Part shown: positions 1 through 64,000 of the stretch, one piece after another | How the letters are laid out: every line of letters begins with the position of its first letter | How positions within the stretch are numbered: position 1 is the first letter of the stretch | Origin: an uncultured archaeon | GTDB taxonomy: Archaea; Asgardarchaeota; Thorarchaeia; Thorarchaeales; Thorarchaeaceae | Direction of reading: 5' to 3' | NCBI GenBank assembly: GCA_964458565.1 | Contig: CAYWJO010000005.1 | Coordinates: 20,375 to 84,374, forward strand | DNA: 64,000 bases | Made by a program: the position numbers and the translations under genes | The notes under the pieces: model-generated | The model's input: only the letters and a program-made list of their open reading frames with translations | Told to the model about the DNA's origin: nothing | Databases searched by the model: none

Positions 1-49
1 CTCCACCGCCTGGGGGTCCTCCTCCGGGAGCTCCACCGCCTGGGGGTCC
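1..49. repeat. Coding direct repeat (19-bp unit, 30-bp period)
   Basis: ctccaccgcctgggggtcc at 1-19 and 31-49; encodes GPPGGG on the minus strand. Confidence 0.85.
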
Positions 50-679
50 GGCTGAGATAGCAATTGTATCAGGTGTGCTACTAGTTACAGAACCAGGAGC
101 ACCGACACTTGGTGGGCCGGTTTCAGTGTCTGTTTCAACTTGTGTTCCTGACATAGCAGCAAGTTTTCGTAGATAATCCGAACGTGCTTGATCAACAGCT
201 GATTCTGTGTCAACAAGTTGCTTAAGCTGTTCATCCTTCGCCATAGCCGCACGTACTGCAGTCAGACGGTCTTGGTAGAGTACCACCATCTTCTCCTTTA
301 CCGTTTCATCGAGTTCGCCTTGTTTTCCATAATAGTCAACAGCCGTGAGTGCTTGTTGAACAGCATTCTCCTCAATCTTAAGGAAAATTAATGCGTCTGA
401 TGGATTTCTGATGAAAGATACTTTCTTCGTACCAGCCATTCCTGCAGATACGTCACCTGTCGAAGCAATGATAGCCTTGATACTGTCGTATGATCCCTTA
501 CCCCCTCCGCCTCGACGTAATTTGATTCCTAGATAGAAAATTATTAACCAAACCGGTATAGAGTAGATGATTACAAACCAAGCGAGTGGCCCGAACGGGA
601 TTCCCAATGGTTGAAGAGCATCTGAAATCACTCTGAACATTTCAAATATTGCCGAGGTGATATCGGTATAGAGATCCAT
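1..679 (-). CDS. Partial membrane-anchored protein with Pro/Gly-rich repeat tail (runs off the window start)
   Basis: Manual translation from ATG at 679: MDLYTDITSAIFEMF...LAWFVIIYSIPVWLIIFYLG (TM), a helical middle, then AGPPGGGAPGGGPPGGG; no stop before position 1; GGTGA upstream. Not in the ORF track. Confidence 0.75.
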   Translation of the reverse strand, partial: MDLYTDITSAIFEMFRVISDALQPLGIPFGPLAWFVIIYSIPVWLIIFYLGIKLRRGGGGKGSYDSIKAIIASTGDVSAGMAGTKKVSFIRNPSDALIFLKIEENAVQQALTAVDYYGKQGELDETVKEKMVVLYQDRLTAVRAAMAKDEQLKQLVDTESAVDQARSDYLRKLAAMSGTQVETDTETGPPSVGAPGSVTSSTPDTIAISAGPPGGGAPGGGPPGGG

Positions 680-911
680 TTGTTATTTCACCATCTTTTG
701 CTTCGTACTACATAATGCAATTACATGTAACACATTTTAACTTTCTCGTGAGCTGTAAATCTTTGTATCACGTATGTACCACAAGTATTGCTATCATTAC
801 TTTAGAATCATGACTTATTTACGCAACAGCGCTCATAAACATGTTCGTTGTGAACTTGTCTGTACAATGAGTGCTTAAATCATTGTAATATGTATTAATT
901 TTGGATGATTA

Positions 912-1457
912 ATGATGTCATTGTTAGATCCGTCAATTGAATATTATGTACTTCATGAGAAAGTATGGAAATTTGGTGGTGGTGAAATCTACAATCCCAA
1001 TGGAGAGAAGATTGGAGCCATGAAGAGAAAGCTAATCTCCATGCGAGCAGAGATAAGACTCGAAGAGCCTAATGAAGAAGTAATTTGTACTATAAATAAG
1101 AAACTCGTTAGTGCGAGGCCTATCTATGATGTTAAGTTACCAGATGACACACTGATTGGAAGAGCGAAGGCAGCATTCATTGCCTTTCGAGGCTCAATCT
1201 CAATGTATGATGCTGATGATCAGGAAATTTTCAAGGCACAGGGTGGTGTCATGAAATGGAACTTTGAGATTCGAGACCCCAAAGACAAAAAGAAAGTGTA
1301 TGCAATTATCAAGAAAGCAGACAGATTCAGGGATGTTTTCTTGCCGGCATTCAACTTCAAGGATAGATATGTGATTCATATTGTCGATCCCAACGTAGAT
1401 AGGCTGATGCTTCTTGCTTATGCCGTAATCATCGACAACACATATCACGACAAGTGA
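912..1457 (+). CDS. LURP-one-related / scramblase (tubby C-terminal-like) protein
   Basis: Repeated beta-rich units (IYNPNGEKIG, KKLVSARPIYDV, FKDRYVIHI) and a C-terminal LLAYAVIID helix typical of the LOR family. Confidence 0.75.
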   Translation: MMSLLDPSIEYYVLHEKVWKFGGGEIYNPNGEKIGAMKRKLISMRAEIRLEEPNEEVICTINKKLVSARPIYDVKLPDDTLIGRAKAAFIAFRGSISMYDADDQEIFKAQGGVMKWNFEIRDPKDKKKVYAIIKKADRFRDVFLPAFNFKDRYVIHIVDPNVDRLMLLAYAVIIDNTYHDK

Positions 1458-1460
1458 TAG

Positions 1461-1476
1461 TTCGAAAACTCTATAA
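1461..1476 (+). promoter_or_regulatory. BRE/TATA promoter of the 5' tRNA-Thr half
   Basis: TTCGAAAACTCTATAA ends 26 nt before the tRNA start; the identical 16-mer lies 26 nt before the second tRNA-Thr. Confidence 0.7.
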
Positions 1477-1501
1477 CTCAATCCTAGTGCGGATTAAACA
1501 G

Positions 1502-1563
1502 GCCCCAGTGGCTTAGAGGCTATAGCGGCTGTGATCTTTCGGAGATGCGGTCAAAGCGGCTGA
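1502..1563 (+). tRNA. 5' half of a split tRNA-Thr(UGU), with ~31-nt D-arm intron (about 1524-1554)
   Basis: GCCCCAG-TG-GCTT-AGAGGCTAT[intron]AGC-G-GCTGA; the acceptor strand is perfectly complementary to CTGGGGC at 4752-4758. Confidence 0.8.
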
Positions 1564-1595
1564 GGCCGAAAGTTTAATTCTATTCATTTTCTTGT

Positions 1596-3047
1596 ATGAT
1601 TAGGTCTGAATATACAAGTACACACTCAGGCTGGAATGATGAGTTCATGGTACGAAAGCGTTTACAGATTTTCAAAGATTGGTTTAATCGCAACCTAGGT
1701 ATCTTTTGGTTTTGGGCTACAGTTCAATTGTTCTCTACTTGGTTATTTTGGATAAGTTCTGACTGGGTAGGTATGGATTTTGTATCGAGGGCTGGATTAC
1801 CTGTGATAGTATTTGAGGTGACGACTGCATTTGTCCTCATTATAATATTAGATATCATTCCCCCTAGAATCACCCTTTTCCTTAGAAGATATTTACCAAT
1901 TATTTTTGCACTGCTAATAATTATTCCATTAACAGCAATGTTTGTTTTAGGCACATTTGTTTTATTTGGATATCTGTCTAGCTTGCCTTTGGATTATCCG
2001 GAAGCTCTTGCACTCTCTATTGGGATTACTGTTTTCTCGTCTACTCTGGTAATCTTGAAAGGTGTCTATACATGGAGTAATCTTGAACCAATAGCGCGTT
2101 ATCAGCCAAATTTACATACTTATGTGTGCACTTTCCTTAATGAGAATACACCAATCTTCACAGGTTTCCGTCAAAGGACAATAGAACGTGAAAGTGATTT
2201 ATGGTTGATTAGTTATGATACTAAGAGAGCAGAAACAAATCTTGAGATTTCATTAGGTTCTGTAGTTGCCCTCATTGCTTTATCTCTTTTCTTCAGAATA
2301 TTCAATTTGTCCGGTTTGTGGGACTCAAGATACGCAGATAATGCTCTACTAATGACCGGCTTTTTGACCATTATTACAATATTATATGTTATTGATATTT
2401 TGAACAAGTACAGGAAATGGCGCACTCTTTGGATTGAGTATTGGTCATTTGTTAGAGATGTTACAGCACCTGGATTATTTGTACTCGACTCACTTCCATT
2501 GATGCGAGGTTCACTATATGCGAATATAAAAAGTCGTGCTAATGATGTTCTACAGATACACGCAGAAAAAATAGCATTAAATTATGGGTTTCCGTTTGAT
2601 GATAGTGACAAAGATAATCTAGACTATTTGGAATATCTGTTATGGTATGATCGTGTGTATCATAAACTGAAAGATATCAGTGAAACCTTGTATGATGATT
2701 TTCCGATATTCAAAAAACTGAAAGACGAATTCAATAGATTGAAGAAAGAATTCTACTCGGAAGAATTCGCATCTCTTGTTAGGATGTCATTAATCCTCAA
2801 TTTAGTCAACGTTGCAAACATTATGCCTGATGTTTTTTTGGGAATCTCAGAATTAGCATTATGGGAAACGGATGAAGAAAGTACAAGAATCAACTTATTT
2901 GAGTTTGCCACGAGAGAGTTGGAATTGATTAAAGGTTTGGGATCGATTCCGGTCCCGTCATCTATTGCATGGTTATTAGGTTGCTTTGTATTTGCACTCT
3001 CAATCATACCTTATGCAATTACTGTTGGTATAGCAATCGTTGGATAA
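1596..3047 (+). CDS. Hypothetical multi-pass membrane protein
   Basis: 483-aa ORF with about 7 hydrophobic segments; no family recognised. Confidence 0.7.
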   Translation: MIRSEYTSTHSGWNDEFMVRKRLQIFKDWFNRNLGIFWFWATVQLFSTWLFWISSDWVGMDFVSRAGLPVIVFEVTTAFVLIIILDIIPPRITLFLRRYLPIIFALLIIIPLTAMFVLGTFVLFGYLSSLPLDYPEALALSIGITVFSSTLVILKGVYTWSNLEPIARYQPNLHTYVCTFLNENTPIFTGFRQRTIERESDLWLISYDTKRAETNLEISLGSVVALIALSLFFRIFNLSGLWDSRYADNALLMTGFLTIITILYVIDILNKYRKWRTLWIEYWSFVRDVTAPGLFVLDSLPLMRGSLYANIKSRANDVLQIHAEKIALNYGFPFDDSDKDNLDYLEYLLWYDRVYHKLKDISETLYDDFPIFKKLKDEFNRLKKEFYSEEFASLVRMSLILNLVNVANIMPDVFLGISELALWETDEESTRINLFEFATRELELIKGLGSIPVPSSIAWLLGCFVFALSIIPYAITVGIAIVG

Positions 3048-3092
3048 TAGAAGAAAGAATGAATAAAATATACTAGTCCAAATGTAATGATA

Positions 3093-3232
3093 TGGAGCCC
3101 CGGGCGAGATTTGAACTCGCGATCTCCTGATTTCTTGGAATCAGGAACAGCCGTCCCCTGACATACAAGTCAGGCGCTTCCTAGTCTGTGATAACATAAT
3201 CACAACCTCTTAGACCGCTTAGCTACCGAGGC
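3093..3232 (-). tRNA. tRNA-Thr(UGU) with two introns (D-arm about 3178-3208; canonical 37/38 at 3132-3163)
   Basis: GCCTCGG.../CCGGGGC-T-CCA; CCTGA-CTTGTA^A-TCAGG; T arm GCGAG-TTCAAAT-CTCGC; BHB helix CTTG/CAAG. Confidence 0.9.
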
Positions 3233-3257
3233 ACTTGCAAGCGTCAATCTGAATTGA

Positions 3258-3273
3258 TTATAGAGTTTTCGAA
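3258..3273 (-). promoter_or_regulatory. BRE/TATA promoter of the intact tRNA-Thr
   Basis: Reverse complement reads TTCGAAAACTCTATAA, identical to 1461-1476. Confidence 0.7.
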
Positions 3274-3288
3274 AATGTCATACAATTT

Positions 3289-4167
3289 CTAATCCTCTGG
3301 CTTCTTTATTCGATTCCAGCTAAAACCAAGTTGCTTCATTGTCCAATGGACAGCATTATGACAACGTGTGCAAAGCATTATCCAATCAGCTTGATTTGCA
3401 GTCTTAAGGAAATCTACAGTCCAAGTAGAGTTTCTATGATGTTTTTTACCATCTTTTCTGTGAAGTATTAGTTTGAAATCATCTTTGTGTCGTTTACATA
3501 TATTACATTCATGTCCAAAAATATCGAATCGTAAATCTCGAAGTTCAGCTTTACTAGCACTTGATGGGATAGATCTAACAGTTGTTACTATATCGGGCAA
3601 TTTAGGGGTATATTCATCAAGATTGTGTTTTCTTCTTTTCACTTCTTTGCTTATATGATTCCAATCCATATTAAAAAACTCTGAAAGCCAAGTCACCATG
3701 TGGTGACAACGAGGACATAATGGCGCCCATTCATCTCGTTTCAAGTTTTTCAATTCTTCAGGATGCCATAATTTCTTTGAACTATGAGGCTCACCATCTT
3801 TCCTGTGAATTGCTAAGATTCCACCCGAACAGTCTTTATTACAGATTCTACACTCTTTCCCAAAAAGCTGATCCCGGATTTTCTTTGCTTCTCTCCTCTG
3901 TAGATTACTTCCGTGGGTTGAATTGGTAAGACTTTCGAGAAGTGTTTCTTTTGTTTCATTTTGAAGAATTTGTTTCAGGTCATTGAGAACAATTTCAACC
4001 CGTTTTGATGACACACCAAGTTTCCTAGCAATATCCATGGGCGATAATTTATCCTCGTAAAACATGCGATATATTTTTGAAACATACAAAAATGATGAAG
4101 ACTGTTCCAGAACCACAGACAGTTGATGGAGCACTTGAGGGACTGATATCGTATTTTCTATACACAC
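3289..4167 (-). CDS. HTH + tandem Zn-binding HNH-like endonuclease domain protein
   Basis: HTH-like LSPMDIARKLGVSSKRV; two repeats of FGxECxxC...HRKDG..H...W..LCxRCH; true start may be downstream of 4167. Confidence 0.65.
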   Translation of the reverse strand: MCIENTISVPQVLHQLSVVLEQSSSFLYVSKIYRMFYEDKLSPMDIARKLGVSSKRVEIVLNDLKQILQNETKETLLESLTNSTHGSNLQRREAKKIRDQLFGKECRICNKDCSGGILAIHRKDGEPHSSKKLWHPEELKNLKRDEWAPLCPRCHHMVTWLSEFFNMDWNHISKEVKRRKHNLDEYTPKLPDIVTTVRSIPSSASKAELRDLRFDIFGHECNICKRHKDDFKLILHRKDGKKHHRNSTWTVDFLKTANQADWIMLCTRCHNAVHWTMKQLGFSWNRIKKPED

Positions 4168-4211
4168 TAGGAAAAGCAGCTATTGATGAATTGTTCGGAG
4201 GTGAGAGATGA

Positions 4212-4637
4212 ATGATACCTAAAGGTATTTCCCCACATAAAGAAGTCAGTATACCAAAATGGAAATTACCTTTTCTGCCTAAAGAATATAAAAGAACAGA
4301 TTTGGGAGATCAAAAAGGTGCGATAGCTCAGTATAGAGGCCCAAACAATGTTCATGTTCTAGAATATGAAAATGAATGGAGAGTTCATTGGGATTTTGGA
4401 GATCCAAGAACACCTGATGGGTTGTTAGTTCATGTATTTGCTGATGCTCCCGAAGTAGGTTTCTCATTATTAGCAGCGGTTTCAGCTGGGAAGAGAACAT
4501 ACGATGAAACTCAATCTGTTGGTGATGCTATTGTAGACGCAGCTGCAACAGGACTTTCAGTGTATGCAGGTGTCAAGTTAACAAAAGCGATAATCTCGTG
4601 GCTTTCTGATATGTTTTCAAAGAACTCTAAAATTTGA
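4212..4637 (+). CDS. Hypothetical protein
   Basis: 141 aa, GGAGGTGA RBS; QYR...HVLEY...VHWDFGDP...H...D motif and a hydrophobic C-terminus. Confidence 0.7.
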   Translation: MIPKGISPHKEVSIPKWKLPFLPKEYKRTDLGDQKGAIAQYRGPNNVHVLEYENEWRVHWDFGDPRTPDGLLVHVFADAPEVGFSLLAAVSAGKRTYDETQSVGDAIVDAAATGLSVYAGVKLTKAIISWLSDMFSKNSKI

Positions 4638-4681
4638 TAGTTCGTATGTTGAGTAAAATGATTGGTCTTTATACAAAGGAT

Positions 4682-4762
4682 GCTGACTTGTAATCAGCAG
4701 GTCGCGAGACTTCATGCACTTTGTGACATGAAGCGTGAATTCAATTCTCGCCTGGGGCTCCA
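4682..4762 (+). tRNA. 3' part of the split tRNA-Thr(UGU), with 31-nt intron at 53/54 (4709-4739)
   Basis: GCTGA-CTTGTAA-TCAGC-AGGTC-GCGAG[intron]TTCAATT-CTCGC-CTGGGGC-T-CCA; BHB helix CGCG/CGTG with AG^A and AA^T bulges. Confidence 0.85.
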
Positions 4763-4830
4763 TTCATATTTCATTCGGATTCTTTGTCTATTACAAAAAT
4801 GCTATAGAGAGGTTTGCTTAGAGTAGCGAT

Positions 4831-5100
4831 ATGTCTGCTAGAGGTTCTTTTACAATCGAAGAGGCTAAGGAAGTAGGGAAGAAACTGGATATCAAATGGG
4901 ATAGGTTTGATGTGGAACAATTCAGAATGGGGATGAACGTTGAACTTGAACATGGTATAAGGGATACCCATACCAATGTCACTAATGATGATTCATTGAT
5001 GACAGGTAAGATTGCGTTAGCTCATCTCAATGAGTTCCCTGATTATTATGATAGACTTGACAAGCTTGAAGAAGAAGCAAAGATTTTCTGGAATAAATAG
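4831..5100 (+). CDS. DUF5661 family protein
   Basis: MGMNVELEHG...KIALAHLNEFPDYYDRL signature. Confidence 0.8.
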   Translation: MSARGSFTIEEAKEVGKKLDIKWDRFDVEQFRMGMNVELEHGIRDTHTNVTNDDSLMTGKIALAHLNEFPDYYDRLDKLEEEAKIFWNK

Positions 5101-5228
5101 ATGTGATATTCATCCTAGAGATTTCATGAATTAGATATACGATTTCGCCACCTCTTCTTCTAATTACTAGTTCATATAATCGATTGTATCAATTGTAATA
5201 CACTTGTTGGTTCCGTAGAACCACTCAT

Positions 5229-5528
5229 TTACAACCACAGAAAAATGACAAAAGCGTAGATATAGAATGATAGGAGAAGTCCAATCACTCCTGCAGCTTG
5301 GAATAATCGTTTTTGTGTCTTATGATGAAATCTAAACATACCTGCAAAGAAACCAATGGCTCCTCCTATGAAACATAGGAGTAATAGTGTGGCTTCAGAA
5401 ACCCTCCAGTCATTCAATCGTGCTTTTCGTTTATCCCACAACATCATCGAGAAAGCAATCAGATTGATTATTGTCAAGTAGATTGTTAATAGAATTGGTA
5501 TGATATTACTTGGAATCATAGGTTGCAT
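5229..5528 (-). CDS. DUF1294 family membrane protein
   Basis: DKRKA...WRVSEATL...GG..G....FHHKT signature. Confidence 0.85.
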   Translation of the reverse strand: MQPMIPSNIIPILLTIYLTIINLIAFSMMLWDKRKARLNDWRVSEATLLLLCFIGGAIGFFAGMFRFHHKTQKRLFQAAGVIGLLLSFYIYAFVIFLWL

Positions 5529-6740
5529 CTATGCATCCATCCTCTTTGCAGCAACTTCAAGAGCTGCAACCAAATCGAGCGTTTTTCCAGTCAGAAAATT
5601 AATGGTTGCCCCACCACCCGTGCTGATATGAGTGATTTGGTCAGCAAGACCACTCTTTAGAGCCATTGAGCCCATATGCCCACCACCTACTACTGTAATT
5701 CCATCACAAGATGCAATAGCATCAAGTATGCGTTCTGTTCCAAGAGCAAACGATTCCTTCTCAAAGAATCCCATGGGTCCATTTGCGAATACAACAGCAG
5801 AATTTCGTATAATCTTGACATAGGTTTCTATGGTTCCAGCTCCAATATCGAAGAAAGGATCTCCATTCATATCATCAAAACCACATTCCACACGCATTCC
5901 ATCTCTCTCAACGGCGGCATCTTCAGGTAGAATGATGGTTTCCTCATAGTCTTTCAATAACTCCCGTGCAGTATGTACTGCCTCTTCATATCCTTTGATA
6001 GGTTTCGAATACGACTCGTGGATTAATCCTTGAGCGATGAGAAATAATGTGCCAATCAGGCCTCCAAGCAATGCATTGTCTACTCTATTAGCCTCCAGTA
6101 GCTTTTGAAGTGTCTTCACCTTGTCCTCTACCTTTGCCCCACCAAGTACAAGAGTCCAAGGATGGCGATCTGTTGCAGTAGCATCTGTTAGAGTGCGGAT
6201 TTCCTTTTCTACCAATCGGCCAGCTACTGAGGGTAGAACTGTTGTGAATCCAACAATGGAAGCCTGTGATCGATGTGCTGCACCAAATGCATCATTCACA
6301 AAAAGATCAAACAATGGATAGAGCTCTTGGACGATTGGTTCTTTAGCTACCTCTTGTGGTGGAGCTTTCTTGAGTTCACCATCAAAATAACGAACATTTT
6401 GTAATACTAAGACCTCACCAATTTCAAGTTTTTCAATTGCTCTTTTTGCAACATCCCCAAAGATATCATTAACAAAATGCGCATTGATACCTAATTTTTT
6501 TAGAATTTCAGTATGAGGCTCGAGTGAAATGAAATCGTTGCTTCCGGGACTACCTTGATGAGCCATCAATACAACTTTACTTGAAGATAGCTCATTCAGA
6601 GTTGGAATTGATGCTACTATCCGGGAGTCATCCAGTATCTCTTTTGTATCGGGGTCTACGGAACAGTTGATATCCACTCGAATCAACACCCTCTTTCCAG
6701 TATATTCGACATCATCTAAAGTCTTGAAAGGTAACTTCAT
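5529..6740 (-). CDS. pgk: Phosphoglycerate kinase
   Basis: RVDIN, NDAFGAAHR, LGGAKVEDK, NGPMGFFE and HISTGGGA motifs. Confidence 0.97.
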   Translation of the reverse strand: MKLPFKTLDDVEYTGKRVLIRVDINCSVDPDTKEILDDSRIVASIPTLNELSSSKVVLMAHQGSPGSNDFISLEPHTEILKKLGINAHFVNDIFGDVAKRAIEKLEIGEVLVLQNVRYFDGELKKAPPQEVAKEPIVQELYPLFDLFVNDAFGAAHRSQASIVGFTTVLPSVAGRLVEKEIRTLTDATATDRHPWTLVLGGAKVEDKVKTLQKLLEANRVDNALLGGLIGTLFLIAQGLIHESYSKPIKGYEEAVHTARELLKDYEETIILPEDAAVERDGMRVECGFDDMNGDPFFDIGAGTIETYVKIIRNSAVVFANGPMGFFEKESFALGTERILDAIASCDGITVVGGGHMGSMALKSGLADQITHISTGGGATINFLTGKTLDLVAALEVAAKRMDA

Positions 6741-6803
6741 TCAATCACCTATTAAGGTTTGAACAGCACTGAGATAAAGAGATTACTCAAGAATCAGAAG
6801 ATC

Positions 6804-8552
6804 CTAATTTGAATCGATGATGGAATCCAGTTTTTTGCCAATCAGCTCGAGAAACATAGTATCGCGCTTGAGAGATTTTTCGTCTTCTACTGTCTGGTTA
6901 TAGCTTATAGTATACAATGTTTTGATGTTACGAATAGTACTCCGTATTCGACCTAGGCTCTGTTCGTATCTTTCGAGAGAAAGTGTGGTCCCATAATAGA
7001 TGCCAACATCAGCCTCTGGTAGGTCTGTCCCCTTTTCGATGAGTCGTTCTGATGCAAACAATACTTTAGCTTCACCCTCCTTGAATTCCTTTATGCGAAT
7101 ATATTGTATAGAACCAAACATTCCACCATGAATATGTGTACTTGGAATATTTTGCAATTTAGCTGCATCCATCAAGTGTTTTGTCGTATCAACGAAACGA
7201 CACATGACTAGTATTTTTTTGCCCTGCTCTGCAAAACGTTCAAGCCAAAAGAGAAGTCGTTTCTCTTTTTGATCAGGTGAATTGGCTTCTGTGCGTTCTG
7301 TAATTGCTTGAACAATTGTTTCGAAGTCGGAGTTTGTTGTTAGTGTCTTGTTAGTAATATTATCTATGAATTTTTTGAAGGAGCGAAAAGTGCTTTCAAG
7401 TAGACGTTGACGGGCAACTGTCATTTGGAGGTAAGCATTTGCTGTAGCAATAATATTCGCAAGTTTCTGAGGGCTATTTCCAAGTTTTTGTTTCAAGTTC
7501 TCTTGAATCTCTTTCTTACCAAGGAGGTCAGTGATGAAGAGAAGTATTCGATCGATTGGAATTTTCGAACGACCTGTCAGAAGTCTATATGCATTATTTA
7601 GAGGGCGCATTAAATCACGTTTTATGGACGAGATTAGGGCATCTACATTGGATATCCACTCATCAAACACACGAATTCGTTGTAGATTGTATGCGGGCCG
7701 ATAGTCCTCGAAGTCATCACCTATAGGGCGTATTTCTACAACAGCATCCTCACCACCAAAAGTAGTCTTGAGTAAGTCGATTTTTGTATCCTGTGAAAGG
7801 GCAGCTGTGAGACCAATAACGATTCTCTTTGAAGATGGGGTTAGAAGGTCTAGAAGATATAAAATAGGCTCGAATTTCTTACTTAGACGATAGCTACGTG
7901 CTGCAAATTCTCTCAGTAAATGCTCTTCAAGATTCTTTTCATCGACCTTATAATCAACAGGATGTGATGATTCAATCTCCTGTTTGAGATCGTGTATTAT
8001 TTGGTCAAAAGACCGACCACGACCATATTTATTCTCAATATATTGAATTGTTTCCTCACGTGGTCGACGTTTTCCATAGCTCTGAGCAAATATATCAAGA
8101 ATTTCGTCAATAATAACGACTTTTACTTGATCCAAGGTTTCATGATCAATTCGTTTGACCCTTCCCGCGACTGCATTCATCAGTAAGACTGGTGTGGCGA
8201 ATAGAATCTTTGCAAGACTAGCATGTTGTCTTGACATCGAAGCAGGTAGGGTTTTCTGTTCATCTAAAAGAAAAAGATATCCATGATTTGATAGTCCGTA
8301 TTTACTTGCCATATCATAGAGTTGATACTTGAGTTTGCGATCTTGCACAAGAAAAAGCGCTTTTTCTTCATTCTGGAGTATACCACGTTCTATCAACATA
8401 TCAAGGATGAGTGTGGATATGAATGTCTTTCCCATGCCTGTAGGTAATAAGACTAAGAAAACTGACTGGTTCTGACTCTCAAGAATATTGATTACTTGGT
8501 CTCTTGCATTTAGTTGATACAAGCGTGGGGTATACTCATTTTCCGATGTCAC
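6804..8552 (-). CDS. Superfamily II helicase (Hef/FANCM-like layout, deviant motifs)
   Basis: PTGMGKT, ATP (motif Ib), IIDEIL, GLTA, EKGTDLPEAD and QSLGR. Confidence 0.75.
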   Translation of the reverse strand: MTSENEYTPRLYQLNARDQVINILESQNQSVFLVLLPTGMGKTFISTLILDMLIERGILQNEEKALFLVQDRKLKYQLYDMASKYGLSNHGYLFLLDEQKTLPASMSRQHASLAKILFATPVLLMNAVAGRVKRIDHETLDQVKVVIIDEILDIFAQSYGKRRPREETIQYIENKYGRGRSFDQIIHDLKQEIESSHPVDYKVDEKNLEEHLLREFAARSYRLSKKFEPILYLLDLLTPSSKRIVIGLTAALSQDTKIDLLKTTFGGEDAVVEIRPIGDDFEDYRPAYNLQRIRVFDEWISNVDALISSIKRDLMRPLNNAYRLLTGRSKIPIDRILLFITDLLGKKEIQENLKQKLGNSPQKLANIIATANAYLQMTVARQRLLESTFRSFKKFIDNITNKTLTTNSDFETIVQAITERTEANSPDQKEKRLLFWLERFAEQGKKILVMCRFVDTTKHLMDAAKLQNIPSTHIHGGMFGSIQYIRIKEFKEGEAKVLFASERLIEKGTDLPEADVGIYYGTTLSLERYEQSLGRIRSTIRNIKTLYTISYNQTVEDEKSLKRDTMFLELIGKKLDSIIDSN

Positions 8553-8656
8553 AAAATGACCTTCTATTCACGGATTATAATGTTGCCCATTATAATTGGT
8601 GTATAAAAATTTGGAAAGGAGTGAAAAATGCGGTTATTTAGATTTTGAATAAAGAG

Positions 8657-8797
8657 TGGTGCCGCAGGAGGGATTTGAGCCCTCGACTTCGAGATTTCTC
8701 ATCTCGAGTTTCGCGGAGACATTTGACCCCATAGTTCAGACCGGGAAATCCGGTCAGATTATGAGTCTCGCGCCCTGCCAAGCTAGGCCACTGCGGC
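8657..8797 (-). tRNA. tRNA-Met(CAU), elongator type, with 64-nt intron at 37/38 (8696-8759)
   Basis: GCCGCAG/CTGCGGC-A-CCA; CGAGA-CTCATA^A-TCTCG; BHB helix CTCA/TGAG. Confidence 0.88.
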
Positions 8798-8855
8798 ATA
8801 TTGCGACTTAGAGGTTGCCATGTAGTTCTCTAATTAAAGTTACCTTTCTGAAACA

Positions 8856-10778
8856 TCATTCGGAGAGGATTCGTTCTACTTCAGCTGTAATTAGATTCTT
8901 CACCGTCTTACCGTCTGCTTTTCCACGGAGTTCCTTCATCGCGATACCCATGAGACCACCAACAGAACGTTCGCCTTGTTCTCGAACAAAATCGATTCTG
9001 TTCTGAACTATCTCTCGAATAATTGATTCTATCTCAGATAGGTCAACCTTCATTAGACCAGTCTTTTTAATAGCCATTTCAACTTGTGATTCTGGATTTT
9101 CAGCTAGATATGTTAGTATTTCAGGAACAACATCCGAAGAAACCTTGCCAGAGGACACGAGTTCAAATAGATGCATGAAATGGGAATCTTTCAGGTTTTC
9201 AATCTTAAGTCCATCACGATGGAGACTCACTAATGTGTTTTCAAGAGTGACTGCTACAAGTGTTGGAGAAACATCAATTTTTTGAATAATTTGTTCAAAT
9301 AAGTCCAAGTTAAGAGACCTTACAATCTGGTGTGATAGCTCTTTACTGAGACCGTATTCCTTTGAGAAGCGCTTCTGCTTTTTCTCCAGTTTTTCAGGCA
9401 TATTACGTTTAATTCGATTTTTCCGCTCTTCAGTTATTTTGACTGGACGAACATCAGTTTCAGGATACATTCTCTGTGAACCCGGTCTTGGACGGGCATA
9501 TTTAGAACATCCATTTGGTAGAGGCGTTCGCGTTTCAACTGGGACTCCAATGACAGATTCTTGAGCACGTTTCACAACTGCTTCGAGTGCATCAATACAT
9601 TTAGCTTCATCTGCAGCAACTATGATTACTGCATCATCGGGGTTGGTTTTCAGTGTCATCCTAAGTGCTTTGATATCATCTTCTGTAATCCCATATTTGG
9701 GTAATTCATCGGTGTGGAATATTCCACCAACATCACCCCAGAATTTAGCATAATCTGAGAACTCTGTCCCTAATCTTCGACTGGGTTGAATTTCGAAACC
9801 TACTAATCCAGCGAAACCAACCAATCGAACACCATAAACTTTCCCACCAGACTTGATCGCATTTTTGATAACTTTAGATTCGGAATCAATGAATAGTTTA
9901 GTAACATCACTCACCTTAGCATGACACCCTACAAGCTCCGATGTGATGTTTCTTTTATGTAACTCAGAACGGATTTTGAGCAGGTTATGCTGTCTAAGAG
10001 CCTCATATTCTACGGTGGTTGCAAGTAGGTCAAGTTGTTGAAGACCTTTAATCTCCATAATTGCACCATTTTTAATAGAAACGTTAACATCCTGCCGAAT
10101 TGTACCAATACCTCTCTTCACCTTTCCAGTTGATCTAAGGAGTAATCCTATTGCCAATGCAACTTCCAGTGCCTCTTTTGGGGAGCTTATATCAGGGGCT
10201 GTAGCTACTTCGATTAATGGAATTCCAAGTCTATCAAGTCTGTAAATTTTCAAATTGTTCTTATCATCTTCGGATATTTTACGTGCAGCATCCTCCTCTA
10301 GACCAATAGTCTGAATACCGATTTCCTTGCCTCCGACATCAATGAATCCCCCAGATGTAACGATTGAGGTTCGTTGAAATCCTGTAGTGTTACTGCCATC
10401 TATCACAATCTTTCGCATAGAATGGATTTCATCTAATGGAATTGAATTAAGGAAGTTTGCCATTGTCAGGCAGATATCGATTGCCTCATCACATAGATCA
10501 TGCGGTGGTTCTTCGTCTGCTTCGACAAGACATGTTGAGTCATTGTAGTATTCATATTGAAACATTCGCTTCCGCTGAAATTCAAACAATGCAGCAGGAT
10601 CAACTTCACCCATCTCACTCCTTGTAGGACGAAGACGTCGTACAAAACTTGCATCTGGTTCATCATCTCGGATAAAGGTAGGACAATGACAGTATAATTT
10701 CCTGTTCGTGTCTAATTGTTGATGGAGCTCAAGACCGACTTTGAGACCAATTTCAGTAAAGAAGGAATCATCTCTCAA
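8856..10778 (-). CDS. gatE: Glu-tRNA(Gln) amidotransferase subunit E
   Basis: GLELHQQL, IDGSNTTGFQRT, LEEDAARK, RGIGTIRQDVN and RMYPETD. Confidence 0.97.
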   Translation of the reverse strand: MRDDSFFTEIGLKVGLELHQQLDTNRKLYCHCPTFIRDDEPDASFVRRLRPTRSEMGEVDPAALFEFQRKRMFQYEYYNDSTCLVEADEEPPHDLCDEAIDICLTMANFLNSIPLDEIHSMRKIVIDGSNTTGFQRTSIVTSGGFIDVGGKEIGIQTIGLEEDAARKISEDDKNNLKIYRLDRLGIPLIEVATAPDISSPKEALEVALAIGLLLRSTGKVKRGIGTIRQDVNVSIKNGAIMEIKGLQQLDLLATTVEYEALRQHNLLKIRSELHKRNITSELVGCHAKVSDVTKLFIDSESKVIKNAIKSGGKVYGVRLVGFAGLVGFEIQPSRRLGTEFSDYAKFWGDVGGIFHTDELPKYGITEDDIKALRMTLKTNPDDAVIIVAADEAKCIDALEAVVKRAQESVIGVPVETRTPLPNGCSKYARPRPGSQRMYPETDVRPVKITEERKNRIKRNMPEKLEKKQKRFSKEYGLSKELSHQIVRSLNLDLFEQIIQKIDVSPTLVAVTLENTLVSLHRDGLKIENLKDSHFMHLFELVSSGKVSSDVVPEILTYLAENPESQVEMAIKKTGLMKVDLSEIESIIREIVQNRIDFVREQGERSVGGLMGIAMKELRGKADGKTVKNLITAEVERILSE

Positions 10779-10779
10779 T

Positions 10780-12192
10780 CTATTTCACCTCTTTTTGGCC
10801 AATATACTCGGATTGCTCACTGCGCATGTTGATTTCTCCCACTAATGAGATTGGTAATATTTTACGAGCTTCGTCCTTGGTTTTTGTATTAGCAAGTAAC
10901 CACATTAGTTTGACCAGTGCAGTTTCAGGTATCATATCTTCACAGGGAATAACTCCCATGTCCAGTAATTCAACGCCAGGACGATATACATTCATATTGA
11001 CTCGTCCAAAGATGCACTGGCTCGTCATGGCAACAATAAGATCGGATTCTATTGCTCGTTTTATTGCTGGGTGGATATTTTGAGAAGTATGGCCTAGACC
11101 AGATCCTTCAATGACAATTCCGTTGAATCCTGCATCTATATATGGATTAATAGCTAGGTCTGATATTCCGGGGTAAGTTTTAACCAAAGCTACCTTTTCA
11201 TCAAATTTAGCCTTTATCTTTAGACGCCTAGATTTATCACGTCTAAGCCGCGGTTGTGATATTTCTTTGGCGCCATTTGAATCAAAGCGGTACAATGGAT
11301 AATCATTAATGGATTGGAATGCATCTCTGCGGCTTGTATGAAGTTTTCGTACTCGGGTTCCGCGATGAGCGTATAAGAAACTGTCATCTGTTTCACCATG
11401 CATTACTACCATAACTTCTGCAGCATCTATATGGCCTACGATATCAGTGGCACCAATAAGGTTGATTGCAGCATCCGAAGATGGGCGATCGGAGGACCTT
11501 TGAGAACCAACAAATGCAACTGGGACAGAAAGATTCTGTAATGCAAATGATGTTGCTGCTGCGGTTAAGCCTAATGTATCAGTTCCGTGTGCTACTACTA
11601 TCCCATCAGACCCCTTCCGTATCTCAGATGCGATGCTTTGAGAGATTTTTGTCCAGTTTCGGGGGTGAATATTCTCTGATAGAAAACTCATTACTATTTT
11701 TGCATGAATATTTGCATGGTCTTTTAGCTCTGGAAAAGATTCATACAAATCTTGTGCTGAAAGAGCAGGATTAACAGCCCCTGTATGGTAATCTACTCTA
11801 CTAGCAATTGTCCCTCCAGTACTAAGTATTGAAACTGTAGGCAGATTTGGATTCATTTCAATAGGCGTGGTAGGTATCGTTCGTTTTTTCTTTGCAGCCT
11901 TCAATTTTGTAATAAGGCATTCAAAGTCTAGTTTGACTCCCACATTGTAACCATTTGAGAGTTTAATTACGATATGATTGGGATCACTACCAATCTGACT
12001 ACGAGGCATGAGTATTCCTATGAACTCTTTATCACGACATACGATTTCGATTGAGTCCCCAATATTGACGCCAGCAGAAAGGAGCTTTTCTAATACTAAT
12101 CCATGATATCCTGAGCCTTCCGATTCCACTGTTATCCTCACCTTTTTGACTAGTTTCATCGAGATTCGGAGGGGGCATAAAGCCTTTGCCAA
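10780..12192 (-). CDS. gatD: Glu-tRNA(Gln) amidotransferase subunit D
   Basis: TGGTIASRVDY, HGTDT and GSQRSSDRPSSD; real start probably about 12141-12159. Confidence 0.96.
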   Translation of the reverse strand: MAKALCPLRISMKLVKKVRITVESEGSGYHGLVLEKLLSAGVNIGDSIEIVCRDKEFIGILMPRSQIGSDPNHIVIKLSNGYNVGVKLDFECLITKLKAAKKKRTIPTTPIEMNPNLPTVSILSTGGTIASRVDYHTGAVNPALSAQDLYESFPELKDHANIHAKIVMSFLSENIHPRNWTKISQSIASEIRKGSDGIVVAHGTDTLGLTAAATSFALQNLSVPVAFVGSQRSSDRPSSDAAINLIGATDIVGHIDAAEVMVVMHGETDDSFLYAHRGTRVRKLHTSRRDAFQSINDYPLYRFDSNGAKEISQPRLRRDKSRRLKIKAKFDEKVALVKTYPGISDLAINPYIDAGFNGIVIEGSGLGHTSQNIHPAIKRAIESDLIVAMTSQCIFGRVNMNVYRPGVELLDMGVIPCEDMIPETALVKLMWLLANTKTKDEARKILPISLVGEINMRSEQSEYIGQKEVK

Positions 12193-12205
12193 ACTACCCT
12201 AGTAT

Positions 12206-12769
12206 CTAGATAAAACGGAATATAACTGCGATTCCAAATAATATGAATATCAAACCGGTGATTTTTCGTATTTTATTTATCGAGATTAGGTGAGATATAC
12301 GGTCTCCAGCAAGTACTCCGATGATGTTTATAATGAGAAAACCAATTATTGTACCAATAAAGACTAGGATTGGGTAGATTGATTGTGCAGCGAGTGCCAA
12401 TATTGCAATCTGGCTTTTGTCACCGAGTTCAGAAAAAAGAACAAGAGAAACCATCCCTAGGAAAGTTGTAGGATTGTCACAGGACTCTATGTCTTCGGAA
12501 TCTGATTTAAGAAGTGTATAGATACCTAGAGTGAAAAATAGACCACCAGAGATGTATATTATCAAATCTATTGGCAAAGCACTTGCCAGAATATATCCAA
12601 TAATGACTCCAATAGCGGATGAAATCCCAAGAGCTATCATTGTTGCTGCAAGGACAATGAATGGTCGTCTATATTGCGCACTAAGACAGATAGTCGTGAG
12701 CATGGTTTTGTCACCTGCTTCTGTTACTAACACCATTCCGATAGATGAAATAAAAGCCGCTAGTGGCAT
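12206..12769 (-). CDS. TMEM165/GDT1 (UPF0016) Ca2+/Mn2+ transporter
   Basis: Two ExGDK(T/S) motifs: EAGDKT and ELGDKSQ. Confidence 0.9.
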   Translation of the reverse strand: MPLAAFISSIGMVLVTEAGDKTMLTTICLSAQYRRPFIVLAATMIALGISSAIGVIIGYILASALPIDLIIYISGGLFFTLGIYTLLKSDSEDIESCDNPTTFLGMVSLVLFSELGDKSQIAILALAAQSIYPILVFIGTIIGFLIINIIGVLAGDRISHLISINKIRKITGLIFILFGIAVIFRFI

Positions 12770-12921
12770 AGTATCACGATTTTAGTCTATGAAGAATTAG
12801 ATATTATGGGTATAGGCACCAAACTAAGGTACATCTTTTGTACATCTACGATGAGCTTATTGTTAGTGGTAATCTATTAAAACATCTGATATGGGGATAT
12901 CACTGAAGAAGGAGTATGTGG

Positions 12922-13040
12922 TGGTGCGGGAGGCGAGATTTGAACTCGCGGACTTCTACAAGAGCGGATGGCTTATAGTTGACCCCATGTTTTCAACGAT
13001 CTTAAGTCCGCCGCCTTTGACCGGGCTTGGCAACTCCCGC
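12922..13040 (-). tRNA. tRNA-Leu(UAA) with 31-nt intron at 37/38 (12970-13000)
   Basis: GCGGGAG/CTCCCGC-A-CCA; GCGGA-CTTAAG^A-TCCGC; long variable arm; BHB helix CTTA/TAAG. Confidence 0.92.
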
Positions 13041-13072
13041 ACATGTTTGTTCTTCATACCCGGTAGAAGAGA

Positions 13073-13180
13073 TGGTGGGGCGGGCCGGATTCGAACCAGC
13101 GACCTTCGAAGCTTGAGAGGAATTCTCCCAAAGATTCTCGGTGTAAGCGAGACATCATAGCCGGGCTAGACTACCGCCCC
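13073..13180 (-). tRNA. tRNA-Val(UAC) with 30-nt intron at about 44/45 (13105-13134)
   Basis: GGGGCGG/CCGCCCC-A-CCA; TCTCG-CTTACAC-CGAGA; BHB helix CGAG/TTCG. Confidence 0.9.
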
Positions 13181-13221
13181 ATTGACTGCTGGATTATACT
13201 TGATTGTAATAAAAGAATTGC

Positions 13222-13893
13222 TCACTGGCGTATAGCTACTAGGTGAATTTCTTGGCGCTCCTGGTTTATGTTGATTACTTGTCGATTAATCAATCGATCA
13301 CTAAAAGACTGAATTTGAGTGTGTACATCTGATTCCTTATCTGTCTTGAAAGCTGCAATGACTTGACCGCCGTGTTTGAGTAGTGGAATATATTTTTCAA
13401 TTAGTTTTGTTGTACCAGAAAGATCAGTAGTCACATCTATTATCACAAGATCGAGCTCTTCAAATTTACAGATTTTTGTAGTTTCAATCGTAAAAGCATC
13501 TTCGAAGAGCATAGTTATACCTTTGTTATTGCGTTCAATTTCTTTCAATATTTCAAAGAAGGTTTCTGATACTTCTATTCCTATAATGTGGGCTCCTTTC
13601 TCCAAGAGATATTGAAGAAATCCACCAGCAGATGAGCCAATATCTAATACAACATCATCAGCACTAATCAAATTCCCTCCTAACATAGTATCAATAGCTT
13701 TTAGTTTGTTATATCCAATTGGATAGAGAGAGATATCATCAGATAGTACGATATTCTCTGTGCCTTTTACAAAAGTTGATGGTTTGGCTATTTTTCCATC
13801 GATTGTAACATGACCCTCTTTGATTATGCGCTTAGCTACTTGGCGAGATGGAACTTGACCTGTCTGAGTAAGCCATATATCAAGTCGCGGCAT
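13222..13893 (-). CDS. S4-domain FtsJ/TlyA-like RNA methyltransferase
   Basis: N-terminal S4 domain (RLDIWL...SRQVAK..I..G.V.IDG) and VLDIGSSAGGF SAM motif. Confidence 0.85.
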   Translation of the reverse strand: MPRLDIWLTQTGQVPSRQVAKRIIKEGHVTIDGKIAKPSTFVKGTENIVLSDDISLYPIGYNKLKAIDTMLGGNLISADDVVLDIGSSAGGFLQYLLEKGAHIIGIEVSETFFEILKEIERNNKGITMLFEDAFTIETTKICKFEELDLVIIDVTTDLSGTTKLIEKYIPLLKHGGQVIAAFKTDKESDVHTQIQSFSDRLINRQVININQERQEIHLVAIRQ

Positions 13894-14650
13894 TTCTCTT
13901 CTCCTCTACCTCTCGAGGTATGAAAAGATGAATAGGTACCCCCTTAAGATATGGACCTATAGCTGATACAATTCCACTTGCACGGGTGCTACGTTTGCAT
14001 AGTAAAGAAAATTCAAAGTGACCGAGTTGCTCGAACTCGTAGATGTCATCAATATGTTTGGTTTTTTTCAGGGCTGATTCTATCATTGTCCTAGAAATAC
14101 CAAGAATAATTAATCGTTCGTGATCGTCCAATCTCCATTCTTCGTATCTCGTTATGGTTGCATCAGATAATTCAGCTTCGATTTTTCGGTTAACATAATC
14201 GATTTCATTCAATTTGATTTCGAGAGGTAAGTAATCAGTTAGTACAAATGTATCGATTATCTCTCGTACAGAACTCTGATTCATTGATAGTTGTTTTCTC
14301 AAAGTATAAAGAGGAATTAAGGCATCTACTCGATGTTCATCGATAATGCCTATATCGACATATATGCCATATCCTACTTTTCCGACGTCCACAAGTTGGC
14401 CTATGTATCGAGTATTCTGCTTTATGTCATAGAAATGTAAGGATTGACCATATTCTCGTGTGAGAATGTTGGAAACAAATTCTGCATCGTCCCCCTGAAT
14501 TTTTATTTCAATGCAGTTATTACGTATAATACGATACATAATGCTTACGTCAAGCTCAGCGATTAGGGAGTTAATTTCAGATTGAATTATTGCAAACAGT
14601 CTATTTTGATACTGTCCATAAACACGTGAAAGGAGTATAATCTGCTGCAT
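13880..14650 (-). CDS. DUF2110 family protein
   Basis: GKVGYGIYVDIG and ASGIVSAIGPYL motifs; the family is usually adjacent to tfe in archaea. Confidence 0.75.
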   Translation of the reverse strand: MQQIILLSRVYGQYQNRLFAIIQSEINSLIAELDVSIMYRIIRNNCIEIKIQGDDAEFVSNILTREYGQSLHFYDIKQNTRYIGQLVDVGKVGYGIYVDIGIIDEHRVDALIPLYTLRKQLSMNQSSVREIIDTFVLTDYLPLEIKLNEIDYVNRKIEAELSDATITRYEEWRLDDHERLIILGISRTMIESALKKTKHIDDIYEFEQLGHFEFSLLCKRSTRASGIVSAIGPYLKGVPIHLFIPREVEEKRNAAT

Positions 14651-14678
14651 AATATACCCCCAGAGATATCAAAAGATA

Positions 14679-15206
14679 CTATGATGTAGAAGAAGCCTTG
14701 AGATCAGCTCTCAATTCTTCGACTCGCTTTCGTAAAAAGCTGATAGCACGTTTATTATCAACAAATTCAAGCTGTTTGTTACAAGATGGACATCTGAATG
14801 AGAGGTTCATTGCTTCCTCAAATGGAACTGGAGAGGAATCTTTGTCAACACAAGCATAGAGATCATTACTACTCTCATGTTCTAATCGCTGCTCAAGAAG
14901 ATTGAGAACCATCTTCTTTTTCCGATTTACTAGTGCTTGGGCTTTCTTTGGGTCGATACGCCAGTAATAGAGAAACCATCCTGTATTGGTATCACGAATC
15001 CTTCTGTACGAAGCCAAGTTATTGTCATGAAGTTTGTAGAGAATTCTTCGTACTATATTCAACTTAAGATCAGTTTTTGTAGCAATCTCCTCATCTGTAG
15101 TTTCATCCGCATTGACAAGGACAGTTGCGACATCTACCCCCTCCTTGCCAGCTATTTCCTCAACGACAAGTCGGAAGAGATCATTGTTGATAGTAGATTG
15201 TGCCAT
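14679..15206 (-). CDS. tfe: Transcription factor E (TFE alpha)
   Basis: TDEEIA...LNIVRRILYKL...TGWFLYYW winged helix and FRCPSC Zn ribbon. Confidence 0.93.
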   Translation of the reverse strand: MAQSTINNDLFRLVVEEIAGKEGVDVATVLVNADETTDEEIATKTDLKLNIVRRILYKLHDNNLASYRRIRDTNTGWFLYYWRIDPKKAQALVNRKKKMVLNLLEQRLEHESSNDLYACVDKDSSPVPFEEAMNLSFRCPSCNKQLEFVDNKRAISFLRKRVEELRADLKASSTS

Positions 15207-15386
15207 TTGCAGTATTCACCTAGACCTGTAACAGCTGGGGTTCTATTGTTCTAAATATTGATTAGACGTTTGCACTCATAATATATTATCTTACCTTACT
15301 ATATAAGACCTATGACACGGGTGTTCTAATGATGGTAGTTTCATCTCAGGTTTTTTTCCGTTTTCGGAAAACGCGCGTTTGGGAAA

Positions 15387-15965
15387 TCATCCACTTTTTT
15401 GAGATTTCTTCCTTTTGATAATAACTCGGTCTCCAAGAGTTGGTTCAGCACCTCGTGGTCCTGTACTTGGTTTGATTGGTACGGAATCAATTGGTTCCAA
15501 TAATGATATTTCGAGCTCGCGTTCAAGACCCCTTATGGTCTTCTTAATAGGTTTCAGTCTTCCTGATTCAATTGCCTGTAAAGTGGATATTCTTTCACCC
15601 ACTTTTTGAGCAAGCTCCTCTTGGCTCAATTTTTTCTTTTGTCTTGCATTTCTTATAGCTTCGGCATAATTTTCTATAAGGATCATATCATCGATTGTAA
15701 TCTCGGTTCTTGGTTTATCTTTTCTTGGTGCTTTCCTTATTGGAGCAGCAATTTGAGATTGTGCATGGGGGGATTGTGTTTGCATCCAAGACGGCTGGCT
15801 TTTAGGTGCAGTCGATTTTCTGGTAGATGTACTTGGGCGTGACCCAAATCGATCAGCACACTGTGGGCAGACAAGCATGTCTGCACCTTCAATCACGACG
15901 TTTCGTCCCTGACCTTTCATAGTTCTGCCACAAAGTTCACAGCTAGACAAAGCCGAATCACTCAA
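15387..15965 (-). CDS. Archaeal multiprotein bridging factor aMBF1
   Basis: CELCG...VCPQC Zn ribbon, HTH_3 domain and TLGD motif. Confidence 0.92.
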   Translation of the reverse strand: MSDSALSSCELCGRTMKGQGRNVVIEGADMLVCPQCADRFGSRPSTSTRKSTAPKSQPSWMQTQSPHAQSQIAAPIRKAPRKDKPRTEITIDDMILIENYAEAIRNARQKKKLSQEELAQKVGERISTLQAIESGRLKPIKKTIRGLERELEISLLEPIDSVPIKPSTGPRGAEPTLGDRVIIKRKKSQKSG

Positions 15966-16128
15966 GATATCACTTTGAGGTATGTTGATAAAGATTACCG
16001 AGTAGACATACTAGTAGGAAGTTGCTGAGGGAATCATAATCTGTTGTATTACGATTATTACTTAAGTAAGGAGAACCTCAAAGCAATCCTTAAAACAATT
16101 GAAACAAATTGAACGTTAGGGTGCGAAG

Positions 16129-17331
16129 ATGCCAGGAACTACAGAAACAAAGAAGGAAAGCGGCGTTGAAGACTCTTCATATTCTGAAAACTATACAAGA
16201 CATTTGGAAAGAAGACTTCGAGCACTAGAAACAGAAAAACAGATTTTACATGCAGAGCGCACCCGGCTAGAAAAAGAAACCCAAACTCTAAGAACTGAAC
16301 TTGAAAAATTGCGACAATCTCCATTAATTACTGCAACGATTATTGAGGTTCTTGAAGATGGTAGGGCAATTGTCAAGAGTTCTACAGGACCTAATTTTGT
16401 TGTTCATGTATCATCATCTATTGCAAAAGAAAAATTACAACCAGGGATGAGAGTTGCACTTAATCAGCGTTCTTTTGCAGTTACGCAAGAACTTCCACCA
16501 TCAAGAGACCCTATGATTCGCGCAATGGAGATTGAAGATGCACCTGATGTTTCATATGGTGATATCGGAGGTCTAAGGGATCAATTACGCGAAATTCGAG
16601 AAACAGTAGAATTACCACTCTTGAAACCTGATTTGTTTGTAAAAGTTGGAATTGAACCTCCAAAAGGAGTTCTATTAACTGGACCTCCAGGAACTGGAAA
16701 AACACTATGTGCACGAGCTGTAGCACATGAAACTAATGCAACTTTTATTCGTGTGATAGGTTCAGAACTAGTACAGAAATTCATTGGTGAAGGAGCTCGT
16801 CTTGTAAGGGAGATTTTTATGCTTGCAAAAGAAAAATCACCAGCTATTGTTTTTGTAGATGAACTTGATGCTGTTGGATCTCATCGCCTAGATATTGCAA
16901 CATCTGGGGATAGAGAAGTTCAAAGAACATTGATGCAACTTTTAAGTGAATTAGATGGGTTTGAAAATAGAGGACAAGTTGCAGTTTTGGGTGCAACAAA
17001 TAGACCAGATATATTAGACCCCGCACTTTTGCGACCCGGTAGATTTGATCGAATTATTGATTTCCCACTTCCGGATGAGGAGAGTAGACATGAGATATTC
17101 AAGATTCATACTAGAGGAATGAATATAGATGAAGAGATTGATTTTTCGCAACTGATTACTATAACAAGTGATAAAACTGGTGCCGATATCAAATCAATCT
17201 GCACTGAAGCAGGAATGTTTGCAATAAGAGATGACAGAACATGCGTCACTAGGGATGACTTTAGGAAAGCAATTGAGAAAGTACAGGGTCGGGGCCGAGG
17301 TGACACAGCACCATCTGGAATGTATTGCTGA
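16129..17331 (+). CDS. pan: Proteasome-activating nucleotidase
   Basis: Coiled coil, OB domain, [22 protein letters not shown] and C-terminal MYC (HbYX). Confidence 0.96.
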
Positions 17332-17348
17332 TTTCAGTTTGATTATCC

Positions 17349-18194
17349 GTGAGTGACATGAGATATCGTGAATTCCTTAGGAAGAGTTTGGAATCAAATA
17401 TTTCTGATACTTCATTGTTACCTTCTGGTTTTCATTTCGTAGGACATGTTGCTCTATTACATCTAAAAAAAGAAATCATGAAGTATGCCGAAATTATTGG
17501 TCAGCTAACATTGGAATTTGATAAGCGAATCAAATCGGTTGCTGTAAGGTCTGGACCTACAATAGGAGTAAAACGACTACCTAGTTATTCATTAGTTGCT
17601 GGAGATAAAAAGACTGAAACGATTCATATTGAAAACGGTATTCGATTCAAGCTTGATCCGTTGAATGTGACATTTTCTGGGGGAAATAAAGAAGAAAGAA
17701 TACGGATGCCTTCCAGAATAAAGACGGGTGAAGTAATAGTAGATATGTTTGCTTGTGTTGGTCAGTTTGCACTTCATTTGGCAAAGAAGAAGACTGCAAA
17801 AGTATATGCAATTGAACTCAATTCTATTGCCTATGACTATCTATTAGAAAATATTACTTTGAATCATTTGGATAATTATGTACAGGCAATCAATGGTGAT
17901 TGTAGAGAAGTATACCCACGTGCTATTGCAGATAGAATTGTGATGGGATATCTTCATGATACTTTGTCGTATTTTCCTTATGCATTGAAGTCATTGAAGA
18001 AGTGTGGGGGTTTTGTGCATATGCATCTTGCAGGATTAGAGAAAGATATACCTAATTATTGTAATACAATTAATACTATTTGCAATTCTGAAGGATTCAA
18101 TGTGATTTCTGATGAAACAAGAAAGATAAAGCACTACTCGCCGCGCATTGATCATTTCGTATTTGATATTGAAGTTCAGTCAGCCATTCAATAA
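17349..18194 (+). CDS. Trm5/Taw2-family SAM-dependent tRNA transferase
   Basis: HIENGIRFKLD, FSGGNKEER, VDMFACVGQF and ADRIVMGY. Confidence 0.88.
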   Translation: MSDMRYREFLRKSLESNISDTSLLPSGFHFVGHVALLHLKKEIMKYAEIIGQLTLEFDKRIKSVAVRSGPTIGVKRLPSYSLVAGDKKTETIHIENGIRFKLDPLNVTFSGGNKEERIRMPSRIKTGEVIVDMFACVGQFALHLAKKKTAKVYAIELNSIAYDYLLENITLNHLDNYVQAINGDCREVYPRAIADRIVMGYLHDTLSYFPYALKSLKKCGGFVHMHLAGLEKDIPNYCNTINTICNSEGFNVISDETRKIKHYSPRIDHFVFDIEVQSAIQ

Positions 18195-18277
18195 TGTGCT
18201 GAAACAAAACCATTTTATCTCAGACTTCATGGATTGTATCGAATCACTTCCCGAGTCGGATTATGTGAGGAATCAAT

Positions 18278-18664
18278 ATGGGTTTCAGAGGCCTATCACC
18301 AAAACAGATTTCACGAATGATGAAAAAGATGGGAATAGAACAGGATGACCTCGAAGGTGTGACAGAGGTTGTCATTCGTTTCAAGGATAAAGAGTGGCTG
18401 ATTGGAAATCCACAAGTGGGAGTGATTAAACAATCGGGTAGCGAGTCGTATCAAATTTCAGGTAGCAAGATTGAAAGAGCATTAACGACTAGTGGGGAAT
18501 CAGTAGTTATTGAAGAAACTCAACCTGCAGTAATCGAGATACCAATAGAAGATGCAGCTCTTGTCGCAAGTCAAGCTGGGGTTGATATTGAAACTGCAAA
18601 AGAAGCTTTGAGGGAAACTGAAGGTGATTTGGCAGCAGCTATTCTAAAACTGAAACGTAGTTAA
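18278..18664 (+). CDS. nac: Nascent polypeptide-associated complex protein
   Basis: MMKKMGI...V.EVVI...SYQISG NAC domain plus UBA-like GDLAAAILKL. Confidence 0.93.
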   Translation: MGFRGLSPKQISRMMKKMGIEQDDLEGVTEVVIRFKDKEWLIGNPQVGVIKQSGSESYQISGSKIERALTTSGESVVIEETQPAVIEIPIEDAALVASQAGVDIETAKEALRETEGDLAAAILKLKRS

Positions 18665-18671
18665 GTACCAA

Positions 18672-19298
18672 TTATGATGTAATTCGATCTCGAATCATCT
18701 TAGTTCTGAAGAAATCTTCGCGTTCTCTTTCCTCAAGAGCTAGCTTGACAAAATGAGCTGTTGCATCAAGACGAGGAATAACAACAGTTTCGAGCGCTGA
18801 AACGCGACGCTTTGTACGCTCTATTTCTAATGCTAGACGCTTCACTGTAGATTCTATCTCTGCAAGTTTAACTACAGCTTTCAATGCTTCTTGGAATTTA
18901 CTTGACATGAGATCTAAACGAGCACTTGAATCTGTTAGAGAATAGGGAAGATCTGGAGTGGTTTGATTCACTGACAATACAGGGACTCTTACTCCCATCA
19001 TAGTTCTTGTTGATATACTCAACTCGGATTTCATGTTGCTAGCATTGGCAAATTCAACAACTCTTGATGGACCCATAATCATTTTTGCTTGAGTAAGAGC
19101 TGTGAATGCAGCAGAAAGTGCTGATTCAACAGTCTGTCTTGTTTCCTTGATTTCTGCTATTGCATTGAAGAATTCCATAATTAGAGAGTCCCTTTTTTCT
19201 TTCAGAAGATTGTGACCTCGTTCGGCAAGTCGCATTCTATTCTTTAATCGTAGAAGTTCCATACGTGTAGTTTTGGTTCCAGGAAGAATCTTACTCAT
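18672..19298 (-). CDS. atpD: A/V-type ATP synthase subunit D
   Basis: TRMELLRLK...GHNLLKEKRD...TKRRVSALE...LEEREREDFFR. Confidence 0.95.
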   Translation of the reverse strand: MSKILPGTKTTRMELLRLKNRMRLAERGHNLLKEKRDSLIMEFFNAIAEIKETRQTVESALSAAFTALTQAKMIMGPSRVVEFANASNMKSELSISTRTMMGVRVPVLSVNQTTPDLPYSLTDSSARLDLMSSKFQEALKAVVKLAEIESTVKRLALEIERTKRRVSALETVVIPRLDATAHFVKLALEEREREDFFRTKMIRDRITS

Positions 19299-19383
19299 TT
19301 GTCATCACCTACAGCATTGATGATATCCATGGGGACCAACCCAGAGAGTATATCATTCGCACTAAAACTGTTGTGTTCCGAGC

Positions 19384-19698
19384 TCATGTAAATGTAAGAG
19401 CGAGTGCACAGATTACAACACCTAGCGTGCAGATGAACAACCACTCTCTCAAATAGGTTCGTACTCTCTTGGGGCGTTCTTGGATTCGGCCAGTAGTTAT
19501 GAGAGTCATAATGAATAAGAAAAGAAAAGCAAAGGGAAGTGCTATTGTTCTACTCACCACTATAGAAGCATCCACTATCAAAATGATACCCATCAGTCCT
19601 CCGAATATGAGAAAACAGAGAATCATAATTGCATTCAAAACATGTCGTATTCTATCAACATTCATTTCATTCACCATAGTGGGAGATGTAGTAATCAT
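19384..19698 (-). CDS. Small hypothetical membrane protein (3 TM)
   Basis: Three hydrophobic segments. Confidence 0.6.
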   Translation of the reverse strand: MITTSPTMVNEMNVDRIRHVLNAIMILCFLIFGGLMGIILIVDASIVVSRTIALPFAFLFLFIMTLITTGRIQERPKRVRTYLREWLFICTLGVVICALALTFT

Positions 19699-19872
19699 CT
19701 AGTCGAAGGTTCAGCCATTATATTCTCTTGAAAAAGCTTGTGTCTCAAAAATAGATGATTAGGTTCTATGACTTCATGTCACCATACGATTTAAAACGGG
19801 ATAATAGTCTAATAATTGTATTACAAGAACTACTTGTGATACGATAAAGTAACGTGTGGCTGTGATGATTTC

Positions 19873-20847
19873 ATGACAATTGCCATTCATGAGAGTGCAT
19901 TGATACGTCATTTCAATACTAGAAAAGAAACGCTGCGAGCTTGGGAAGAAAAAATCGGTGCGAGGTTTTCTCCATTCAGAGGATATAAAATGCCGGATAG
20001 TCGTTTGTATTGCGAACATCCTGATTTTCTTGATAGTATTGTTGACCTAATAATAACAAATGAGAGACATATTTTCCTTAGGGGTCCAGTAGGATCTGGA
20101 AAGAGTACTTTGATGCTTCTTGCACTTCGGGACCTGCCTACATTAGCTGATCGGCGAGGAAATAAGTTTGTTACAGGATATGTTGGGATGACCGGTCTCT
20201 ATGAGAAACAAATGTCTGCTGCCATTGCAGATTCCTTGAGAATCAAATATCGTCGATCATGGGAGTCTAGTCAAATTATAGAAGCTGTTGCACAAGAAAG
20301 TCTTAGGAGATACGTCGAAGAGAAGAGTCGTACGGCACTCTTCATCGAAGATGTTGCTGACAATCAAGAAGCTGCATTTCACAAACTACGGTATCTTGCT
20401 GATTTACCAACTGAAGAAATGATTGATAGTCATGGTCGAATATTGGATGAACCAATAGTCACACTGATTATGAGTGGAACTACAATGTATTGGAACGCTA
20501 TGCTTAGTTTTCTACCACAGATTGCAGATCGAACTGAGCCTCTGGATGTACCGCCCTTTGACCTTTTGAAAGCAAAGGAGTTCATAGGACGCCGACTCTA
20601 TTATGCGCGTGGTAAAATTGATAGTTTCGACTCTGATAATTATGAATTGTATCCATTTCATGACGAAGCTGTAGAGATAATCAATAATTCTGCAGAAGGG
20701 AATCCACGAGACATTCGAATGTTGGCAAGAGGATGCCAACAAGTTGCAGCTGAGAACTTCAAGAGATCTGGATTTCCAGAAATTACAGCAGAAATATCTA
20801 AACTGGTTGCTGATGCTTATGCCACATTACTGAAGGAGGTTAAATAA
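19873..20847 (+). CDS. AAA+ ATPase (ExeA/TniB/initiator-like, not ParA)
   Basis: N-terminal SPF, Walker A GPVGSGKS, Walker B ALFIED, sensor-1 IMSGT, IADR and GNPRDI lid. Confidence 0.8.
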   Translation: MTIAIHESALIRHFNTRKETLRAWEEKIGARFSPFRGYKMPDSRLYCEHPDFLDSIVDLIITNERHIFLRGPVGSGKSTLMLLALRDLPTLADRRGNKFVTGYVGMTGLYEKQMSAAIADSLRIKYRRSWESSQIIEAVAQESLRRYVEEKSRTALFIEDVADNQEAAFHKLRYLADLPTEEMIDSHGRILDEPIVTLIMSGTTMYWNAMLSFLPQIADRTEPLDVPPFDLLKAKEFIGRRLYYARGKIDSFDSDNYELYPFHDEAVEIINNSAEGNPRDIRMLARGCQQVAAENFKRSGFPEITAEISKLVADAYATLLKEVK

Positions 20848-20848
20848 T

Positions 20849-21148
20849 ATGAGCTTGCTAGGGAAATATAGACGCGAAGAAAGAGATAGGGATGAAGAAG
20901 AGGAGGGTACGACATCTCAAAGTGACTCACAGCCTAAACCAGAACGTACTCAAACCCTTGTTGCAGTTCCTAATAAAGAACGAAAGAGTCCAATAATGAG
21001 TTTCTCAGTTGCTTCAGATCTAAGACTGTGTTTGCAGGCAATTAGAAACAAACGTGCAATTAATCTAAGCATGTGGGTTGAAAGAGTCTTGCGAGAGGCA
21101 GTTATACAGGAATTTCCAAATATTGCAGAAGATCTTCTTGAATCCTAG
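20849..21148 (+). CDS. Ribbon-helix-helix DNA-binding protein with a disordered N-terminal tail
   Basis: Charged, flexible N-terminus, then IMSFSV strand, SDLRLCLQAI helix and INLSMWVERVLRE helix; starts 1 nt after the ATPase stop with a GGAGG RBS. Confidence 0.7.
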   Translation: MSLLGKYRREERDRDEEEEGTTSQSDSQPKPERTQTLVAVPNKERKSPIMSFSVASDLRLCLQAIRNKRAINLSMWVERVLREAVIQEFPNIAEDLLES

Positions 21149-21163
21149 GATGTAATACATTTA

Positions 21164-22567
21164 TTACAAATCAGAGTTTCCTCTGGATTGAAGAAATTCG
21201 GAATATTCTGCAGTTTTAGACATACAGAGAGCTGCAATATACGGGTCATCATAGCAAGGGATACGGTTCATCTCCAGCAGATCCTTACCAGGTTTACCTA
21301 CTTCACCAGCAAGCCATACTCCTACAACTGGTTTATTGACTCCTGAAGTACGAATACCTTCAAGTGTCCCAGCTGCATGTTCAGTCTGGGTCATTCCAGC
21401 AAACGTTGGAACTCCACATATTACTAACAACATGTCAACATTTTCGTCCTTGAGAAGGAGTTCTGTAGCAATTTTATATTCCCTACGACCACCACTGGCA
21501 ACTACATCGATTGGGTTTTCGACAGCAGCCATTGAAGGTAATAGTTGTCGAAGTTCTTTAGTTGTGTTTTCATTTAGTCGAGATATTTTTAGATCAAAAT
21601 CGGAGGCAGCATCCGCAGCAAGTACGCCAGCACCACCTGTATTACTTATAATACCAATATTACGACCACTCGGTAAAGGTTGATAATCGAATAGCTTACA
21701 TATTTCAAGTAGTGAATCAAATGTAGGAGCTGTAACACATCTAGTTTGTTGAATAACTCCATTGAACACCTCAATAGAACCTGCGAGAGATCCGGTATGT
21801 GATTTCGTTGCGCGACTACCAGCACTACTTCGACCTCCCTTTAGAACCACAACTGGTTTTCTTGATGTAGCATTCTTTAGTGATTTGAAGAATGCTCGTC
21901 CGTGATCGACACCCTCAACATAAACTGCAATGACAGAGGATTTTTCATCAATGGCGAAGTAGTCAATAATATCGGAAAAGTTTACATCCACTGCGTTTCC
22001 AATACTAGCGAACTTGCTTATGCCAATACGTTTTGCTCGAGTGTTATAGATAGTCATACCACCAAGAGCGCCGCTCTGGGAAACAAATGCGATGTTTCCA
22101 CGTTCAGGCATCATAGTAAATGTTCCATTGAATAAGCGGCTGTTTGAAACCCCTACACAATTAGGTCCAATTATTCGTACTCCATACTCTTTAGCTATTT
22201 GCAATAATTGAGCTTCAAGCTGAGATCCGTGTACCCCAGTTTCACTAAATCCTCCGGATACGATGATTGCATTTCTTGCTCCAGCTTTGTGAATTTGGGG
22301 AATCAAATCTATACAATATTTAGCTGCTACTGCTACTATTACGAGATCAACAGAAGAAGGTAGCTCCTGTAGGCTCGGATACGCTTTCACACCCATTACT
22401 TGGTCTCTGTTCCGTGTGATTGGATAGACTTCAATCTCAGATGTAAGTAGATTCATCAAAATTGAATTGCCGAGTTTTCTATAGTCTGAAGATGCACCAA
22501 CTAAGGCAATACTTTTCGGATTGAAGAAGAGGTCGATAGTTGCCTCATCATTCAATGAGTTAGACAT
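21164..22567 (-). CDS. acdA: ADP-forming acetate/acyl-CoA ligase alpha subunit
   Basis: PKSIALVGAS, RIIGPNCVG, SQSGALG, SHTGSLAG and NPIDV. Confidence 0.9.
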   Translation of the reverse strand: MSNSLNDEATIDLFFNPKSIALVGASSDYRKLGNSILMNLLTSEIEVYPITRNRDQVMGVKAYPSLQELPSSVDLVIVAVAAKYCIDLIPQIHKAGARNAIIVSGGFSETGVHGSQLEAQLLQIAKEYGVRIIGPNCVGVSNSRLFNGTFTMMPERGNIAFVSQSGALGGMTIYNTRAKRIGISKFASIGNAVDVNFSDIIDYFAIDEKSSVIAVYVEGVDHGRAFFKSLKNATSRKPVVVLKGGRSSAGSRATKSHTGSLAGSIEVFNGVIQQTRCVTAPTFDSLLEICKLFDYQPLPSGRNIGIISNTGGAGVLAADAASDFDLKISRLNENTTKELRQLLPSMAAVENPIDVVASGGRREYKIATELLLKDENVDMLLVICGVPTFAGMTQTEHAAGTLEGIRTSGVNKPVVGVWLAGEVGKPGKDLLEMNRIPCYDDPYIAALCMSKTAEYSEFLQSRGNSDL

Positions 22568-22624
22568 GATTGAATGGCAAATCTATACGAATTTATGTCT
22601 ACCTAGATATGCATGTTACTTGTA

Positions 22625-23881
22625 TTATTTGTAATACATTTCGGTGTTACTCTTCTTGGCTAATTTGCGATATAATTTCTTCAGTTGTGCATAGTTTGTG
22701 CAATTGAGTTGAAGATAATCTTTGATGGCATATTCGAATTGCGGATTTCGTTTATGGATATTTTCGATAGCTTCTATTGCTGCATTTACAATTTCTTTGT
22801 TTCTTTTATTACAAATGAGCTCGATGAGTGTTTCAACAGATGCTATATGATAAAAATTACCAAGCGCGGATATAGATGGTGTGACTATTCGAGGATTGTC
22901 TGTATTAATTATGGATTGGAGTAAAATAATAGATTTCAGTGATCTTATTGAAACCAGATTATCAATATGTTTGACAAGTAATCTGAATTTCTCTGCTGTT
23001 TGGTCTGCATTGTATTCATCGAGTATGCATTCTAATAATATACTGAAGTAAGAAACCGCATGTCGGCTGCCGAGGTCACGAAGATTAGAGATATCACCAG
23101 CAATCATGGATGTTAACAGATTATGATATAACGGATGATGAGGATTCTTGATCTTGTGTATGGCTTTGGCTGATTTGGATATAATTTGATTCTTTATTGT
23201 ATCTGATACGGGTATTACAGATAATACCATCTCCATTTCCTGTTCATCAATCAATAATTTAGTCAAGTCTAGTTTTGATAATGCATGCAATCCGTATTCG
23301 GAATGCCATAAGCCTTCAACTGATACTATTTGATTATCTAAAAGAACAGCTGCTCCAATTAATTCTTCTTTACGGATATGTTCTATTTGAATATGCATTT
23401 CTTTTGGAATTATCAATGAGCTTTCAGTGACATCTAAAAAAAATGTATCATGATTAGTAATTTGATCACGAAGAACTGGTAAGATATATTCTAGTAAAGA
23501 GTTCGCTGAATCCGTAAATGATGTCTTAGATTCAAGGAATCCAAGAATATCTTGGGTGGAAATATTAGTTGGTTCGAGTCCCTTACAACCTAGAACTTCA
23601 AATAATACTTCGCGATATTTGATAGGTTCGATTTTTTTCTTTGGAGCATCTATTCCAATTGGGTATGAATAATGAGCATCTAATGATTTCTTAAGATAAT
23701 TTACAGTTGAGTTCCAACCGACTGTTTGGTCAAGTGTCACTAATATATCTTGAAAATCTTCACATCTCCGGTCGCCAATTGATTGAACGATATCAAGAAT
23801 TATATCTCTATCAGTTGCTTCTTGAATTCTCTGTTTGAGAGCTGTAAGAATCCTTGATTTTCCATTATTTTTATCATCCAC
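22625..23881 (-). CDS. Hypothetical protein with C-terminal HEAT-like repeats
   Basis: PSISALGNF...VETLIELI...AAIEAIENI. Confidence 0.6.
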   Translation of the reverse strand: MDDKNNGKSRILTALKQRIQEATDRDIILDIVQSIGDRRCEDFQDILVTLDQTVGWNSTVNYLKKSLDAHYSYPIGIDAPKKKIEPIKYREVLFEVLGCKGLEPTNISTQDILGFLESKTSFTDSANSLLEYILPVLRDQITNHDTFFLDVTESSLIIPKEMHIQIEHIRKEELIGAAVLLDNQIVSVEGLWHSEYGLHALSKLDLTKLLIDEQEMEMVLSVIPVSDTIKNQIISKSAKAIHKIKNPHHPLYHNLLTSMIAGDISNLRDLGSRHAVSYFSILLECILDEYNADQTAEKFRLLVKHIDNLVSIRSLKSIILLQSIINTDNPRIVTPSISALGNFYHIASVETLIELICNKRNKEIVNAAIEAIENIHKRNPQFEYAIKDYLQLNCTNYAQLKKLYRKLAKKSNTEMYYK

Positions 23882-24060
23882 TTTATGACACCCAACTAGA
23901 TACTGAATGAGTAGATTGGATTTTAATGAGTCTATTTACAATCTATGATACTATTACTTGTAATACAATTATTAGTATCTTACCTAATAATGTTTCAATT
24001 ACTCAAAGAAACTTCGTTCTAAGAATAGAACTATGTATAGATTGTGTCTTAGTAAATATG

Positions 24061-24243
24061 AGTATGTTGTGTCATACTGGACCCGTCTGGAATCGAAGTT
24101 CGTTATACGGAGAACTTCAAATGTCCACATTGGCATCTCTATCTCCTCGAAAAAACCTCAAAGATGATCGAATGTAGGTACGCAGACGGGAAGGATTCCT
24201 ATGGATTCCTCAAAGTTGGCGCAACATGCTCGAGCCGTTTTTT
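24061..24243. ncRNA. Candidate structured non-coding element
   Basis: CCCGTCTG/CAGACGGG closes arms GAAGTTC/GAACTTC and ACATT-CATCT/AGATG-AATGT; further hairpins and a T-run follow. Confidence 0.4.
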
Positions 24244-24284
24244 CTTATTCATCCCTATTATCCCCTTTATCTTCTGATTTTAGT

Positions 24285-24818
24285 CTAAGATTTTTGTTTT
24301 GCAATCTCTCCCTTGAGAACTAATGGAGAATCAAGCTCTTCAAGAAGAGACAGGATGAGACGCTCTGCTGATTGGTAGCTCTCAACATCCTCACTAGTTA
24401 ATTCTATCTTTCCAGATAGTATCTCTCTAATTCTACGATACCCACCTATTCTTGAAGCAATCTCCTCAAATGGACGAAAAACAGCTAAATCAAAGAGACC
24501 TAGGTATGCAAGTAGAAGAAGTGTGTAAATTGATTTGGTAATGTTGGTACGAGCTTGTTTCAATGTTCGATTAAAGGAGCCCCTGGATACTCCTTTCTTT
24601 TTGGTTCCTTTGTGACCACGAAGAGAAGCTTTTGTTTCATATGCAATATGCTCATCTACACCATCCTCTAGTACTAGGTCAATAAGTAGTGTTTCAATTT
24701 GTGTTTCAGTCAGTGTTGATCTTCCAAGTAAAATTTGAAGTATCGGTTCTTTCATAACCCTACGAGCATTGATGATTAATTTCTCCATACCATCTTTCTT
24801 CCTTTTATTTGTAGACAT
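24285..24818 (-). CDS. Conserved archaeal hypothetical protein, possibly HTH DNA-binding
   Basis: STLTETQIETL...VSRGSFNRTLKQAR..I.KSIYTLLLLAYLG. Confidence 0.65.
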   Translation of the reverse strand: MSTNKRKKDGMEKLIINARRVMKEPILQILLGRSTLTETQIETLLIDLVLEDGVDEHIAYETKASLRGHKGTKKKGVSRGSFNRTLKQARTNITKSIYTLLLLAYLGLFDLAVFRPFEEIASRIGGYRRIREILSGKIELTSEDVESYQSAERLILSLLEELDSPLVLKGEIAKQKS

Positions 24819-25014
24819 TCATTCTTTCATCCTTGAAATGTGAGTTCTTGTGGAGTGTAAGTAATATAGCCTCATATTCCTTCTTTTTACCTTTCAGGAA
24901 TTATGAAGTTTTTTTGAAACACTACTAATCTGTGTTCTTCTACGGATACAAAAGTGTATACGTAAAGACTATTATGTGCTTCGTGAAAAATAGATAGTAA
25001 TATTTGTAATACAA

Positions 25015-25458
25015 TCAAGCATTAAAAGTATCATTCAAGCTACTTCTGATTGGAAGTTTCCATTCTGAACCAGGAGGTACACTAACAAAGCCTAATATTA
25101 GATTACCACGGATCTCATCATATTTGAATATACCAAAGATGAATCGTTCATTTTTTGCAGCCCATTCAATTCTACCAAGAGCAAGATAGTGATTGAAAAC
25201 ATCTCTACACTGTTTTCGCACTGTGGCAAACAAATTTCGAAATCGTTTCCTTTGTGATGGTCGTATATCCCAACGTTCCAGAATGAATCGATTTGCCAGA
25301 CTATTGCTAGAAATCAATATTGATCTACGTCTCTCATTTGGTGCGTTTATTGCCCTTTCAAGAGTCTGTCTTAAACAATTAGGTACCGTAGCTAAGACGG
25401 AAGGACTTGTCTTTGGTTCATAAACTGTTGACCCTGATAATACGTCGAATCGTCTCAA
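25015..25458 (-). CDS. Hypothetical basic protein
   Basis: 147-aa Arg-rich ORF filling the gap between neighbours. Confidence 0.55.
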   Translation of the reverse strand: MRRFDVLSGSTVYEPKTSPSVLATVPNCLRQTLERAINAPNERRRSILISSNSLANRFILERWDIRPSQRKRFRNLFATVRKQCRDVFNHYLALGRIEWAAKNERFIFGIFKYDEIRGNLILGFVSVPPGSEWKLPIRSSLNDTFNA

Positions 25459-25615
25459 TTCCCATCGATATTCTGTATGGATGGACCTTTAAGAGGTACT
25501 ATAAATGTTTGATAACCATTGTATTACATATATTATTTCTAATAATGGAATAGTTGTACTACTTCACTGCATTAATATCGGAAACAAGTCCCTTCATGGA
25601 AAGGAGAATTACTCT

Positions 25616-27952
25616 TTGATCACCAAGGCAACGATTCATATTACTGGAATTGTACAAGGAGTAGGATTCAGACCTTTCATCTATCGTGAAGCAATATTAT
25701 TGAAGCTAACAGGTTATGTATTAAATCTCGGTGATGCGGGTGTTAGAATAGTAGTTGAAGGGGAGAAATCAAGAATTAATAAGTTAATTGAGATAATAAA
25801 AGCTAAACCCCCATCCATTTCACGCATAGATTCGGTTTCTATAAGCTGGGATGAATCAGAAGGCAAATTTGATACATTCCTCATCTCTAAGTCTTCACCT
25901 ATCAGAGAGAATGGAGCTGTCACTGAGATTCCACCGGATATTGCAATTTGTGATGATTGTGTTGAAGATTTGTTTTCTCCAAAATCTCGTTGGTATTTGT
26001 ATCCATTCACCTCATGTGCAGCATGTGGACCTAGGTTCTCTACAATAACAGATTTACCTTATGACAGACCAAATACGACAATGACAGATTTTCCTCTTTG
26101 TAATATATGTAATACAGGTTATACAAATCCTTTTGATAGAAGATATCATGCACAGACAACTGCATGTTTTACATGTGGACCTGAATACAAGTTAATGAAT
26201 AATGATGGAGAAATTATAGAAACAGAGGATGTTGTACTTACATCAACAAAACTTCTCAAAGAGAGGTCTATAATTGCAGTTCAAGGAATTGCTGGAACTC
26301 ATCTTGTAACAATTACTTCACAACCGGATCCAATTTTAGAGCTCCGTAGAAGAAAGAGACGAGACAAACGACCATTCGCAGTTATGGTCAAAGACCTATT
26401 AGCAACCTATCAAATTTCAAAACCAACAGATTTTGAAACACAGCTAATTACTTCATGGCGAAGACCAATAGTCTTGATTAGAAAGAAGTATAATTCGAAT
26501 GCAAATTTCGAACATGAGTTGATATCTCCGGGTTTGGATACCATAGGAGTCATGTTACCCTATGCACCTATCCATCATCTGTTTTTCAATCATCTTGATG
26601 AAATTGCACTATTGATGACAAGTGCTAATCCAACTGGGTTACCGATGTTTATAGAACCAAAAACCATAATATCAAAACTACAATCAGTTGCAGATTACTT
26701 TCTCATTCATAATAGAAGGATACATCAAAGAGCTGATGATTCAGTATTAAAAATCGTACATGAAGACAATCCCGTTTTTCTTCGTAGGGCACGTGGATAT
26801 GTTCCCGATCCACTGAAAGTCAAAAGTCCTAATGACAAAATTACAATTCTGGGTCTTGGACCTGAAGAGAAAGTTACAGGTGCCATTTTGAAATCGGATT
26901 ATATTTATCAAACTCAACACATTGGAGATGCTGATTGTTTAGAAACTGCTGAATTTCTCTTGGACGCTTCTATTCATCTGATGGATTTAGTGGGAGTATC
27001 CAATCTTGATGCGATTGCTTGTGATTTGCATCCTGAATTTATTACAACAAAACTTGGTAGAAAAATAGCAGATGATAGAGATATTCCTCTGATTAGGGTT
27101 CAGCATCATCATGCACATCTTGCATCTTTAATGGGTGAACATAGAATTGATAATAATACTAGTATTACTTGTATTACAGTCGATGGTTTTGGATATGGTG
27201 ATGATGGTACTGCATGGGGAGGTGAAATTCTAACAGGGAATCTATCTGAATACACAAAGAAAGGCGGCATAAAACCTGTGATACTTCCAGGTGGAGATAT
27301 GACAGCTAGATATGCTTCTAGGTCTCTCTTTGGACTGCTTAGATCTGGGATGACTACTTCGGATATTCATAAGATATTGAAAGGACATAATGTTGCACTT
27401 AGACAGCCAGCTAGTATTGAGAATCTATTATTTCTAGAGGAATCAATTAAGAAAGGAATCAATACCATGACAAGCTCTAGCGCGGGCAGGTTTCTTGATG
27501 CAGTATCTTTAGCTCTTGGAGTATGTTCAGAAAATTCCTATGATGGAGAATGTCCAATGAAGCTTGAGTCAATTGCAAAAGAAAGCGATTCAAACGTGAA
27601 GATTGAATATAGTATTGAAAGGAATTTGAGTTTCATTGATACTTCTAAATTCTTGAGAGAATTATTAGAATTAAAGAATAATGGAATGCCGAAGAAATAT
27701 ATCGCATATATTGCACAATGGGAACTTGGATCTGCATTAGCAGAAATTGCATGTGATGTATCTATTAGCGAAGGCATAGAGTATGTTGGTATTTCTGGAG
27801 GAGTTGCTTTGAATCGGATAATTACTTCTGCTGTAATAAAAAAGGTATTAGCTTACAATCTCACACCATTAATACATAGAAATATTCCTCCGGGAGATGG
27901 AGGTATTTCTTCAGGACAGGTTTTGGTAGCATCTGCCAAACTATTAGAATAG
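25616..27952 (+). CDS. hypF: Carbamoyltransferase HypF
   Basis: GIVQGVGFRPF, CxxC Zn fingers, RRARGYVP, QHHHAH and PPGDGGISSGQ; TTG start after GGAG. Confidence 0.96.
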   Translation: MITKATIHITGIVQGVGFRPFIYREAILLKLTGYVLNLGDAGVRIVVEGEKSRINKLIEIIKAKPPSISRIDSVSISWDESEGKFDTFLISKSSPIRENGAVTEIPPDIAICDDCVEDLFSPKSRWYLYPFTSCAACGPRFSTITDLPYDRPNTTMTDFPLCNICNTGYTNPFDRRYHAQTTACFTCGPEYKLMNNDGEIIETEDVVLTSTKLLKERSIIAVQGIAGTHLVTITSQPDPILELRRRKRRDKRPFAVMVKDLLATYQISKPTDFETQLITSWRRPIVLIRKKYNSNANFEHELISPGLDTIGVMLPYAPIHHLFFNHLDEIALLMTSANPTGLPMFIEPKTIISKLQSVADYFLIHNRRIHQRADDSVLKIVHEDNPVFLRRARGYVPDPLKVKSPNDKITILGLGPEEKVTGAILKSDYIYQTQHIGDADCLETAEFLLDASIHLMDLVGVSNLDAIACDLHPEFITTKLGRKIADDRDIPLIRVQHHHAHLASLMGEHRIDNNTSITCITVDGFGYGDDGTAWGGEILTGNLSEYTKKGGIKPVILPGGDMTARYASRSLFGLLRSGMTTSDIHKILKGHNVALRQPASIENLLFLEESIKKGINTMTSSSAGRFLDAVSLALGVCSENSYDGECPMKLESIAKESDSNVKIEYSIERNLSFIDTSKFLRELLELKNNGMPKKYIAYIAQWELGSALAEIACDVSISEGIEYVGISGGVALNRIITSAVIKKVLAYNLTPLIHRNIPPGDGGISSGQVLVASAKLLE

Positions 27953-27977
27953 CAATTGTAATATATGTAATACAATA

Positions 27978-28592
27978 TCATGTAAGTAGTTTTTGGATAG
28001 CTTGGAATCCAAGCTCAACTGCAGTGATATTGATTGTTTCAAATTTGCTAGAGAAAGACATACGAACAGCAGCTAATACTGATTCTTTCTTGATTGGGGT
28101 GAGGTTAGTACCTAATATTGCTCCTAGCATGACCATATTCATTGAACGAGAACTTCCGGCTTCCTTAGCAAGCTCCATTGCATCAATTTCCAGAATCTTA
28201 TCTGTGAATCTCCTAATTTGAGATATGATTTCTCCATGATCAGGATATTCTGTTTGGCCCATGGATACAGCTACAGGGTATTGAATATGTGAACTCATGA
28301 CAACATATCCATCATTACTAACTGCATGAATTTCCCTCAGAGTTTCAAGGGGTTCGAATCCAACAATGAGATTAGCTGTTCCCGAATCAATTATTGGTCC
28401 ATACACATTTTCACCAATACGTACTGTACATACAACATGACCGCCTCTTTGAGCCATCCCATGAATCTCACCTACTCGTACGTTTAAATTGTCCGCTAGT
28501 GCAGCCTTTGCCAAAATTTCTGCAAGTGTTAGTACTCCCTGACCACCAACACCAGCAATGAGAATATCGCTATTATTTGTATTACAATTCAT
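27978..28592 (-). CDS. iorB: Indolepyruvate:ferredoxin oxidoreductase beta subunit
   Basis: AGVGGQG, EIHGMAQRGGHV and NMVMLGA; GGAGG RBS before the ATG at 28592. Confidence 0.93.
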   Translation of the reverse strand: MNCNTNNSDILIAGVGGQGVLTLAEILAKAALADNLNVRVGEIHGMAQRGGHVVCTVRIGENVYGPIIDSGTANLIVGFEPLETLREIHAVSNDGYVVMSSHIQYPVAVSMGQTEYPDHGEIISQIRRFTDKILEIDAMELAKEAGSSRSMNMVMLGAILGTNLTPIKKESVLAAVRMSFSSKFETINITAVELGFQAIQKLLT

Positions 28593-28594
28593 AT

Positions 28595-30484
28595 TTATTC
28601 CTCCTGTCTTATTGCACCTTGTGGACATACTGATACACATGTACCACATAGATTACACAGAGTTTCGTCAATTACTGCTTTTTCTGTTAAAGAATCAAAA
28701 TACATAGCTGGACAAGAGAGACGATTCAGGCAGCGTTTACATGAGTTACATGTTTCAGAATCCACATAATATCGTGGAGGGAATTCGCCAGTACGACGCC
28801 TATCGGCAGCTGTCAGTAGAGCACAAGGTGCTTTTGAAACCATGACAGCAGGTTCATTATTTTCGCGGACCCACTTTACCATCTTGCGAACTTCAGCGAC
28901 TAAGTCAGCCATTAGTTCAAAAGGATTCATCTCTATAACATATTTGACCCCTAATCCCTTGCATACTTCTACAATATCAAGAGGCTCTACTTGTTCTTGC
29001 ATTCCAGTGATTCCAGTGCCAGGATGTGGTTGATGTCCAGTCATTGCAGTAGTTCTATTATCTAGGACAACTAATGAAACTGGATGTTTGTTGTATACTG
29101 CGTTTACTATTCCAGGGAGTGCGGATGCGAAGAAGGTACTATCACCAATTGAGGCTACTATATCTTGATTTGTTACACGTGCAAGACCACATGCTGTAGT
29201 AATTGATGATCCCATGTCAAAGAGGATATCTGCAGTTTCAAGAGGTGGTGCAATGCTGAGAGTATAACAACCAATATCTGAGGGATAAATTGCTTTTCCT
29301 CTTGTTGCAGTCTTGATTGCATAATAGGTTGCTCTATGGGGACAACCTGGACATAGAAGTGGTGGTCGAGGAGGAAGTTCTGGAATTTGTTTGAATCTAT
29401 CATCTATATCCTTCCAATTAATAATTGTATTACAATTAATAATATTACAGATAGCTTCAATTACGATTCGTGGACTGTACTCGAAAGTTCGTGGAAATAG
29501 TCCTTGTTCCTTTCCAAATATCTCAATGGACAGACCATTTAATTGTGCAAGTCGCCGAGTGTGTGTTTCTAAGAAAGGTTCGAGCTCTTCGACAATAATG
29601 ATCTTATTGTGGTTTTTCATGAAATTAAGAATCATTTTCTCAGGTATTGGATGAGTAAGACCAAGCTTTAGGATACTTGCATCTAGTTCTAAACAAGATA
29701 ATGCTTCACGAACATAGTTGAAGGATACACCACTGGTAATGATTCCAAGATTACCCTTACCTTCGATGAAATTCATTGATGAAGTTTCTGAAAATTCTCT
29801 TACTTTTTCAATCTGTTTCAAAAGAAGAGGATGACGTTTACGTGCGACAGATGGAATGGGTACAAAACGGAATGGATCTTTTTCAAAGTGTACTGTTTCT
29901 GGGCGATTTCTAATAGGACCAAGTTCGACGGCAGCTCGGGTATGATTGACTCGAGTTGTTGTTCTAAACAAGACTGGAAGTTCAAATTTCTCCGATATCT
30001 CGTATGCTTCTAGAAGTAATGATTTTGCTTCAGCAGGATCTGCAGGTTCTATCATTGGCATATTTCCCATCAGAGCATAATAACGACTATCGTTTTCGTT
30101 TTGTGAGCTCCACATACTTGGATCATCAGCTACGACAATTACCATGCCGGCTCTGACTCCAACATATGACAGTGAGAAGAAAGGATCTGCGGCAACATTG
30201 AGACCAGGTCCTTTACATACCATCATTGATCTAGCACCAGCAACTGCTACAGCTCCTGCTACTTCTAGAGCAACCTTCTCGTTTGTACTAAATTCGAAAT
30301 AGAAATTGGGAATGTGTGGTGCCATAAATGTCAGATTGTTTCCAATTTCACTACTTGGAGTACCTGGATAAAGAGCTACTAGTCTAACTCCAGCTTCCAA
30401 TACGCCTCGTGCGATAGCTTCATTGGCAAGAAGGAGAATGTTCTTTCCAACAGAGTCCTCGAGCAATTCTTTAGGTTTGGTCAA
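28595..30484 (-). CDS. iorA: Indolepyruvate:ferredoxin oxidoreductase alpha subunit
   Basis: YPGTPSSE, NEKVALE, RPPLLCPGCPHR, DIGCY, TAMTGHQ and a C-terminal ferredoxin domain. Confidence 0.95.
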   Translation of the reverse strand: MTKPKELLEDSVGKNILLLANEAIARGVLEAGVRLVALYPGTPSSEIGNNLTFMAPHIPNFYFEFSTNEKVALEVAGAVAVAGARSMMVCKGPGLNVAADPFFSLSYVGVRAGMVIVVADDPSMWSSQNENDSRYYALMGNMPMIEPADPAEAKSLLLEAYEISEKFELPVLFRTTTRVNHTRAAVELGPIRNRPETVHFEKDPFRFVPIPSVARKRHPLLLKQIEKVREFSETSSMNFIEGKGNLGIITSGVSFNYVREALSCLELDASILKLGLTHPIPEKMILNFMKNHNKIIIVEELEPFLETHTRRLAQLNGLSIEIFGKEQGLFPRTFEYSPRIVIEAICNIINCNTIINWKDIDDRFKQIPELPPRPPLLCPGCPHRATYYAIKTATRGKAIYPSDIGCYTLSIAPPLETADILFDMGSSITTACGLARVTNQDIVASIGDSTFFASALPGIVNAVYNKHPVSLVVLDNRTTAMTGHQPHPGTGITGMQEQVEPLDIVEVCKGLGVKYVIEMNPFELMADLVAEVRKMVKWVRENNEPAVMVSKAPCALLTAADRRRTGEFPPRYYVDSETCNSCKRCLNRLSCPAMYFDSLTEKAVIDETLCNLCGTCVSVCPQGAIRQEE

Positions 30485-30595
30485 TCCTGAACCTCCGTAG
30501 ACCTTTAGTCTACATCTTGTGTTTTGACAATCCATAATAGGTATCAGTCTTACGGTAGGAGCTAAGAGCACTTTGTAATACTCGTATTATATTTT

Positions 30596-30983
30596 GAACA
30601 CGTGTTCCAAGTTTTTCTTGGACAAGACCCCCATATTTCCACTCGAATATTAATGGGAAGACAGAATATAAAATAACCAAAAGTATATATAATGTTTTTA
30701 GCAGCCTATATTTATCTACATTTTTATCTACTATATATGATCGCCAAATCTTCTACATTTTCATCTATGTTCCAATGGAAATTAAGGGGTGTCACAGTTT
30801 TCAAGTACTACTAACCTTTATTTCCTCTGTTTCTTATGGAACATATGGAAACGATTGTTAACCTCCTATATAGGGACTTTGCAACAAACTTAATCCATCT
30901 TTCATAGCAGATAATGAATTAGAACACGTGTTCTAGAACCCCCTTATTTCCTATGGAAGTATATATTGGAACACATGTTCCAA
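30596..30983. other. Putative replication origin (ORB cluster with AT-rich segments)
   Basis: ORB-like elements: 30628-30647(-) TTCGAGTGGAAATATGGGGG, 30769-30789(+) GTTCCAATGGAAATTAAGGGG and 30939-30958(-) TTCCATAGGAAATAAGGGGG. Confidence 0.75.
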
Positions 30984-30985
30984 AT

Positions 30986-31270
30986 TCATACTTCATTTAC
31001 AGTAAAAATCTTTGTTTTCAAAATATCAGTATACGATTCGAATAAATCATCAAAAATCGATCTACAATCAGGTGGAACGAGTATTGCTGAATCTGCAACC
31101 GCTTCAGCACCCACACATTCATCCAATAGTCCAACCTTTCTCTTTTCTTTAAGTCCTGTTCTTGTCTTCCAGGAATATGTGAATCCATAGAGCTCCTTTG
31201 TGAATGCAACTCGTCTTGCATTACTCTTTCGAGCATTTTTGCAATCATAGATATAGAGAATCTTTCCCAA
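30986..31270 (-). CDS. Small protein with a possible Cas2/VapD-like ferredoxin fold
   Basis: ILYIYD N-terminal strand, F.KELYG, GLL and SAILVP; GGTG RBS. Confidence 0.55.
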   Translation of the reverse strand: MGKILYIYDCKNARKSNARRVAFTKELYGFTYSWKTRTGLKEKRKVGLLDECVGAEAVADSAILVPPDCRSIFDDLFESYTDILKTKIFTVNEV

Positions 31271-31408
31271 TAACTACACCTAATCACTAGAACACATGTT
31301 CTCAATTTTAGTCCGAGTAACACAAATCCAGATAGAAAGGTTAAAGCGTAGGTGACTCGCGAGTCGGTCTCACTGCAAGGAGCAGCTGGATTCATAGGTG
31401 GAATAGCG

Positions 31409-32719
31409 GTGAATAAGATAGGTTTGCGTAAAGAGGAAAAAGCCTTCGAAGGTAGGGTTCCTGTGGTACCAGAACATATGAAACAGCTTACCGAAAAATA
31501 TGGTCTTCGTTTTGTTATCGAGCCAAGTAATCAACGGGCATTTTCCTCTGAGGAATACATAAAAATCAATGCGGAAATTGATTCCCTTGAGAGTCCCGAT
31601 ATTCGTGTGATATTAGGAATAAAGGAGATGCCCATAGATTTCTTTCAGAAAGATAAGGTATACATTTTCTTCAGTCATACTATCAAAGGCCAAAAACAAA
31701 ACATGCCAATACTTCAGAAAATTATTGATGTCGGAGCTACTCTACTAGACTATGAGCGTGTTATCGATAATAATGGAAGACGAATAATATTCTTTGGAAA
31801 TTGGGCAGGAATGGCAGGTATATCTGACACACTTCGTGTTCTTGGAGATCGCTTGGAATATGATGAAGTAACTCCAAATCCCTTTGCTGAGATGAAAACA
31901 ACACTTGAGTGCAAAACCCTTGAAACCCTTAAAGATGAATTTCGCAAATTAGGTAGAAGAATAGAAACTACTGGTTTTCCTGAATCTCTTACCCCATTTG
32001 TAGTAGGTTTTGCAGGATATGGTAATGTTTCAAGAGGCGCCCAAGAAGTATTTGATCTCTTACCTCATATTGAAATGAATCCTTCTCAACTCGAAAATCT
32101 GAAACCTGACCCACATGTCATATACAAGTGTGTATTCAAAGAGAGCGATATGGTAGAGCCTATTGACGCAGAGATAGATTTCGATTTACAGGATTATTAT
32201 AATCATGGAGCATCAAAATACAAAGGAATATTCAACAAGTACATTCCATATCTCACTGTCCTGATGAACTGTATTTACTGGACTAAGAAATATCCTCGCC
32301 TTGTAACAAAAGAATATATCAAAAAGCATTGGTCCGAACCAAATAGACGATTGATTGCAATTGGTGATATCTCTTGTGATGTTGGCGGTGCTATCGAATT
32401 TACTGTAAGATGTACATCTGCCGGTGAACCTGCATTTACCTATTCGATAAAAGACGACCAAGCAATTCTAGGAGTCAGAGGCGATGGTCCAATTATCATG
32501 GCTGTAGATAATTTACCTTGTGAATTACCTAGAGAATCATCTACTTCCTTTAGTAAAACATTAGTGGATTTTATTCCAATATTAGCTAATGCGAATTATA
32601 ATCTACCATTTGCGGAGTTGAATCTGCCACGCGAGCTAAAAGATGCAATAATTGTGTATCAAGGAACTCTAACAGAGAATTACCAGTATCTAAAAAAACA
32701 TCTTGAAGAAGGTCAATAA
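31409..32719 (+). CDS. Lysine-ketoglutarate reductase / saccharopine dehydrogenase (AlaDh-PNT-like)
   Basis: FFSHTIKGQ, LLDYE, GYGNVSRGA, NCIYW, DISCD and MAVDNLPCELP; ORF is open from 31352. Confidence 0.9.
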   Translation: MNKIGLRKEEKAFEGRVPVVPEHMKQLTEKYGLRFVIEPSNQRAFSSEEYIKINAEIDSLESPDIRVILGIKEMPIDFFQKDKVYIFFSHTIKGQKQNMPILQKIIDVGATLLDYERVIDNNGRRIIFFGNWAGMAGISDTLRVLGDRLEYDEVTPNPFAEMKTTLECKTLETLKDEFRKLGRRIETTGFPESLTPFVVGFAGYGNVSRGAQEVFDLLPHIEMNPSQLENLKPDPHVIYKCVFKESDMVEPIDAEIDFDLQDYYNHGASKYKGIFNKYIPYLTVLMNCIYWTKKYPRLVTKEYIKKHWSEPNRRLIAIGDISCDVGGAIEFTVRCTSAGEPAFTYSIKDDQAILGVRGDGPIIMAVDNLPCELPRESSTSFSKTLVDFIPILANANYNLPFAELNLPRELKDAIIVYQGTLTENYQYLKKHLEEGQ

Positions 32720-32721
32720 TA

Positions 32722-34038
32722 ATGAAGACTGTACTTTGTCTTGGGGCCGGTCTCGTCGCTCGGCCGTATGTACAATATCTATGTAACAAAGGTTTCCATG
32801 TTATGGTTGCCAGTCGAACAAAAACAAAGGCTAAATCACTCATAGAGGGATGCAAAAGCGCAGAGGCTGTCGAATTCAATATAAAAACGGATATTCAGCT
32901 ATTGGATGAGTTAATTGCGGAGGCAGACTTAGTATGTTCTCTTTTACCCTATACTTATCATGTCAATGCTGCAAAGATAGCTATAAAGCACAAGAAGCCT
33001 TTCTGTACGACCTCATATATCTCACAAGAAATGATGGCTCTAGATGAGGAGGCAAAAAAAGCAGGTATAATTCTTCTGAACGAATGCGGTGTAGATCCAG
33101 GTATAGACCACATGAGTGCAATGAAGATAATTGATGACGTTCATAGTAATGGTGGAAAGATAATCAGTTTTACATCTTTTACTGGAGGACTTCCTGCTCC
33201 AGATGCTAACAACAATCCTTTTGGTTACAAGCTATCTTGGAGTCCAAGAGGAGTTCTTCTTGCAGGTAGAAATGATGCTCATTTTCTTCGAGATGGAAAG
33301 GACGTCAAAATACCTGGTCCAGACCTCTTTGATAATTACGAAATAATGGATGTCCCAGGAATAGGACAATTTGAAGGTTACCCAAATCGCGATAGTATGG
33401 CTTTCATTGAATACTATGGAATTCCCGAAACTAAAACAATGCTAAGAGGAACTCTCAGAAATATTGGTTGGTGTAAGACGCTCAAGACTATTGCTGATCT
33501 TGGTATATTAGATTTGGAAGAACGTTCTTTCGATGGAATGACATATTCAGATATGATAAAGGAACTTGTTTCTGCAGATTCCAATGATGTAATCGAAGCA
33601 GTATCTTTGTATACAGGTCTCGACAAAAATAATCCGATAATAGAACGGTTAGAATGGCTTGGTCTATTTTCCGATGTACTTATCCCCTCTGCTCTAAATA
33701 CAAGACTTGATTCTTTATGCCATCTATTCGAGGAAAAATTACAATATGCCTCAGATGAACGTGATATGATAGTTATGCATCATGAGTTTATTGCTGAATA
33801 TTCCGACAAGAAGGAAAAAATCACTTCAACATTGATAGACTATGGTATTCCAAATGGCGACAGTTCGATGTCAAGAACAGTAGCTCTCCCAGTTGCTATT
33901 GCGAGTAGATTAATCCTTGAGGGAAATATCTCTATGAATGGAGTTTATCGTCCAGTATTACCTGACATATATAATCCCATTCTCAGAGAGCTTGACCAAC
34001 TAGGTATAAGTCTAGAAGAAAATGTAATACCACTATGA
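32722..34038 (+). CDS. Saccharopine dehydrogenase (NADP, glutamate-forming)
   Basis: LGAGLVARP, NECGVDPGIDHM, GGLPAP, YKLSWSPRGV, YPNRDS and MSRTVALP. Confidence 0.93.
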   Translation: MKTVLCLGAGLVARPYVQYLCNKGFHVMVASRTKTKAKSLIEGCKSAEAVEFNIKTDIQLLDELIAEADLVCSLLPYTYHVNAAKIAIKHKKPFCTTSYISQEMMALDEEAKKAGIILLNECGVDPGIDHMSAMKIIDDVHSNGGKIISFTSFTGGLPAPDANNNPFGYKLSWSPRGVLLAGRNDAHFLRDGKDVKIPGPDLFDNYEIMDVPGIGQFEGYPNRDSMAFIEYYGIPETKTMLRGTLRNIGWCKTLKTIADLGILDLEERSFDGMTYSDMIKELVSADSNDVIEAVSLYTGLDKNNPIIERLEWLGLFSDVLIPSALNTRLDSLCHLFEEKLQYASDERDMIVMHHEFIAEYSDKKEKITSTLIDYGIPNGDSSMSRTVALPVAIASRLILEGNISMNGVYRPVLPDIYNPILRELDQLGISLEENVIPL

Positions 34039-34073
34039 ATTGAAACTGATATATGAGGACCTAATCAGAGTCC

Positions 34074-34715
34074 CTATTGTTCACCTACACGAAGTTGTAT
34101 TGCAGCTAGTATCTCTTCAGATCTTATAGTTTCTTTTTGAACTTCTGAGAGTTCTGTCTTCAAACGATAGGTGTATCCAGTACGCTTTCCATATCTTTCA
34201 AGAGGTCCCTTACCATTATTCCACATTCGTGCTAGATAAGTCGAAGCGGTACTCTTTGGAAGATCCTCGACAAATGTAGTTTCATAAATCTCAGTAACAT
34301 CTAATGAAGAGAATTTACCATGCTTGAATGATGCATAGATTACTATCCGCATCTTTTCGTAGCTACTCATGGAATCAAATTGGATTTCTTCAATCTCGGG
34401 TTCAATAGGTTCCTCTTCAATCTCATCAAAGACATATCCAGTACTAGTTTCCAAAAACACTCTAAATTTAGCAAACATCTCCTCAACACTACTACTCTTT
34501 ACTTGAAAACTAGACTCCTCTCCTGTTGATTCATCCGATACAAGAATTTTGAAATCAAATGGGGATTCAGTAAGAGCCAAAATACGACGAAAGCGTGTCA
34601 ATGCTTCACCTGGATTAACATAACGACATTGAAAAATCTCTTGAGAGCCTGGGCCCGATCTGTATGTAAATTCATATACATAGTTTGTACGATAATCATT
34701 TTCCAAGCTTCTCAC
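34074..34715 (-). CDS. Winged-helix DNA-binding protein
   Basis: C-terminal FSSLDVTEIYE...LPKSTASTYLARM...LERYG...YTYRL. Confidence 0.7.
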   Translation of the reverse strand: MRSLENDYRTNYVYEFTYRSGPGSQEIFQCRYVNPGEALTRFRRILALTESPFDFKILVSDESTGEESSFQVKSSSVEEMFAKFRVFLETSTGYVFDEIEEEPIEPEIEEIQFDSMSSYEKMRIVIYASFKHGKFSSLDVTEIYETTFVEDLPKSTASTYLARMWNNGKGPLERYGKRTGYTYRLKTELSEVQKETIRSEEILAAIQLRVGEQ

Positions 34716-34740
34716 CTAGTTTCAATGTTTACTAAGATGT

Positions 34741-35178
34741 TTATTCACATCTACCTATTCTCACATCTAAATAAGTGTGAGTATGTGAATTACTAATACC
34801 TAGATAAGAACTACATAATGTGTCTGTAAGCCCTAGAGACACACCTAATCCATTTCACTTGTGATAAGCCGCATAGAACACTAATATCAAATTAATAAGG
34901 CCTATTAGAGCTCTAAATCAAAAAATAATACCTTTTTCCTTCTTTATCACTATTCACAAAATTATATGGTTTGTGAATAGCATGATACGCATATCATAAG
35001 TCTTTTTGCTTAGTTCCAATGGAAACGAAGGGGTGTCGCTATTCACATAGGCTAGCAAATCTATAGTATCTTCTTTCCCGTCAAAAAGCAGATTATAAAC
35101 TTCTTTTTAATAATCGATTCACAATTATGGCGCCATTCACTTCCTAAATATGTGAACTATTGTCAACAACGTGAATAG
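34741..35178. repeat. (CT)ATTCAC iteron-like repeats around a single ORB
   Basis: About 8-10 ATTCAC/GTGAAT copies, including a perfect 11-bp inverted pair at 34950-34960/34970-34980; ORB GTTCCAATGGAAACGAAGGGG at 35013-35033. Confidence 0.75.
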
Positions 35179-35189
35179 TCTATAATCAT

Positions 35190-36200
35190 CTATATTAATG
35201 GCAACATGAAATCATCTGGTCTTTCTCCAAGGATTAGATGTTTGTAAACATCACCAGCTCTCAAAGTAACCTCCTCTAACCGACCACATACTTCTACATT
35301 CATTCCACTCATTACATGTTCACCATATCGACCACGATAACTAACAATCTCTCTAAGGTCATTAATCTCATTACATTCTACCTGATATCGACTAGGCGTG
35401 TATATTGATTCAGAATCATCAACTATATGACAAACAACAGTACTAATTCCCATATTTTTGTATATACAATCCCCATATTGCCATTTCAAATCAGAAGGTA
35501 ATTTTACTAGTCTGATGAAGAAATCTATTGAATGATACAAGCCTTGAAGTTTTTTTTCTTTTTCTATTTTCATAAGGGTATCAAGATGCTGATTTTTTTT
35601 ACCCCATCGGAAAACTGTATGTTGTTTCAAAGTTTCTTCAGAGTATGACTTAACTTGATTTTCAGCACCCTTAATTTCTGACATAGCTTGAAATAAATTT
35701 CTACCTGCCTTAGATCCATATATTACCAAATCTATATCAGATTCATCATTACTCAAACCCACAAGCTGAGAACCAGTAACACCAATAGACTCCCATGATA
35801 TTCCACTATATTCCACTAAAATCTCTGCTAATTCAACAGTTGATTTCCGAATACTATTGAGATGTCCATTTCCATCTCTAAGATAACGTAATGCATCTAT
35901 CGGGTCATATATGATAGAAATCGACTCATCTGGTACTGCTTGCATATCGCGTCCTCGAATATCATCAAACCATATGTATTGCGGAGCATATTCTCGAAGA
36001 AATATTTCACGATCCGTCAGATATGGAAGTTTTCTGTAATTATCACCCCTTGTACTTTTACGATCTCCATCTTCATACGGGACATACCTCAAGTATGCTA
36101 TGATTCGATTCTTGGGATGTAATACACCTTTGACTTCGAAAATGTAGTTTTCATCAGTTTCAAGGAAATATCCTTCAATAGGATTCATCAATGTCATCAC
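35190..36200 (-). CDS. Predicted nucleotidyltransferase (COG1665-like)
   Basis: VKGVLHP...AYLRYVP, GVTGS..VGL..DESDIDLVIYG and SYRGRY. Confidence 0.8.
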   Translation of the reverse strand: MMTLMNPIEGYFLETDENYIFEVKGVLHPKNRIIAYLRYVPYEDGDRKSTRGDNYRKLPYLTDREIFLREYAPQYIWFDDIRGRDMQAVPDESISIIYDPIDALRYLRDGNGHLNSIRKSTVELAEILVEYSGISWESIGVTGSQLVGLSNDESDIDLVIYGSKAGRNLFQAMSEIKGAENQVKSYSEETLKQHTVFRWGKKNQHLDTLMKIEKEKKLQGLYHSIDFFIRLVKLPSDLKWQYGDCIYKNMGISTVVCHIVDDSESIYTPSRYQVECNEINDLREIVSYRGRYGEHVMSGMNVEVCGRLEEVTLRAGDVYKHLILGERPDDFMLPLI

Positions 36201-36259
36201 TAGAGAAATTATATGAATAGCATGATAATTAAAGCAGCTTGTAGCTTTAAATTATTATA

Positions 36260-37474
36260 ATGCCAGTCAATTTCGATATTAAAGCAGATTTTTCTATTTT
36301 CAACTCCAGCCCAAGTCTTGCTTATTTTGACTCAGCAAGTACAACCCTAGTGCCGAAAGTTGTTATTGATGCTACAATGAGATTCCTAATGGATACCGTT
36401 TCATCTTCTAGGAGAGGAGCTCATCGTCTAGCAACTACAGGTAGTGCCCAAGTTGAAACTGCTAGGTCTCTAATTGCACAATTTCTAGGATCTGAAATTT
36501 CTGAAATTTCATTTCAAGGTTCTGTTCCTTCTGCTGTTGCATCAATTATGTTTGGATATCCTTGGAAAGATATGCAGAAGAGCAAAGTTGTGATAGCTGA
36601 AAGCGAAGAGCACTCGATAATGGTATCGATGCTTCGAGCAGCTCAAATTCTCGAATTAGATATAGACTTCTTACCTGTTGAACAAAGCGGACAATTGAAA
36701 CTTGACAAAGTAGATTCGATAATTGATGAAAATACAGGCATTGTTGCTGTAGGAGATACTACAGTTGCCACGGGAACAAAAAACCCTATCAATAACATTA
36801 CGAAAACTGCCCATGAAAAGGGGTCTCTATTAATTACGGATATGACCAGAAGTCTTGATTTCTATGATAATCCTCTTCATTCATTGGAATCTGATGTCAT
36901 TCTCATTTCAGCTAATACAGGCTTTATGGCACCTCCCGGATTAATTATTCAATGGATAAAGCCTTCAATAGGTTTAGATTTCTTTCCTGGAATTCTTGGT
37001 GGCTCTTCTGTAGCTAGTGTTCATGGTAAATCCTTTGAAATCTCTCTACAACCTGATAAATTCGAATCAGGTATCATCAATGTTCCAGCAATAATTGGAC
37101 TTGGAACCTCTATCAACTATATCAATAAAATCGGTAGAAGGAATCTCTACAACCACATTCAGAATCTAATGCAAAATCTCATTTCTAGCTTAACAGAGAT
37201 CGAGAATATACACATTTATGGTTCTCCAACAATTGACTCATCGATAATGAGCTTCAATCTTGGGTCCGAAGATGAGATGAGCTGCCATGATATTGCATTA
37301 TTTCTTGACCAATACGATATAGCTGTAAGAAGCGGTTTTCTATGTGCACACCCTCTAGTATCAAAATTAGCTAGTGATGGAGTTGTACAAATCTCACTTC
37401 ATGGCTACAACTCTCTTGATGATTGCAGGCGTCTTGTTGAAACACTTCAAACAATTAGTAAAGATTTTCTATAA
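36260..37474 (+). CDS. SufS-like class V aminotransferase-fold protein (degenerate)
   Basis: YFDSASTT, EEHS, PDKFESG and AVRSGFLCA; the PLP-lysine motif is replaced by ISANTG. Confidence 0.8.
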   Translation: MPVNFDIKADFSIFNSSPSLAYFDSASTTLVPKVVIDATMRFLMDTVSSSRRGAHRLATTGSAQVETARSLIAQFLGSEISEISFQGSVPSAVASIMFGYPWKDMQKSKVVIAESEEHSIMVSMLRAAQILELDIDFLPVEQSGQLKLDKVDSIIDENTGIVAVGDTTVATGTKNPINNITKTAHEKGSLLITDMTRSLDFYDNPLHSLESDVILISANTGFMAPPGLIIQWIKPSIGLDFFPGILGGSSVASVHGKSFEISLQPDKFESGIINVPAIIGLGTSINYINKIGRRNLYNHIQNLMQNLISSLTEIENIHIYGSPTIDSSIMSFNLGSEDEMSCHDIALFLDQYDIAVRSGFLCAHPLVSKLASDGVVQISLHGYNSLDDCRRLVETLQTISKDFL

Positions 37475-37478
37475 GCCA

Positions 37479-37736
37479 TCATCCTAATGCAAACAATGGA
37501 GGATAGAGAACAAAATATTGTATTACTATTGCAAGCATGATTCCACTAAAAACAAGCCCTTTCCCTCTTGAAGTATTCACATCGGTGAACCAGAGAATAG
37601 CACCGACTAAGACAACAACAACTGCAGAGACCCTTCCAATGAAAATCAAGAAATCCCAGATCTCTGCAAAATGCATTGCTATCATATTTGCGAAATCTGA
37701 TAATGGACTAAGTATTATTGCAGGCATTGGTTTCAC
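37479..37736 (-). CDS. Small 2-TM protein (VirB2/TrbC or CedA1 pilin-like)
   Basis: Two hydrophobic helices joined by TSRGKGL. Confidence 0.5.
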   Translation of the reverse strand: MKPMPAIILSPLSDFANMIAMHFAEIWDFLIFIGRVSAVVVVLVGAILWFTDVNTSRGKGLVFSGIMLAIVIQYFVLYPPLFALG

Positions 37737-37771
37737 ACAAATATTTCATCTTGCGAACCAATTTAAAGTCC

Positions 37772-39595
37772 TTAAAGAACAGTCACTGATTTTGCCAAGT
37801 TGCGTGGTTTATCAGGGTCGTATCCTTTTCTGGTTGCCATATAATAACTGAATAATTGAAGTGGTACAATATATGCCATTACTGAAAATTCAGGCTCTAC
37901 ACCCTTGGGTACAACAAATGTATAATCTGACAGAGACTGCAATTCTTCATCGCCTTCCTCTATTACACTTATCACAGTCGCACCTCTTGCTTTCATTTCC
38001 ATAAGGTTTCCAATAATTCGATTTCGGGTATCATCTCGAGGCGCAATAAAAATCACGGGATAACCATTATCAACCAATGCTATAGGTCCATGTTTTGATT
38101 CACCAGCAGAATATGCCTCTGCATGATTATATGCAATCTCTTTCAACTTCAGAGCTCCCTCTTCAGCTGTTGCAATCGAAACACCTCGTCCCAGAAATAA
38201 TAAACTTGGAACATTATAATATCTTCCAGCGAGACTTCTTGCCTTTTCTTCATGAATTGAAATAACCTTCGACACAATCTCAGGTAATTTATTCAATGAT
38301 TCCCGTTTCTGGCTAATTACATCTGATTCTCTATATTTTGTTATATCTGCGAGCGACAGAGCAATTTGTGCTAGAGCTGTCAACTGAACCATAAACGTCT
38401 TCGTTGCCGCTACACCTATTTCTGGACCTGCTTGAGTTATGATTGTATGATCTGCAATTCTTGTAATTGAACTACCTACAACATTCGTAACAGCAATTAC
38501 TTTTACACCAAAGCTCTTAGCATACTTTACCGCAGTAATAGTATCAGTTGTTTCTCCGGATTGTGTAATAGCAATAATACAATCTTTTTCCGACAATGCC
38601 CCATAAACAGTATCAGAAAAATCACTTGCTAATTCAAATGTAGGCAATACTCCTGCTAATGATGCAAACATATGGCGTCCTGCAATAGCAGCGTGGCCAG
38701 AGGTTCCCATAGCGAGAAGGAAAATATTGTTCGAAGAACTAATCATCTCTGCGGCTCTAGCAATGATTTCGGGTCTCAATCTAAGTGTATTCCTAATCGC
38801 TTCTGGCTGTTCGTGTATCTCCTTCAACATAAAATGGGGAAATCCACCTTTCTGTGCTTGATCTGCTGTCCAACTAATTTTGATTGTTTCTCTTTCAATT
38901 ATGGAACCATCATCTAATTTCTCAATACTAACGCTATCAATACCAAGTGTAGCAATTTCTCCATCCAAAAGTAATATCATATCATTAGTCATCGGTAAGA
39001 ATGCAGGAATATCAGATGACACATATGAAACTCCATCTTTTCTTCCAATTACAAGTGGATTACCATCACGTGTACATACAATCTTATTTGGTTCGGTGGT
39101 AGACATCGCAACAATTGCATATGTACCCTCTATTCTCCCAGTCACCTTCTTCAGGGCTTCAGCAAGTCCCAATCCATCCTTAAAATAGTCTTCAATCATA
39201 TGTGGAATGACTTCCGTATCAGTTTCAGAATCAAACTTATGCCCCTTCTCACTTAGTTCTCTTCTCAATTCCAAAAAATTATCTATTACTCCATTATGAA
39301 CTACTGCTACTTCATTGTTGCAATCAAAATGAGGATGTGAATTATACAATGATGGTATTCCATGTGTTGCCCATCTCGTATGTCCTATTCCTATAGTGCC
39401 AGGTAAGTCATCCAAATTCAATTTTCTGTGGACCTCTTCAATCTTACCTTTGTCTTTCTTCATGAAGAGCTTCCCATCAGAAATAGTTGTAACACCTACT
39501 GAATCATAGCCCCTATATTCAAGTCGTTTTAATGCTTGATGTAGGAAAGGTGCAACCTCTCCTTTAGTTTGAACGACTCCAATGATTCCACACAT
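37772..39595 (-). CDS. glmS: Glutamine--fructose-6-phosphate transaminase
   Basis: MCGIIG, LEYRGYDS, GHTRWATHG, QSGET, KHGPIAL and PRNLAKSVTV. Confidence 0.97.
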   Translation of the reverse strand: MCGIIGVVQTKGEVAPFLHQALKRLEYRGYDSVGVTTISDGKLFMKKDKGKIEEVHRKLNLDDLPGTIGIGHTRWATHGIPSLYNSHPHFDCNNEVAVVHNGVIDNFLELRRELSEKGHKFDSETDTEVIPHMIEDYFKDGLGLAEALKKVTGRIEGTYAIVAMSTTEPNKIVCTRDGNPLVIGRKDGVSYVSSDIPAFLPMTNDMILLLDGEIATLGIDSVSIEKLDDGSIIERETIKISWTADQAQKGGFPHFMLKEIHEQPEAIRNTLRLRPEIIARAAEMISSSNNIFLLAMGTSGHAAIAGRHMFASLAGVLPTFELASDFSDTVYGALSEKDCIIAITQSGETTDTITAVKYAKSFGVKVIAVTNVVGSSITRIADHTIITQAGPEIGVAATKTFMVQLTALAQIALSLADITKYRESDVISQKRESLNKLPEIVSKVISIHEEKARSLAGRYYNVPSLLFLGRGVSIATAEEGALKLKEIAYNHAEAYSAGESKHGPIALVDNGYPVIFIAPRDDTRNRIIGNLMEMKARGATVISVIEEGDEELQSLSDYTFVVPKGVEPEFSVMAYIVPLQLFSYYMATRKGYDPDKPRNLAKSVTVL

Positions 39596-39696
39596 TACTA
39601 GAAAGCCTCGTGTAGATATTATCTGTAGTTATTACAGATTATAGAATTAATAACATCTGAGTATAAGTGTTGATGTTGAACATCCAAGTTCAATTA

Positions 39697-40008
39697 TCAT
39701 CCCGTAAGTTCGATTTCAATATACACAGAATCAGGAATTCTGACACGCATAATCTGCCTGATGGCACGCTCATCCGCATCAATATCAATGAGCCTTTTAT
39801 GAACTCGCATCTCCCACTTATCCCAAGACTGTGATCCTTGTCCACAGGGTGTTTTACGAGTAGGAAGTATCATTCGCCTAGTAGGAAGTGGAATTGGACC
39901 TGCCATACGGACTCCTGTCTTTCTAGTAATTCGTCTTATTTGATTACAGACCCCATCGAGGTGCTCTGTACTTGTACTTGACAGTCGAATCCTTGCTCGT
40001 TGAGTCAT
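39697..40008 (-). CDS. rpsJ: 30S ribosomal protein S10 (uS10)
   Basis: [22 protein letters not shown] and [12 protein letters not shown]. Confidence 0.97.
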
Positions 40009-40186
40009 TTGAAAGCTATACTCCTATCTACTAGACAGTGACAGCCACGACTGATATTTGGATAAAAAGGTTGTCTTATGTGAGAAGAAGTTGAAGTCTG
40101 AGAAAGCGTATCAATAATAGAATCAGAAGCATAATTTCATTAACATTTCGAGAATATCCAGCAATGGGGTATCAAAATTAGCCGAC

Positions 40187-40972
40187 GTGACAATAGTCAA
40201 GCTTGGTGGATCTGTAATCACACATAAAGACAAATCACCACCTCAAATGAACAGGAAAGCTATTGTTCGTATTGTAAAGGAACTTGGCGTATCTATTGAT
40301 AAATTAGTCATAGTCCTTGGTGGCGGCTCATATGGACATCAACCCGCACATCTGTATGGATATGGGAATGACAAAACCCCGAGAAACAAATTGCTGGATG
40401 GAATAGGTCCTATTCATAAAAACATGATAGACTTGTCAATTCAGGTTGCGGATACCTTGAATAGATATAAAATCCGAACAGTAGTTTTCTCTCCTTTCAC
40501 TCATGTCATTATGCATGATGGAGCTGTTTCTGCTTATCCTACCGAACTAATAAAACGGTCTCTGAAATCAGAATATACAGTTCTTACACATGGTGATGTA
40601 TGTTTAGACGAAGTACGTGGGGCTTCAATACTGAGTGGGGACACAATAATTGTACATCTAGCTAAAAGCATTGGTGCAAGAAGAGTATTAATCGGAACTA
40701 ATGTAGATGGAGTTATGGAACAAAATCCAACAATAAATCCGGCTGCTAAATATATTCCCATAATTAGTCATACAAACATGAATGAAGTTCTTCATTCAGC
40801 TGGTCCTTCTGACACAACAGATGTCACAGGTGGTATGCATCGGAAAATAACAGAACTCCTTGAATTGGCAAAAACAAATACTGCTATTCACATCTTCAAT
40901 CTCTCAGTTCCTGGTAGACTGAAAGCACTATTACAAGGGCACGATACAATCTGTACTACCATAACTGTTTAA
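40187..40972 (+). CDS. Isopentenyl phosphate kinase
   Basis: KLGGSVIT.K, GGGSYGH, HGDV, ILSGD and DVTGGM.RK. Confidence 0.9.
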   Translation: MTIVKLGGSVITHKDKSPPQMNRKAIVRIVKELGVSIDKLVIVLGGGSYGHQPAHLYGYGNDKTPRNKLLDGIGPIHKNMIDLSIQVADTLNRYKIRTVVFSPFTHVIMHDGAVSAYPTELIKRSLKSEYTVLTHGDVCLDEVRGASILSGDTIIVHLAKSIGARRVLIGTNVDGVMEQNPTINPAAKYIPIISHTNMNEVLHSAGPSDTTDVTGGMHRKITELLELAKTNTAIHIFNLSVPGRLKALLQGHDTICTTITV

Positions 40973-40976
40973 CTTA

Positions 40977-43900
40977 TCATATCAGCAATGTAGACATATT
41001 ATCTGCCATTGTTCCAAGAGTCAAGTTCTCTGGAGTCATATAATTATCATCTACATATTCGGCTGCTGTTAAAATAACAATGACCTCTTTCGAATTACAT
41101 TTTCTACACGCTACATCACTATGTAGATTGAGAAGTGTGTTGAGCTGTTGTTGAGTTGGAAAAACAGCATATGACTTGTTCCCTGCACAAAGATCATAAT
41201 ATCCATGATTTTTCAGTACAGGACCATTAATCTCACTAAGAAGTTTTTCTAAAATCTCAACTGATTTTTTCTTCATATTCTCAAGTATTGAAGAATTTAC
41301 AATCCATAATCCAGATTCCAAATCTATGAATTGACTATCATCACCAATACGTAATGCAACAAGAACTTCATCTGCAAGAAGCTCAGTCAAAGCTCTTCGC
41401 CCATCATCTACATTCATTGGAGCAGTACGCCCTTGAATTGACTGTACAGCAGTAGTTTCTATGAACTCCATTAAGACATCCCAATTCACGCATCCATTAG
41501 ATACATCGACAAAATCTTGTAGCAGACCAAACCATAATCTCATTTGGATAGCTCGACCTGATGATCCGACATCACGAACTGCATTGATTAAATCTGTATG
41601 AGTAATTTTCTCTTCTATAATTGGCTGTGATTGCTCAACAATATCTGTTTGAACGATACCAGTACTGAAAGTATCTAGAATTATGTCAAGCGAAGTTGTA
41701 AACGCAGACACAACAGTCACTGCTTCAAACTCATCATCACAATCCAATTGTTCCCTTATCATTGCCGCAGCAACACTGCCTCTTACAATGATTATCAATT
41801 CAATTACCTGGTTACCTAAATGTGACATATATTTCCGAATCTTTTCGATAAGTGAATCCATCGAGGTTGCTCTAATGTGTTCGGGCAGAATCAGTATAGC
41901 TCTGTCATTGATAACTAGTTCACTCTCTGATTTTTTCTCAATTATCACATCATCATTTTCCAATTTATTCAAAATGTATTGCATAATCACTTCTGTAACT
42001 GCTTCTAATCCTTTTCCCGGAATCGTGAATATGAATCCTCCCGGAACAAGAGGGATAGCTTCTCTGTCTATTGATTCAAAAGATAACAAATCTCGAATTA
42101 ATTCAGATAGTTCCTCTGGTCCTGACTTTGAATCCAGACTATGTAAAAAGCCCAATAAATCGCCCTCTGTCACAAACCGTTTTGATGCAAGGAATGCAAT
42201 GACATGATTTGCGATTTCACCAATCCTATCAAAAACTTGTTTTTGATCTGATATAGTCGATGTATCAATATCATCAAGTTCAACTCCTGGTTCTGATCCA
42301 GATATGGAAGTGATAGATTCGGTTTCATGAGATTCTTCAGATGCAATAATATCCATTGAAGTTGGGCTAACGAAGGGGTAGGTCGCTATTTCAAATGCAT
42401 TAGTATTTGGTAATATCATTATTGCACGACCCCGTTTTAATACACGAAGATACCTCTCTTGCTCTTCATTCAAAGATAAGAAACGGCTTCCAATCCCACT
42501 ATCATATGGTAGTCGAAATGTCACTTTTGAAGAGGTATTAGCTAAAATATTCGAAGAGATATTTGGTCTAGTGGAAACAACGACAACTCCTTGTCCTGTA
42601 GCTCTTTGAAGCATAACCATTGATTCTCCTGTTGTTATATCAGCTGCGGAATCCCTCGTATAACTCTCTGGAACAAGATTACTTGCTTCTTCGAGAACAA
42701 CTACATGATGAAGGTCTGGTGTTATTCCTCTTTTCATAGCATAATCAAAGATACGCTTTGCAACAAGATTGTAGAGCAATCTGGCAGCATCCATCCCACC
42801 TGTGCTTGCTACATATCGTAAATCAAAAATCACTCTTCGGTTCATTAAGCTCGATATTTTAACAGCATTTTTTCCTCCTGCCAAAATGGATCCAAGGGGT
42901 TCTCGATTCAGGATTTCCAGACGATTCAATAGAGCATCTCTTGTCATTTTCCCAGATTTATCATCATCTTCTGCTGCTTTTTCGATTAAATCTACCAAAA
43001 AACTCACTGAATTTGCATCCCGAGATGCAGATTCCACAACTCTCTCTATTGATTCTCTGAGAAGACGTTCCATTGCAGGGGTCAGCTCGGAAGACCCGCT
43101 TCGTTCTTTTAATAATTCCCTAAAAATACTGAATACAACATTAGCATGTCTTTTCTTAGAATCAAGCCCCGAATCAAAGATGTCGATAACGAAGGAGGAA
43201 TCCAATCCTGGTTTCAGAATAATTACATTATCATATCCCATCAAATCATGATATTCAGAACCTTTTACATCAAATACCCACCAAGGTATATTCGTTTTCT
43301 GACTTAATTCCGCAATAAGATGTTTGACAAATGTTGTTTTACCGGTCCCAGTTGCACCTAAGACAGCTATATGTTCCCGTAACCATTCTACTTTGAAACC
43401 TACTTCATTTAAAATACGTCCTTCAAATACTGTATTAGCTACCTTCAATTCGTTATCAATTATATCTCGTGAAGGAATTGTAAATGAAGGAATTGGAGTT
43501 GCCGTTATGACAGGGAGATTCTGTACTGGCATATTCACATATGCAGATAATCTGTTTACATGCATTCTTACCCGTTTAATATGCCTCCTTGTGATGCATC
43601 TATAGAATATCCTTCCTTTCGATTTACGTTCAATCAGTTTGAAACTTCCATCTCCTCCCCATATGGATAACGCCAAACCTTTCAATGCGTCTCTGTTTGC
43701 TATCTTTTTGGTTTCTCTAACATGTAAATAGGCTGTGGTATCAAACCATCCATTATCAATCTTAACATCATCGTACTGGTCAATCAGATATTTTTTTGCT
43801 GCTTGATCTGCTAATGAATCATCTTTGCTTTTTTCCTTTCGTCTAATAGACTTCCACTCTCTCTCCATTCTTCGTTTCTCTTTCTTAGCTGACGTTTTTG

Positions 43901-44714
43901 AAAAGACGCAGGTAAAAGATGCTGAATATCTCTGTTTGAGCATGGAAGAAAGTAGTGTACCAATTTGAGATCTATCAATACTTGGAGACACTTGAGGTAA
44001 TCCATCAAATAGTATCAATAGATTATCAGATATATTATCATTATCTGATTCGTCTTCTCCGATATTTGTATGAATGAGATAATCAAAAGCCTGACCTAAT
44101 TCATTTTCTCGCAGTAGTTTTAATTCGATATTTGTTATCGAAGCATGTAGAATTGCTTCAGTTCTTGTAGCCTCTTTCTTAAGAATTTGGCAAAGCTCTG
44201 ATAATGATTTTCCTCTGACAGTTAGGAAAATTCGCAGATACGGTGTTTCATTATATATTCCTGCTTCAAACGCCATAGACAAACAATCTGCCATTCCTGA
44301 TCTGAGTGCAAGCAACATTGCTGTATTATACGTTGGATGATTGTCATCATCTAACTCAACCCTCATATTCATTGATGATATCTCAAAACAACACGTCACA
44401 ACATTGTGTTTCCCAAGGCTGAGAATTGCGTATTCATTGCTTATTTCTATAGAAATTCTTTCGTTATTGATAGCATATCTAATCCACGCAAGTCCGGTTA
44501 GTATTGGAAATAAGCATACGATTACTTCGATTATTATTTTCATTGGTATTGAAGGTGCAAAACCTAGTCCTGATAATGGAAGAAGATATACACTGATTAG
44601 ATAGAAGAAGGATACGAGTATTCCTACTACCCACATAGTCCTGATATACATCCATTTTGTATCAATGTTTGTGCGTAGTTCCGACGGTCCAGACATGATT
44701 CTCACACCGTTCAT
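40977..44714 (-). CDS. Membrane-anchored HerA/VirB4-like ATPase (DUF87) with a long C-terminal extension
   Basis: Two N-terminal TMs, HIAVLGATGTGKTT, FDVKGSEY, VVLEEA and STRP. Confidence 0.8.
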   Translation of the reverse strand: MNGVRIMSGPSELRTNIDTKWMYIRTMWVVGILVSFFYLISVYLLPLSGLGFAPSIPMKIIIEVIVCLFPILTGLAWIRYAINNERISIEISNEYAILSLGKHNVVTCCFEISSMNMRVELDDDNHPTYNTAMLLALRSGMADCLSMAFEAGIYNETPYLRIFLTVRGKSLSELCQILKKEATRTEAILHASITNIELKLLRENELGQAFDYLIHTNIGEDESDNDNISDNLLILFDGLPQVSPSIDRSQIGTLLSSMLKQRYSASFTCVFSKTSAKKEKRRMEREWKSIRRKEKSKDDSLADQAAKKYLIDQYDDVKIDNGWFDTTAYLHVRETKKIANRDALKGLALSIWGGDGSFKLIERKSKGRIFYRCITRRHIKRVRMHVNRLSAYVNMPVQNLPVITATPIPSFTIPSRDIIDNELKVANTVFEGRILNEVGFKVEWLREHIAVLGATGTGKTTFVKHLIAELSQKTNIPWWVFDVKGSEYHDLMGYDNVIILKPGLDSSFVIDIFDSGLDSKKRHANVVFSIFRELLKERSGSSELTPAMERLLRESIERVVESASRDANSVSFLVDLIEKAAEDDDKSGKMTRDALLNRLEILNREPLGSILAGGKNAVKISSLMNRRVIFDLRYVASTGGMDAARLLYNLVAKRIFDYAMKRGITPDLHHVVVLEEASNLVPESYTRDSAADITTGESMVMLQRATGQGVVVVSTRPNISSNILANTSSKVTFRLPYDSGIGSRFLSLNEEQERYLRVLKRGRAIMILPNTNAFEIATYPFVSPTSMDIIASEESHETESITSISGSEPGVELDDIDTSTISDQKQVFDRIGEIANHVIAFLASKRFVTEGDLLGFLHSLDSKSGPEELSELIRDLLSFESIDREAIPLVPGGFIFTIPGKGLEAVTEVIMQYILNKLENDDVIIEKKSESELVINDRAILILPEHIRATSMDSLIEKIRKYMSHLGNQVIELIIIVRGSVAAAMIREQLDCDDEFEAVTVVSAFTTSLDIILDTFSTGIVQTDIVEQSQPIIEEKITHTDLINAVRDVGSSGRAIQMRLWFGLLQDFVDVSNGCVNWDVLMEFIETTAVQSIQGRTAPMNVDDGRRALTELLADEVLVALRIGDDSQFIDLESGLWIVNSSILENMKKKSVEILEKLLSEINGPVLKNHGYYDLCAGNKSYAVFPTQQQLNTLLNLHSDVACRKCNSKEVIVILTAAEYVDDNYMTPENLTLGTMADNMSTLLI

Positions 44715-45049
44715 TTTATTCTGGACAAAGGTAGACTTGTTATGTCATCATCCATCCAAGAACGGTACGGACTGTACTCTCGAGGTTAGAAGTCCGAACT
44801 CGCTGATTTGTACAGGTTTGAATTATTTAAGCCACCCTCGCCTCAGTATTCCAATCATTTCTTTCCTGTAATCGAATTAGATGGGAAATGATACTGAACT
44901 CATCAAATTCAATTTAGAGGTTAAGTTCTTGTTAAGTTCTAATCAATAAGAACTACACCAAAATCTAATTTCTATATGAGGTTAATATTGATGATAAATG
45001 AAATAGAGCTGAGTGAAAATTACATACTACTATAATACAGGTCCGTACA

Positions 45050-47026
45050 ATGTGGGTGGTTCACTTGAATCAAAAAGCAATTATCATCATCGCTTTCAGT
45101 CTGCTAATCATTGGTCTGTGTGTTCAAAACGTAGAATCAGCAAATAGTGAGGAAGTTGACATTTATAGAGGTGACACAATCGAAATTACTGCTAGACTGC
45201 TTGAAAATATCACGTTTGGGAACCCTATACCTAACCAACATCTCTACTTCTATGATCAAACAGAAAATCAATTCATTGGTTCTTCCCTAACTAATTCTGA
45301 TGGATACGCATCAATAGAATGGACGATTCCATTGAACCATACTCTTGGAAACACATTGCTAAACGTTACATTTTATGGAAATGCAACTCTTTTCCTAGCA
45401 TCATCTTGCCAATTTGTACCATTGACAATTCTATCAAGAACCAATATCCAAATACATGTGAACGAATACCTTCTTGCCCCTGATGACTACTTGATAATAG
45501 ATATTCTTCTCGAGAATGATGAGAATACACCTATTCAGAGTGCAACTATTATGATGTATAATGATGAATCACTTCTTGCAACTGCCAATAGTAATACAAC
45601 CGGTCAAGTAGAGTTCGTAGTAATGTGTAATGATACATGGTGTTCAAATGGTGAAAATGTGATATCAATTATTTATGAGGGCGATTTGATTCATTTTAAT
45701 TCTGAAGCATTAGAAAGTTTTCTAATCACATTTCAGAAAATACCGACCTCTCTCACGATTCAGAATCTTCCAAATAATGTACTTCTCGGTCAAATGTATA
45801 TACTAGATATCGAGTTGGAATCCGAATTTTCTCTTCCATCAAATTCGGTTATTGATGTTTATCTCGATGGCTCATATTTCGATTCCATCAATCTCAACGA
45901 AACAGGATCTAAAAAATACAATCTATCTATAGATGATCATTTTGATTTGGGTATTCACTATTTAGCTTTCAGCTTCTCTGAAACAACACGTTATGCATCA
46001 ACATCTCTAGAAAGCAATATTGAAGTGTATAGCCCAGCTTTCATTAATATACAAATCAACGAACCACTCATCATTGATAGTAATCAGAGCATCATCATCG
46101 AACTTACAGATTCTTTTCATAGGTCTATTGCTAATACAATTATTGAATTACATGATTTATCATCTGGAATCACAAGAAACATAATGACGCCTTCAAATTC
46201 GACTCGTCTATCGATAGAGTTTCCTCTGCTCGGAAGAATTGGACCCAGAACTCTATCAATTAACATAATGAATAATATTTTCTTGACAAATAACACACTT
46301 TTCTATGATGTCATAATTTGGGCAAAATCTAGCATAATCCTCATTGACTCGAATATAATGGGGTATGCCTCTCCAACACAAGAAATAACATTGAAATTAC
46401 AAGTCGTTGGATTTGAGCGAAATTGTTCATTTTGTCAAATAGGGCTAATAGAACGTAATGCATCGATAATAGTATTAGAAAATACTGATGAATTTGGAGT
46501 AACAGATTTCACTTGGAATGCCCCTTCGACAGAAGGTAATTTTTCTTTAATCATCACTTATCTAGGTAACATCGATTATTACGAACTGCCGTATAATATG
46601 ACCTACAATTATTATGTCACAAAGAAGATACCACTGACTGTTATAGCGAGCGAATATACAATTATTCCAGCTCTACAAGAAATTCAAGTTTTATTACAAT
46701 TCATCCTTCTCAATGGGACCCCTCCAATTGGATTACAAGTGGTGGTCAATTGGATTGAGTACAAACAAGTAGTTCCGATTCAGACAAATGGTATCTTATT
46801 CCTCCAACTAATAGTTCCTACCCTTCCAAGTAATTATTCTCTTACTTTTAGCATAGATGAAAGTGACTCCACACTCGCTCTATCGGGACGTATTCAGATT
46901 GAGATTGATGATTATACAGCTTTAGCATCACAGGGGGTAGGTATTCCAAGTATAGCTACTGCTGCATTTCTTTCAATTGGCATTGCAGCATTACCCATTA
47001 TCAGAAGATGGTATATGATTGGATAG
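45050..47026 (+). CDS. Secreted Ig-like repeat cell-surface protein with C-terminal TM anchor
   Basis: Signal peptide, repeated TNSDG/TDEFG..Y.G beta-sandwich units, many NxS/T sequons, and a TM followed by RR. Confidence 0.75.
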   Translation: MWVVHLNQKAIIIIAFSLLIIGLCVQNVESANSEEVDIYRGDTIEITARLLENITFGNPIPNQHLYFYDQTENQFIGSSLTNSDGYASIEWTIPLNHTLGNTLLNVTFYGNATLFLASSCQFVPLTILSRTNIQIHVNEYLLAPDDYLIIDILLENDENTPIQSATIMMYNDESLLATANSNTTGQVEFVVMCNDTWCSNGENVISIIYEGDLIHFNSEALESFLITFQKIPTSLTIQNLPNNVLLGQMYILDIELESEFSLPSNSVIDVYLDGSYFDSINLNETGSKKYNLSIDDHFDLGIHYLAFSFSETTRYASTSLESNIEVYSPAFINIQINEPLIIDSNQSIIIELTDSFHRSIANTIIELHDLSSGITRNIMTPSNSTRLSIEFPLLGRIGPRTLSINIMNNIFLTNNTLFYDVIIWAKSSIILIDSNIMGYASPTQEITLKLQVVGFERNCSFCQIGLIERNASIIVLENTDEFGVTDFTWNAPSTEGNFSLIITYLGNIDYYELPYNMTYNYYVTKKIPLTVIASEYTIIPALQEIQVLLQFILLNGTPPIGLQVVVNWIEYKQVVPIQTNGILFLQLIVPTLPSNYSLTFSIDESDSTLALSGRIQIEIDDYTALASQGVGIPSIATAAFLSIGIAALPIIRRWYMIG

Positions 47027-47034
47027 AAATTCAA

Positions 47035-47144
47035 TGGTGCTCCGGCCGGGATTCGAACCCGGGTCGAGGAATCGAGAGTCCCTCATGCTGGGCCGGACTA
47101 CATTCGGCTATCAAACACAAATATTGCTTGATTTCTACCGGAGC
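47035..47144 (-). tRNA. tRNA-Glu(CUC) with 32-nt intron at 10/11 (47103-47134)
   Basis: GCTCCGG/CCGGAGC-A-CCA; AGGGA-CTCTCGA-TTCCT; BHB helix CGGT/GCCG with AG^A and AA^T bulges. Confidence 0.88.
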
Positions 47145-47231
47145 TTTGGTACCAGTCCGGAGCGGGAGTGCACTCCCTCTTATACAAATAAGGCTTTCCC
47201 CGAATTTATCCTACATAGAAACGCATGGCTT

Positions 47232-47447
47232 TTATGGATTGAATAAATTCGCAAAATTCGTCCAACTATCTTCTAACAATCCTAATAGACTATTGAAAAC
47301 TTCTTGTGCCCATCCTGTGGCTTGAAGAATGACTGCAATAACAATGGACACAGTTACAACTGCAATTCCAAGAAGCAAACTCTCTTCAACCAATGGACCA
47401 CCCGATTCATCGGAACCAAATTTGTTATCGTCAGTCATATTGTTCAC
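47232..47447 (-). CDS. Flp-like pilin (class III signal peptide)
   Basis: DESG^GPLVE with Glu at +5 followed by a hydrophobic helix; lies downstream of a pilus ATPase. Confidence 0.7.
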   Translation of the reverse strand: MNNMTDDNKFGSDESGGPLVEESLLLGIAVVTVSIVIAVILQATGWAQEVFNSLLGLLEDSWTNFANLFNP

Positions 47448-47490
47448 TGCAAATTATTCTTTTTTGTCCTATTTTAACTCCCCTTGATTA

Positions 47491-49158
47491 CTATGCAATC
47501 GACGATGACTGAGGTGTAAAATACATTTCAGACTCTTCATTAGCTAACTCTTTCCGAATCTCCAATAATATCTCATTATATCGCTCCATGGGATATGCAA
47601 TACTACATTCTTTAATACGGGATTGATATGCACCATCAGTCGCCCAATCATTACACGTATTCTCAATACCATTCTTATCGAAGATTTTATTCAATCCGAA
47701 AAATGTTGTTATACCATTCTCAGAGCTTCTACGGATTTCAGAAATTTCTGTTACTCTACGATAGGATTTACCTGGTTCGGGTCTCTCCAAGACCACAATG
47801 ATATCCATCAAGGCAATACTTTGATCCTCGATATTATGACTCGCTTTCCATCGTGAAACTAGACTAGAGGCCGAACTACTATGGCATGTTTGCAAAGTTC
47901 TTATTCCTGCCCCAATTGCCTGAAAGAGAGCCTGACTATGCTCTGCGGTTTGAATCTCTCCTAGAATGAGATAATCGGGCGATTTATGGAGACTCTTTAC
48001 AATCTCTACACTTTTGTTGCTGGATGCATTTGTTTCATCAATAGGATCCACCCTAACTCTAACTTGATTATGATTAGGATTTAACCTACTTTCAAGAGCG
48101 TCTTCTATGTAGATTTTTCTCCATTCTTTAGGTGTTTGTAAATCAAGCGCATTCAACAGTGTTGTTTTTCCTGCGCCAGGCGGTCCTGTGATTGTAATAT
48201 TGAAACGCTGATAAAGTGCAAACAATAAAGCTGCTGCAATTTCCTCAGTTAGAGTTCCATTTCTAATAAGGTCATAAAGTGTGAAGGGTCGAGTCTTAGC
48301 TCTTCTTATTTCCATATGAAAACCATCTGCAGCGAGCGGTGGAAGACTCACAGCAATCCGAAGAGAAACCCCTAACAGTCTTACATCCGTCTTCAGAGAA
48401 GGATTTTTTCGATCAAGATGTAGATTGCTTTCTGCACGTAATAGTGTAATAAGTCGAGTTATATCATATCCTCCCAACTTCACATTCGTTTTGCATCTTC
48501 CATATTTCTGATGATCAAAATACACTTTACCATCAGGTTTGTCTAAATACAACTCTTCAATTCTCTCATCAAGTAACATTGGAATGAGTTGGTATAATAC
48601 TGACGTCTTGTGCGATGCTATTTCTACAATTCTTCTCCTATAAAAAGAGGATATCTCCGGTAAATCTTGGAGAAGATACTCATCTAATATTCTCGCTATC
48701 TCCTCCAAACGATAATCTATTCCACGTCTCTTTTTCATCAGATTCCCTGTAATTTTCTGCATGTCATCCATTAGAGATTCCAAGAGACCGTATTCAAGTG
48801 AAGTATGAATATTCGGTATTGCTATGTATGTGAGAGTGTTTTCTTCTGAAAAATAAAAGAAAGCAATATACGGTCCAATACAATATGCATCTTCAATTGC
48901 ATTGATATTTCCAAAAATATCAGTTTCTGAACCTATATAGATGGTTTTCCAAATACGAGAATCTAATACCTGAGTATCATTATCAATAATACCCCTAAGA
49001 TGTAGTTGTTTACTTTCCTTATCAAGGAGAATAACCCTATGACCGCACTCGTCATTTTTTCTTAAAATCTGACATGTTGCATATGGTCGTGAAATCGAAT
49101 TACAGGATTCACATTTTGGTGAAGGGCATTGCACGAATGTAACAGTACGCTCGCTCAT
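47491..49158 (-). CDS. Type II/IV secretion ATPase (VirB11/TadA/CpaF family)
   Basis: GPPGAGKTT, IEDALE, PDYLILGEI and TCH. Confidence 0.9.
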   Translation of the reverse strand: MSERTVTFVQCPSPKCESCNSISRPYATCQILRKNDECGHRVILLDKESKQLHLRGIIDNDTQVLDSRIWKTIYIGSETDIFGNINAIEDAYCIGPYIAFFYFSEENTLTYIAIPNIHTSLEYGLLESLMDDMQKITGNLMKKRRGIDYRLEEIARILDEYLLQDLPEISSFYRRRIVEIASHKTSVLYQLIPMLLDERIEELYLDKPDGKVYFDHQKYGRCKTNVKLGGYDITRLITLLRAESNLHLDRKNPSLKTDVRLLGVSLRIAVSLPPLAADGFHMEIRRAKTRPFTLYDLIRNGTLTEEIAAALLFALYQRFNITITGPPGAGKTTLLNALDLQTPKEWRKIYIEDALESRLNPNHNQVRVRVDPIDETNASSNKSVEIVKSLHKSPDYLILGEIQTAEHSQALFQAIGAGIRTLQTCHSSSASSLVSRWKASHNIEDQSIALMDIIVVLERPEPGKSYRRVTEISEIRRSSENGITTFFGLNKIFDKNGIENTCNDWATDGAYQSRIKECSIAYPMERYNEILLEIRKELANEESEMYFTPQSSSIA

Positions 49159-49257
49159 ATTGGTCTACACAACCTCAGATGAAGAGTAATCGGGAAGCAT
49201 CCTCATCGACCTAAATCATCTATGAATTCATATACAATGGATTTAAGCACCTGTTCT

Positions 49258-50265
49258 CTAAGCTACAATAGCTGCCTTCTTTTGTATCATCTTGATAATT
49301 TTCTTCATCATTCCATAATGGTCTCTGATACTATACTCTGCTACATCTGTTGCATCCGAAGCAAGTTTCTGGGTTAGTACAGCTCGTTTTTCGTAATCTT
49401 CTGCAATAAGTCTATCACTTGCATATGCAGCAGATACAGTAAATATGAATGGATTTCTCCCACCCCGTTTTGACGTAGGTATCATATCTAGGACCTCAAG
49501 CATCTTTTCTCTTAGACAATTTTCATAATCCTTTGTATCCCATCTTCTAGCTTGAACTTTTTTCAAGACTCTACTGTTATTCATTAGCATTGAGAGGACT
49601 CTTGGTACATAATCATCTGGTTTCCGAATATTGGGGGAATACCCTGTGATGGATTTTAATCGAAGCGTTTCTCTGACTATCGATCGTACATTCACACGGT
49701 GTCCGCATTTTTCGAAAACATCAGCTATTTCGTCCAGTGTAATAGGGGCATCTTCTTTGAACTCCCTGACCGCCATCAATAAACAGACAGCCATTAGAAG
49801 TATATTATTTGTCACATTTGTTTTTGAATCGGAAGTTATTTTCTTGTACAGATATGCTGTGCGATCTCGTACCTGTTCATTCAGCATTAGAAGCTTTGAA
49901 ACATGATTCAGTGTTCTCAAAGCCCGATACTGTGCTTCATTATCCCCAATTCTGATACGTGTACTATAAACTGATTTTAGTCGCATAAACCGCTTTTGCA
50001 TTACTGCAGAAAGTATCTGTCCTCCGGCATCTCTGAAATACCTATCTTTATGATATCCAATGTAGCTACCTAGTCCATCTACAATATGCATTCTATTACC
50101 CAACGACACATACATACTTGCATCAGGACTATCAGCTCTCTGTTCCTCACCCATTTGATAAGTAGAATGTACGTACTCTCTTTCTATTACAAGACCACAG
50201 TCAGTACATACTATGTGACCTCGGCTTCTTATTAGCGAACCCGAACAATCAGGACAGGATTCCAT
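49258..50265 (-). CDS. tfb: Transcription initiation factor IIB family protein (divergent TFB paralog)
   Basis: CPDC...VCTDCGLV Zn ribbon, two cyclin repeats, GRNP and LTQK.....V.EYSIR. Confidence 0.8.
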   Translation of the reverse strand: MESCPDCSGSLIRSRGHIVCTDCGLVIEREYVHSTYQMGEEQRADSPDASMYVSLGNRMHIVDGLGSYIGYHKDRYFRDAGGQILSAVMQKRFMRLKSVYSTRIRIGDNEAQYRALRTLNHVSKLLMLNEQVRDRTAYLYKKITSDSKTNVTNNILLMAVCLLMAVREFKEDAPITLDEIADVFEKCGHRVNVRSIVRETLRLKSITGYSPNIRKPDDYVPRVLSMLMNNSRVLKKVQARRWDTKDYENCLREKMLEVLDMIPTSKRGGRNPFIFTVSAAYASDRLIAEDYEKRAVLTQKLASDATDVAEYSIRDHYGMMKKIIKMIQKKAAIVA

Positions 50266-50476
50266 GAAACCTTTGTCTGACCTATTGGTTTCTTCATGTA
50301 TCAAATACCACACCCAAATCAGAAAGTACAATCATACATAACACCCTTTCAGGCCATCAAAGTCTATTCCATCACGGTTCAAATCTGTACCATCGAATAC
50401 CCGCTACCTTTCAAGAGGTGTTTGAAATCTCACAGAGAAAGAGAGATATCCGAAACTAATCGGCTGCATCAACTTG

Positions 50477-50842
50477 TTATGTTAATGTGAGGAAAATTGT
50501 TTCCATATCAAAGGTCTTCTTCTTTGCAGGTGTTATTTGCTTCAATGTTACTACGAGACGAAGTCCTCCCATCGTAGCAACAGCTTCGAATTCCTTTTCA
50601 TCACTCTTTTTGAATACCTTTCCTTCCATATATAGCAGAGCTTTCTCTCCACCCACAATCGGTTTAGAATCAATAACAAGATCCAATGTACGTTTTCCTT
50701 CTATTTTGGTACATAGCGCTTCTGGAACTTCAAGTGTAAGTATCAATCCTTCTGGTTTTGAATTAATCTTTATAACTCTCAATCTCTTGGTTTCTGTATC
50801 TTCGATAGACTCGATTTTTGCGCCCTTGATTCTTATAGCCAT
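50477..50842 (-). CDS. RNA polymerase subunit Rpo8 (RpoG/Rpb8)
   Basis: OB-fold pattern with YMEGKVFK and MGGL motifs. Confidence 0.7.
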   Translation of the reverse strand: MAIRIKGAKIESIEDTETKRLRVIKINSKPEGLILTLEVPEALCTKIEGKRTLDLVIDSKPIVGGEKALLYMEGKVFKKSDEKEFEAVATMGGLRLVVTLKQITPAKKKTFDMETIFLTLT

Positions 50843-50910
50843 TGGATTTACCTCATTTCCTGTTGATGAACCAGCCTAAGGTGCAAATTTAACCCTGTCG
50901 TTATTTCCAT

Positions 50911-53625
50911 GTGTGGTTTTTTAGGCATCATACAGACCTGACTTCGGTGCCATATATGCAAAAATACAATCTGGGAGCTGTAAGTTTCTCTGCAATAATT
51001 GTTTTCTGTCTTGTTTCTCCTGTGTCTGCATATTATTTTGAATTCATTTCTTTTGAAACTGATCAACTTGTATACGAAGTAGGTGAAACAATTAACATGG
51101 TGGCTAGTCTTATTGCTGATTACAGTGAGAGTGGTTGGTGCTATGTGTCTTTTGCAGTTGTTTCCGATATCGGAACTGTTCATACTGATGGTTACTCTAT
51201 TCCAGCATCAACTAATCCGCAATTTCCAGTTTCATCATATTTGATAACACCAAGCGACACTAACCCAGGTATAAACGGTACACAAGCTTATGTTATGTTC
51301 AGTGCAGAAATATATGATACATTCTCAGAAGGCGGAAGTGATTCAATAGTCGTGAATATAACTCGTGGTCGTTTAGAAACTATTCCACTTGTATCTCTTG
51401 TTAAAACATATGGCCAGAATAGTTCATTCTCATTTAGAGTGCAAAGTATACATACCGATAATGTAGTTTACTCTAACGAAAATCTATCCATCGTTATACG
51501 CAACAATCAAGCTGACATAGTTTGTGAAATTAATACAACCACTGACATCAATGGAGAATTCGAATTCATCTGGGATACTTCTCTAGGACCACCCTCTACG
51601 TATAACATGAGCATATCAAGCATAGGCACAGAAGATTTCATACCTTTTACAGAATCGTTTTCGGTTATCATAGAACCTGCACAATCTAAACTAAGTGTTA
51701 TTTCTGCTCCAGAAGTTGTATATTGCCAATCTCCTGATGGTGTACTATATGAGTATGCCGAGATCACAATTGAACATCTTGATTATCAGAACATCCCTTT
51801 GACTAATAGCACTGTAGCATGGACTTTTGAGTCCACTTCTGGTATCATGAATCATATTGGTTCTGGATATTACAACGCTTTCGTTCCTATTCATTCGAAT
51901 CCTGGAACCTTCTTTGTAAACTTCTCAGCCACAAATTCCGTATGTCAATCATCCTACAATTATACAACCATCGAAGTGATTCGTAGAACTCTCAACTTGA
52001 ATTATAATACCCCTATCCTCGGAGTTGCGAATACATCATTCACCATTTCTATTATGGTGATTGATGAAATTGAAAGTATAGGTGTACCATTTCTTCAATC
52101 CAATTTCACGATTACTGTTAGCCAGACAATAATAGCAAACTTCCTAACATCATCGGACGCATCAGGACTACTAGAATATACAATAAAACTTCCATCAGAT
52201 GCATGGGGCCCTAGTCATATCGAAATTAATATCCTCGAAACAATAAACTACAATTCTATTTCTGAAATATATAATCTATCAGTCAACTTCACCCCAACAA
52301 TTTCTGCCATCATTGTAAATAATGCAATACTTGGATACAATTCCTGTTTTAACATAAACATCACAGATTTCTATTCTCAGGGGTTAGACAATATATCTGT
52401 AGAATTTAGGACACCAGATAACGAAATTATAGCAACCAATACTAGTGATTCACAAGGAATCTGTACATTACAATGGGTCCCATCTACTTCTTTTCTTGCT
52501 GGAGTACATAACTTCAAGCTATCTGTGCGAGGAAACCCCCTTGATTTCATTAATGACACTTCAATAACACTACCCGTGGTATTATTCTATCCTATTCATC
52601 TAATTGATTTTACAACGACTAGTGCTACAACAAGAGGATCCAGACTTGAATTGAATTTATCGATAATATCCGAGTTTACAGATAATCATTCCATCAGTTT
52701 CAGTCTGCATGATAATCTTGGTGACATTTATGAGAACATTACATTAGCTGTAAATAGACACTCCCTAGTTCCCATTGATATAGACCATGATTTTGGATTA
52801 GGAGTTCATCAATTATATCTAATTGTTAAGAATCAATACTATAGTTTCATTGGTATAACAGAAATCGAGATTTCTATCCTAGGTATCATAACTGTAAATG
52901 CAACCTTTAATTCTGCATTTTATAGTGAAGGTATAGTTTTGAGTCTTCAACTAACAGATGATAATATGTCAGATATTGATTACATATCAATCTCAGTTTT
53001 CTTTGATGATGAAACAACGTCATCCTCCTCATCAAATAATATGAGTCTCAGTACCTTGGTCAGTATTCCACTTCCCACAGATATCAATCCCGGACCACAT
53101 ACTGCTACTATACTCTTTTCTCACTCATTTTTTGAAACATCAAATATTACAATTGCATTTACTGTGTTAGTTCGAACAAGTATCACAATATCAATATCAA
53201 CTGTATCTTCAAATACATCAGAAAGCTATCAACAGTCTATTCAAGATCTACCAATTGCCTCAAGCATATCATCCGGTTCAATCATCAATCCGCCTCCAAT
53301 TTTATTAAGCGGAACAATCTCTACACCGCTATTGATCGAACGAGCAACTTCCCTTGATAACTGTCCCAAATTCAATTCAGGGATTAGTAATCTATCAACA
53401 GTTTCCGAAAACAATCTTACTTCATCATCTGGAAATGGCCAGATTGTTCGTAGTCGTAATGACCTAACAGAAGACTTACCAGATTCAACAAAATCCTCCA
53501 CCGATCTTGATGTTGAACCGAATGATATAATGCCCCACTCAGCTCTCTTAGGTCCAGTAATAACAACATCTTTGAGAAAATCCGAATTCTTACGTATTTT
53601 TTCAACAATCCTTCGGATGAGCTGA
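50911..53625 (+). CDS. Large secreted Ig-like repeat cell-surface protein
   Basis: Signal peptide (start probably 50956), TDING/SDASG/SDSQG repeat units, many sequons; the 3' end overlaps korA antisense. Confidence 0.75.
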   Translation: MWFFRHHTDLTSVPYMQKYNLGAVSFSAIIVFCLVSPVSAYYFEFISFETDQLVYEVGETINMVASLIADYSESGWCYVSFAVVSDIGTVHTDGYSIPASTNPQFPVSSYLITPSDTNPGINGTQAYVMFSAEIYDTFSEGGSDSIVVNITRGRLETIPLVSLVKTYGQNSSFSFRVQSIHTDNVVYSNENLSIVIRNNQADIVCEINTTTDINGEFEFIWDTSLGPPSTYNMSISSIGTEDFIPFTESFSVIIEPAQSKLSVISAPEVVYCQSPDGVLYEYAEITIEHLDYQNIPLTNSTVAWTFESTSGIMNHIGSGYYNAFVPIHSNPGTFFVNFSATNSVCQSSYNYTTIEVIRRTLNLNYNTPILGVANTSFTISIMVIDEIESIGVPFLQSNFTITVSQTIIANFLTSSDASGLLEYTIKLPSDAWGPSHIEINILETINYNSISEIYNLSVNFTPTISAIIVNNAILGYNSCFNINITDFYSQGLDNISVEFRTPDNEIIATNTSDSQGICTLQWVPSTSFLAGVHNFKLSVRGNPLDFINDTSITLPVVLFYPIHLIDFTTTSATTRGSRLELNLSIISEFTDNHSISFSLHDNLGDIYENITLAVNRHSLVPIDIDHDFGLGVHQLYLIVKNQYYSFIGITEIEISILGIITVNATFNSAFYSEGIVLSLQLTDDNMSDIDYISISVFFDDETTSSSSSNNMSLSTLVSIPLPTDINPGPHTATILFSHSFFETSNITIAFTVLVRTSITISISTVSSNTSESYQQSIQDLPIASSISSGSIINPPPILLSGTISTPLLIERATSLDNCPKFNSGISNLSTVSENNLTSSSGNGQIVRSRNDLTEDLPDSTKSSTDLDVEPNDIMPHSALLGPVITTSLRKSEFLRIFSTILRMS

Positions 53626-54368
53626 TTATGAGTATCTGCATCAGAGGTTTTGCGAAAACCTCTATTATCATGTGTTGAACCAGTTACAAGAAGATTGTGA
53701 CCATCTCCGAATCTTGGCATTATCGCTCTTCCAGACGAATCATAACCTCCGATAGGCGGGTCGTTCTTTACAGCATAGCGTCTCTCTATTCTTCGTTTCA
53801 TACTTCTGCCTATGATGACTTTCTCTCGAGAATGTGCAACGATTTCATCCGTCAACAGAATGACAGGATGACGTAATCGTTCTGATAACTCGAAAGCCTT
53901 CATGGTCAATTCATAGGTTTCTTGTGAAGAATTAGGTGAAAGAACTACACTTTCATAGTCTCCATGCGACCCCCATCTTGATTGCATAAAGTCGCCTTGG
54001 CCCACTTTCGTTGCCTGTCCCGTACTAGGTCCCGCTCTCTGAACATCCACAATCACACAAGGGGTTTCTGTCATAATAGCATACCCAATATTCTCCTGCA
54101 TAAGACTGAATCCTGGACCTGATGTAGCTGTCATTGACATCTTCCCTCCCCATGAGCTTCCTATTACTGCAGCAATTGCTCCAATTTCATCCTCCATCTG
54201 AAGATAAGTACCTCCGATGGTTGGGAGTCTAGAAGCCATGACCTCAGCGATTTCAGATGCTGGAGTAATTGGATAACCTGCAAAAAATTCACAACCAGCT
54301 GCAATCGCACCTTCAGCACATGATTCGTTTCCTTGCCAGAAATTCAATGTGGTATCTTTAGCATGCAT
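53241..54368 (-). CDS. korA: 2-oxoacid:ferredoxin oxidoreductase alpha subunit
   Basis: GYPITPASE, QMEDEI, TATSGPGFSLMQE and QRAGPSTG. Confidence 0.92.
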   Translation of the reverse strand: MHAKDTTLNFWQGNESCAEGAIAAGCEFFAGYPITPASEIAEVMASRLPTIGGTYLQMEDEIGAIAAVIGSSWGGKMSMTATSGPGFSLMQENIGYAIMTETPCVIVDVQRAGPSTGQATKVGQGDFMQSRWGSHGDYESVVLSPNSSQETYELTMKAFELSERLRHPVILLTDEIVAHSREKVIIGRSMKRRIERRYAVKNDPPIGGYDSSGRAIMPRFGDGHNLLVTGSTHDNRGFRKTSDADTHNQLIRRIVEKIRKNSDFLKDVVITGPKRAEWGIISFGSTSRSVEDFVESGKSSVRSLRLRTIWPFPDDEVRLFSETVDRLLIPELNLGQLSREVARSINSGVEIVPLNKIGGGLMIEPDDMLEAIGRS

Positions 54369-54438
54369 TACAGTAAACCACAAGGAGTGTTCGGTATCGA
54401 ATCGAAGATAAGCCTATTCTTATTAACACAGAAGAGTA

Positions 54439-55953
54439 TCACTTATCCGCTTTTTTGATCGCTTCTGAAAGATTCATACTGATTCCTTCAGGTTCATATC
54501 TCCGTTCCCTTATCTTAACAAATGTAGGAAAAGATACGCACTCCCCAACGAAAAGTGCCTCACCTACCTCTAAGGTAGTGATAGAGTCTAATGCTGACCG
54601 ATCAATTCCTTCACTACTTTTACCAATATGTTCTAAGTCATATGGATTTGTAGCTCTTAGAATTACCTGATTACTACATTGACTAAGAATAGTTGTTGAA
54701 AGTTTTACAGGTCTTTGTGATACCAGACAAAGCAAAGCAAAGAATTTGCGTCCTTCTCTCGCAATTGTTTCTAGTCGTGCTTTTGGTAATGCCAGTTCAT
54801 GTCTGCTTTCTGGGCAAAACTGGTGTGCTTCCTCAACTACCAGAAGATAGGGCGGTATCTTTCCTTGTCTTCTCAAAGTAAGAAGTTCATACGCCAAATT
54901 AGAAACAACTATCTGTTTCTTTTTTAGGCTTATGAAATCACTCAAATCAACAAGTGTCAACTTACCTGGTTTAACAGCTGTTGTAATATCTGGTACGCCT
55001 TCTTTGCCGAAAAGTCGAGTTTCATCTAAATCCACAAGCCATCCTATCAATGCATCACGTGTATTTTTACTAATGGACTCATCAAGACGAATATATTCAA
55101 CAAGTTCTCCTAGTGTATATCCATCTTTCTTTGATTTACGAATATCTGCGATAACTCTTCGTAAATCACGTTTTTGAACTGAACTCATACCTGATACAAG
55201 CGCACCAAGTGCATCGGCACCAAGTGCATGTACAGGTATCTGAAAGTGTGTACCTCTTATTCTCTCAATCTCAAATATATTATCACTCAAATTCAGATCT
55301 GACGGTTGCATTTTTTCCAAGTAGGAGTACTCACCATGCACATCGATTACTACAACAGCTAAGCGTCCCGTCTTTTTGGACCGTGATAGTATTTCTTCTA
55401 GAAGGACTGATACAAAATATGATTTTCCCGCTCCACTCATTGCAAGCACTGCTAGGTGTTTAGAAAGCAACCGATCCATTTTTGGTGTAAATATCATATT
55501 ATGATGTGCTATTTTTCCCAGATTCATACCCATTTCTATATCAAGTTTTAAGAAACCTGCTAATACATCTTCATCAACTGTTCGAACAACTGCACCAGGG
55601 GACACTGCAAAGAATGGTCGAATGGTGCCTGAATCGGACCATAAACCAAGTACCTGTGCTTTTGCCACAGTATATTGCCATCTATCTGTAGGGAAAATTG
55701 TCCTTAACGGTTCTCCCCTTGATTGGTATTCACGAACAGCTTCAGCATGCTGGTAGTATCGATTGGTTCCAACCAAGTCTTGCACTCTTGCAATAATCGT
55801 TCCCAAATCGTGATTAATACCTACAAATTCACCCCGACGAACTATTATCTCTTCGGAGTCGCCTTCTACAACAAATGAGAAACCACCTACATTTGGACCA
55901 TCATTTGTACATATTACAGTCCCCAGTCTCAGATGTAGCCTTTCTTCAGACAC
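54439..55953 (-). CDS. herA: HerA helicase/translocase
   Basis: HAS barrel, HLAVLAMSGAGKS, EEAHQF, REGRKF and SQRP; adjacent to nurA. Confidence 0.9.
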   Translation of the reverse strand: MSEERLHLRLGTVICTNDGPNVGGFSFVVEGDSEEIIVRRGEFVGINHDLGTIIARVQDLVGTNRYYQHAEAVREYQSRGEPLRTIFPTDRWQYTVAKAQVLGLWSDSGTIRPFFAVSPGAVVRTVDEDVLAGFLKLDIEMGMNLGKIAHHNMIFTPKMDRLLSKHLAVLAMSGAGKSYFVSVLLEEILSRSKKTGRLAVVVIDVHGEYSYLEKMQPSDLNLSDNIFEIERIRGTHFQIPVHALGADALGALVSGMSSVQKRDLRRVIADIRKSKKDGYTLGELVEYIRLDESISKNTRDALIGWLVDLDETRLFGKEGVPDITTAVKPGKLTLVDLSDFISLKKKQIVVSNLAYELLTLRRQGKIPPYLLVVEEAHQFCPESRHELALPKARLETIAREGRKFFALLCLVSQRPVKLSTTILSQCSNQVILRATNPYDLEHIGKSSEGIDRSALDSITTLEVGEALFVGECVSFPTFVKIRERRYEPEGISMNLSEAIKKADK

Positions 55954-55956
55954 TTC

Positions 55957-57141
55957 TTACCCTCCAAATGGATTCCTCGATCTTCTTTTTTCAAGTGTTA
56001 CATATGTCAATCCTGATAGTGCCATAAGTCTATCAATAATCATAGATGTTTCATTATTACTGATTCTTGCTCTTGCATCTGCCTCTAGTATAGGTGCAGG
56101 AATTCCATACTCCGGATGCTGCGTTGATAAAGGTAGTATTGCAGAGAGTGCTTTGTTTAGCTGGATAACTCCTCTATCCGGGTCAACTAATACTTCAACG
56201 CGTAAAGGCAAATCCTCACGTGCTGTTCTGATATATGTGACGAGAATTGAGGATGCCCATAAGGAAATGTCATCTGCTATAGAATTAGAATTCTGTGTTA
56301 TCTCAGTAGAGTATTTGAAAGCAAAGGTTCTTTCACCTTCATCCAGAAAGGTATCGAGTATATCACAGTCTCTTGAGATTTTGAGTAGCCATCTATAATC
56401 AACACCTTGAATTTTCTCAAAAATCTCTGGTTTTCTAAGAATGTGAGGAAGAATATCGCTCAAAATATTCACTATCTTAGTCGACCGACTATCCTTAACA
56501 ATACCGACCAGCAACAAATCTTTCTTCCTAGCTTTGTGGTATAGCTGTCGGTATAAGGCCATAACTTCTTGATACTTCTCATAAGCTAGAGTTCCCATTT
56601 GTGGCCTATCTCTTGGATGATGATATAGACTACCATCAATGAGGATAAGGTCTACATGAAACTCCTCAAGTATGGCCAAAGTAACTTTCAATTCTTCTGA
56701 TAAACGTTCAAGAGATGCCAATTGATCAAGCTCAGAACCCTGAAGCGTCAACATTACCGGTCTCACTTTCGGTTCGGGAAATGGAGAGGGGTAGAATTCC
56801 ACGGATGGTCCCTTTTCTGGACCAAATTGGAACACAACTGCCACACCCCGTGTAAGAATCAAATCGATAGATCTGAATCTCCTTTTAATAAGTCCTCCAT
56901 CAACTCCTGCAATCTTTAAGCCCTTGAGATGAGTTGGTTCAATTCTTGTAACAAAAGAAGTATCCACAACATCAGCTGCCACAGCTGGAAATCGTTTCAA
57001 ATCTATTTCTTTCTTTATATCTTGTAAAACTTTCCCAAATTGCTTTCGAGTAGTTTCCACTCTCTCTATTTCTTGGACCAGTAAAGATAATTCTCGCTCC
57101 CAAGACTGCATACCAATCACATCAGAGTAGAATTCTGACAT
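55957..57141 (-). CDS. nurA: NurA nuclease
   Basis: GVDGG, LIDGSL, GIVKDS and YGIPAPILEAD..ARI. Confidence 0.9.
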   Translation of the reverse strand: MSEFYSDVIGMQSWERELSLLVQEIERVETTRKQFGKVLQDIKKEIDLKRFPAVAADVVDTSFVTRIEPTHLKGLKIAGVDGGLIKRRFRSIDLILTRGVAVVFQFGPEKGPSVEFYPSPFPEPKVRPVMLTLQGSELDQLASLERLSEELKVTLAILEEFHVDLILIDGSLYHHPRDRPQMGTLAYEKYQEVMALYRQLYHKARKKDLLLVGIVKDSRSTKIVNILSDILPHILRKPEIFEKIQGVDYRWLLKISRDCDILDTFLDEGERTFAFKYSTEITQNSNSIADDISLWASSILVTYIRTAREDLPLRVEVLVDPDRGVIQLNKALSAILPLSTQHPEYGIPAPILEADARARISNNETSMIIDRLMALSGLTYVTLEKRRSRNPFGG

Positions 57142-57171
57142 CTCTCTATTAAGTTAAACACTCCTCAAAAT

Positions 57172-58851
57172 CTACTTGTCAGTTCTTCTTTTCTTATAGT
57201 CAACTGCTGCCCTTATTAGTCCCATATAAAGTGGATGCGGTTGACCTGGACGTGACTTGAATTCCGGGTGGTATTGCACTCCAATCCAGAATGGATGATT
57301 AATTATTTCTATAGCATTGATAATCTTTCCAGTATCATCATATGCTGAAACTATCAACCCTTTCTCTTTCATTCTGTGGATGTATCTATCAATGAGATGA
57401 TATCTATGACGAAATCTCTCTCGAATCGAATCCATGTTGTATAGTTTCTGCAGCAATGTTCCTTCAACAAATCTGACAACATGACCACCAAGTCTCATTG
57501 TTCCTCCTTTATCCTCAGTCTGCTTTTGTTCATCCATTAGATCTACAACTGGATATAGACTTTTCTCATCAACTTCTGTAGTGTGGGCTCCTTCCCAACC
57601 CATGATTTTCCTAGCAAAAGCCACAGTCCCAAGTTGTGCACCATAACAAATACCTAGAAATGGTATATTAGATTCAAATGTCACAGTTGCTGCATTAATC
57701 ATACCTTCAACCCCTCTCTCACCAAAACCAGGTGTTAGCAATACCCCTTCCACATCATCCAAATCCTCTCTCAAACAATCGATATCACATCTCTCTTCTG
57801 TTTCTATCCACTTGAATTTCACTCCGACTCCACCAACTGCAGCAGCATGAGCAAGAGACTCATTGATGCTCTTGTAAGAATCACTAAGTGTTGTATACTT
57901 ACCTGGCATCGCAATAGTTATTGATTCAGCTGAATCATGGAATTTCTCAACAATATCTTCCCATTCTTTTGTTTGCGGAATTCCTTGTTCAAATCCAAAA
58001 TGATCTACAATGATATCTCCAAGTCCTTGTTGTTCAAAGGATAATGGTAATTTGTATATCACCTTAATATCCGGATTTGAAATCACTCTTTGCTTTGGAA
58101 CATTACAGAATAAGGCTATCTTTTCTCTTGCGGACTCATTTAATTGGCTTTCTGCTCTACATACTATAATGTCAGGTTGTAATCCCAATCCCTGTAAGGT
58201 TCGAACACTGTGTTGTGTGGGTTTAGTCTTGAATTCTCCAACAGATTTCATATATGGTACCAAGGTTACATGTACAAATGCTACTCTATTATGTCCTAAT
58301 TCACTAGCTAGTTGTCTTACTGCTTCTTGAAAAGGCATAGCTTCGATATCACCAACAGTTCCTCCAATTTCTACAAGTAATACGTCAGGAACCGGGGGTT
58401 TGTTAACCACATCCCATATTCGTTTCTTTATCTGATCTGTAACATGTGGAATGATTTGTACAGTTCTTCCTAGAAATGTCCCTTTTCTTTCTCCTAGGAT
58501 GACAGAAACATAAATTTGTCCTGATGTGATATTTTGAGAAGGATGCACATCCATCCCTGTAAATCTCTCGTAAGTGCCAAAGTCCTGATCAATTTCAGAT
58601 ATTCTAAACTTGAAAGCACTTCCTGGTTCAAATGCCCAAGTCTGGTCCGTGACAAAGACTTCACCATGTTCAACAGGATTCAGGGTACCAGGATCAATAT
58701 TCAGATAAGGGTCAATTTTGACAATTCTTATACTCATTCCTCTGAATTGGAAAAGTTTTGCAATAGATGCAGTTGTAGCTCCCTTTCCAATACCAGAGAG
58801 GACACCACCTGTTACAAAAACAAATCGAGTTTTGTTTTGGTCTTGGGTCAA
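57172..58851 (-). CDS. pyrG: CTP synthase
   Basis: TGGVLSGIGKG, DPYLNIDPGT, KTKPTQHSV, GICYG and QYHPEF. Confidence 0.97.
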   Translation of the reverse strand: MTQDQNKTRFVFVTGGVLSGIGKGATTASIAKLFQFRGMSIRIVKIDPYLNIDPGTLNPVEHGEVFVTDQTWAFEPGSAFKFRISEIDQDFGTYERFTGMDVHPSQNITSGQIYVSVILGERKGTFLGRTVQIIPHVTDQIKKRIWDVVNKPPVPDVLLVEIGGTVGDIEAMPFQEAVRQLASELGHNRVAFVHVTLVPYMKSVGEFKTKPTQHSVRTLQGLGLQPDIIVCRAESQLNESAREKIALFCNVPKQRVISNPDIKVIYKLPLSFEQQGLGDIIVDHFGFEQGIPQTKEWEDIVEKFHDSAESITIAMPGKYTTLSDSYKSINESLAHAAAVGGVGVKFKWIETEERCDIDCLREDLDDVEGVLLTPGFGERGVEGMINAATVTFESNIPFLGICYGAQLGTVAFARKIMGWEGAHTTEVDEKSLYPVVDLMDEQKQTEDKGGTMRLGGHVVRFVEGTLLQKLYNMDSIRERFRHRYHLIDRYIHRMKEKGLIVSAYDDTGKIINAIEIINHPFWIGVQYHPEFKSRPGQPHPLYMGLIRAAVDYKKRRTDK

Positions 58852-58948
58852 ATAACAAGCCTCTTACCTGAATTCTTTTTGCTTAATATATTTGGGCGAA
58901 AACAGTGAACCGTATAAAGAGTTTGTTCCAACTTTGAATTATATATAA

Positions 58949-59530
58949 CTATGATACGGGTTTTGCCAAGACTGCACTTTTCAATGCATTTTCAAACAGG
59001 TATTGAAAAGCTTCTAATACATTAAAACCGTCTTTCGCTATACTTCTGAAAACAGGAATAGATGTTGGTAGATTTAGGTAGGACCTGATTTGATTTTCCT
59101 GTACTGCACTTTCTAGATCTTGCTTATTTAAACAGATAACTATTGGTAGTAACCTGTCTTGTTCCGAAATCATTGACATCAATTCATTCCAACTAGCTAG
59201 ATTCTCATCAAGAAGTGTTTCCTGCGAATCAACCATAAAAACAACTCCATCAGCACCTACAAGGACAACTTCTCTTGTTGATCTGTAAAAATCTTGACCT
59301 GTGGCAGACCAGACATGAGCATTGATAGTCCATCCATTTCCAAGATCGAATGGTATCGTTCCAAAATCACAGAACATAGTACGTCCTACAGTGTTTTCAA
59401 TTGAAGTCAACTTGTCTGCGTAATCAAGACTTGAGAAGAGCCAGCGGATTGCAGTTGTTTTACCACTCATTGCTGGTCCAAAGAAGACTATCTTCAATCC
59501 CAAAGTTCTACTACCATAATCAATTATCAT
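58949..59530 (-). CDS. MglA-like small GTPase
   Basis: GPAMSGKTT, GRTMFCDF, ATGQ, NKQDL and SIA motifs. Confidence 0.88.
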   Translation of the reverse strand: MIIDYGSRTLGLKIVFFGPAMSGKTTAIRWLFSSLDYADKLTSIENTVGRTMFCDFGTIPFDLGNGWTINAHVWSATGQDFYRSTREVVLVGADGVVFMVDSQETLLDENLASWNELMSMISEQDRLLPIVICLNKQDLESAVQENQIRSYLNLPTSIPVFRSIAKDGFNVLEAFQYLFENALKSAVLAKPVS

Positions 59531-59531
59531 T

Positions 59532-60452
59532 TTAACTACCCCACATACTATCTACCCAGGCTCCAAGTCCTGATAGGGTACCTCCCTTTACACAATCTGA
59601 GAAATCTTCATGCCATTCTGCCATGATAAAACGAATCAAATCGGAAAGCTCACCACCCTCCCAACCAATCGCTTCATAGAGATTTCTCTCCGTTAATGAT
59701 GTTGGTGCACCTAATTCCCTAGCAAGTCTTATTCTAGATAAGAGCATTACAGCTCTTCTGGCTGCATGAACATAGCTGCTTATTTCTTCGTCAAATACAT
59801 CCTGTGTCAACTTGACAGATTCATCATCCAATTCTAATACAGCGTTGATAATTTGTTCCGATACATTAACGCCTCTTAATGACTTTCGCAGAAGTCTTTT
59901 GATACGTTCCAAAGACTGTCGTTTTCTAGTAATGATTTTGGTTACAATCTTCTTCTCCAAGTCAAAGTTGGACGGGCTTGGTCTCATTAAGCTGAAGTTC
60001 ATCACTGAAGGCGAATTCACTCTAAGAACTCCACAACTTTCTGAGCTAGATAATATCTTATTCAATATCCCTTGAAGATCCTCTTCTGTGACTTTGATAC
60101 CAAGAATTCTGCTTTCCAGAGGAATTGATTGAATCCATGCCGAGAAATTAGTTATCCGATCAAGAGCGAGTCTGAGGTTTGATGAGAGTCCACAAACAAT
60201 AGTTCGATGCACTTCATAGTCATGTTTCTCTTCTTCCCAAACCGAAAACAACTCTTCCTGCGATGTAAAATCTCTCCAAAATACAAGTTTGTGTCGATGA
60301 GGACAAAGAAGTGTAAGACTCTCAGTCATATCATCAATCAATTCTACATCTTCACCAACTACAAAAATGGGTATCCTTCCTAAAATCGAATTGAGTAGTA
60401 ATGGGAAATCATCACCCATCAACTCAATCATTGCTAGTATTGAATAAGTCAT
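59532..60452 (-). CDS. Hypothetical protein with a possible DENN-like core
   Basis: LLLNSILGRIPIFVVG...TESLTLLCP pattern; lies between roadblock and GTPase genes. Confidence 0.45.
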   Translation of the reverse strand: MTYSILAMIELMGDDFPLLLNSILGRIPIFVVGEDVELIDDMTESLTLLCPHRHKLVFWRDFTSQEELFSVWEEEKHDYEVHRTIVCGLSSNLRLALDRITNFSAWIQSIPLESRILGIKVTEEDLQGILNKILSSSESCGVLRVNSPSVMNFSLMRPSPSNFDLEKKIVTKIITRKRQSLERIKRLLRKSLRGVNVSEQIINAVLELDDESVKLTQDVFDEEISSYVHAARRAVMLLSRIRLARELGAPTSLTERNLYEAIGWEGGELSDLIRFIMAEWHEDFSDCVKGGTLSGLGAWVDSMWGS

Positions 60453-61396
60453 GGCTCTCGCCTCGCTAGAAGAAGACTACCATCTGCTGCACCCGCAAGC
60501 AATAGCTCCTTTAGATCGTCTGGAACTGCAGATTTAACAAGTGAAGCAGATTCCAAAACTCTTCTTATTTCACTGATATAATGTTTGAGTAGGAGTCTCA
60601 TGAGACCTAGTTTTTGACTATTACGATCAACCCAGAGGCTGAATACTCCGTTTGGCACAGCATAAATGAAATGACGATTACTTCCTGTTTCACAAAGAAC
60701 AGTTTGAAGTGCACTATTTCTCAATGTTCTGACAACTCTTTCCGAAGCATCATGAAGTGCAAAAGACATAGCAGCAAGTCTATCATTTGTGAATCTCTCT
60801 AATGAAACACGAACTCCTCCACTAAGCGAAAGGAATACAGAATGAATATTTGGAATACTATCATGTATCTGACGAAGTAAGGCTCTAAGAGTGAGTGCTT
60901 GAGACCGGTCAAGTGATATCAGAGATCTTGTTACAGAATATTTTTTCCCTTGGCCTTCCGATACCGCAAAGCCTTCTAAGACCTGCTGTGTTTCATGCAT
61001 ACTGTATGAACGAAGGGGAGGAAGTCGACCATCTATGTGCTGCCTGAGAAGATAAACAAGGCGTGACAGACTATCTTTCATTTCAATAAACAAGGCTGCC
61101 AGATTTACCCTCGGTGCTGTGGTCACTGTCAGAAAGTAATCTTGGTCATTTGGAAGGGCAGCAAGAAACACCTTCGAAGTTTCAGATTCCATAAGGAGGT
61201 ATTTGAAATCGTTATGTATCAACTTTGCAACACCAAAAATAGCACAAGTAGATGACGCAACTGCAAACACTTCCTCTTTACTGAACCATACCCCCGCACT
61301 TGCAACGGGAAGTCCATCTTTTTGTATCAAGACTACATTTTCAACACCTGCAATCATCTTGATACTCTGCAGTGTTTCATTCAATTCTTCTGTCAC
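60449..61396 (-). CDS. Tandem roadblock/LC7 (MglB-like) domain protein
   Basis: GVENVVLIQKDGLPVAS...VNLAALF and a second unit NIHSVFLSLSGG...RLAAMS...KLGLMRL. Confidence 0.82.
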   Translation of the reverse strand: MTEELNETLQSIKMIAGVENVVLIQKDGLPVASAGVWFSKEEVFAVASSTCAIFGVAKLIHNDFKYLLMESETSKVFLAALPNDQDYFLTVTTAPRVNLAALFIEMKDSLSRLVYLLRQHIDGRLPPLRSYSMHETQQVLEGFAVSEGQGKKYSVTRSLISLDRSQALTLRALLRQIHDSIPNIHSVFLSLSGGVRVSLERFTNDRLAAMSFALHDASERVVRTLRNSALQTVLCETGSNRHFIYAVPNGVFSLWVDRNSQKLGLMRLLLKHYISEIRRVLESASLVKSAVPDDLKELLLAGAADGSLLLARREP

Positions 61397-61511
61397 TTTT
61401 CAGCCTCATGGATAATATGGTAAATCCAAGATACTGTCTAAGAAGATGCTATTTAATCTCCACACAGTTTATCAAACACCACATACACGAAACTAAGAAC
61501 ACACAAACAGA

Positions 61512-62825
61512 TTACATATGAATTAACGCTGCATCAGGAGCCTCTTGAAATATCTCTCGAGCTGCACGACCTACTTTAACTCTGAATCTATCAGATGTAT
61601 ATACCCGAATCACATCAAAATAACCTCTCATCATATTGGCAATATTCGAGTAGTCTGATAGATTATGAGAAACTTTTTTCCCTTCAATTATTTCGAATAC
61701 TCTAATCTCCATTGGTTTGACCTGATAGGGATTGTAGGGTACGGACGGAAGGGTTGGCACATCCACTATTACCTCCTCCGATGCAATACCCACAGTTTCA
61801 GCTATTTCAATTTGAATACTCTCTCTAACTTTTTTCTTGGTAAGAATCTTAGAAACAAACCTATCTTCGGTATGCAAGACTTTCTCAAATGCTGATTTGT
61901 AGAGAACTCTACTATCTAATAGATTAACAATACGTACTGCTTCTTTTGCCTCTTCGGACTCAGTTCGGTCAATTTGCCTTATTTGCGAAATCAATGAAAC
62001 ATCATCTAAGACTAGAAACTCATCCGGAGTGGAAAAGCTAGTAAGATTCAAGGTTTTATCTGCAGCATGCATTAGGTTTACGAGCATTACTTCGACACTT
62101 CTAACAGCTTTGTGATAATACACATTCAAAAACATCTCATATCTTGCAACTAGAAAAGCTTCAAGAGCCCCTCTTGCTGCTAAATCAAATTCAAGAGTTT
62201 TTTCCTTAGATACATCCAAACTCCGTATCAATCGATGTATATCGACAAGTCCGTAGTTTACACCACAATAGAAAGAGTCCCGAATGAGATAATCCATCTT
62301 ATCAGCATCTACCTGTCCGGCTACTATCCCACTTATTACCCCATCAAAATTCTTTACTCGACGCCCCCGTACCAGATCAGCAATCCGCTTTTTTGATATC
62401 CCTCCTTTCTCCATTATATCTCCTACTGCACTCTTCTTTATCATCCACTCTGTAACATCTTCATGATTCATACCACGATTCTCAATCAAAGCTTCTTCAA
62501 AGACATGACTGAATGGACCGTGACCTAAATCATGTAACAATCCTGCAATTCGTATGTCCTGTAATACATCATCTCCGAGTCCTAAAAGTGGCAAAAGCCT
62601 ACTTCCAGTGAGACCGGCTAGATACATTGCACCAATACAATGACCGAATCTAGTATGCTCAGCTGTTGGATAAACAAAATGTCCTCCTGAGAGTTGTTTG
62701 ATTCTACGTAGTCTCTGATATGGCTCAGAATCTATAATCCCCTTTTCAACTTCAGTCAATCCAATTAACCCATGAATGGGATCATTAATTTCCATTATGA
62801 AATCCAAATTACCACCTACTGTCAT
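61512..62825 (-). CDS. HD-domain dNTP triphosphohydrolase (SAMHD1/Dgt-like)
   Basis: DPIHG, QRLRRIKQL, HTRFGH, LLHDLGHGPFSH, DADKMDYL.RD and VYYHK. Confidence 0.93.
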   Translation of the reverse strand: MTVGGNLDFIMEINDPIHGLIGLTEVEKGIIDSEPYQRLRRIKQLSGGHFVYPTAEHTRFGHCIGAMYLAGLTGSRLLPLLGLGDDVLQDIRIAGLLHDLGHGPFSHVFEEALIENRGMNHEDVTEWMIKKSAVGDIMEKGGISKKRIADLVRGRRVKNFDGVISGIVAGQVDADKMDYLIRDSFYCGVNYGLVDIHRLIRSLDVSKEKTLEFDLAARGALEAFLVARYEMFLNVYYHKAVRSVEVMLVNLMHAADKTLNLTSFSTPDEFLVLDDVSLISQIRQIDRTESEEAKEAVRIVNLLDSRVLYKSAFEKVLHTEDRFVSKILTKKKVRESIQIEIAETVGIASEEVIVDVPTLPSVPYNPYQVKPMEIRVFEIIEGKKVSHNLSDYSNIANMMRGYFDVIRVYTSDRFRVKVGRAAREIFQEAPDAALIHM

Positions 62826-63565
62826 ATCTTAGGGTCAAACTGTCTTATCTCACGAATCATCACTTCTGCTGAACTAATTTGTGAAACACACAATGGAAGA
62901 TGAATACTATCAGCAATTTTAACTGCCAAGGGGTCCAACTCTTTCACACCCTGAAGAATCACGACTGCCGGTTTTACTGCAACAGAGGTTCCCATCTGAC
63001 TAGCTTTTATTGCTACCATCGGTGATCGACCTGTAGACACATTTGTGAGTATTGCAGCTCTTTGTGTTGTACCACCATAGAGCCGTAACAATTGTTGTGG
63101 TGTAAGATTCACTATTGCTTTCACACTATCTAAAACAGTATATCCATATATGTCACGTTCAAGCAGACTCTTATGAGTCAACACCTTACAATTCAGTTTT
63201 TCTACTAGTACTCTTGCGGGAACAGGAACTCCAAACTCCCTACTGTCGAGTATAGCTTCGGACCCAATTTCCGGAGATATTAGCTTTTCAAGAGCCATGA
63301 CAACACGACTGCCACTGGCCGCATCCATGTCTATTAATCCCTCAACAAATCGTTTGATTGTATCAACACGTGGAGATTTACGTCTTCCACTTTCGTAATC
63401 ACTTATTACAGAGGGAGATACATCCAGATGGTTTGCAAGAGTCTTTTGAGATATTTGAAATCTTTTCCGCCATCTCTTCATTACTCTACCCGGATCGTTT
63501 TCTGCTAAACAAATTTCGCCGGCCATTGTTTCAGCAAGCCGTTGAAGCGACTCACTCCAATCCAT
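62822..63565 (-). CDS. XRE-HTH archaeal transcriptional regulator (COG1709-like)
   Basis: AGEI, SPSVISDYESGRRKSP, YGYTVLDS and NVSTGRSPMVA. Confidence 0.88.
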   Translation of the reverse strand: MDWSESLQRLAETMAGEICLAENDPGRVMKRWRKRFQISQKTLANHLDVSPSVISDYESGRRKSPRVDTIKRFVEGLIDMDAASGSRVVMALEKLISPEIGSEAILDSREFGVPVPARVLVEKLNCKVLTHKSLLERDIYGYTVLDSVKAIVNLTPQQLLRLYGGTTQRAAILTNVSTGRSPMVAIKASQMGTSVAVKPAVVILQGVKELDPLAVKIADSIHLPLCVSQISSAEVMIREIRQFDPKI

Positions 63566-63726
63566 GAATATCATCTCGTGTCTGTAACAGATAAGACTTG
63601 CGTAAAAGTCGATATAGATTACGTCAAATACCAACTAAAACAGAGCCAATGATTCACGGATTCATCTGATATATCTACCGAAGGACTCAAAGAGATAATT
63701 GTTTACCAACACCTCAGGTTAATGAT

Positions 63727-64000
63727 ATGTTCTTCATTTTTATCGTTGGCATGGCCGGATCCGGAAAATCTCTCTTGACTGCATCACTTGAGAAGTGGTT
63801 AGTAGGATCTAATATGAGTGTTTCAGTTGTAAATATCGACCCCGGAGTTGAGAGCCCACCTTATACAAGTGATGTTGATATAAGAGAGTATGTAGACTAT
63901 GGTGAAATAATGAAACAATATGGCCTTGGACCAAATGGCGCTCTTGTTGCTTCACTTGATATGGCACTAAACTATGTTACTGATATTCGAGAAGAAATCG
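63727..64000 (+). CDS. GPN-loop GTPase (partial)
   Basis: Manual translation: MFFIFIVGMAGSGKS...VNIDPG...YGLGPNGAL. Confidence 0.9.
   Translation, partial: MFFIFIVGMAGSGKSLLTASLEKWLVGSNMSVSVVNIDPGVESPPYTSDVDIREYVDYGEIMKQYGLGPNGALVASLDMALNYVTDIREEI

Follow-up and report, generated by a model that had tools for sequence, protein, structure and literature searches.

In the window, a stretch of 64,000 nucleotides from a thorarchaeial metagenome-assembled genome (93% complete, 5% contamination), the resident tRNA-Thr(UGU) gene, here called A, is split in two by a 3.1-kb insert. The insert carries a complete tRNA-Thr(UGU) gene, B, and directly upstream of it a gene (ORF292) with two tandem HNH modules. 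Nuclease genes of this kind are linked, family-wide, to tRNA genes and tRNA fragments, and we consider it reasonably likely (probability about 0.6) that a free-standing homing-endonuclease/tRNA cassette breaks and replaces the resident tRNA gene.

The 5' half of A (tRNA positions 1-31) lies at 1502-1563 on the forward strand, with exons 1502-1525 and 1557-1563, and the 3' half (tRNA positions 27-76) lies at 4682-4762 on the same strand, with exons 4682-4708 and 4740-4762, which is where the sequence-only reading had placed them. The GCTGA that it had noted as common to both junctions is found at 1559-1563, in what reads from the sequence as the 5' strand of the anticodon stem, and again at 4682-4686, forming the left and right copies of a 5-bp duplication. 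Joining the halves (1502-1525, 1557-1563, 4687-4708, and 4740-4762) and removing two 31-nt introns reproduced the tRNA-Thr(UGU) of 76 nt that had been proposed; its acceptor, anticodon, and T arms fold into a canonical cloverleaf, CCA is encoded, and the junction of the joined halves reads ...AGCGGCTGACTTGTAATCAGC, with A-type flanks. The intron of the 5' half (1526-1556) sits at about 24/25 and is homologous to introns of the relatives G020 and L034, and that of the 3' half (4709-4739) sits at 53/54. Residues 1-24 of the 5' half have 100% identity to G020 and G022, and 4682-4708 has 100% identity to the intact genes of seven relatives. The native promoter of the resident gene (TTCGAAAACTCTATAA, 1461-1476, forward strand) is a 16-mer with only two copies in the genome, and CGAAAACTCTATAAT is kept upstream of the orthologous tRNA in G020, G005, G008, and G007. 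Compared with the orthologs, the halves, introns, and 5' promoter show no decay, in agreement with the first impression of undecayed halves, splice motifs, and 5' promoter.

A is the ortholog of an intact gene found at the same site in relatives, between the LOR and PGK genes. Once joined, it corresponds to an intact gene without introns in G005 (L012:3236-3311) and to a gene with one intron in G020. Both lie directly downstream of the LOR gene, as A does in the window, and in these two genomes the halves are contiguous and the insert is absent. No empty-site contig from the same strain was seen among the Logan contigs. The sister genome L031 is the closest relative (PGK 84% aa) and has the cassette inverted at the native position, with no tRNA halves. 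The nuclease gene is present at the LOR-tRNA-PGK locus in the window, L031, G022, G002, G058/L034, and G085, and absent in G005, G020, G008, G007, G003, and others, and a patchy distribution of this kind across close relatives, with the locus itself conserved, is characteristic of a free-standing homing endonuclease gene.

The split could have arisen in the computer, as an assembly chimera of two strains, given a metagenome-assembled genome with this level of contamination and, in the same sample, a relative whose A gene is intact. However, separately assembled contigs of other samples cross both junctions: a Logan contig from an independent salt-marsh sample (900-1938) spans the left one, and Logan contigs from independent samples (one of them 4574-5600) span the right one, all with zero differences. 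Because contigs of independent samples bridge both junctions, misassembly, a concern voiced with the original observation, is excluded, and a strain chimera is left with a negligible probability. The other concern, a better partner elsewhere in the genome, did not materialize either: each half is single-copy in the 93%-complete assembly and has no other partner.

The insert (1564-4681; 3,118 bp) is absent from the orthologous locus of relatives, is flanked by GCTGA, and has the same base composition and GC3 as its surroundings. Its core (3089-4065) is a discrete cassette of ~1 kb that comprises the nuclease gene, a promoter, and B, and homology between the inserts of the window and L031 is limited to 3089-4047 (78% nt). 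B had already been recognized as a different, intact tRNA-Thr(UGU) on the opposite strand, and we locate it at 3093-3232 on the minus strand. It has introns at 3179-3209 (D arm) and 3132-3163 (37/38), and splices to 77 nt; no other complete Thr(UGU) gene was found in the assembly. Its orthologous promoter is the second copy of the 16-mer (3258-3273, minus strand), and B including this promoter has 82-86% identity to the native gene of G008/G007. Run with default settings, ARAGORN found zero tRNAs in the window. With introns allowed, it called B, a tRNA-Thr(UGU), as Asn, called an intron-bearing tRNA-Glu(CUC) as Phe, and proposed "long-intron" genes for Asp (2,389 nt) and for Met (457 nt), both inside coding sequence; as these extra calls are all spurious or mis-typed, there is no sign of further split genes.

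Two accessory genes without Pfam matches lie outside the core. ORF483 (1596-3047, forward strand) encodes a hydrophobic protein without a family and has homologs in one of the 85 genomes of the window's own family, as a weak match, and a single one (39% identity) among 5.8 billion proteins. ORF141 (4212-4637, forward strand) is patchy, occurring in 10 of the 85 genomes and every time at other loci. The contexts of the homologs of both contain neither tRNA fragments nor HNH genes. ORF483 starts 33 nt past the 5' half of A and is probably transcribed from the A tRNA promoter, the 5' half and promoter now probably acting as its leader. DUF5661 is represented by a further accessory gene at the window locus.

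No mobile element would be needed had the tRNA locus been duplicated in situ, followed by inversion and gene shuffling; both tRNA copies have the same orthologous 16-bp promoter, and the cassette of L031 is inverted at the native position. Yet about 12 of the 76 exon positions distinguish A from B, their introns are not the same, and the native genes closest to each belong to different genera, so the two did not arise by recent duplication. There is also no local source for ORF483 and ORF141, and we regard this origin as highly improbable.

The lack of decay in the halves, introns, and 5' promoter relative to orthologs could mark a functional split gene, either trans-spliced as in Nanoarchaeum or interrupted by a 3.1-kb gene-bearing intron, in which case the genome would have two working tRNA-Thr(UGU) genes. 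If the cassette was inherited from an ancestor shared with L031, the remnants would moreover be old, and their preservation would imply selection. The split tRNA genes of Nanoarchaeum equitans, Caldivirga maquilingensis, and Staphylothermus resemble A in that two pieces make up one tRNA and the break falls in the anticodon arm region. In known split tRNA genes, however, trailer and leader are GC-rich and complementary and build the splicing motif, the pieces have separate promoters, and no intact copy exists (PMC3218864; PMC4033280); none of these features appears to hold for A. Its trailer and leader pair no better than shuffled sequences (RNAduplex -28.5 kcal/mol versus -29.2 +/- 4.3, p = 0.54). 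When they are cofolded, no helix abuts the junction and a BHB cannot be drawn across it; the sequence-only reading had seen only a partial BHB (GGCT/TGCT) there. The 3' half is without a conserved promoter motif and is preceded only by a TTTATA at a distance of 9 nt, which is too short for transcription of a whole 3' half to begin there. One transcript covering both halves could not avoid passing antisense through ORF292 and B. With the complete B present, A is not the sole source of this tRNA, and L031 has the cassette but no halves. Because leader-trailer complementarity and a BHB are missing and an intact substitute is at hand, trans-splicing or a giant intron is very unlikely. Under the homing-cassette reading, the halves of A are most likely recent, non-functional remnants.

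ORF292 (3289-4065, minus strand; likely start M35, longest frame to 4167) combines one HTH with two tandem HNH/zinc modules. Both modules matched PHROG HNH families (E 7e-6 for ORF292, down to 1e-12 for relatives), and all significant PHROG matches are HNH endonucleases. The pattern CxxC..H..CxxCH, which provides Cys4 zinc ligands, the predicted catalytic His, and a C-terminal His, is invariant in both modules (7 and 40 sequences aligned). Matches of the ORF292 family to Pfam PF01844 fell under the cut-off (E 0.04-0.9), and a PDB sequence search returned nothing significant. In the AF2 model (pLDDT 81), the best fold matches of the modules are the HNH nucleases Cap5, McrA, Cas9, and PacI, all weak (Foldseek E at least 0.1, Z at most 3.9); such weak matches are mostly HNH nucleases for the modules and HTH regulators for the N-terminus (Foldseek, VIA). 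Searches of phage and plasmid collections with tblastn gave no match, and IMG/VR gave one, with a single module. Judged by its sequence, ORF292 is an HNH-type nuclease. The sequence-only reading had noted no integrase in the island, which has to be qualified, as the tandem-HNH nuclease gene detected with PHROG is a candidate mobility enzyme.

We surveyed 400 genomes of the phylum, 85 from the window's own family and 315 from other families, and found the HTH plus double-HNH family in 28 of the 85 and in none of the 315. It is multicopy, with up to six copies per genome, and has no extra domains besides HTH repeats. A word-index protein search retrieved only five relatives and a full profile search 514, and the family is therefore rare but not tiny. 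A pattern scan of genome contigs, with Caldiarchaeum outside its scope, found only four loci, in Thorarchaeota, and the names of the family clusters include no taxa beyond Thorarchaeota and Sifarchaeia. Rfam misses multi-intron tRNAs (it gave B 21 bits and failed on the genes of G022 and G002), and we therefore supplemented it with a T-arm/acceptor heuristic. A tRNA gene lies within 300 nt of the nuclease gene in 21 of 29 loci, which lack full independence, the genomes being related, and at least 10 tRNA identities are involved; the chance expectation is roughly 2%, as estimated from about 45 tRNA genes per 3.7 Mb.

At least nine loci have a truncated copy of the same tRNA on the far side of the nuclease gene. 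Such copies are present in L034/L060/L091, G022, L070, L086, L066, L064, L067, and L085, and in L034, G022, and L070 no ORF other than the nuclease gene separates the tRNA fragment from its complete counterpart. The breaks adjoin positions where the nuclease-linked tRNA copy has an intron; in L034, L070, and L086, the complete copy bears an intron within a few nucleotides of the break, and the fragment derives from an allele without it. In the nuclease tree, the six Thr(UGU)-linked members fall into a single clade (100/100), inside which the branching disagrees with genus assignments: G002 (g3) pairs with G058 (genus g6) at 97/91, whereas G085 (g3) falls elsewhere.

A different route to the same arrangement would be entry with an integrative element that has since decayed, with a transposon, or through random illegitimate recombination in a hotspot region, the HNH gene being only a passenger or a regulator of the neighboring tRNA gene. 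The locus does accumulate genes: G017 has unrelated genes between LOR and the tRNA, and the DUF5661 gene of the window is likewise accessory. A 5-bp duplication is typical of many transposons, two unrelated ORFs accompany the cassette, and a weak direct repeat, ATGATT(A)GGTCT..ATACAA, occurs near both ends of the insert (p about 0.03). Against this, the insert contains no transposase and no terminal inverted repeats, and ORF483, ORF292, and ORF141 contain no tyrosine or serine recombinase (integrase) domains, so that domain and repeat searches agree with the earlier remark that neither an integrase nor terminal repeats are present. Integrase elements of the SSV and pNOB8 types also target tRNA genes and leave partial tRNA copies at their borders, but the insert lacks an integrase, has only 5 bp duplicated, restores the target at neither border, and supplies a whole substitute; the att direct repeats of tens of bases that restore the tRNA at one border are absent, GCTGA alone being duplicated. 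The HNH gene as only ORF in the minimal cases and the breadth of tRNA identities also speak against a passenger, and we consider this route unlikely, though the most serious competitor of the homing cassette.

Two readings had originally been offered. The comparative evidence (21 of 29 loci adjacent to tRNA genes, at least nine with scars) favors the first, a disrupt-and-replace selfish element with a 5-bp duplication, and leaves the second, a giant intron or trans-splicing, unsupported. Under the homing-cassette reading, ORF292 would be a DNA-binding, free-standing homing endonuclease that cuts tRNA-Thr(UGU) alleles with an uninterrupted anticodon arm. B would be shielded by its own 37/38 intron and by stem differences, and would supply the essential tRNA once the target is destroyed. 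The usual outcome in relatives may be that repair on the donor allele involves just one side of the break and leaves a truncated tRNA beyond the nuclease gene. In the window, a break in the 5' strand of the anticodon stem of A would have captured 3.1 kb of foreign DNA, with GCTGA duplicated, and both ends would have been joined to the incoming fragment, inverted, so that both halves of A survive.

Some observations sit less easily with the homing cassette. Classical homing keeps orientation and leaves no duplication. To explain an inverted insert that brought along two additional accessory ORFs, an end-joining step has to be invoked, and we know of no documented case of such a step in these archaea. 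The intron of A at 24/25 is already a few nucleotides from the break, and an intron shield therefore needs a nuclease that reads mainly the anticodon arm. The divergence of the cassette from that of L031 (78% nt) equals the divergence between the two genomes, which suggests that the cassette may be old in the window lineage; this fits poorly with undecayed halves, unless the insert came recently from another donor.

The closest precedent that we found for this arrangement, by analogy, is the tRNA-Thr(GGU) locus of Caldiarchaeum subterraneum, where a 5' tRNA-Thr fragment (positions 1-27) with its upstream region is followed by a 1.87-kb insert that encodes one putative DNA-binding/recombination protein of roughly 270 aa, on the same strand as the adjoining complete tRNA-Thr (PMC3293823). 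The complete tRNA-Thr gained an intron at 24/25, and the ORF is multicopy, with another copy beside a further tRNA-Thr (PMC3293823). The protein was classified as a recombinase by a machine-learning classifier, and pNOB8-type integration was proposed (Sugahara et al. 2012, PMC3293823). This architecture is that of L034, L060, G022, and the window core, with the proteins compared by description only. Caldiarchaeum belongs to another phylum and its protein is called a recombinase, whereas the Thorarchaeota family is a tandem HNH nuclease; the window further differs in that the cassette is inverted, includes a tRNA gene in full, and lets the target survive as two halves. Homing systems of bacterial viruses offer a second comparison, among them SegB, a tRNA-region homing enzyme (PMC13096335). 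As here, their nuclease gene lies outside the intron, beside a conserved target gene; as proposed here, the target site is the intron insertion site, and the intron-bearing allele is immune and co-inherited with the nuclease gene. The viral systems use self-splicing group I introns and GIY-YIG or single-HNH enzymes, whereas the Thorarchaeota loci are on a cellular archaeal chromosome and have protein-spliced (BHB-type) tRNA introns, double-HNH proteins with HTH arrays, and tRNA-fragment scars.

The abundance of introns in unusual places in archaeal tRNA genes and the origin of split tRNA genes have been debated for two decades, and a widely discussed idea is that disruption of tRNA genes protects against integrating elements. 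To our knowledge, there has been one population-genomic example so far, Caldiarchaeum, and the enzyme there was never identified. The lineage-specific HTH-array/double-HNH family, found beside at least 10 different tRNA genes and often with far-side fragments, is a concrete and testable agent. These enzymes may also be of use as long-site nucleases that are programmable by module. Tentatively, and with more doubt than for the cassette itself, odd-position introns and split or fragmented archaeal tRNA genes might be by-products of an arms race with tRNA-specific tandem-HNH homing endonucleases, in which an intron in the nuclease site makes an allele immune, the immune allele spreads with the nuclease gene (collaborative homing with BHB introns), and the halves left by faulty repair could in time be turned into split genes. 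Should the enzyme cut alleles without introns but leave those with introns intact, it would provide a mechanism for both intron gain and gene fragmentation, and, if true, this would be the first homing in which protein-spliced introns confer the immunity, in the archaea most closely related to eukaryotes.

The resident tRNA-Thr(UGU) gene, tRNA-A, lies in two pieces on the forward strand. Its 5' half (1502-1563) reaches to the anticodon stem, whose 5' strand it includes, and contains one 31-nt intron. Its 3' half (4682-4762) begins with GCTGA, followed by CTTGTAA as the anticodon loop, the variable region, a T arm interrupted by a 31-nt intron, and an encoded CCA. In line with the sequence-only reading, GCTGA is present at the end of the 5' half and at the start of the 3' half, and in silico splicing of the joined halves, with both introns removed, yields a 76-nt tRNA-Thr(UGU). 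This is not a chance fit, because relatives have this very gene in one piece at the orthologous locus, where the gene order of the family is up226(-), LOR(+), tRNA-Thr(UGU)(+), DUF1294(-), and PGK(-). The ortholog in genome G005 is intronless and that in G020 carries the same 24/25 intron; the promoter CGAAAACTCTATAAT is conserved after the LOR stop codon in both genomes and in the window, and the tRNA-A residues at 4682-4708 are identical across seven genera. Both junctions of the insert are bridged, with zero differences, by contigs assembled independently from other samples, and each half occurs only once in the assembly, which excludes, as far as these data reach, the misassembly or better partner elsewhere that the sequence-only reading had wanted checked.

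The assembly (3.73 Mb, 41% GC, 93% complete; window at G000:C5:20375-84374) represents an organism whose DNA at this window is present in several salt-marsh metagenomes. Introns at non-canonical positions, one to three per gene, are common among its tRNA genes, so ARAGORN and Rfam perform poorly on them. A tRNA-Glu(CUC) at 47035-47104 (reverse strand) has an intron of ~31 nt immediately after position 9; ARAGORN mistakes it for a tRNA-Phe interrupted by a 291-nt intron, and the Rfam match covers only positions 9-63. Tandem repeats of ~30 nt occupy G000:C5:20131-20268, just 5' of the window, and window bases 1-49, which match four staggered upstream places at 90-100% identity and belong to a Gly/Pro-repeat coding region.

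Flanked on both sides by the duplicated GCTGA, the insert measures 3,118 bp (1564-4681). As had been claimed, it carries a different, intact tRNA-Thr(UGU) on the opposite strand (tRNA-B, 3093-3232, reverse), and neither integrase or transposase domains nor terminal inverted repeats were found in it. tRNA-B has two introns, one in the D arm and the other at 37/38, a mature length of 77 nt, and a reverse-strand promoter with the same 16-mer as that of tRNA-A; these are the only two copies of the 16-mer in the genome. Because tRNA-B and its promoter share 82-86% identity with the native LOR-locus gene of other genera (G008, G007), and the mature tRNA-A and tRNA-B differ at ~12 positions, tRNA-B is, judged by its sequence, an ortholog from a different lineage and not a recent duplicate. 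The insert also encodes ORF292 on the reverse strand and, on the forward strand, hydrophobic ORF483, which has no family assignment, and ORF141; the latter two are sporadic accessory genes found elsewhere in a few relatives. The sole ORF483 homologue found (39%) is on a 3.8-kb contig (L057), preceded by three ~45-nt direct repeats (ACAnATnAGTGGAAGG...; L057:1-200) and followed by a reverse-transcriptase gene.

Other genes also occur at this locus. Immediately 3' of the tRNA-A 3' half is a DUF5661 gene (4831-5100) that is missing at the orthologous locus in all family relatives examined and has its best DNA match (74%) in G035, a genome from another family of the phylum, which marks it as one more accessory gene inserted at this hotspot. 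Between LOR and the tRNA-Thr gene of G017 lies, on the opposite strand, a transporter-like gene of 411 aa (L016:840-2075), another sign that the intergenic site accepts insertions. Palindromes resembling TGTATTACA are located 30-60 nt 3' of the tRNA-Thr gene in several genera (L011, L012, L013, L015, L020) and at about 4786-4795 in the window.

That the tRNA-A halves still act as a functional split gene is very improbable. They do look undecayed, as noted from the sequence alone, and the cassette (3089-4065: ORF292, promoter, and tRNA-B) may be old in the lineage, because it is about as diverged from the cassette of the closest relative, L031 (78% nt identity; 68% aa for ORF292), as the two genomes are from each other (PGK 84%, LOR 79%). 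Yet in L031 the cassette, also inverted, occupies the native site while the halves, ORF483, and ORF141 are all absent, and in the window the 3' half lacks a recognisable promoter. A functional split gene, including the giant-intron or trans-spliced tRNA that had been offered as an alternative, is unlikely also because complementarity between the trailer and leader of the halves does not exceed chance, a complete substitute gene is present, and no bulge-helix-bulge motif spans the tRNA-A junction, where a partial one had been proposed. The promoter and 5' fragment are kept in three lineages (the window, L034, and G022), each time directly upstream of an ORF, which suggests that they now drive that ORF.

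The likely product of ORF292 starts at M35, has 258 aa, and comprises one helix-turn-helix (HTH) followed by two copies of a ~60-residue module with the pattern FGxxCxxC...(I/L)HRKDGxxH...W..LCxxCHxxVHW. Every PHROG match that reached significance is to an HNH endonuclease family, and the matches cover both modules (E-values of 7e-6 for ORF292 and down to 1e-12 for relatives). In each module, 40 family members show no variation at the four cysteines and the histidines. The Pfam HNH model matches only weakly; the AlphaFold2 model (pLDDT 81) has only weak structural neighbours, those of the modules being HNH nucleases. Based on the PHROG matches, invariant residues, and structural neighbours, we treat ORF292 as a putative HNH-type nuclease with two active-site modules.

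A double-module profile search against 1.84 billion representative proteins returned 514 proteins, 51 with an E-value of 1e-30 or better. At the N-terminus these proteins carry HTH arrays, with repeat numbers from one to six or more. The nuclease family was found in 28 of 85 sampled genomes of the taxonomic family to which the window belongs, at up to six copies per genome, and was absent from the 315 genomes sampled elsewhere in the phylum (400 in all). The phage and plasmid collections searched gave no match to the nuclease gene; a 102-kb IMG/VR viral contig encodes one HNH module of the family (L092:3001-3234, 34% identity). In another Thorarchaeota genome (L041:3329-5470), the nuclease is divided between two adjacent genes, one for the HTH array (324 aa) and one for the double-HNH part (207 aa); a tRNA-Lys(UUU) with multiple introns comes next, and rpoB lies just beyond it.

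A tRNA gene, called by Rfam plus a heuristic, lies within 300 nt of the nuclease ORF in 21 of 29 family loci fetched from relatives, compared with a chance expectation of about 2% (estimated from ~45 tRNA genes in 3.7 Mb). Three layouts were seen: a tRNA that follows the nuclease gene in the same direction, the two being separated by a promoter; a convergent tRNA 10-30 nt past the nuclease stop codon; and a tRNA just upstream of the nuclease gene. With anticodons read by eye, the linked tRNAs represent at least ten kinds (Thr UGU/GGU, Lys UUU, Val UAC/GAC, Leu CAG/GAG, Ser UGA/CGA, Asp GUC, and Glu UUC). In the module tree, all six tRNA-Thr(UGU)-adjacent nucleases form one clade (100/100), within which a sequence from genus g6 groups with one of two from g3, apart from the other. 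The link is not universal: two members from different genomes lie beside PhoU-phosphoglucomutase genes with no tRNA directly adjacent (L036:6001-7056 and L055:3001-4218, the latter with a tRNA-Leu 500 nt away on the other strand).

At many family loci, the side of the nuclease gene that faces away from the neighbouring tRNA bears a truncated copy of that tRNA. In L034, L060, and L091, the native promoter and tRNA-Thr positions 1-28 are followed by 1.1 kb with the nuclease gene as sole content; a new promoter then precedes a complete tRNA-Thr that has a 24/25 intron. G022 has positions 1-24, a 719-aa nuclease, and a complete B-type gene; L070 has positions 1-53 of an intronless tRNA-Val(UAC) allele, the nuclease, and an inverted complete copy with a 45/46 intron; and L086 has tRNA-Leu(CAG) positions 1-33 and a complete copy with a 30/31 intron. 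An inverted 5' fragment occurs in L066 and 3' fragments of 16-27 nt in L064, L067, and L085. The combination of fragment, nuclease gene, and complete tRNA thus recurs, and the window is one case of it, which supports and extends the earlier disrupt-and-replace interpretation. Peculiar to the window are that its cassette supplied an entire tRNA gene, lies inverted, and comes with two additional ORFs, and that both target halves persist.

Judging from this anatomy, the simplest account would be a free-standing homing endonuclease. The enzyme would cut a conserved stretch of the tRNA gene, for which two active-site modules would suit cutting both DNA strands, and the break would be repaired on a donor whose nuclease gene adjoins a resistant allele. 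If one end had homology and the other was joined illegitimately, a tRNA fragment would stay; if neither had homology, the donor fragment could be captured whole in either orientation, and filling in a 5-nt stagger would leave GCTGA at both ends of the insert. Introns are a possible source of resistance. In L034, L070, and L086, the nuclease-linked complete copy has an intron a few nucleotides from the break, where the broken allele had none; nuclease-linked tRNA-B carries an intron at 37/38 and has its 27-43 pair swapped, and the anticodon arm of tRNA-A, to which the residues identical in seven genera belong, is uninterrupted. Genus g6 appears to hold all three states of a homing cycle: intronless without the nuclease gene (G005), intron with nuclease gene and scar (G058), and intron without the nuclease gene (G020). 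These states and the nuclease-linked introns would parallel "collaborative homing" as reported for the group I introns of phages (PMC3984707).

A nearly identical layout is found at the tRNA-Thr(GGU) locus of Caldiarchaeum: a 5' fragment (1-27) precedes a 1.87-kb insert whose one 813-bp ORF adjoins a complete tRNA that gained a 24/25 intron (Sugahara et al., PMC3293823). That ORF has seven paralogs, one copy being beside tRNA-Thr(CGU), and integrase-type recombination was the explanation proposed (PMC3293823). Our literature search found no paper that connects HNH nucleases with the tRNA genes or tRNA introns of archaea. Compared with the free-standing homing endonucleases and tRNA-disrupting elements already known, the novelty lies in the nuclease family, its host lineage, and the putative immunity element.

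Follow-up and report, generated by a model that had tools for sequence, protein, structure and literature searches.

To our knowledge, chromosome organisation and segregation in Asgard archaea, and in archaea at large, are largely unknown, with SegAB of the Sulfolobales as the only partly characterised system, and we know of no DNA-segregation motor that belongs to the AAA+ initiator clade. In bacterial ParABS systems, for example 4-10 parS sites lie near oriC, often inside genes and adjoining the binder operon, and are rare elsewhere; the binder ParB is a CTPase clamp with an HTH, and its partner ParA belongs to the Walker ATPases. Type Ib partition systems (ParF-ParG-parH of TP228; delta-omega of pSM19035) are plasmid-borne and possess a single compact centromere. 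Their bicistronic operon encodes a ParA-type ATPase followed by an RHH centromere binder with a flexible N-terminal tail, and tandem short boxes serve both as its own operator and as centromere. Tandem in-phase boxes are also found with MetJ, a bacterial metabolic repressor, where each 8-bp metbox is occupied by one RHH dimer and the contacts are cooperative.

The SegAB-segS system, which serves an archaeal chromosome, comprises an operon for an NTPase and a small site-specific binder with an RHH core, with tandem short repeats directly upstream, near an origin, and further partial sites elsewhere (PMC12139799, PMC8682754). The aCcr1-box of the Sulfolobales is a 9-bp palindrome with the core GTA-W-TAC, which is read by the RHH protein aCcr1 and is often present in one or two copies (PMC9976878, PMC9976892).

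Here we describe an array of the 9-bp palindrome TGTAWTACA in a 64-kb stretch of Thorarchaeota DNA, the whole of which is referred to as the window. The array was confirmed to be real, unique in its genome, evolutionarily conserved and kept even inside genes. Its features resemble those of a centromere-like or origin-handling device of a kind not described before and, judged from the sequences, the array most likely receives a small DNA-binding protein together with an ORC-like ATPase, both of which are encoded within it. A literature search retrieved no paper describing this array and operon.

Palindrome array and adjoining origin

An exact scan of the window revealed 15 copies of TGTAWTACA, compared with 0.66 expected from shuffled sequence, and none of 100 dinucleotide shuffles matched the observed count. 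Twelve copies fell between 18060 and 29434 and the other three at 5194, 36118 and 62560, which reproduces the 12 copies in 11.4 kb and three elsewhere reported in a first-pass annotation of this DNA; the spacing of 0.5-1.8 kb given there was measured as 515-1757 bp, with a mean of 1033 bp. In the genome of 3,727,908 bp, 29 copies were found, 19 of them on the 142-kb contig that carries the array. At the genome rate, 0.089 copies would be expected in 11.4 kb (Poisson P = 4.6e-22); thus, a similar density is not seen elsewhere and 12 of the 29 copies are packed into 0.3% of the genome. The array is surrounded by a halo of seven further copies on the same contig (5194, 36118, 62560 and four others) versus 0.36 expected, and the remaining 3.59 Mb hold ten copies, which is about chance level. 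The individual features are as follows:

16045-16053, near-match box TGTATTACG with one mismatch, marking the field's outer edge, in the gap 5' of PAN
18060-18068, Box 1, in TYW2 at aa 238 of 281, frame 0, read as C-N-T (YCNT); slot filled in 4/15 family genomes
19817-19843, operator-like triple box TGTATTACA-AGAACTACT-TGTGATACG, 30-56 nt 5' of the ATPase start codon; slot filled in 15/15
19873-20847, + strand, ORC/Cdc6-like AAA+ ATPase P0001, 324 aa, without winged helix
20849-21148, + strand, tailed RHH-like protein P0002, 99 aa, candidate box reader
21151-21168, Box 3 and a further box in phase with it, TGTAATACA TTTATTACA, between the stops of the convergent RHH and ACS genes; slot filled in 8/15
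22630-22638, Box 4, at the 3' end of the HEAT-repeat coding sequence (final codons, MYYK-stop) and 63 nt 5' of the ACS start
23959-23967, Box 5, part of a near-perfect 33-bp palindrome in the gap of 400 bp that separates HEAT from o24285; slot filled in 11/15
25005-25013, Box 6, between o24285 and o25015; slot filled in 6/15
25520-25528, Box 7, in the gap from which o25015 and hypF diverge, within the over-extended 5' end of the hypF ORF
26099-26125, Box 8 and the phased boxes that flank it, TGTAATATA TGTAATACA GGTTATACA, at C-N-I-C-N-T-G-Y-T of zinc finger 2 of HypF; slot filled in 10/15
27170-27178, Box 9, in HypF (I-T-C-I-T); slot filled in 12/15
27957-27974, Box 10, preceded by an upstream box in phase with it, TGTAATATA TGTAATACA, between the ends at which hypF and iorB converge
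28578-28586, Box 11, in iorB codons 2-4 (M-N-C-N-T-N), directly after AGGAGG and the iorA stop
29426-29434, Box 12, in iorA (C-N-I-I-N-C-N-T); slot filled in 3/15
30574-30582, near-match box TGTAATACT with one mismatch, followed in phase by CGTATTATA; borders the ORB cluster
30590-31310, ORB-type origin, with GTTCCAATGGAAATTAAGGGGTG (30769) and GAACACRTGTTC palindromes with G-strings
36118-36126, halo box, on the far side of the origin from the array

Both near-matches announced by the first-pass annotation were present, and translation returned every unusual peptide it had quoted at the boxes. The 5' end of the hypF ORF is over-extended in that HypF homology begins only at about aa 35. One correction applies to the placement of sites inside CDSs: only three or four of the 12 boxes are deep within a CDS, and the other eight are located in gaps or a few codons from a gene end. 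The argument of the first-pass annotation that promoter operators would not be distributed in this way applies to about seven of the 12 sites, which lie inside CDSs or between convergent stops, and not to all; about five are at promoter-like distances. The boxes at 22630, 23959, 25005 and 25520 are 60-190 nt 5' of start codons and that at 28578 overlaps the iorB start.

Analysis of 125 sites revealed accessory boxes displaced to either side by precisely 9 bp (z ~ 16) or by 18 bp (z ~ 5), a phasing that, from our comparison, is the geometry of tandem RHH operators.

The array ends at the ORB-type origin, whose elements were found at 30.59-31.31 kb, beside the array as had been proposed, and at which the cumulative GC skew of the 142-kb contig peaks and switches. 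The triple box lies about 10 kb from the ORBs. Two canonical Orc1/Cdc6 genes, scoring above the TIGR02928 cut-off, are located elsewhere on the contig.

The ATPase/RHH operon and conservation of the word

P0001 was found in 40 of the 43 family genomes searched and is 76-85% identical across the genera of the family; its length is 324 aa in most relatives among the matches listed. Pfam matches were confined to AAA_22, AAA_16 and NB-ARC. A Foldseek search with the structural model returned 1w5t, 1w5s, 1fnn, 2qby, ORC and Cdc6 at the top (E 3e-9 to 1e-7, TM 0.5-0.58), with TnsC also among the top matches, and the protein possesses a Walker A motif, a box VII-like arginine and a G-x-x-R sensor 2. 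At the level of the model, P0001 thus appears closest to archaeal Orc1/Cdc6 and eukaryotic ORC, within the initiator clade of AAA+ proteins. No C-terminal winged-helix domain was present in the 324-aa model, which ends at the lid helices, and the Orc1/Cdc6 profile TIGR02928, run against the contig, gave no match at the P0001 locus at E ≤ 0.001. A search of 72,556 plasmids with P0001 as query found no homologue, implying that there is no plasmid-partition precedent; P0001 is outside the known partition families.

P0002 begins with a conserved N-terminal helix, MSLLGKYRKE. Its model (pLDDT 71, moderate) places a helix at residues 3-16 and an RHH-like beta-alpha-alpha core at 47-88, with the intervening residues 17-46 disordered. 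The fold neighbours, which were non-significant, were nearly all RHH DNA binders, including MatP, a plasmid centromere-binding protein and the SegB-DNA structure 7dv2 (E = 2.6). Pfam gave one weak match over 15 P0002 members, neither Pfam nor NCBIfam revealed a ParB domain in P0002, and a sequence search against solved structures returned no match. From the model, P0002 is considered a candidate RHH-like DNA-binding protein.

In 14 other genomes of the family, representing 13 other genera among which HypF is 52-58% identical, TGTAWTACA was clustered in the corresponding position of the shared syntenic block; this answers the concern that close relatives might lack the cluster. Genome-wide listings placed 14/22 copies in each of two genera, and 8/14 in a third listing, within 10.5-13.9 kb. 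Across the 15 family genomes, which slots are occupied changes from genus to genus at a maintained density; one slot alone is universal (15/15), namely the operator-like triple box 5' of the ATPase/RHH operon. Array size ranges from 2-3 boxes (genomes G023, G039, G006 and G013) up to 15, which implies that the system can do without a large field. The block itself consists of syntenic housekeeping genes that are functionally unrelated, and is not a mobile element.

Selection demonstrably acts at the DNA level on boxes inside genes. When synonymous codon identity was followed along hypF, the ten best of 411 windows were all on two box sites, the top peak being the Box 8 site and the second Box 9, with values of 0.74-0.94 in box-site windows versus a median of 0.39. 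At Box 8, the canonical zinc-finger motif C-x-x-C-x-x-E-Y, whose E-Y is kept in four outgroup lineages, has become C-N-T-G-Y-T in the family, a rewrite that creates the double box.

Outside the family, another family (f27), with an ATPase 44% identical, uses the same word, with seven boxes within 3 kb around the operon. In the distant Asgard lineages f19 and f7, the RHH protein has an N-F-N-V-R strand and GATATC boxes with a phase of about 13 bp surround the same operon; of the ten paired GATATC sites in a closed f19 genome, nine were within 11.4 kb of the ATPase gene, compared with 0 for the control. At the sequence level, the word co-varies with the RHH type, over only two word/strand classes.

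Proposed role and alternative readings

The first-pass annotation had called the locus a centromere-like, chromosome-organising array. A binding-site array by the origin is well supported, since its density is unlike that of the genome, the cluster recurs in relatives and selection acts on the DNA inside genes. The functional label is kept conditional because the ATPase is ORC/Cdc6-like and not ParA-like, the universal site is operator-like and the only published reader of GTAWTAC is the repressor aCcr1; our analysis nevertheless makes a centromere-like role plausible.

We infer that P0002 binds the boxes, that it recruits P0001 and what the two do in the cell. The strong 9-bp TGTAWTACA would be the size for one RHH dimer, and weaker boxes 9 and 18 bp away would hold more dimers. 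Binding at the triple box in the ATPase/RHH promoter would allow the operon to regulate itself. The remaining sites, which occur roughly every kb along the 11 kb that lead to the ORB origin, would gather the RHH protein and, via it, the ATPase into a multi-site nucleoprotein domain flanking the origin, the likeliest job of which would be to mark origin DNA that has just been replicated and to handle it, be it through organisation, pairing, anchoring or segregation. Such a role would be centromere-like, comparable to parS/ParB or segS/SegB, but with another motor family. It is this origin-flank domain, built on a cooperative RHH field and ATPase recruitment, that we tentatively favour from the sequences, at somewhat less than an even chance. 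That it constitutes an undescribed Asgard origin-handling or segregation machine, in which an RHH adaptor on a field of kb-spaced palindromes recruits an ORC/Cdc6-like AAA+ protein as motor or organiser, is a more doubtful proposal; such a machine could be an archaeal forerunner of the part that eukaryotic ORC plays outside replication, in organising chromatin, and it would be the first partition-like system built on an initiator-clade AAA+ protein.

Control of initiation is unlikely, if a little less so than the other alternatives. Here, the RHH adaptor would replace the winged helix, and the ATPase would load or block MCM, sequester Orc1/Cdc6 or set firing, comparable to DnaA-box clusters or iteron handcuffing. 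The ATPase fold and its motifs agree with this reading, as do the location of the operon 0.4-10 kb from ORB-type words in four lineages and the boxes within the ORB gap itself in some genomes. The sites are, however, spread through genes over 11 kb and not concentrated at a DNA-unwinding element, and the contig already carries its two canonical Orc1/Cdc6 genes.

Slightly less probable still is a replication-coupled titration sink, where the RHH protein is mainly a transcription factor and the field, doubling at once after initiation, soaks up the repressor and times S-phase expression in the manner of datA and DnaA. The GTAWTAC core being that of the box of the Sulfolobales RHH cell-cycle repressor aCcr1 (PMC9976878), the contact of the field with the origin and the apparent autoregulation of the operon would all suit a sink, and the many sites unable to regulate any promoter suit decoys. 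Against it, the RHH core gave no tblastn match to archaeal virus homologues of aCcr1, the ten chance-level copies outside the contig leave few candidate targets away from the origin region, some genera keep only 2-3 boxes and a highly conserved ATPase is left without a role.

We regard as improbable a purely local regulon, by which the RHH protein would repress its neighbours (ATPase/RHH, ACS, HEAT, o24285, o25015, hypF and iorBA) via operators or roadblocks. The universal slot 5' of the operon, the four boxes 60-190 nt 5' of starts together with that overlapping the iorB start, and the fact that published readers of the core are repressors are consistent with it. Yet the strongest selection is on non-operator boxes in hypF (10/15 and 12/15), between convergent stops (8/15), in iorA and in TYW2, the neighbours serve unrelated housekeeping functions, slots turn over while density stays, and other lineages again show clustering at an origin, there with another word.

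Absence of function, whether the cluster arose by chance or from composition, is debris of a mobile element or reflects a restriction-modification word, would fit the AT-rich word and region (35-40% GC) but has next to no probability, being ruled out by the clusters in relatives, slots conserved across genera with ~55% identical proteins, frozen synonymous sites and genome-wide listings, in line with P ~ 5e-22 against the genome rate, the shuffles (0/100) and the nature of the block, which holds syntenic housekeeping genes and is not a mobile element.

The locus offers a testable candidate with three parts at an origin: a 9-bp word, a small putative binder and a highly conserved ATPase. If the ATPase proves to be the working partner, it would extend the ORC/Cdc6 family beyond initiation in prokaryotes. 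Even on a conservative view, the locus is a clear natural case of protein-coding sequence under an overlapping DNA-binding code, with selection on the word strong enough to rewrite a conserved HypF zinc-finger motif, and the array is a practical origin marker in Thorarchaeota assemblies.

Comparison with known systems

Resemblance to ParABS is one of layout only, with palindromes concentrated near the origin and rare elsewhere; the word is unrelated to parS, and membership was rejected since P0002 has no ParB domain (its model is beta-alpha-alpha) and the ORC/Cdc6-like AAA+ protein is not a ParA deviant-Walker ATPase.

The aCcr1-box shares with the array box its length of 9 bp, the palindromic form and the core GTAWTAC (motif printed in PMC9976878). 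However, aCcr1 is a stand-alone RHH protein without ATPase partner, and its boxes lie between TATA and start codon, dispersed over the genome, whereas the array boxes are clustered. A tblastn comparison of the P0002 RHH core with archaeal virus aCcr1 homologues gave no match, where the short domain and divergence could hide homology. MetJ is similar in its tandem in-phase short palindromes (9 bp here) but has neither an array nor a link to an origin.

With Orc1/Cdc6, P0001 shares the initiator-clade AAA+ fold and a gene that adjoins an origin, as cdc6 genes usually do, but it differs in the missing winged helix and TIGR02928 match, and the boxes are not ORBs. As in TnsC/TniQ-type systems, a separate sequence-specific adaptor would target the AAA+ protein, although the ATPase/RHH operon is not in a transposon.

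Type Ib systems such as ParF-ParG are similar in the bicistronic order, NTPase first and RHH protein second, in the tandem short boxes at the operon and, at model level only, in the RHH core of P0002 with its unstructured N-terminal tail; the ATPase is not ParA-type and the field is chromosomal and multi-site. SegAB, finally, differs in its ParA-like SegA, where the array operon has an initiator-clade AAA+ ATPase, and in its word, with sequence homology not detectable, but the gene order matches, an NTPase followed by a small protein (here the candidate binder P0002), and tandem boxes likewise lie 5' of the operon near an origin.

The box array and its setting beside the origin

Counting the 9-bp palindrome TGTAWTACA (the box) in the window revealed 15 copies against 0.66 expected, with a largest value of 5 in dinucleotide-preserving shuffles. 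A first-pass annotation had placed twelve of these at 18060-29434 and three elsewhere; the recount gave the same result, and the peptides it had quoted, its near-matches at 16045 and 30574 and its positions in convergent gaps were correct in every detail. The whole assembly (3.73 Mb in 93 contigs, 40.9% GC) contains 29 copies, with 19 on the contig of the window. The proposed clustering held when motif density was compared genome-wide, as the field holds 12 copies in 11.4 kb where the genome rate predicts 0.089 (P = 4.6e-22). Outside the field, the rest of the contig carries seven copies versus 0.36 expected (P = 1.2e-7), which form a sparse halo around the dense field. This halo reaches tens of kb to either side of the origin; it is similar in the related genome G008 and barely present in G009. 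One-mismatch boxes were also enriched in the field (12 versus 3.4 expected), several of them lying exactly 9 bp off an exact box.

Features of the region (window coordinates unless stated)
18060-29434: array of 12 boxes
19873-20847 (+): 324-aa ORC/Cdc6-like AAA+ ATPase
20849-21148 (+): 99-aa ribbon-helix-helix (RHH)-like protein
30.59-31.31 kb: ORB elements directly right of the array, GTTCCAATGGAAATTAAGGGGTG and GAACACRTGTTC palindromes with G-strings
30596-30613, 30969-30986, 31290-31307 and about 30920: GAACACRTGTTC palindromes, interspersed among the ORB elements
5194, 36118 and 62560: halo boxes
contig CAYWJO010000005.1, 10057, 90042, 95506 and 140646: halo boxes

The genes of the region are archaeal housekeeping genes, encoding PAN, TYW2, NAC, A-ATPase subunit D, an ADP-forming type of acetyl-CoA synthetase (ACS), HypF, IorBA and a HEAT-repeat protein. 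Close homologues carry Thorarchaeota names in the databases. Along the 142-kb contig, cumulative GC skew peaked in the 45-55 kb bin, which is that of the ORB elements. The 10-mer ACACGTGTTC was among the most enriched words (4-6 copies) at this position in at least eight relatives too, which makes it a second conserved origin word. At 35013-35037, 4.2 kb right of the main cluster, lies a second ORB-like element that shares 92% identity with that at 30769-30793; it adjoins an uncharacterised gene (34074-34715) that is 65-74% identical across the family. Two canonical Orc1/Cdc6 genes are encoded on the same contig at 100219-101310 and 120478-121593, 50-70 kb from the ORB cluster; what lies next to the origin in their place is the gene of the ORC-like ATPase, which lacks a winged helix.

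For comparison, 40 kb around hypF were taken from 14 family genomes of 13 other genera, the nearest relatives being other genera with HypF 52-58% identical. In all 14, the gene order from PAN to the ORB elements was kept and the box was again clustered in the matching interval, to the same side of the ORB elements, so that the array looked for near the origin of relatives was found there. Whole-genome totals in 20 relatives, which were at or below those of a control word, had seemed negative; they were misleading, because the positions put most copies in one array and totals alone do not test clustering. In the complete listings of three genomes, 14 of 22, 14 of 22 and 8 of 14 copies lay inside 10.5-13.9 kb. 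Array size ranged from 2-3 boxes (G023, G039, G006) to 15 (G009, G008).

Box positions relative to genes, scored in 15 family genomes including that of the window
Upstream of the ATPase gene: 15/15
hypF near residue 560: 12/15
Gap between the HEAT-repeat gene and ORF o24285: 11/15
hypF near residue 200: 10/15
Convergent gap between the RHH and ACS genes: 8/15

Many other positions were lineage-specific. This implies that some sites are ancient and others are turning over, with the overall density maintained. The mid-array HEAT-repeat gene (22625-23881) is fast-evolving, being 28-34% identical between genera versus 50-85% for the other genes of the block, and in G039 and G006 it is inverted or has moved with respect to o24285.

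Compositional, mobile-element and restriction-modification explanations were ruled out by shuffling, synteny and conservation. A reading at the RNA level is unlikely given that boxes occur on either coding strand and between convergent genes; an Rfam search of 15-36 kb of the window returned no known RNA family. We conclude that the array is real, highly non-random and conserved.

Selection on the boxes and their phasing

Synonymous codon identity among same-residue pairs was analysed in a hypF codon alignment of the 15 genomes, using 411 five-codon windows. The overall value was 0.405, with a window median of 0.39 and a 95th percentile of 0.57, and the top ten windows (0.74-0.94) all fell on the two box sites. 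At the first site, the canonical zinc-finger C-x-x-C-x-x-E-Y is retained in four outgroup lineages; the Thorarchaeaceae have C-N-T-G-Y-T, spelling TGTAATACA GGTTATACA. At the second, C-I-A-S-D-G is replaced by C-I-T-A-D-G. At both sites, therefore, the protein sequence has changed so as to accommodate the DNA word. Six of the seven boxes within ORFs (18060, 26108, 27170, 28578, 29426 and 25520) are in frame 0, reading Cys-Asn/Ile-Thr; frame 1 creates TAA with a central A, which frame 0 avoids, so that the reading frame limits the ways of embedding the word. In the stretch 25505-25610, the hypF ORF as listed begins too early, homology in all relatives starting from about residue 35, and the box at 25520 is therefore probably in the divergent promoter gap rather than in coding sequence.

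Over 125 sites from the 15 genomes, box similarity peaked at exactly -9/+9 bp (z ~16) and then at -18/+18 bp (z ~5), with nothing in between. The accessory box is origin-distal (left) at 10 of the 12 boxes in this window; a polarity of the sites was rejected, as -9 and +9 were equal over all 125, and the left bias thus does not hold generally. The arrangement conserved upstream of the ATPase gene, TGTAWTACA-nnnACTACT-TGTGATACA, comprises three phased boxes and ends ~30 nt before the start codon. Phased repeats of a 9-bp palindrome are an arrangement used by cooperative RHH dimers, the textbook case of such phased sites being MetJ on tandem 8-bp metboxes. The boxes are almost certainly protein-binding sites under selection.

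The ATPase-RHH pair and its co-variation with the word

The ATPase and RHH genes form a tightly coupled pair inside the array. The ATPase, labelled hypothetical or, automatically, 'ExeA' in databases, was detected in 40 of the 43 family genomes that were searched and is 76-85% identical across genera, far above its neighbours. Its model (pLDDT 87.7) was closest to archaeal Orc1/Cdc6 (1w5t, 1fnn, 2qby) and eukaryotic ORC/Cdc6 proteins, followed by TnsC. Its motifs are a Walker A GPVGSGKST, an invariant arginine before LDVPPF and a sensor-2-like GNPRDIR. It has no winged helix, was not matched in an Orc1/Cdc6 profile search (TIGR02928, E<=0.001) and gave no tblastn match at E<=1e-3 against 72,556 plasmid records (PLSDB).

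The conserved parts of the 99-aa protein are an N-terminal MSLLGKYRKE helix and a core modelled as an extended strand-helix-helix; the charged linker between them is variable. Its fold neighbours were nearly all RHH DNA binders, none individually significant (Arc, SvtR, CopG, AmrZ, NikR, SegB-DNA, MatP and pCXC100 ParB). Pfam/NCBIfam searches yielded a lone RHH_1 match (E 0.003) in 1 of 15 orthologues, and a sequence-profile search of the PDB gave no match. Among 50,697 phage and virus records, the core found just two chance-level matches, to Serratia phages, and similarity to viral aCcr1 homologues was undetectable. The predicted ATPase-RHH complex scored 0.00 and was counted neither for nor against.

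At lower identity, the ATPase extends to other families of the phylum. In family f27 (ATPase 44% identical), where the RHH strand reads P-V-I-S-A-T-V, seven TGTAWTACA lie within 3 kb centred on the operon; f2 (66%) has two boxes, one of them upstream of the operon. In f19 and f7 (about 30-39%), the C-terminus of a small neighbouring ORF is RHH-like but has another strand, N-F-N-V-R; no TGTAWTACA occurs there, and the ATPase gene is instead surrounded by GATATC boxes with a phase of about 13 bp. Of the 10 GATATC-N6-8-GATATC sites in a closed 3.58-Mb f19 genome, 9 fall within 11.4 kb around the ATPase gene (control, 0). An f7 genome has a 2-kb version, with boxes also inside the ATPase coding sequence; in G018 there are three such boxes.

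GATATC fields in other Asgard families
Genome G075, C1:1636680-1648120: loci L025/L026
Genome G018, C1 around 940300-942200: loci L027/L028

De novo word searches around the ATPase gene in G108 (f7) and G014 (f3) revealed no clear repeat field, so that a field is not demonstrable in every lineage. The comparison within and beyond the family implies that the operon goes together with ORB-type words and with a field of phased palindromes that is unique in the genome. That the word changes with the putative DNA-reading strand, albeit in two word/strand classes only, is the main argument for the encoded RHH protein, which we regard as the probable reader of the boxes.

Functional readings and known systems

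As to function, we tentatively favour the hypothesis of a centromere-like or origin-organising nucleoprotein domain on the array, since the field has no second copy in the genome and adjoins the origin, boxes persist at places where operators are impossible, and the layout resembles partition cassettes. Against a centromere-like role counts that we know of no AAA+ partition motor. The ATPase, ORC-like in its model and lacking a winged helix, might instead control replication initiation, which appears unlikely.

The literature search found no paper on the word in a relevant context or on an Asgard origin-side array, and the array is not described in the literature searchable for this analysis. 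The closest DNA word is that of the aCcr1-box, likewise a palindrome of 9 bp and built on the GTAWTAC core; in Sulfolobales, a cell-cycle repressor that is a stand-alone RHH protein reads it at promoters dispersed across the genome (PMC9976878). This likeness supports an RHH protein reading the word, yet it also feeds the regulator alternatives: a replication-coupled titration sink for an aCcr1-like repressor, which seems rather unlikely, and a purely local regulon, an improbable one with boxes kept where no operator could act.

The centromere-like or origin-organising reading and its alternatives are not mutually exclusive, because the centromere of type Ib systems doubles as the operator. 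Type Ib plasmid partition cassettes are likewise close in layout. The motors of type Ib and SegAB systems are ParA-type, whereas the ATPase here was tested and is not. Closest in layout is SegAB-segS, where tandem 7-bp repeats lie near oriC2, immediately upstream of an operon for an NTPase and an RHH-core binder, with partial sites elsewhere (PMC12139799, PMC8682754).

Follow-up and report, generated by a model that had tools for sequence, protein, structure and literature searches.

A putative origin-proximal system of a AAA+ ATPase, an RHH-like protein and a palindrome array in Thorarchaeota, possibly of partition or origin-handling type

The analysis of a 64,000-nucleotide stretch of Thorarchaeota DNA (hereafter the window, whose first letter is position 1) reveals what, judged from its sequence, looks like an undescribed three-part chromosomal system beside a replication origin, either of partition type or concerned with handling of the origin. 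It comprises a AAA+ ATPase gene, a coupled gene for a small RHH-like protein and an array of palindromic boxes that runs from the operon to a putative oriC. The reading that we favor, with a probability of roughly 0.45, is segregation or organization of the origin region in the manner of ParABS or SegAB. The operon occurs together with the array and the ORB pair in 36 Thorarchaeota species loci, across which the trio proposed in a preliminary description of this DNA (NTPase, tailed RHH-like adaptor and bracketing palindrome) is conserved in position. Two observations go beyond that description, namely the tie to an ORB origin across Asgard lineages and the Orc1/Cdc6-like fold of the ATPase. 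The literature searched contained no description of such a AAA+/RHH/array module, an absence that is not proof, and no mapped Asgard origin.

The AAA+ gene (19873-20847, plus strand, 324 aa) ends with a TAA at 20845-20847, and a single base separates this stop from the ATG of the small gene (20849-21148, plus strand, 99 aa), which is preceded by a GGAGG located 10 nt 5' of the ATG. The tight two-gene operon suggested earlier is thus borne out, and in all 36 Thorarchaeota loci the small gene is present and coupled to the AAA+ gene, with spacers of -1 to +2 nt. The upstream site (19808-19834) contains the exact box TGTATTACA at 19817-19825, flanked on both sides by degenerate 9-bp boxes, and 47 nt separate the end of the exact box from the AAA+ start codon; in the 120 nt that precede this codon, 34 of the 36 Thorarchaeota loci have an exact box and all have the GTAWTAC core. 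The downstream site (21151-21168), composed of TGTAATACA (21151-21159) and an in-register TTTATTACA (21160-21168), begins 2 nt past the small-gene stop, between the convergent small gene and an acetyl-CoA synthetase-like gene, and within 60 nt past the stop an exact site is present in 13 and the core in 28 of the 36 loci. The palindrome therefore does bracket the operon, as had been claimed. Three adjacent components with the NTPase gene first and repeats beside the operon form the layout of a partition cassette. A scan of the region with bacterial promoter and terminator models is uninformative for an archaeon, and an Rfam scan of 16000-36500, including 24061-24243, returned no match.

The small protein had been described as a disordered tail joined to an RHH-like core, and the predicted structure agrees, with an extended segment and two helices following the low-confidence residues 19-36. 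It begins with a conserved basic peptide (MSLLGKYRRE, residues 1-10), in which Lys6 and Tyr7-Arg8 are invariant in Thorarchaeota, and continues with an acidic and polar linker (about residues 12-47) of low model confidence, the pLDDT falling below 50 at residues 19-36. Across orthologues of 91-117 aa the N-terminal peptide is conserved while the linker varies in length. The core, modeled with a pLDDT of 80-90, consists of an extended IMSFSV (49-54) and helices at 54-69 and 73-88, with a short helix at the C-terminus; this is the strand-helix-helix arrangement of about 45 residues that characterizes the RHH superfamily, in a monomer model in which the RHH strand cannot pair. The best fold matches are weak (Z 3.0-3.8) and, in VIA-align, include SegB (7duv_A, Z 3.2, rmsd 2.0, 46 aligned) and omega (2bnw_A, Z 3.0, rmsd 2.3, 41 aligned), with PutA-RHH (Z 2.7), CopA (2.6) and ParD2 (2.6) below them, and Foldseek also returned SegB (7dv2_A, rmsd 1.8 over 40 columns, with a weak E of 3). 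By sequence, the protein of the window has no Pfam match, and single orthologues weakly match RHH_1 (E = 0.0017), Arc (0.038), CcdA (0.054) and RHH_3 (0.14). A profile search against the PDB gave one non-significant match, Mnt (E = 1.2), and no sequence homology to SegB was detected. Language-model look-alikes in the Atlas were CopG, ParG and RHH_1 (0.93-0.94), and an exhaustive search of the representative set returned five clusters, all apparent orthologues or fragments. Each of these matches is weak, but they agree in pointing to an RHH-like core.

The partner of the small protein carries an ordinary Walker A motif (GPVGSGKST, residues 71-79) and neither the deviant KGGxxK[ST] nor any ParA-family Pfam match, in accordance with the earlier statement that the ParA motif is missing. 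Walker B (LFIEDV, 156-161), sensor 1 (GT, 202-203), a candidate arginine finger (R220) and sensor 2 (GNPRDIR, 276-282) are, like Walker A, conserved in an alignment of five Asgard families, and an ExeA-like SPF motif (xSPF; residues 33-35) stands at the N-terminus ahead of the P-loop. The model (pLDDT 88) has a five-stranded core and a helical lid, and the intact motifs, the alpha-beta-alpha core with its lid and fold matches of up to Z 18.7 place the protein in the AAA+ superfamily. Archaeal Orc1/Cdc6 proteins are the top matches at Z 18-19 (1w5s_B, Z 18.7 over 262 residues; 1fnn_A, 18.2; 2v1u_A, 18.2; 2qby_B, 17.7), with archaeal Orc1/Cdc6 and eukaryotic Cdc6/Orc1 together spanning Z 15-19, and MuB/TnsC structures follow at 17.0 (7plh_A) and 16.4 (8xvb_A); Orc1/Cdc6, TnsC and MuB are all AAA+ proteins that bind DNA. 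The Orc1/Cdc6 initiator-specific motif (ISM) is an extra helix between strands 2 and 3; in our model, helices 111-121 and 132-149 lie between strands 98-104 and 152-159 and are joined, after strand 2, by a basic loop (RIKYRRSW, 123-130). Sequence identity to Orc1/Cdc6 is 9-16%, and neither a winged helix nor another DNA-recognition domain is present, the protein ending with its lid helices at residue 324 and the structural alignments to targets of about 368-396 residues ending near residues 281-300, before the winged helix.

Weak matches to AAA_22, AAA_16, NB-ARC and TIGR03015 were found in Pfam and NCBIfam, with all Pfam scores below the curated cut-offs. AAA_22 scored 24.0 bits against a cut-off of 27, the best NCBIfam match (TIGR03015, E 9.4e-5) 22 bits against 324.5, and the Orc1/Cdc6 model TIGR02928 13.2 bits against 181.3, while a sequence profile run against the PDB gave matches at the P-loop level only. 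Some orthologues carry a precomputed PF13401 match, and public annotation calls orthologues ExeA. These weak matches and the fold matches both fit the ExeA/TniB/initiator-type AAA+ assignment put forward before. Of 43 same-family genomes, 40 have the gene in single copy, at 76-85% identity, and it encodes the best-conserved protein of the region (76-84%, against 28-83% for its neighbors); IMG/VR contigs and PLSDB plasmids yielded no relatives. A complex prediction for the two proteins, run without controls, scored 0.00 and says nothing either way.

The TGTAWTACA array extends over 18060-30582; its left end lies about 2.5 kb ahead of the operon, and on the right it reaches the ORB origin, about 10.8 kb past the AAA+ start. 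It contains 12 exact boxes (18060, 19817, 21151, 22630, 23959, 25005, 25520, 26108, 27170, 27966, 28578 and 29426) and a one-mismatch box at 30574. In the window, 15 exact boxes were observed against 0.77 expected from shuffles, and 12 of the 29 exact sites of the 3.73-Mb assembly fall within the 11.4 kb of 18060-29434, where 0.05 would be expected at the density of the rest of the genome (Poisson P about 8e-25). A logo of 425 sites shows degenerate boxes flanking the boxes at +/-9 bp. Five of the 12 exact boxes fall strictly between genes, another two occupy the opening or closing few codons of an ORF, and the remaining five are deep in ORFs. The genes around the boxes include those for a tRNA methyltransferase, NAC, V-ATPase D, an acetyl-CoA synthetase-like protein, HypF and a 2-oxoacid oxidoreductase, and the positions at gene boundaries recur in other genera.

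This concentration is further seen across genomes, and the array is essentially unique per genome in each genome tested. In Thorarchaeota loci, sites occur at 0.50/kb between -2.5 and +10.9 kb, compared with 0.044/kb farther upstream; a closed 2.58-Mb Thorarchaeota chromosome has seven of its eight sites within one 13-kb stretch, and 8 of 19 and 14 of 22 sites lie beside the operon in genomes G075 and G128, respectively. Four Asgard genomes lacking a match to the AAA+ protein had no box cluster. The expected co-occurrence of operon and array held in most genomes tested and failed in G112 (family f2), which has only two exact sites in 20 kb, and in the Odinarchaeia loci, which have no recognizable palindrome array; in the family f7 locus, GATATC boxes are few and lie at the operon.

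The right end of the array is formed by a putative oriC (30596-30985), in which inverted ORBs with G-strings (30628-30646, minus; 30771-30789, plus; 30939-30957, minus) surround an AT-rich tract (about 30660-30760), the arrangement of an archaeal oriC. Palindromes of the form GAACAYRTGTTC lie in or near it at 30596, 30922 and 30969, and also at 31290. Among 38 loose ORB matches, 30628-30957 is the sole cluster of the assembly. The cumulative GC skew peaks at about 31.6-33.6 kb of the window, with a polarity opposite to the bacterial rule, and has its minimum at an orc1/cdc6 gene (contig C5, about 121 kb). Bona fide Orc1/Cdc6 genes encoding winged helices exist elsewhere in the genome, the nearest to the ORB origin being 49 and 69 kb from it.

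The association with an origin is retained across Asgard lineages. In most Thorarchaeota loci that extend far enough, ORB matches follow the AAA+ start at a distance of about 10.5-10.95 kb, and in Thorarchaeota, f2, Jordarchaeia, f7 and Odinarchaeia the distance between gene pair and ORB cluster is 0.9-9.5 kb. Within the same few kb, an Orc1/Cdc6 gene accompanies the pair in Odinarchaeia, f7 and Jordarchaeia, as does the gene for the PolD small subunit (DP1) in Odinarchaeia and f7. AAA+ matches of about 600 aa in Lokiarchaeia were rejected as members of the same system, having neither a small RHH-like gene nearby nor an ORB cluster. A homologue of a 177-aa protein of no Pfam family, encoded inside the array (P0126, 24285-24818, minus strand), adjoins the gene pair in Thorarchaeota, f2, f27, Jordarchaeia, f7 and Odinarchaeia and may be a third component of the system.

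The box and the beta-strand of the small protein were also compared between lineages. Thorarchaeota and f27 combine GTAWTAC boxes with a beta-strand of the form [ST]x[ST], and Jordarchaeia and f7 combine GATATC boxes with NxNxR; the Jordarchaeia palindrome is a different one, TGATATCA, and the RHH beta-strand is changed too. This co-variation, together with the tandem 9-bp spacing of the 9-bp palindromes, is indirect evidence that the small protein may bind the boxes as a dimer. In the closed genome G038, 10 of 61 TGATATCA sites lie in 14.7 kb around operon and origin, and the Jordarchaeia array flanks the ORBs on both sides.

Under the favored reading, RHH dimers would bind the boxes cooperatively, as MetJ or omega do on tandem short repeats, and binding would both place the operon under autoregulation and assemble a large nucleoprotein domain next to the origin. 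The N-terminal peptide, carried on its flexible linker, would contact the AAA+ protein and control its ATPase, a step with precedents in the tails of ParG, ParB and SegB acting on ParA-type ATPases and in the MuA and TnsB peptides acting on MuB and TnsC. The ATPase itself would bind DNA non-specifically as an ATP-dependent oligomer or filament, and the output would be segregation, positioning or organization of the newly replicated origin region. The fully specified form of this proposal, in which an ATPase of the ORC/Cdc6-MuB-TnsC type segregates or positions the Asgard origin by polymerizing on DNA while steered by the N-terminal peptide of an RHH centromere-binding protein loaded on the origin-flanking boxes, is put forward tentatively, at odds of about one in three. 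P0126 or Orc1/Cdc6 could bind the boxes in place of the small protein. We know of no partition system with a AAA+ ATPase. ParA/MinD-like P-loop genes are present elsewhere in the genome, so a conventional segregation ATPase may also operate there, and an argument from a genome devoid of conventional partition ATPases was dropped on account of these genes.

The main rival, serious if less probable, is that the module is an accessory of the replication origin, a winged-helix-free ORC/Cdc6-like AAA+ protein that the RHH adaptor would recruit to repeats at oriC and that would regulate Orc1/Cdc6 binding, MCM loading or firing, for example through licensing, sequestration or timing. Its standing derives from the tie of the module to ORB origins across Asgard and from Orc1/Cdc6 as nearest structural relatives: with initiators closest in fold (archaeal Orc1/Cdc6 and eukaryotic Cdc6/Orc1) and the module located by oriC, Cdc6 and PolD-DP1 elsewhere, these observations suit a replication role equally well. 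The Jordarchaeia boxes on both sides of the ORBs and an ORB origin in the window whose nearest orc1/cdc6 gene is 49 kb away point in the same direction. Against this, the Thorarchaeota boxes spread over 12-13 kb through unrelated housekeeping genes and are not focused at an unwinding element, complete Orc1/Cdc6 proteins with winged helices already exist in the genome, TIGR02928 scores 13 bits where 181 are called for, and an NTPase gene followed by a tailed RHH gene with sites on both sides is the design of a partition cassette.

Roughly half of the sites sit at gene boundaries, and a transcription factor would therefore also suit the data, with the small protein as an autorepressor that would also regulate neighboring genes through boxes in almost all intergenic spacers, and the AAA+ protein as a co-regulated or regulatory partner with no role in handling DNA. 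Most RHH proteins are repressors, a box is conserved about 47 nt upstream of the operon, 7 of 12 sites occupy spacers or ORF ends although intergenic DNA makes up only 9% of the region, and the same spacers bear sites in other genera. We nevertheless regard purely local transcription control as improbable: sites 21151 and 27966 lie between convergent genes, where no promoter is expected, five more are deep in ORFs, the genes next to the boxes have unrelated functions, the sites are restricted to a single stretch of the chromosome, which ends at the origin, and the coupling to the ATPase is kept across Asgard classes while the motif changes. Least probable is a remnant or domesticated form of a mobile element or defense module, such as a TniB/TnsC-like target selector, an NTPase of the STAND/NB-ARC kind or an ATPase paired with an RHH antitoxin, to which the weak NB-ARC, AAA_16 and AAA_22 matches, the presence of TnsC and MuB among the top folds and the RHH antitoxin look-alikes in Atlas and Pfam would correspond. 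The gene is single-copy at 76-92% identity, keeps its synteny throughout a family and its link to the origin from class to class, and is accompanied by neither a transposase nor terminal repeats; the searches of IMG/VR contigs and PLSDB plasmids gave no homologues, and every Pfam score is under its curated cut-off.

Asgard archaea are the closest known archaeal relatives of eukaryotes. For the study of how they organize and segregate their chromosomes and of where their origins lie, the locus offers a sequence-defined candidate origin with a genome-unique repeat field beside it and two small, very conserved proteins amenable to in vitro work. Should the ATPase prove to act on DNA with the RHH tail in control, it would represent a partition-like machine built on an initiator-type AAA+ protein, and a AAA+ motor would constitute a fourth class of partition NTPase beside ParA, actin and tubulin, drawn from the same stock as the replication initiator. 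The partition reading, if true, would mean that a single protein lineage connects the recognition of origins with their segregation; were the role one of replication control, an ORC-like ATPase with adaptor-borne DNA specificity would bear on how multi-subunit ORC could have arisen.

Among known systems, SegAB of Sulfolobus/Saccharolobus provides a precedent for the design, being a chromosomal operon in which the NTPase gene is followed by the gene for a small RHH-motif protein that binds DNA site-specifically; segS lies just upstream of segAB, with further sites on the chromosome, SegB is proposed to stimulate SegA, and segS in its full form is found a single time, at 166 kb from an origin (PMC12139799). 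The present locus shares the order of NTPase and RHH genes and the upstream site, and its small protein has SegB among the fold matches of low rmsd; it differs in that SegA has a ParA-type deviant Walker motif, whereas the ATPase here is a AAA+ protein of the ORC/TnsC/MuB kind with an ordinary P-loop, and in that 12-13 sites form one array abutting the ORB origin.

In the plasmid cassettes of type Ib/II, ParF-ParG (TP228) and delta-omega (pSM19035), a small RHH protein binds short repeats arranged in tandem, controls expression of its own operon and uses a flexible N-terminal tail to act on the NTPase. The ParG and CopG look-alikes (0.93-0.94) and the omega fold match recall these cassettes, which are plasmid-borne, with ParA-family NTPases and one compact repeat block, while the array described here is chromosomal, dispersed over 12 kb and origin-linked. 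In bacterial ParABS, the operon lies near oriC and palindromic sites are spread over about 10-15 kb, in and between genes, and are rare elsewhere. An origin-proximal operon with scattered palindromes that are otherwise rare in the genome is common to both, but ParB is a CTPase clamp of the HTH type and ParA an ATPase of the Walker type, and neither kind of protein is found in this operon.

Orc1/Cdc6 provides the best structural match for the AAA+ base and lid, and the gene lies beside ORBs, although the protein described here has an ExeA-like N-terminus and no C-terminal winged helix. With ExeA/GspA (COG3267, TIGR03015) it shares the N-terminal xSPF ahead of the P-loop, in a setting with no secretion system and in a protein with no peptidoglycan-binding domain. 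MuB and TnsC have no sequence-specific DNA-binding domain, form polymers on DNA in the presence of ATP and are under the control of a peptide from a site-specific partner. No transposase, element ends or mobility accompany the present ATPase, a vertically inherited single-copy chromosomal gene product, but its fold is close to theirs, and by analogy their behavior is that proposed for it here.

Renewed inspection of the reading frames and motifs agreed, in coordinates and in content, with the preliminary description of a two-gene operon flanked by a 9-bp palindrome, TGTAWTACA. The window comes from a 3.73-Mb assembly (93 contigs, 38% G+C), and its proteins find their closest matches in Thorarchaeota MAGs. 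An AAA+ ATPase of 324 aa (19873-20847, + strand), labelled 'ExeA' or hypothetical in public annotations, is coupled through a 1-base gap to an ORF for a small protein of 99 aa (20849-21148, + strand), with GGAGG placed 10 nt upstream of the second ATG. The upstream box TGTATTACA (19817-19825) lies 47 nt 5' of the AAA+ ATG, and the downstream box TGTAATACA (21151-21159) lies 2 nt past the stop of the small gene and is followed by TTTATTACA in register.

The palindrome is not a product of chance, and the two sites of the operon are part of a larger array. Exact copies number 15 in the window against 0.77 expected from shuffles, while the assembly total of 29 is below the base-composition prediction; 12 of these 29 fall within 18060-29434, where the site density elsewhere in the genome predicts 0.05 (P about 8e-25). 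A thirteenth box, with one mismatch, is found at 30574. Five exact array sites are strictly intergenic, against an intergenic share of only 9% for the region, two occupy the first or last few codons of ORFs, and five lie deep within ORFs. In a sequence logo built from 425 sites of related loci, the exact box is flanked on both sides, at 9 bp, by degenerate GTAwTAC boxes, from which the functional unit would be about 27 bp, comprising three boxes in a 9-bp register. The box at 22630-22638 forms the last four codons of a HEAT-repeat ORF (MYYK-stop) and, with the HypF ORF as called, that at 25520-25528 forms its codons 6-8; it seems that the DNA motif shapes the termini of these ORFs, or that the real HypF start is further downstream. 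An Rfam search with an E limit of 0.1 found nothing in the gap at 24061-24243 (~400 bp).

To the right, the array ends at what its sequence marks as a candidate ORB-type replication origin (spacer 30596-30985). Three canonical ORBs, each with its G-string (30628-30646, - strand; 30771-30789, + strand; 30939-30957, - strand), enclose an AT-rich tract in inverted orientation, and among the 38 matches of a loose ORB pattern across the assembly this is the only cluster. Interleaved with them, in or beside the spacer, are GAACAYRTGTTC palindromes at 30596, 30922, 30969 and 31290, accounting for 4 of the 17 genome copies. Because ORB clusters in Jordarchaeia, family f7, the sister family f2 and other Thorarchaeota genera also have this palindrome at or next to them, GAACAYRTGTTC would seem to be an origin element conserved among Asgard archaea. 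An isolated fourth canonical ORB (TCCAATGGAAACGAAGGGG) is located at 35015-35033, 4 kb to the right of the cluster. Two bona fide Orc1/Cdc6 genes lie outside the window on the same contig, 49 and 69 kb from the origin, with none adjacent. Along the contig, cumulative GC skew reaches its maximum near the ORBs (about 31.6-33.6 kb of the window), with a polarity opposite to the bacterial rule, and its minimum (contig position ~120-122 kb) at the best Orc1/Cdc6 gene (C5:120478-121593); two origins separated by ~70 kb could account for these extremes, as could an effect of gene orientation on the skew.

The compared genomes are mostly MAGs and their related loci are not independent samples, and in this frame the AAA+ gene is single-copy in 40 of 43 same-family genomes (76-85% identity) and the small ORF is present in all 36 Thorarchaeota species-level loci, at a spacing of -1 to +2 nt. 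The exact box occurs within 120 nt upstream of the AAA+ gene in 34 of these 36 loci and its core, GTAWTAC, in 36; within 60 nt after the small gene, the corresponding counts are 13 and 28. Between -2.5 and +10.9 kb of the AAA+ start there are 0.50 sites/kb, against 0.044/kb further upstream, and ORB matches, usually paired, appear ~10.5-10.95 kb downstream of that start in most sufficiently long loci. About 15 kb of gene order is kept within the family, with different genera carrying sites in the same spacers. A closed 2.58-Mb Thorarchaeota chromosome holds 7 of its 8 exact sites within the equivalent 13-kb stretch, and the sites adjoining the operon amount to 8 of 19 in G075 and 14 of 22 in G128; G055 and G155 carry only the core (16 and 10 copies, respectively, in 20 kb). 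The proposal that operon and array occur together mostly held, also in four Asgard genomes without an AAA+ match, which showed no cluster and whose scattered sites were no more numerous than in the control, but did not extend to G112 (f2), with only 2 exact sites in 20 kb, or to Odinarchaeia, where no array was recognised.

Beyond Thorarchaeota, AAA+ identity declines from 66% in f2 to 42-44% in f27 (records labelled Heimdallarchaeota), about 30% in Jordarchaeia/Freyarchaeota and f7, and 22-26% in Odinarchaeia, and reading the loci placed the small gene directly 3' of it in all five. The pair lies 0.9-9 kb from an ORB cluster in Jordarchaeia, f7, Odinarchaeia, f2 and other Thorarchaeota genera; the same few kb include Orc1/Cdc6 in Odinarchaeia, f7 and Jordarchaeia, and the PolD small subunit in Odinarchaeia and f7. 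A closed Jordarchaeia genome uses a different palindrome, TGATATCA, with 10 of its 61 copies (0.25 expected) inside a 14.7-kb stretch that takes in Orc1/Cdc6, the ORBs and the operon, and with its GATATC boxes partly in a 13-bp tandem register. The strand with which the small protein presumably reads DNA varies with the box, being [ST]x[ST] with GTAWTAC (Thorarchaeota, f2, f27) and NxNxR with GATATC (Jordarchaeia, f7); because the lineages are few and related, this is a lead and not a statistical result. Within the array, P0126 (24285-24818, - strand; 177 aa, no Pfam family, containing GVSRGSFNRTLKQARTN) has a homologue adjoining the pair in Thorarchaeota, f2, f27, Jordarchaeia, f7 and Odinarchaeia, and its look-alikes in a language-model search of protein clusters include some from Bathyarchaeota as well as one cluster in which 14% of the members have Sigma70_r4. 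P0126 is a possible third component of the system or an alternative box binder. A HypF-type carbamoyltransferase gene (25505-27952) is linked to these three genes in Thorarchaeota, f2, f27, Jordarchaeia and f7. Three Lokiarchaeia genomes (loci L122-L124 of G065, G113 and G195) encode, in conserved synteny, ExeA-like P-loop proteins of ~600 aa that bear a weak similarity to the AAA+ lid region; these were set aside as a different family, with no ORB cluster or RHH-like gene nearby.

Profile matches of the AAA+ protein were all sub-threshold (AAA_22, AAA_16, NB-ARC, TIGR03015 and TIGR02928; Pfam and NCBIfam), and its catalytic motifs are all intact and conserved. Its structure model (pLDDT 88) matches archaeal Orc1/Cdc6 best (Z 17.7-18.7 over 254-268 residues), followed by Drosophila Cdc6, TnsC (17.0), MuB (16.4) and eukaryotic Orc1. 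The model lacks a winged helix and carries two helices and a basic loop in a position that corresponds to the initiator-specific motif, of which they may be the equivalent. Across the 36 Thorarchaeota loci, the small protein (91-117 aa) shares the N-terminus MS(L/V)L(G/K)KYR(K/R)(E/D) and the strand motif (V/M/I)SFS(I/V/F); the N-terminal peptide is conserved, with Lys6 invariant in all lineages aligned. Its model places low-confidence residues 19-36 inside a variable acidic/polar linker (~12-47), ahead of an extended segment and two helices (pLDDT 80-90). Matches to RHH_1, Arc, CcdA and RHH_3 in single orthologues, look-alikes among CopG, ParG and RHH_1, and low-rmsd fold matches including SegB, omega, PutA-RHH, CopA and ParD2 (Z at most 3.2) are convergent but weak signs that the protein may be RHH-like, and we infer that it binds the boxes.

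In its arrangement the locus corresponds to a partition cassette, with an NTPase gene, a gene for a tailed RHH adaptor, repeats up- and downstream and more near the origin. The RHH adaptors ParG, omega and SegB drive ParA-type ATPases through N-terminal tails, and the AAA+ proteins MuB and TnsC form ATP-dependent coats on DNA, from which a peptide belonging to a site-specific partner removes them. SegB has been proposed to stimulate SegA (PMC12139799). A plausible mechanism would combine such RHH-tail control with a DNA-coating cycle of the MuB/TnsC kind, and by this analogy we tentatively favor a system for origin segregation or organisation, at a probability of roughly 45%. Replication control is a less likely but serious competitor, because of the Orc1/Cdc6-like fold of the AAA+ protein and the Cdc6/PolD neighbourhood. 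Plain local transcription control appears improbable; sites 21151 and 27966 sit between convergent genes, where a promoter is not expected. A mobile or defence origin deserves little weight, because the AAA+ gene is single-copy, is inherited vertically and found no relatives among IMG/VR viral contigs or PLSDB plasmids.

Full-text literature searches turned up no account of this module, and its class of ATPase (the ORC/TnsC/MuB kind) is not known from partition systems. Compared with known partition trios, origin segregation or organisation by this module would retain the same layout of NTPase, adaptor and repeats, whereas we class as new its kind of NTPase and the embedding of the array at the origin.
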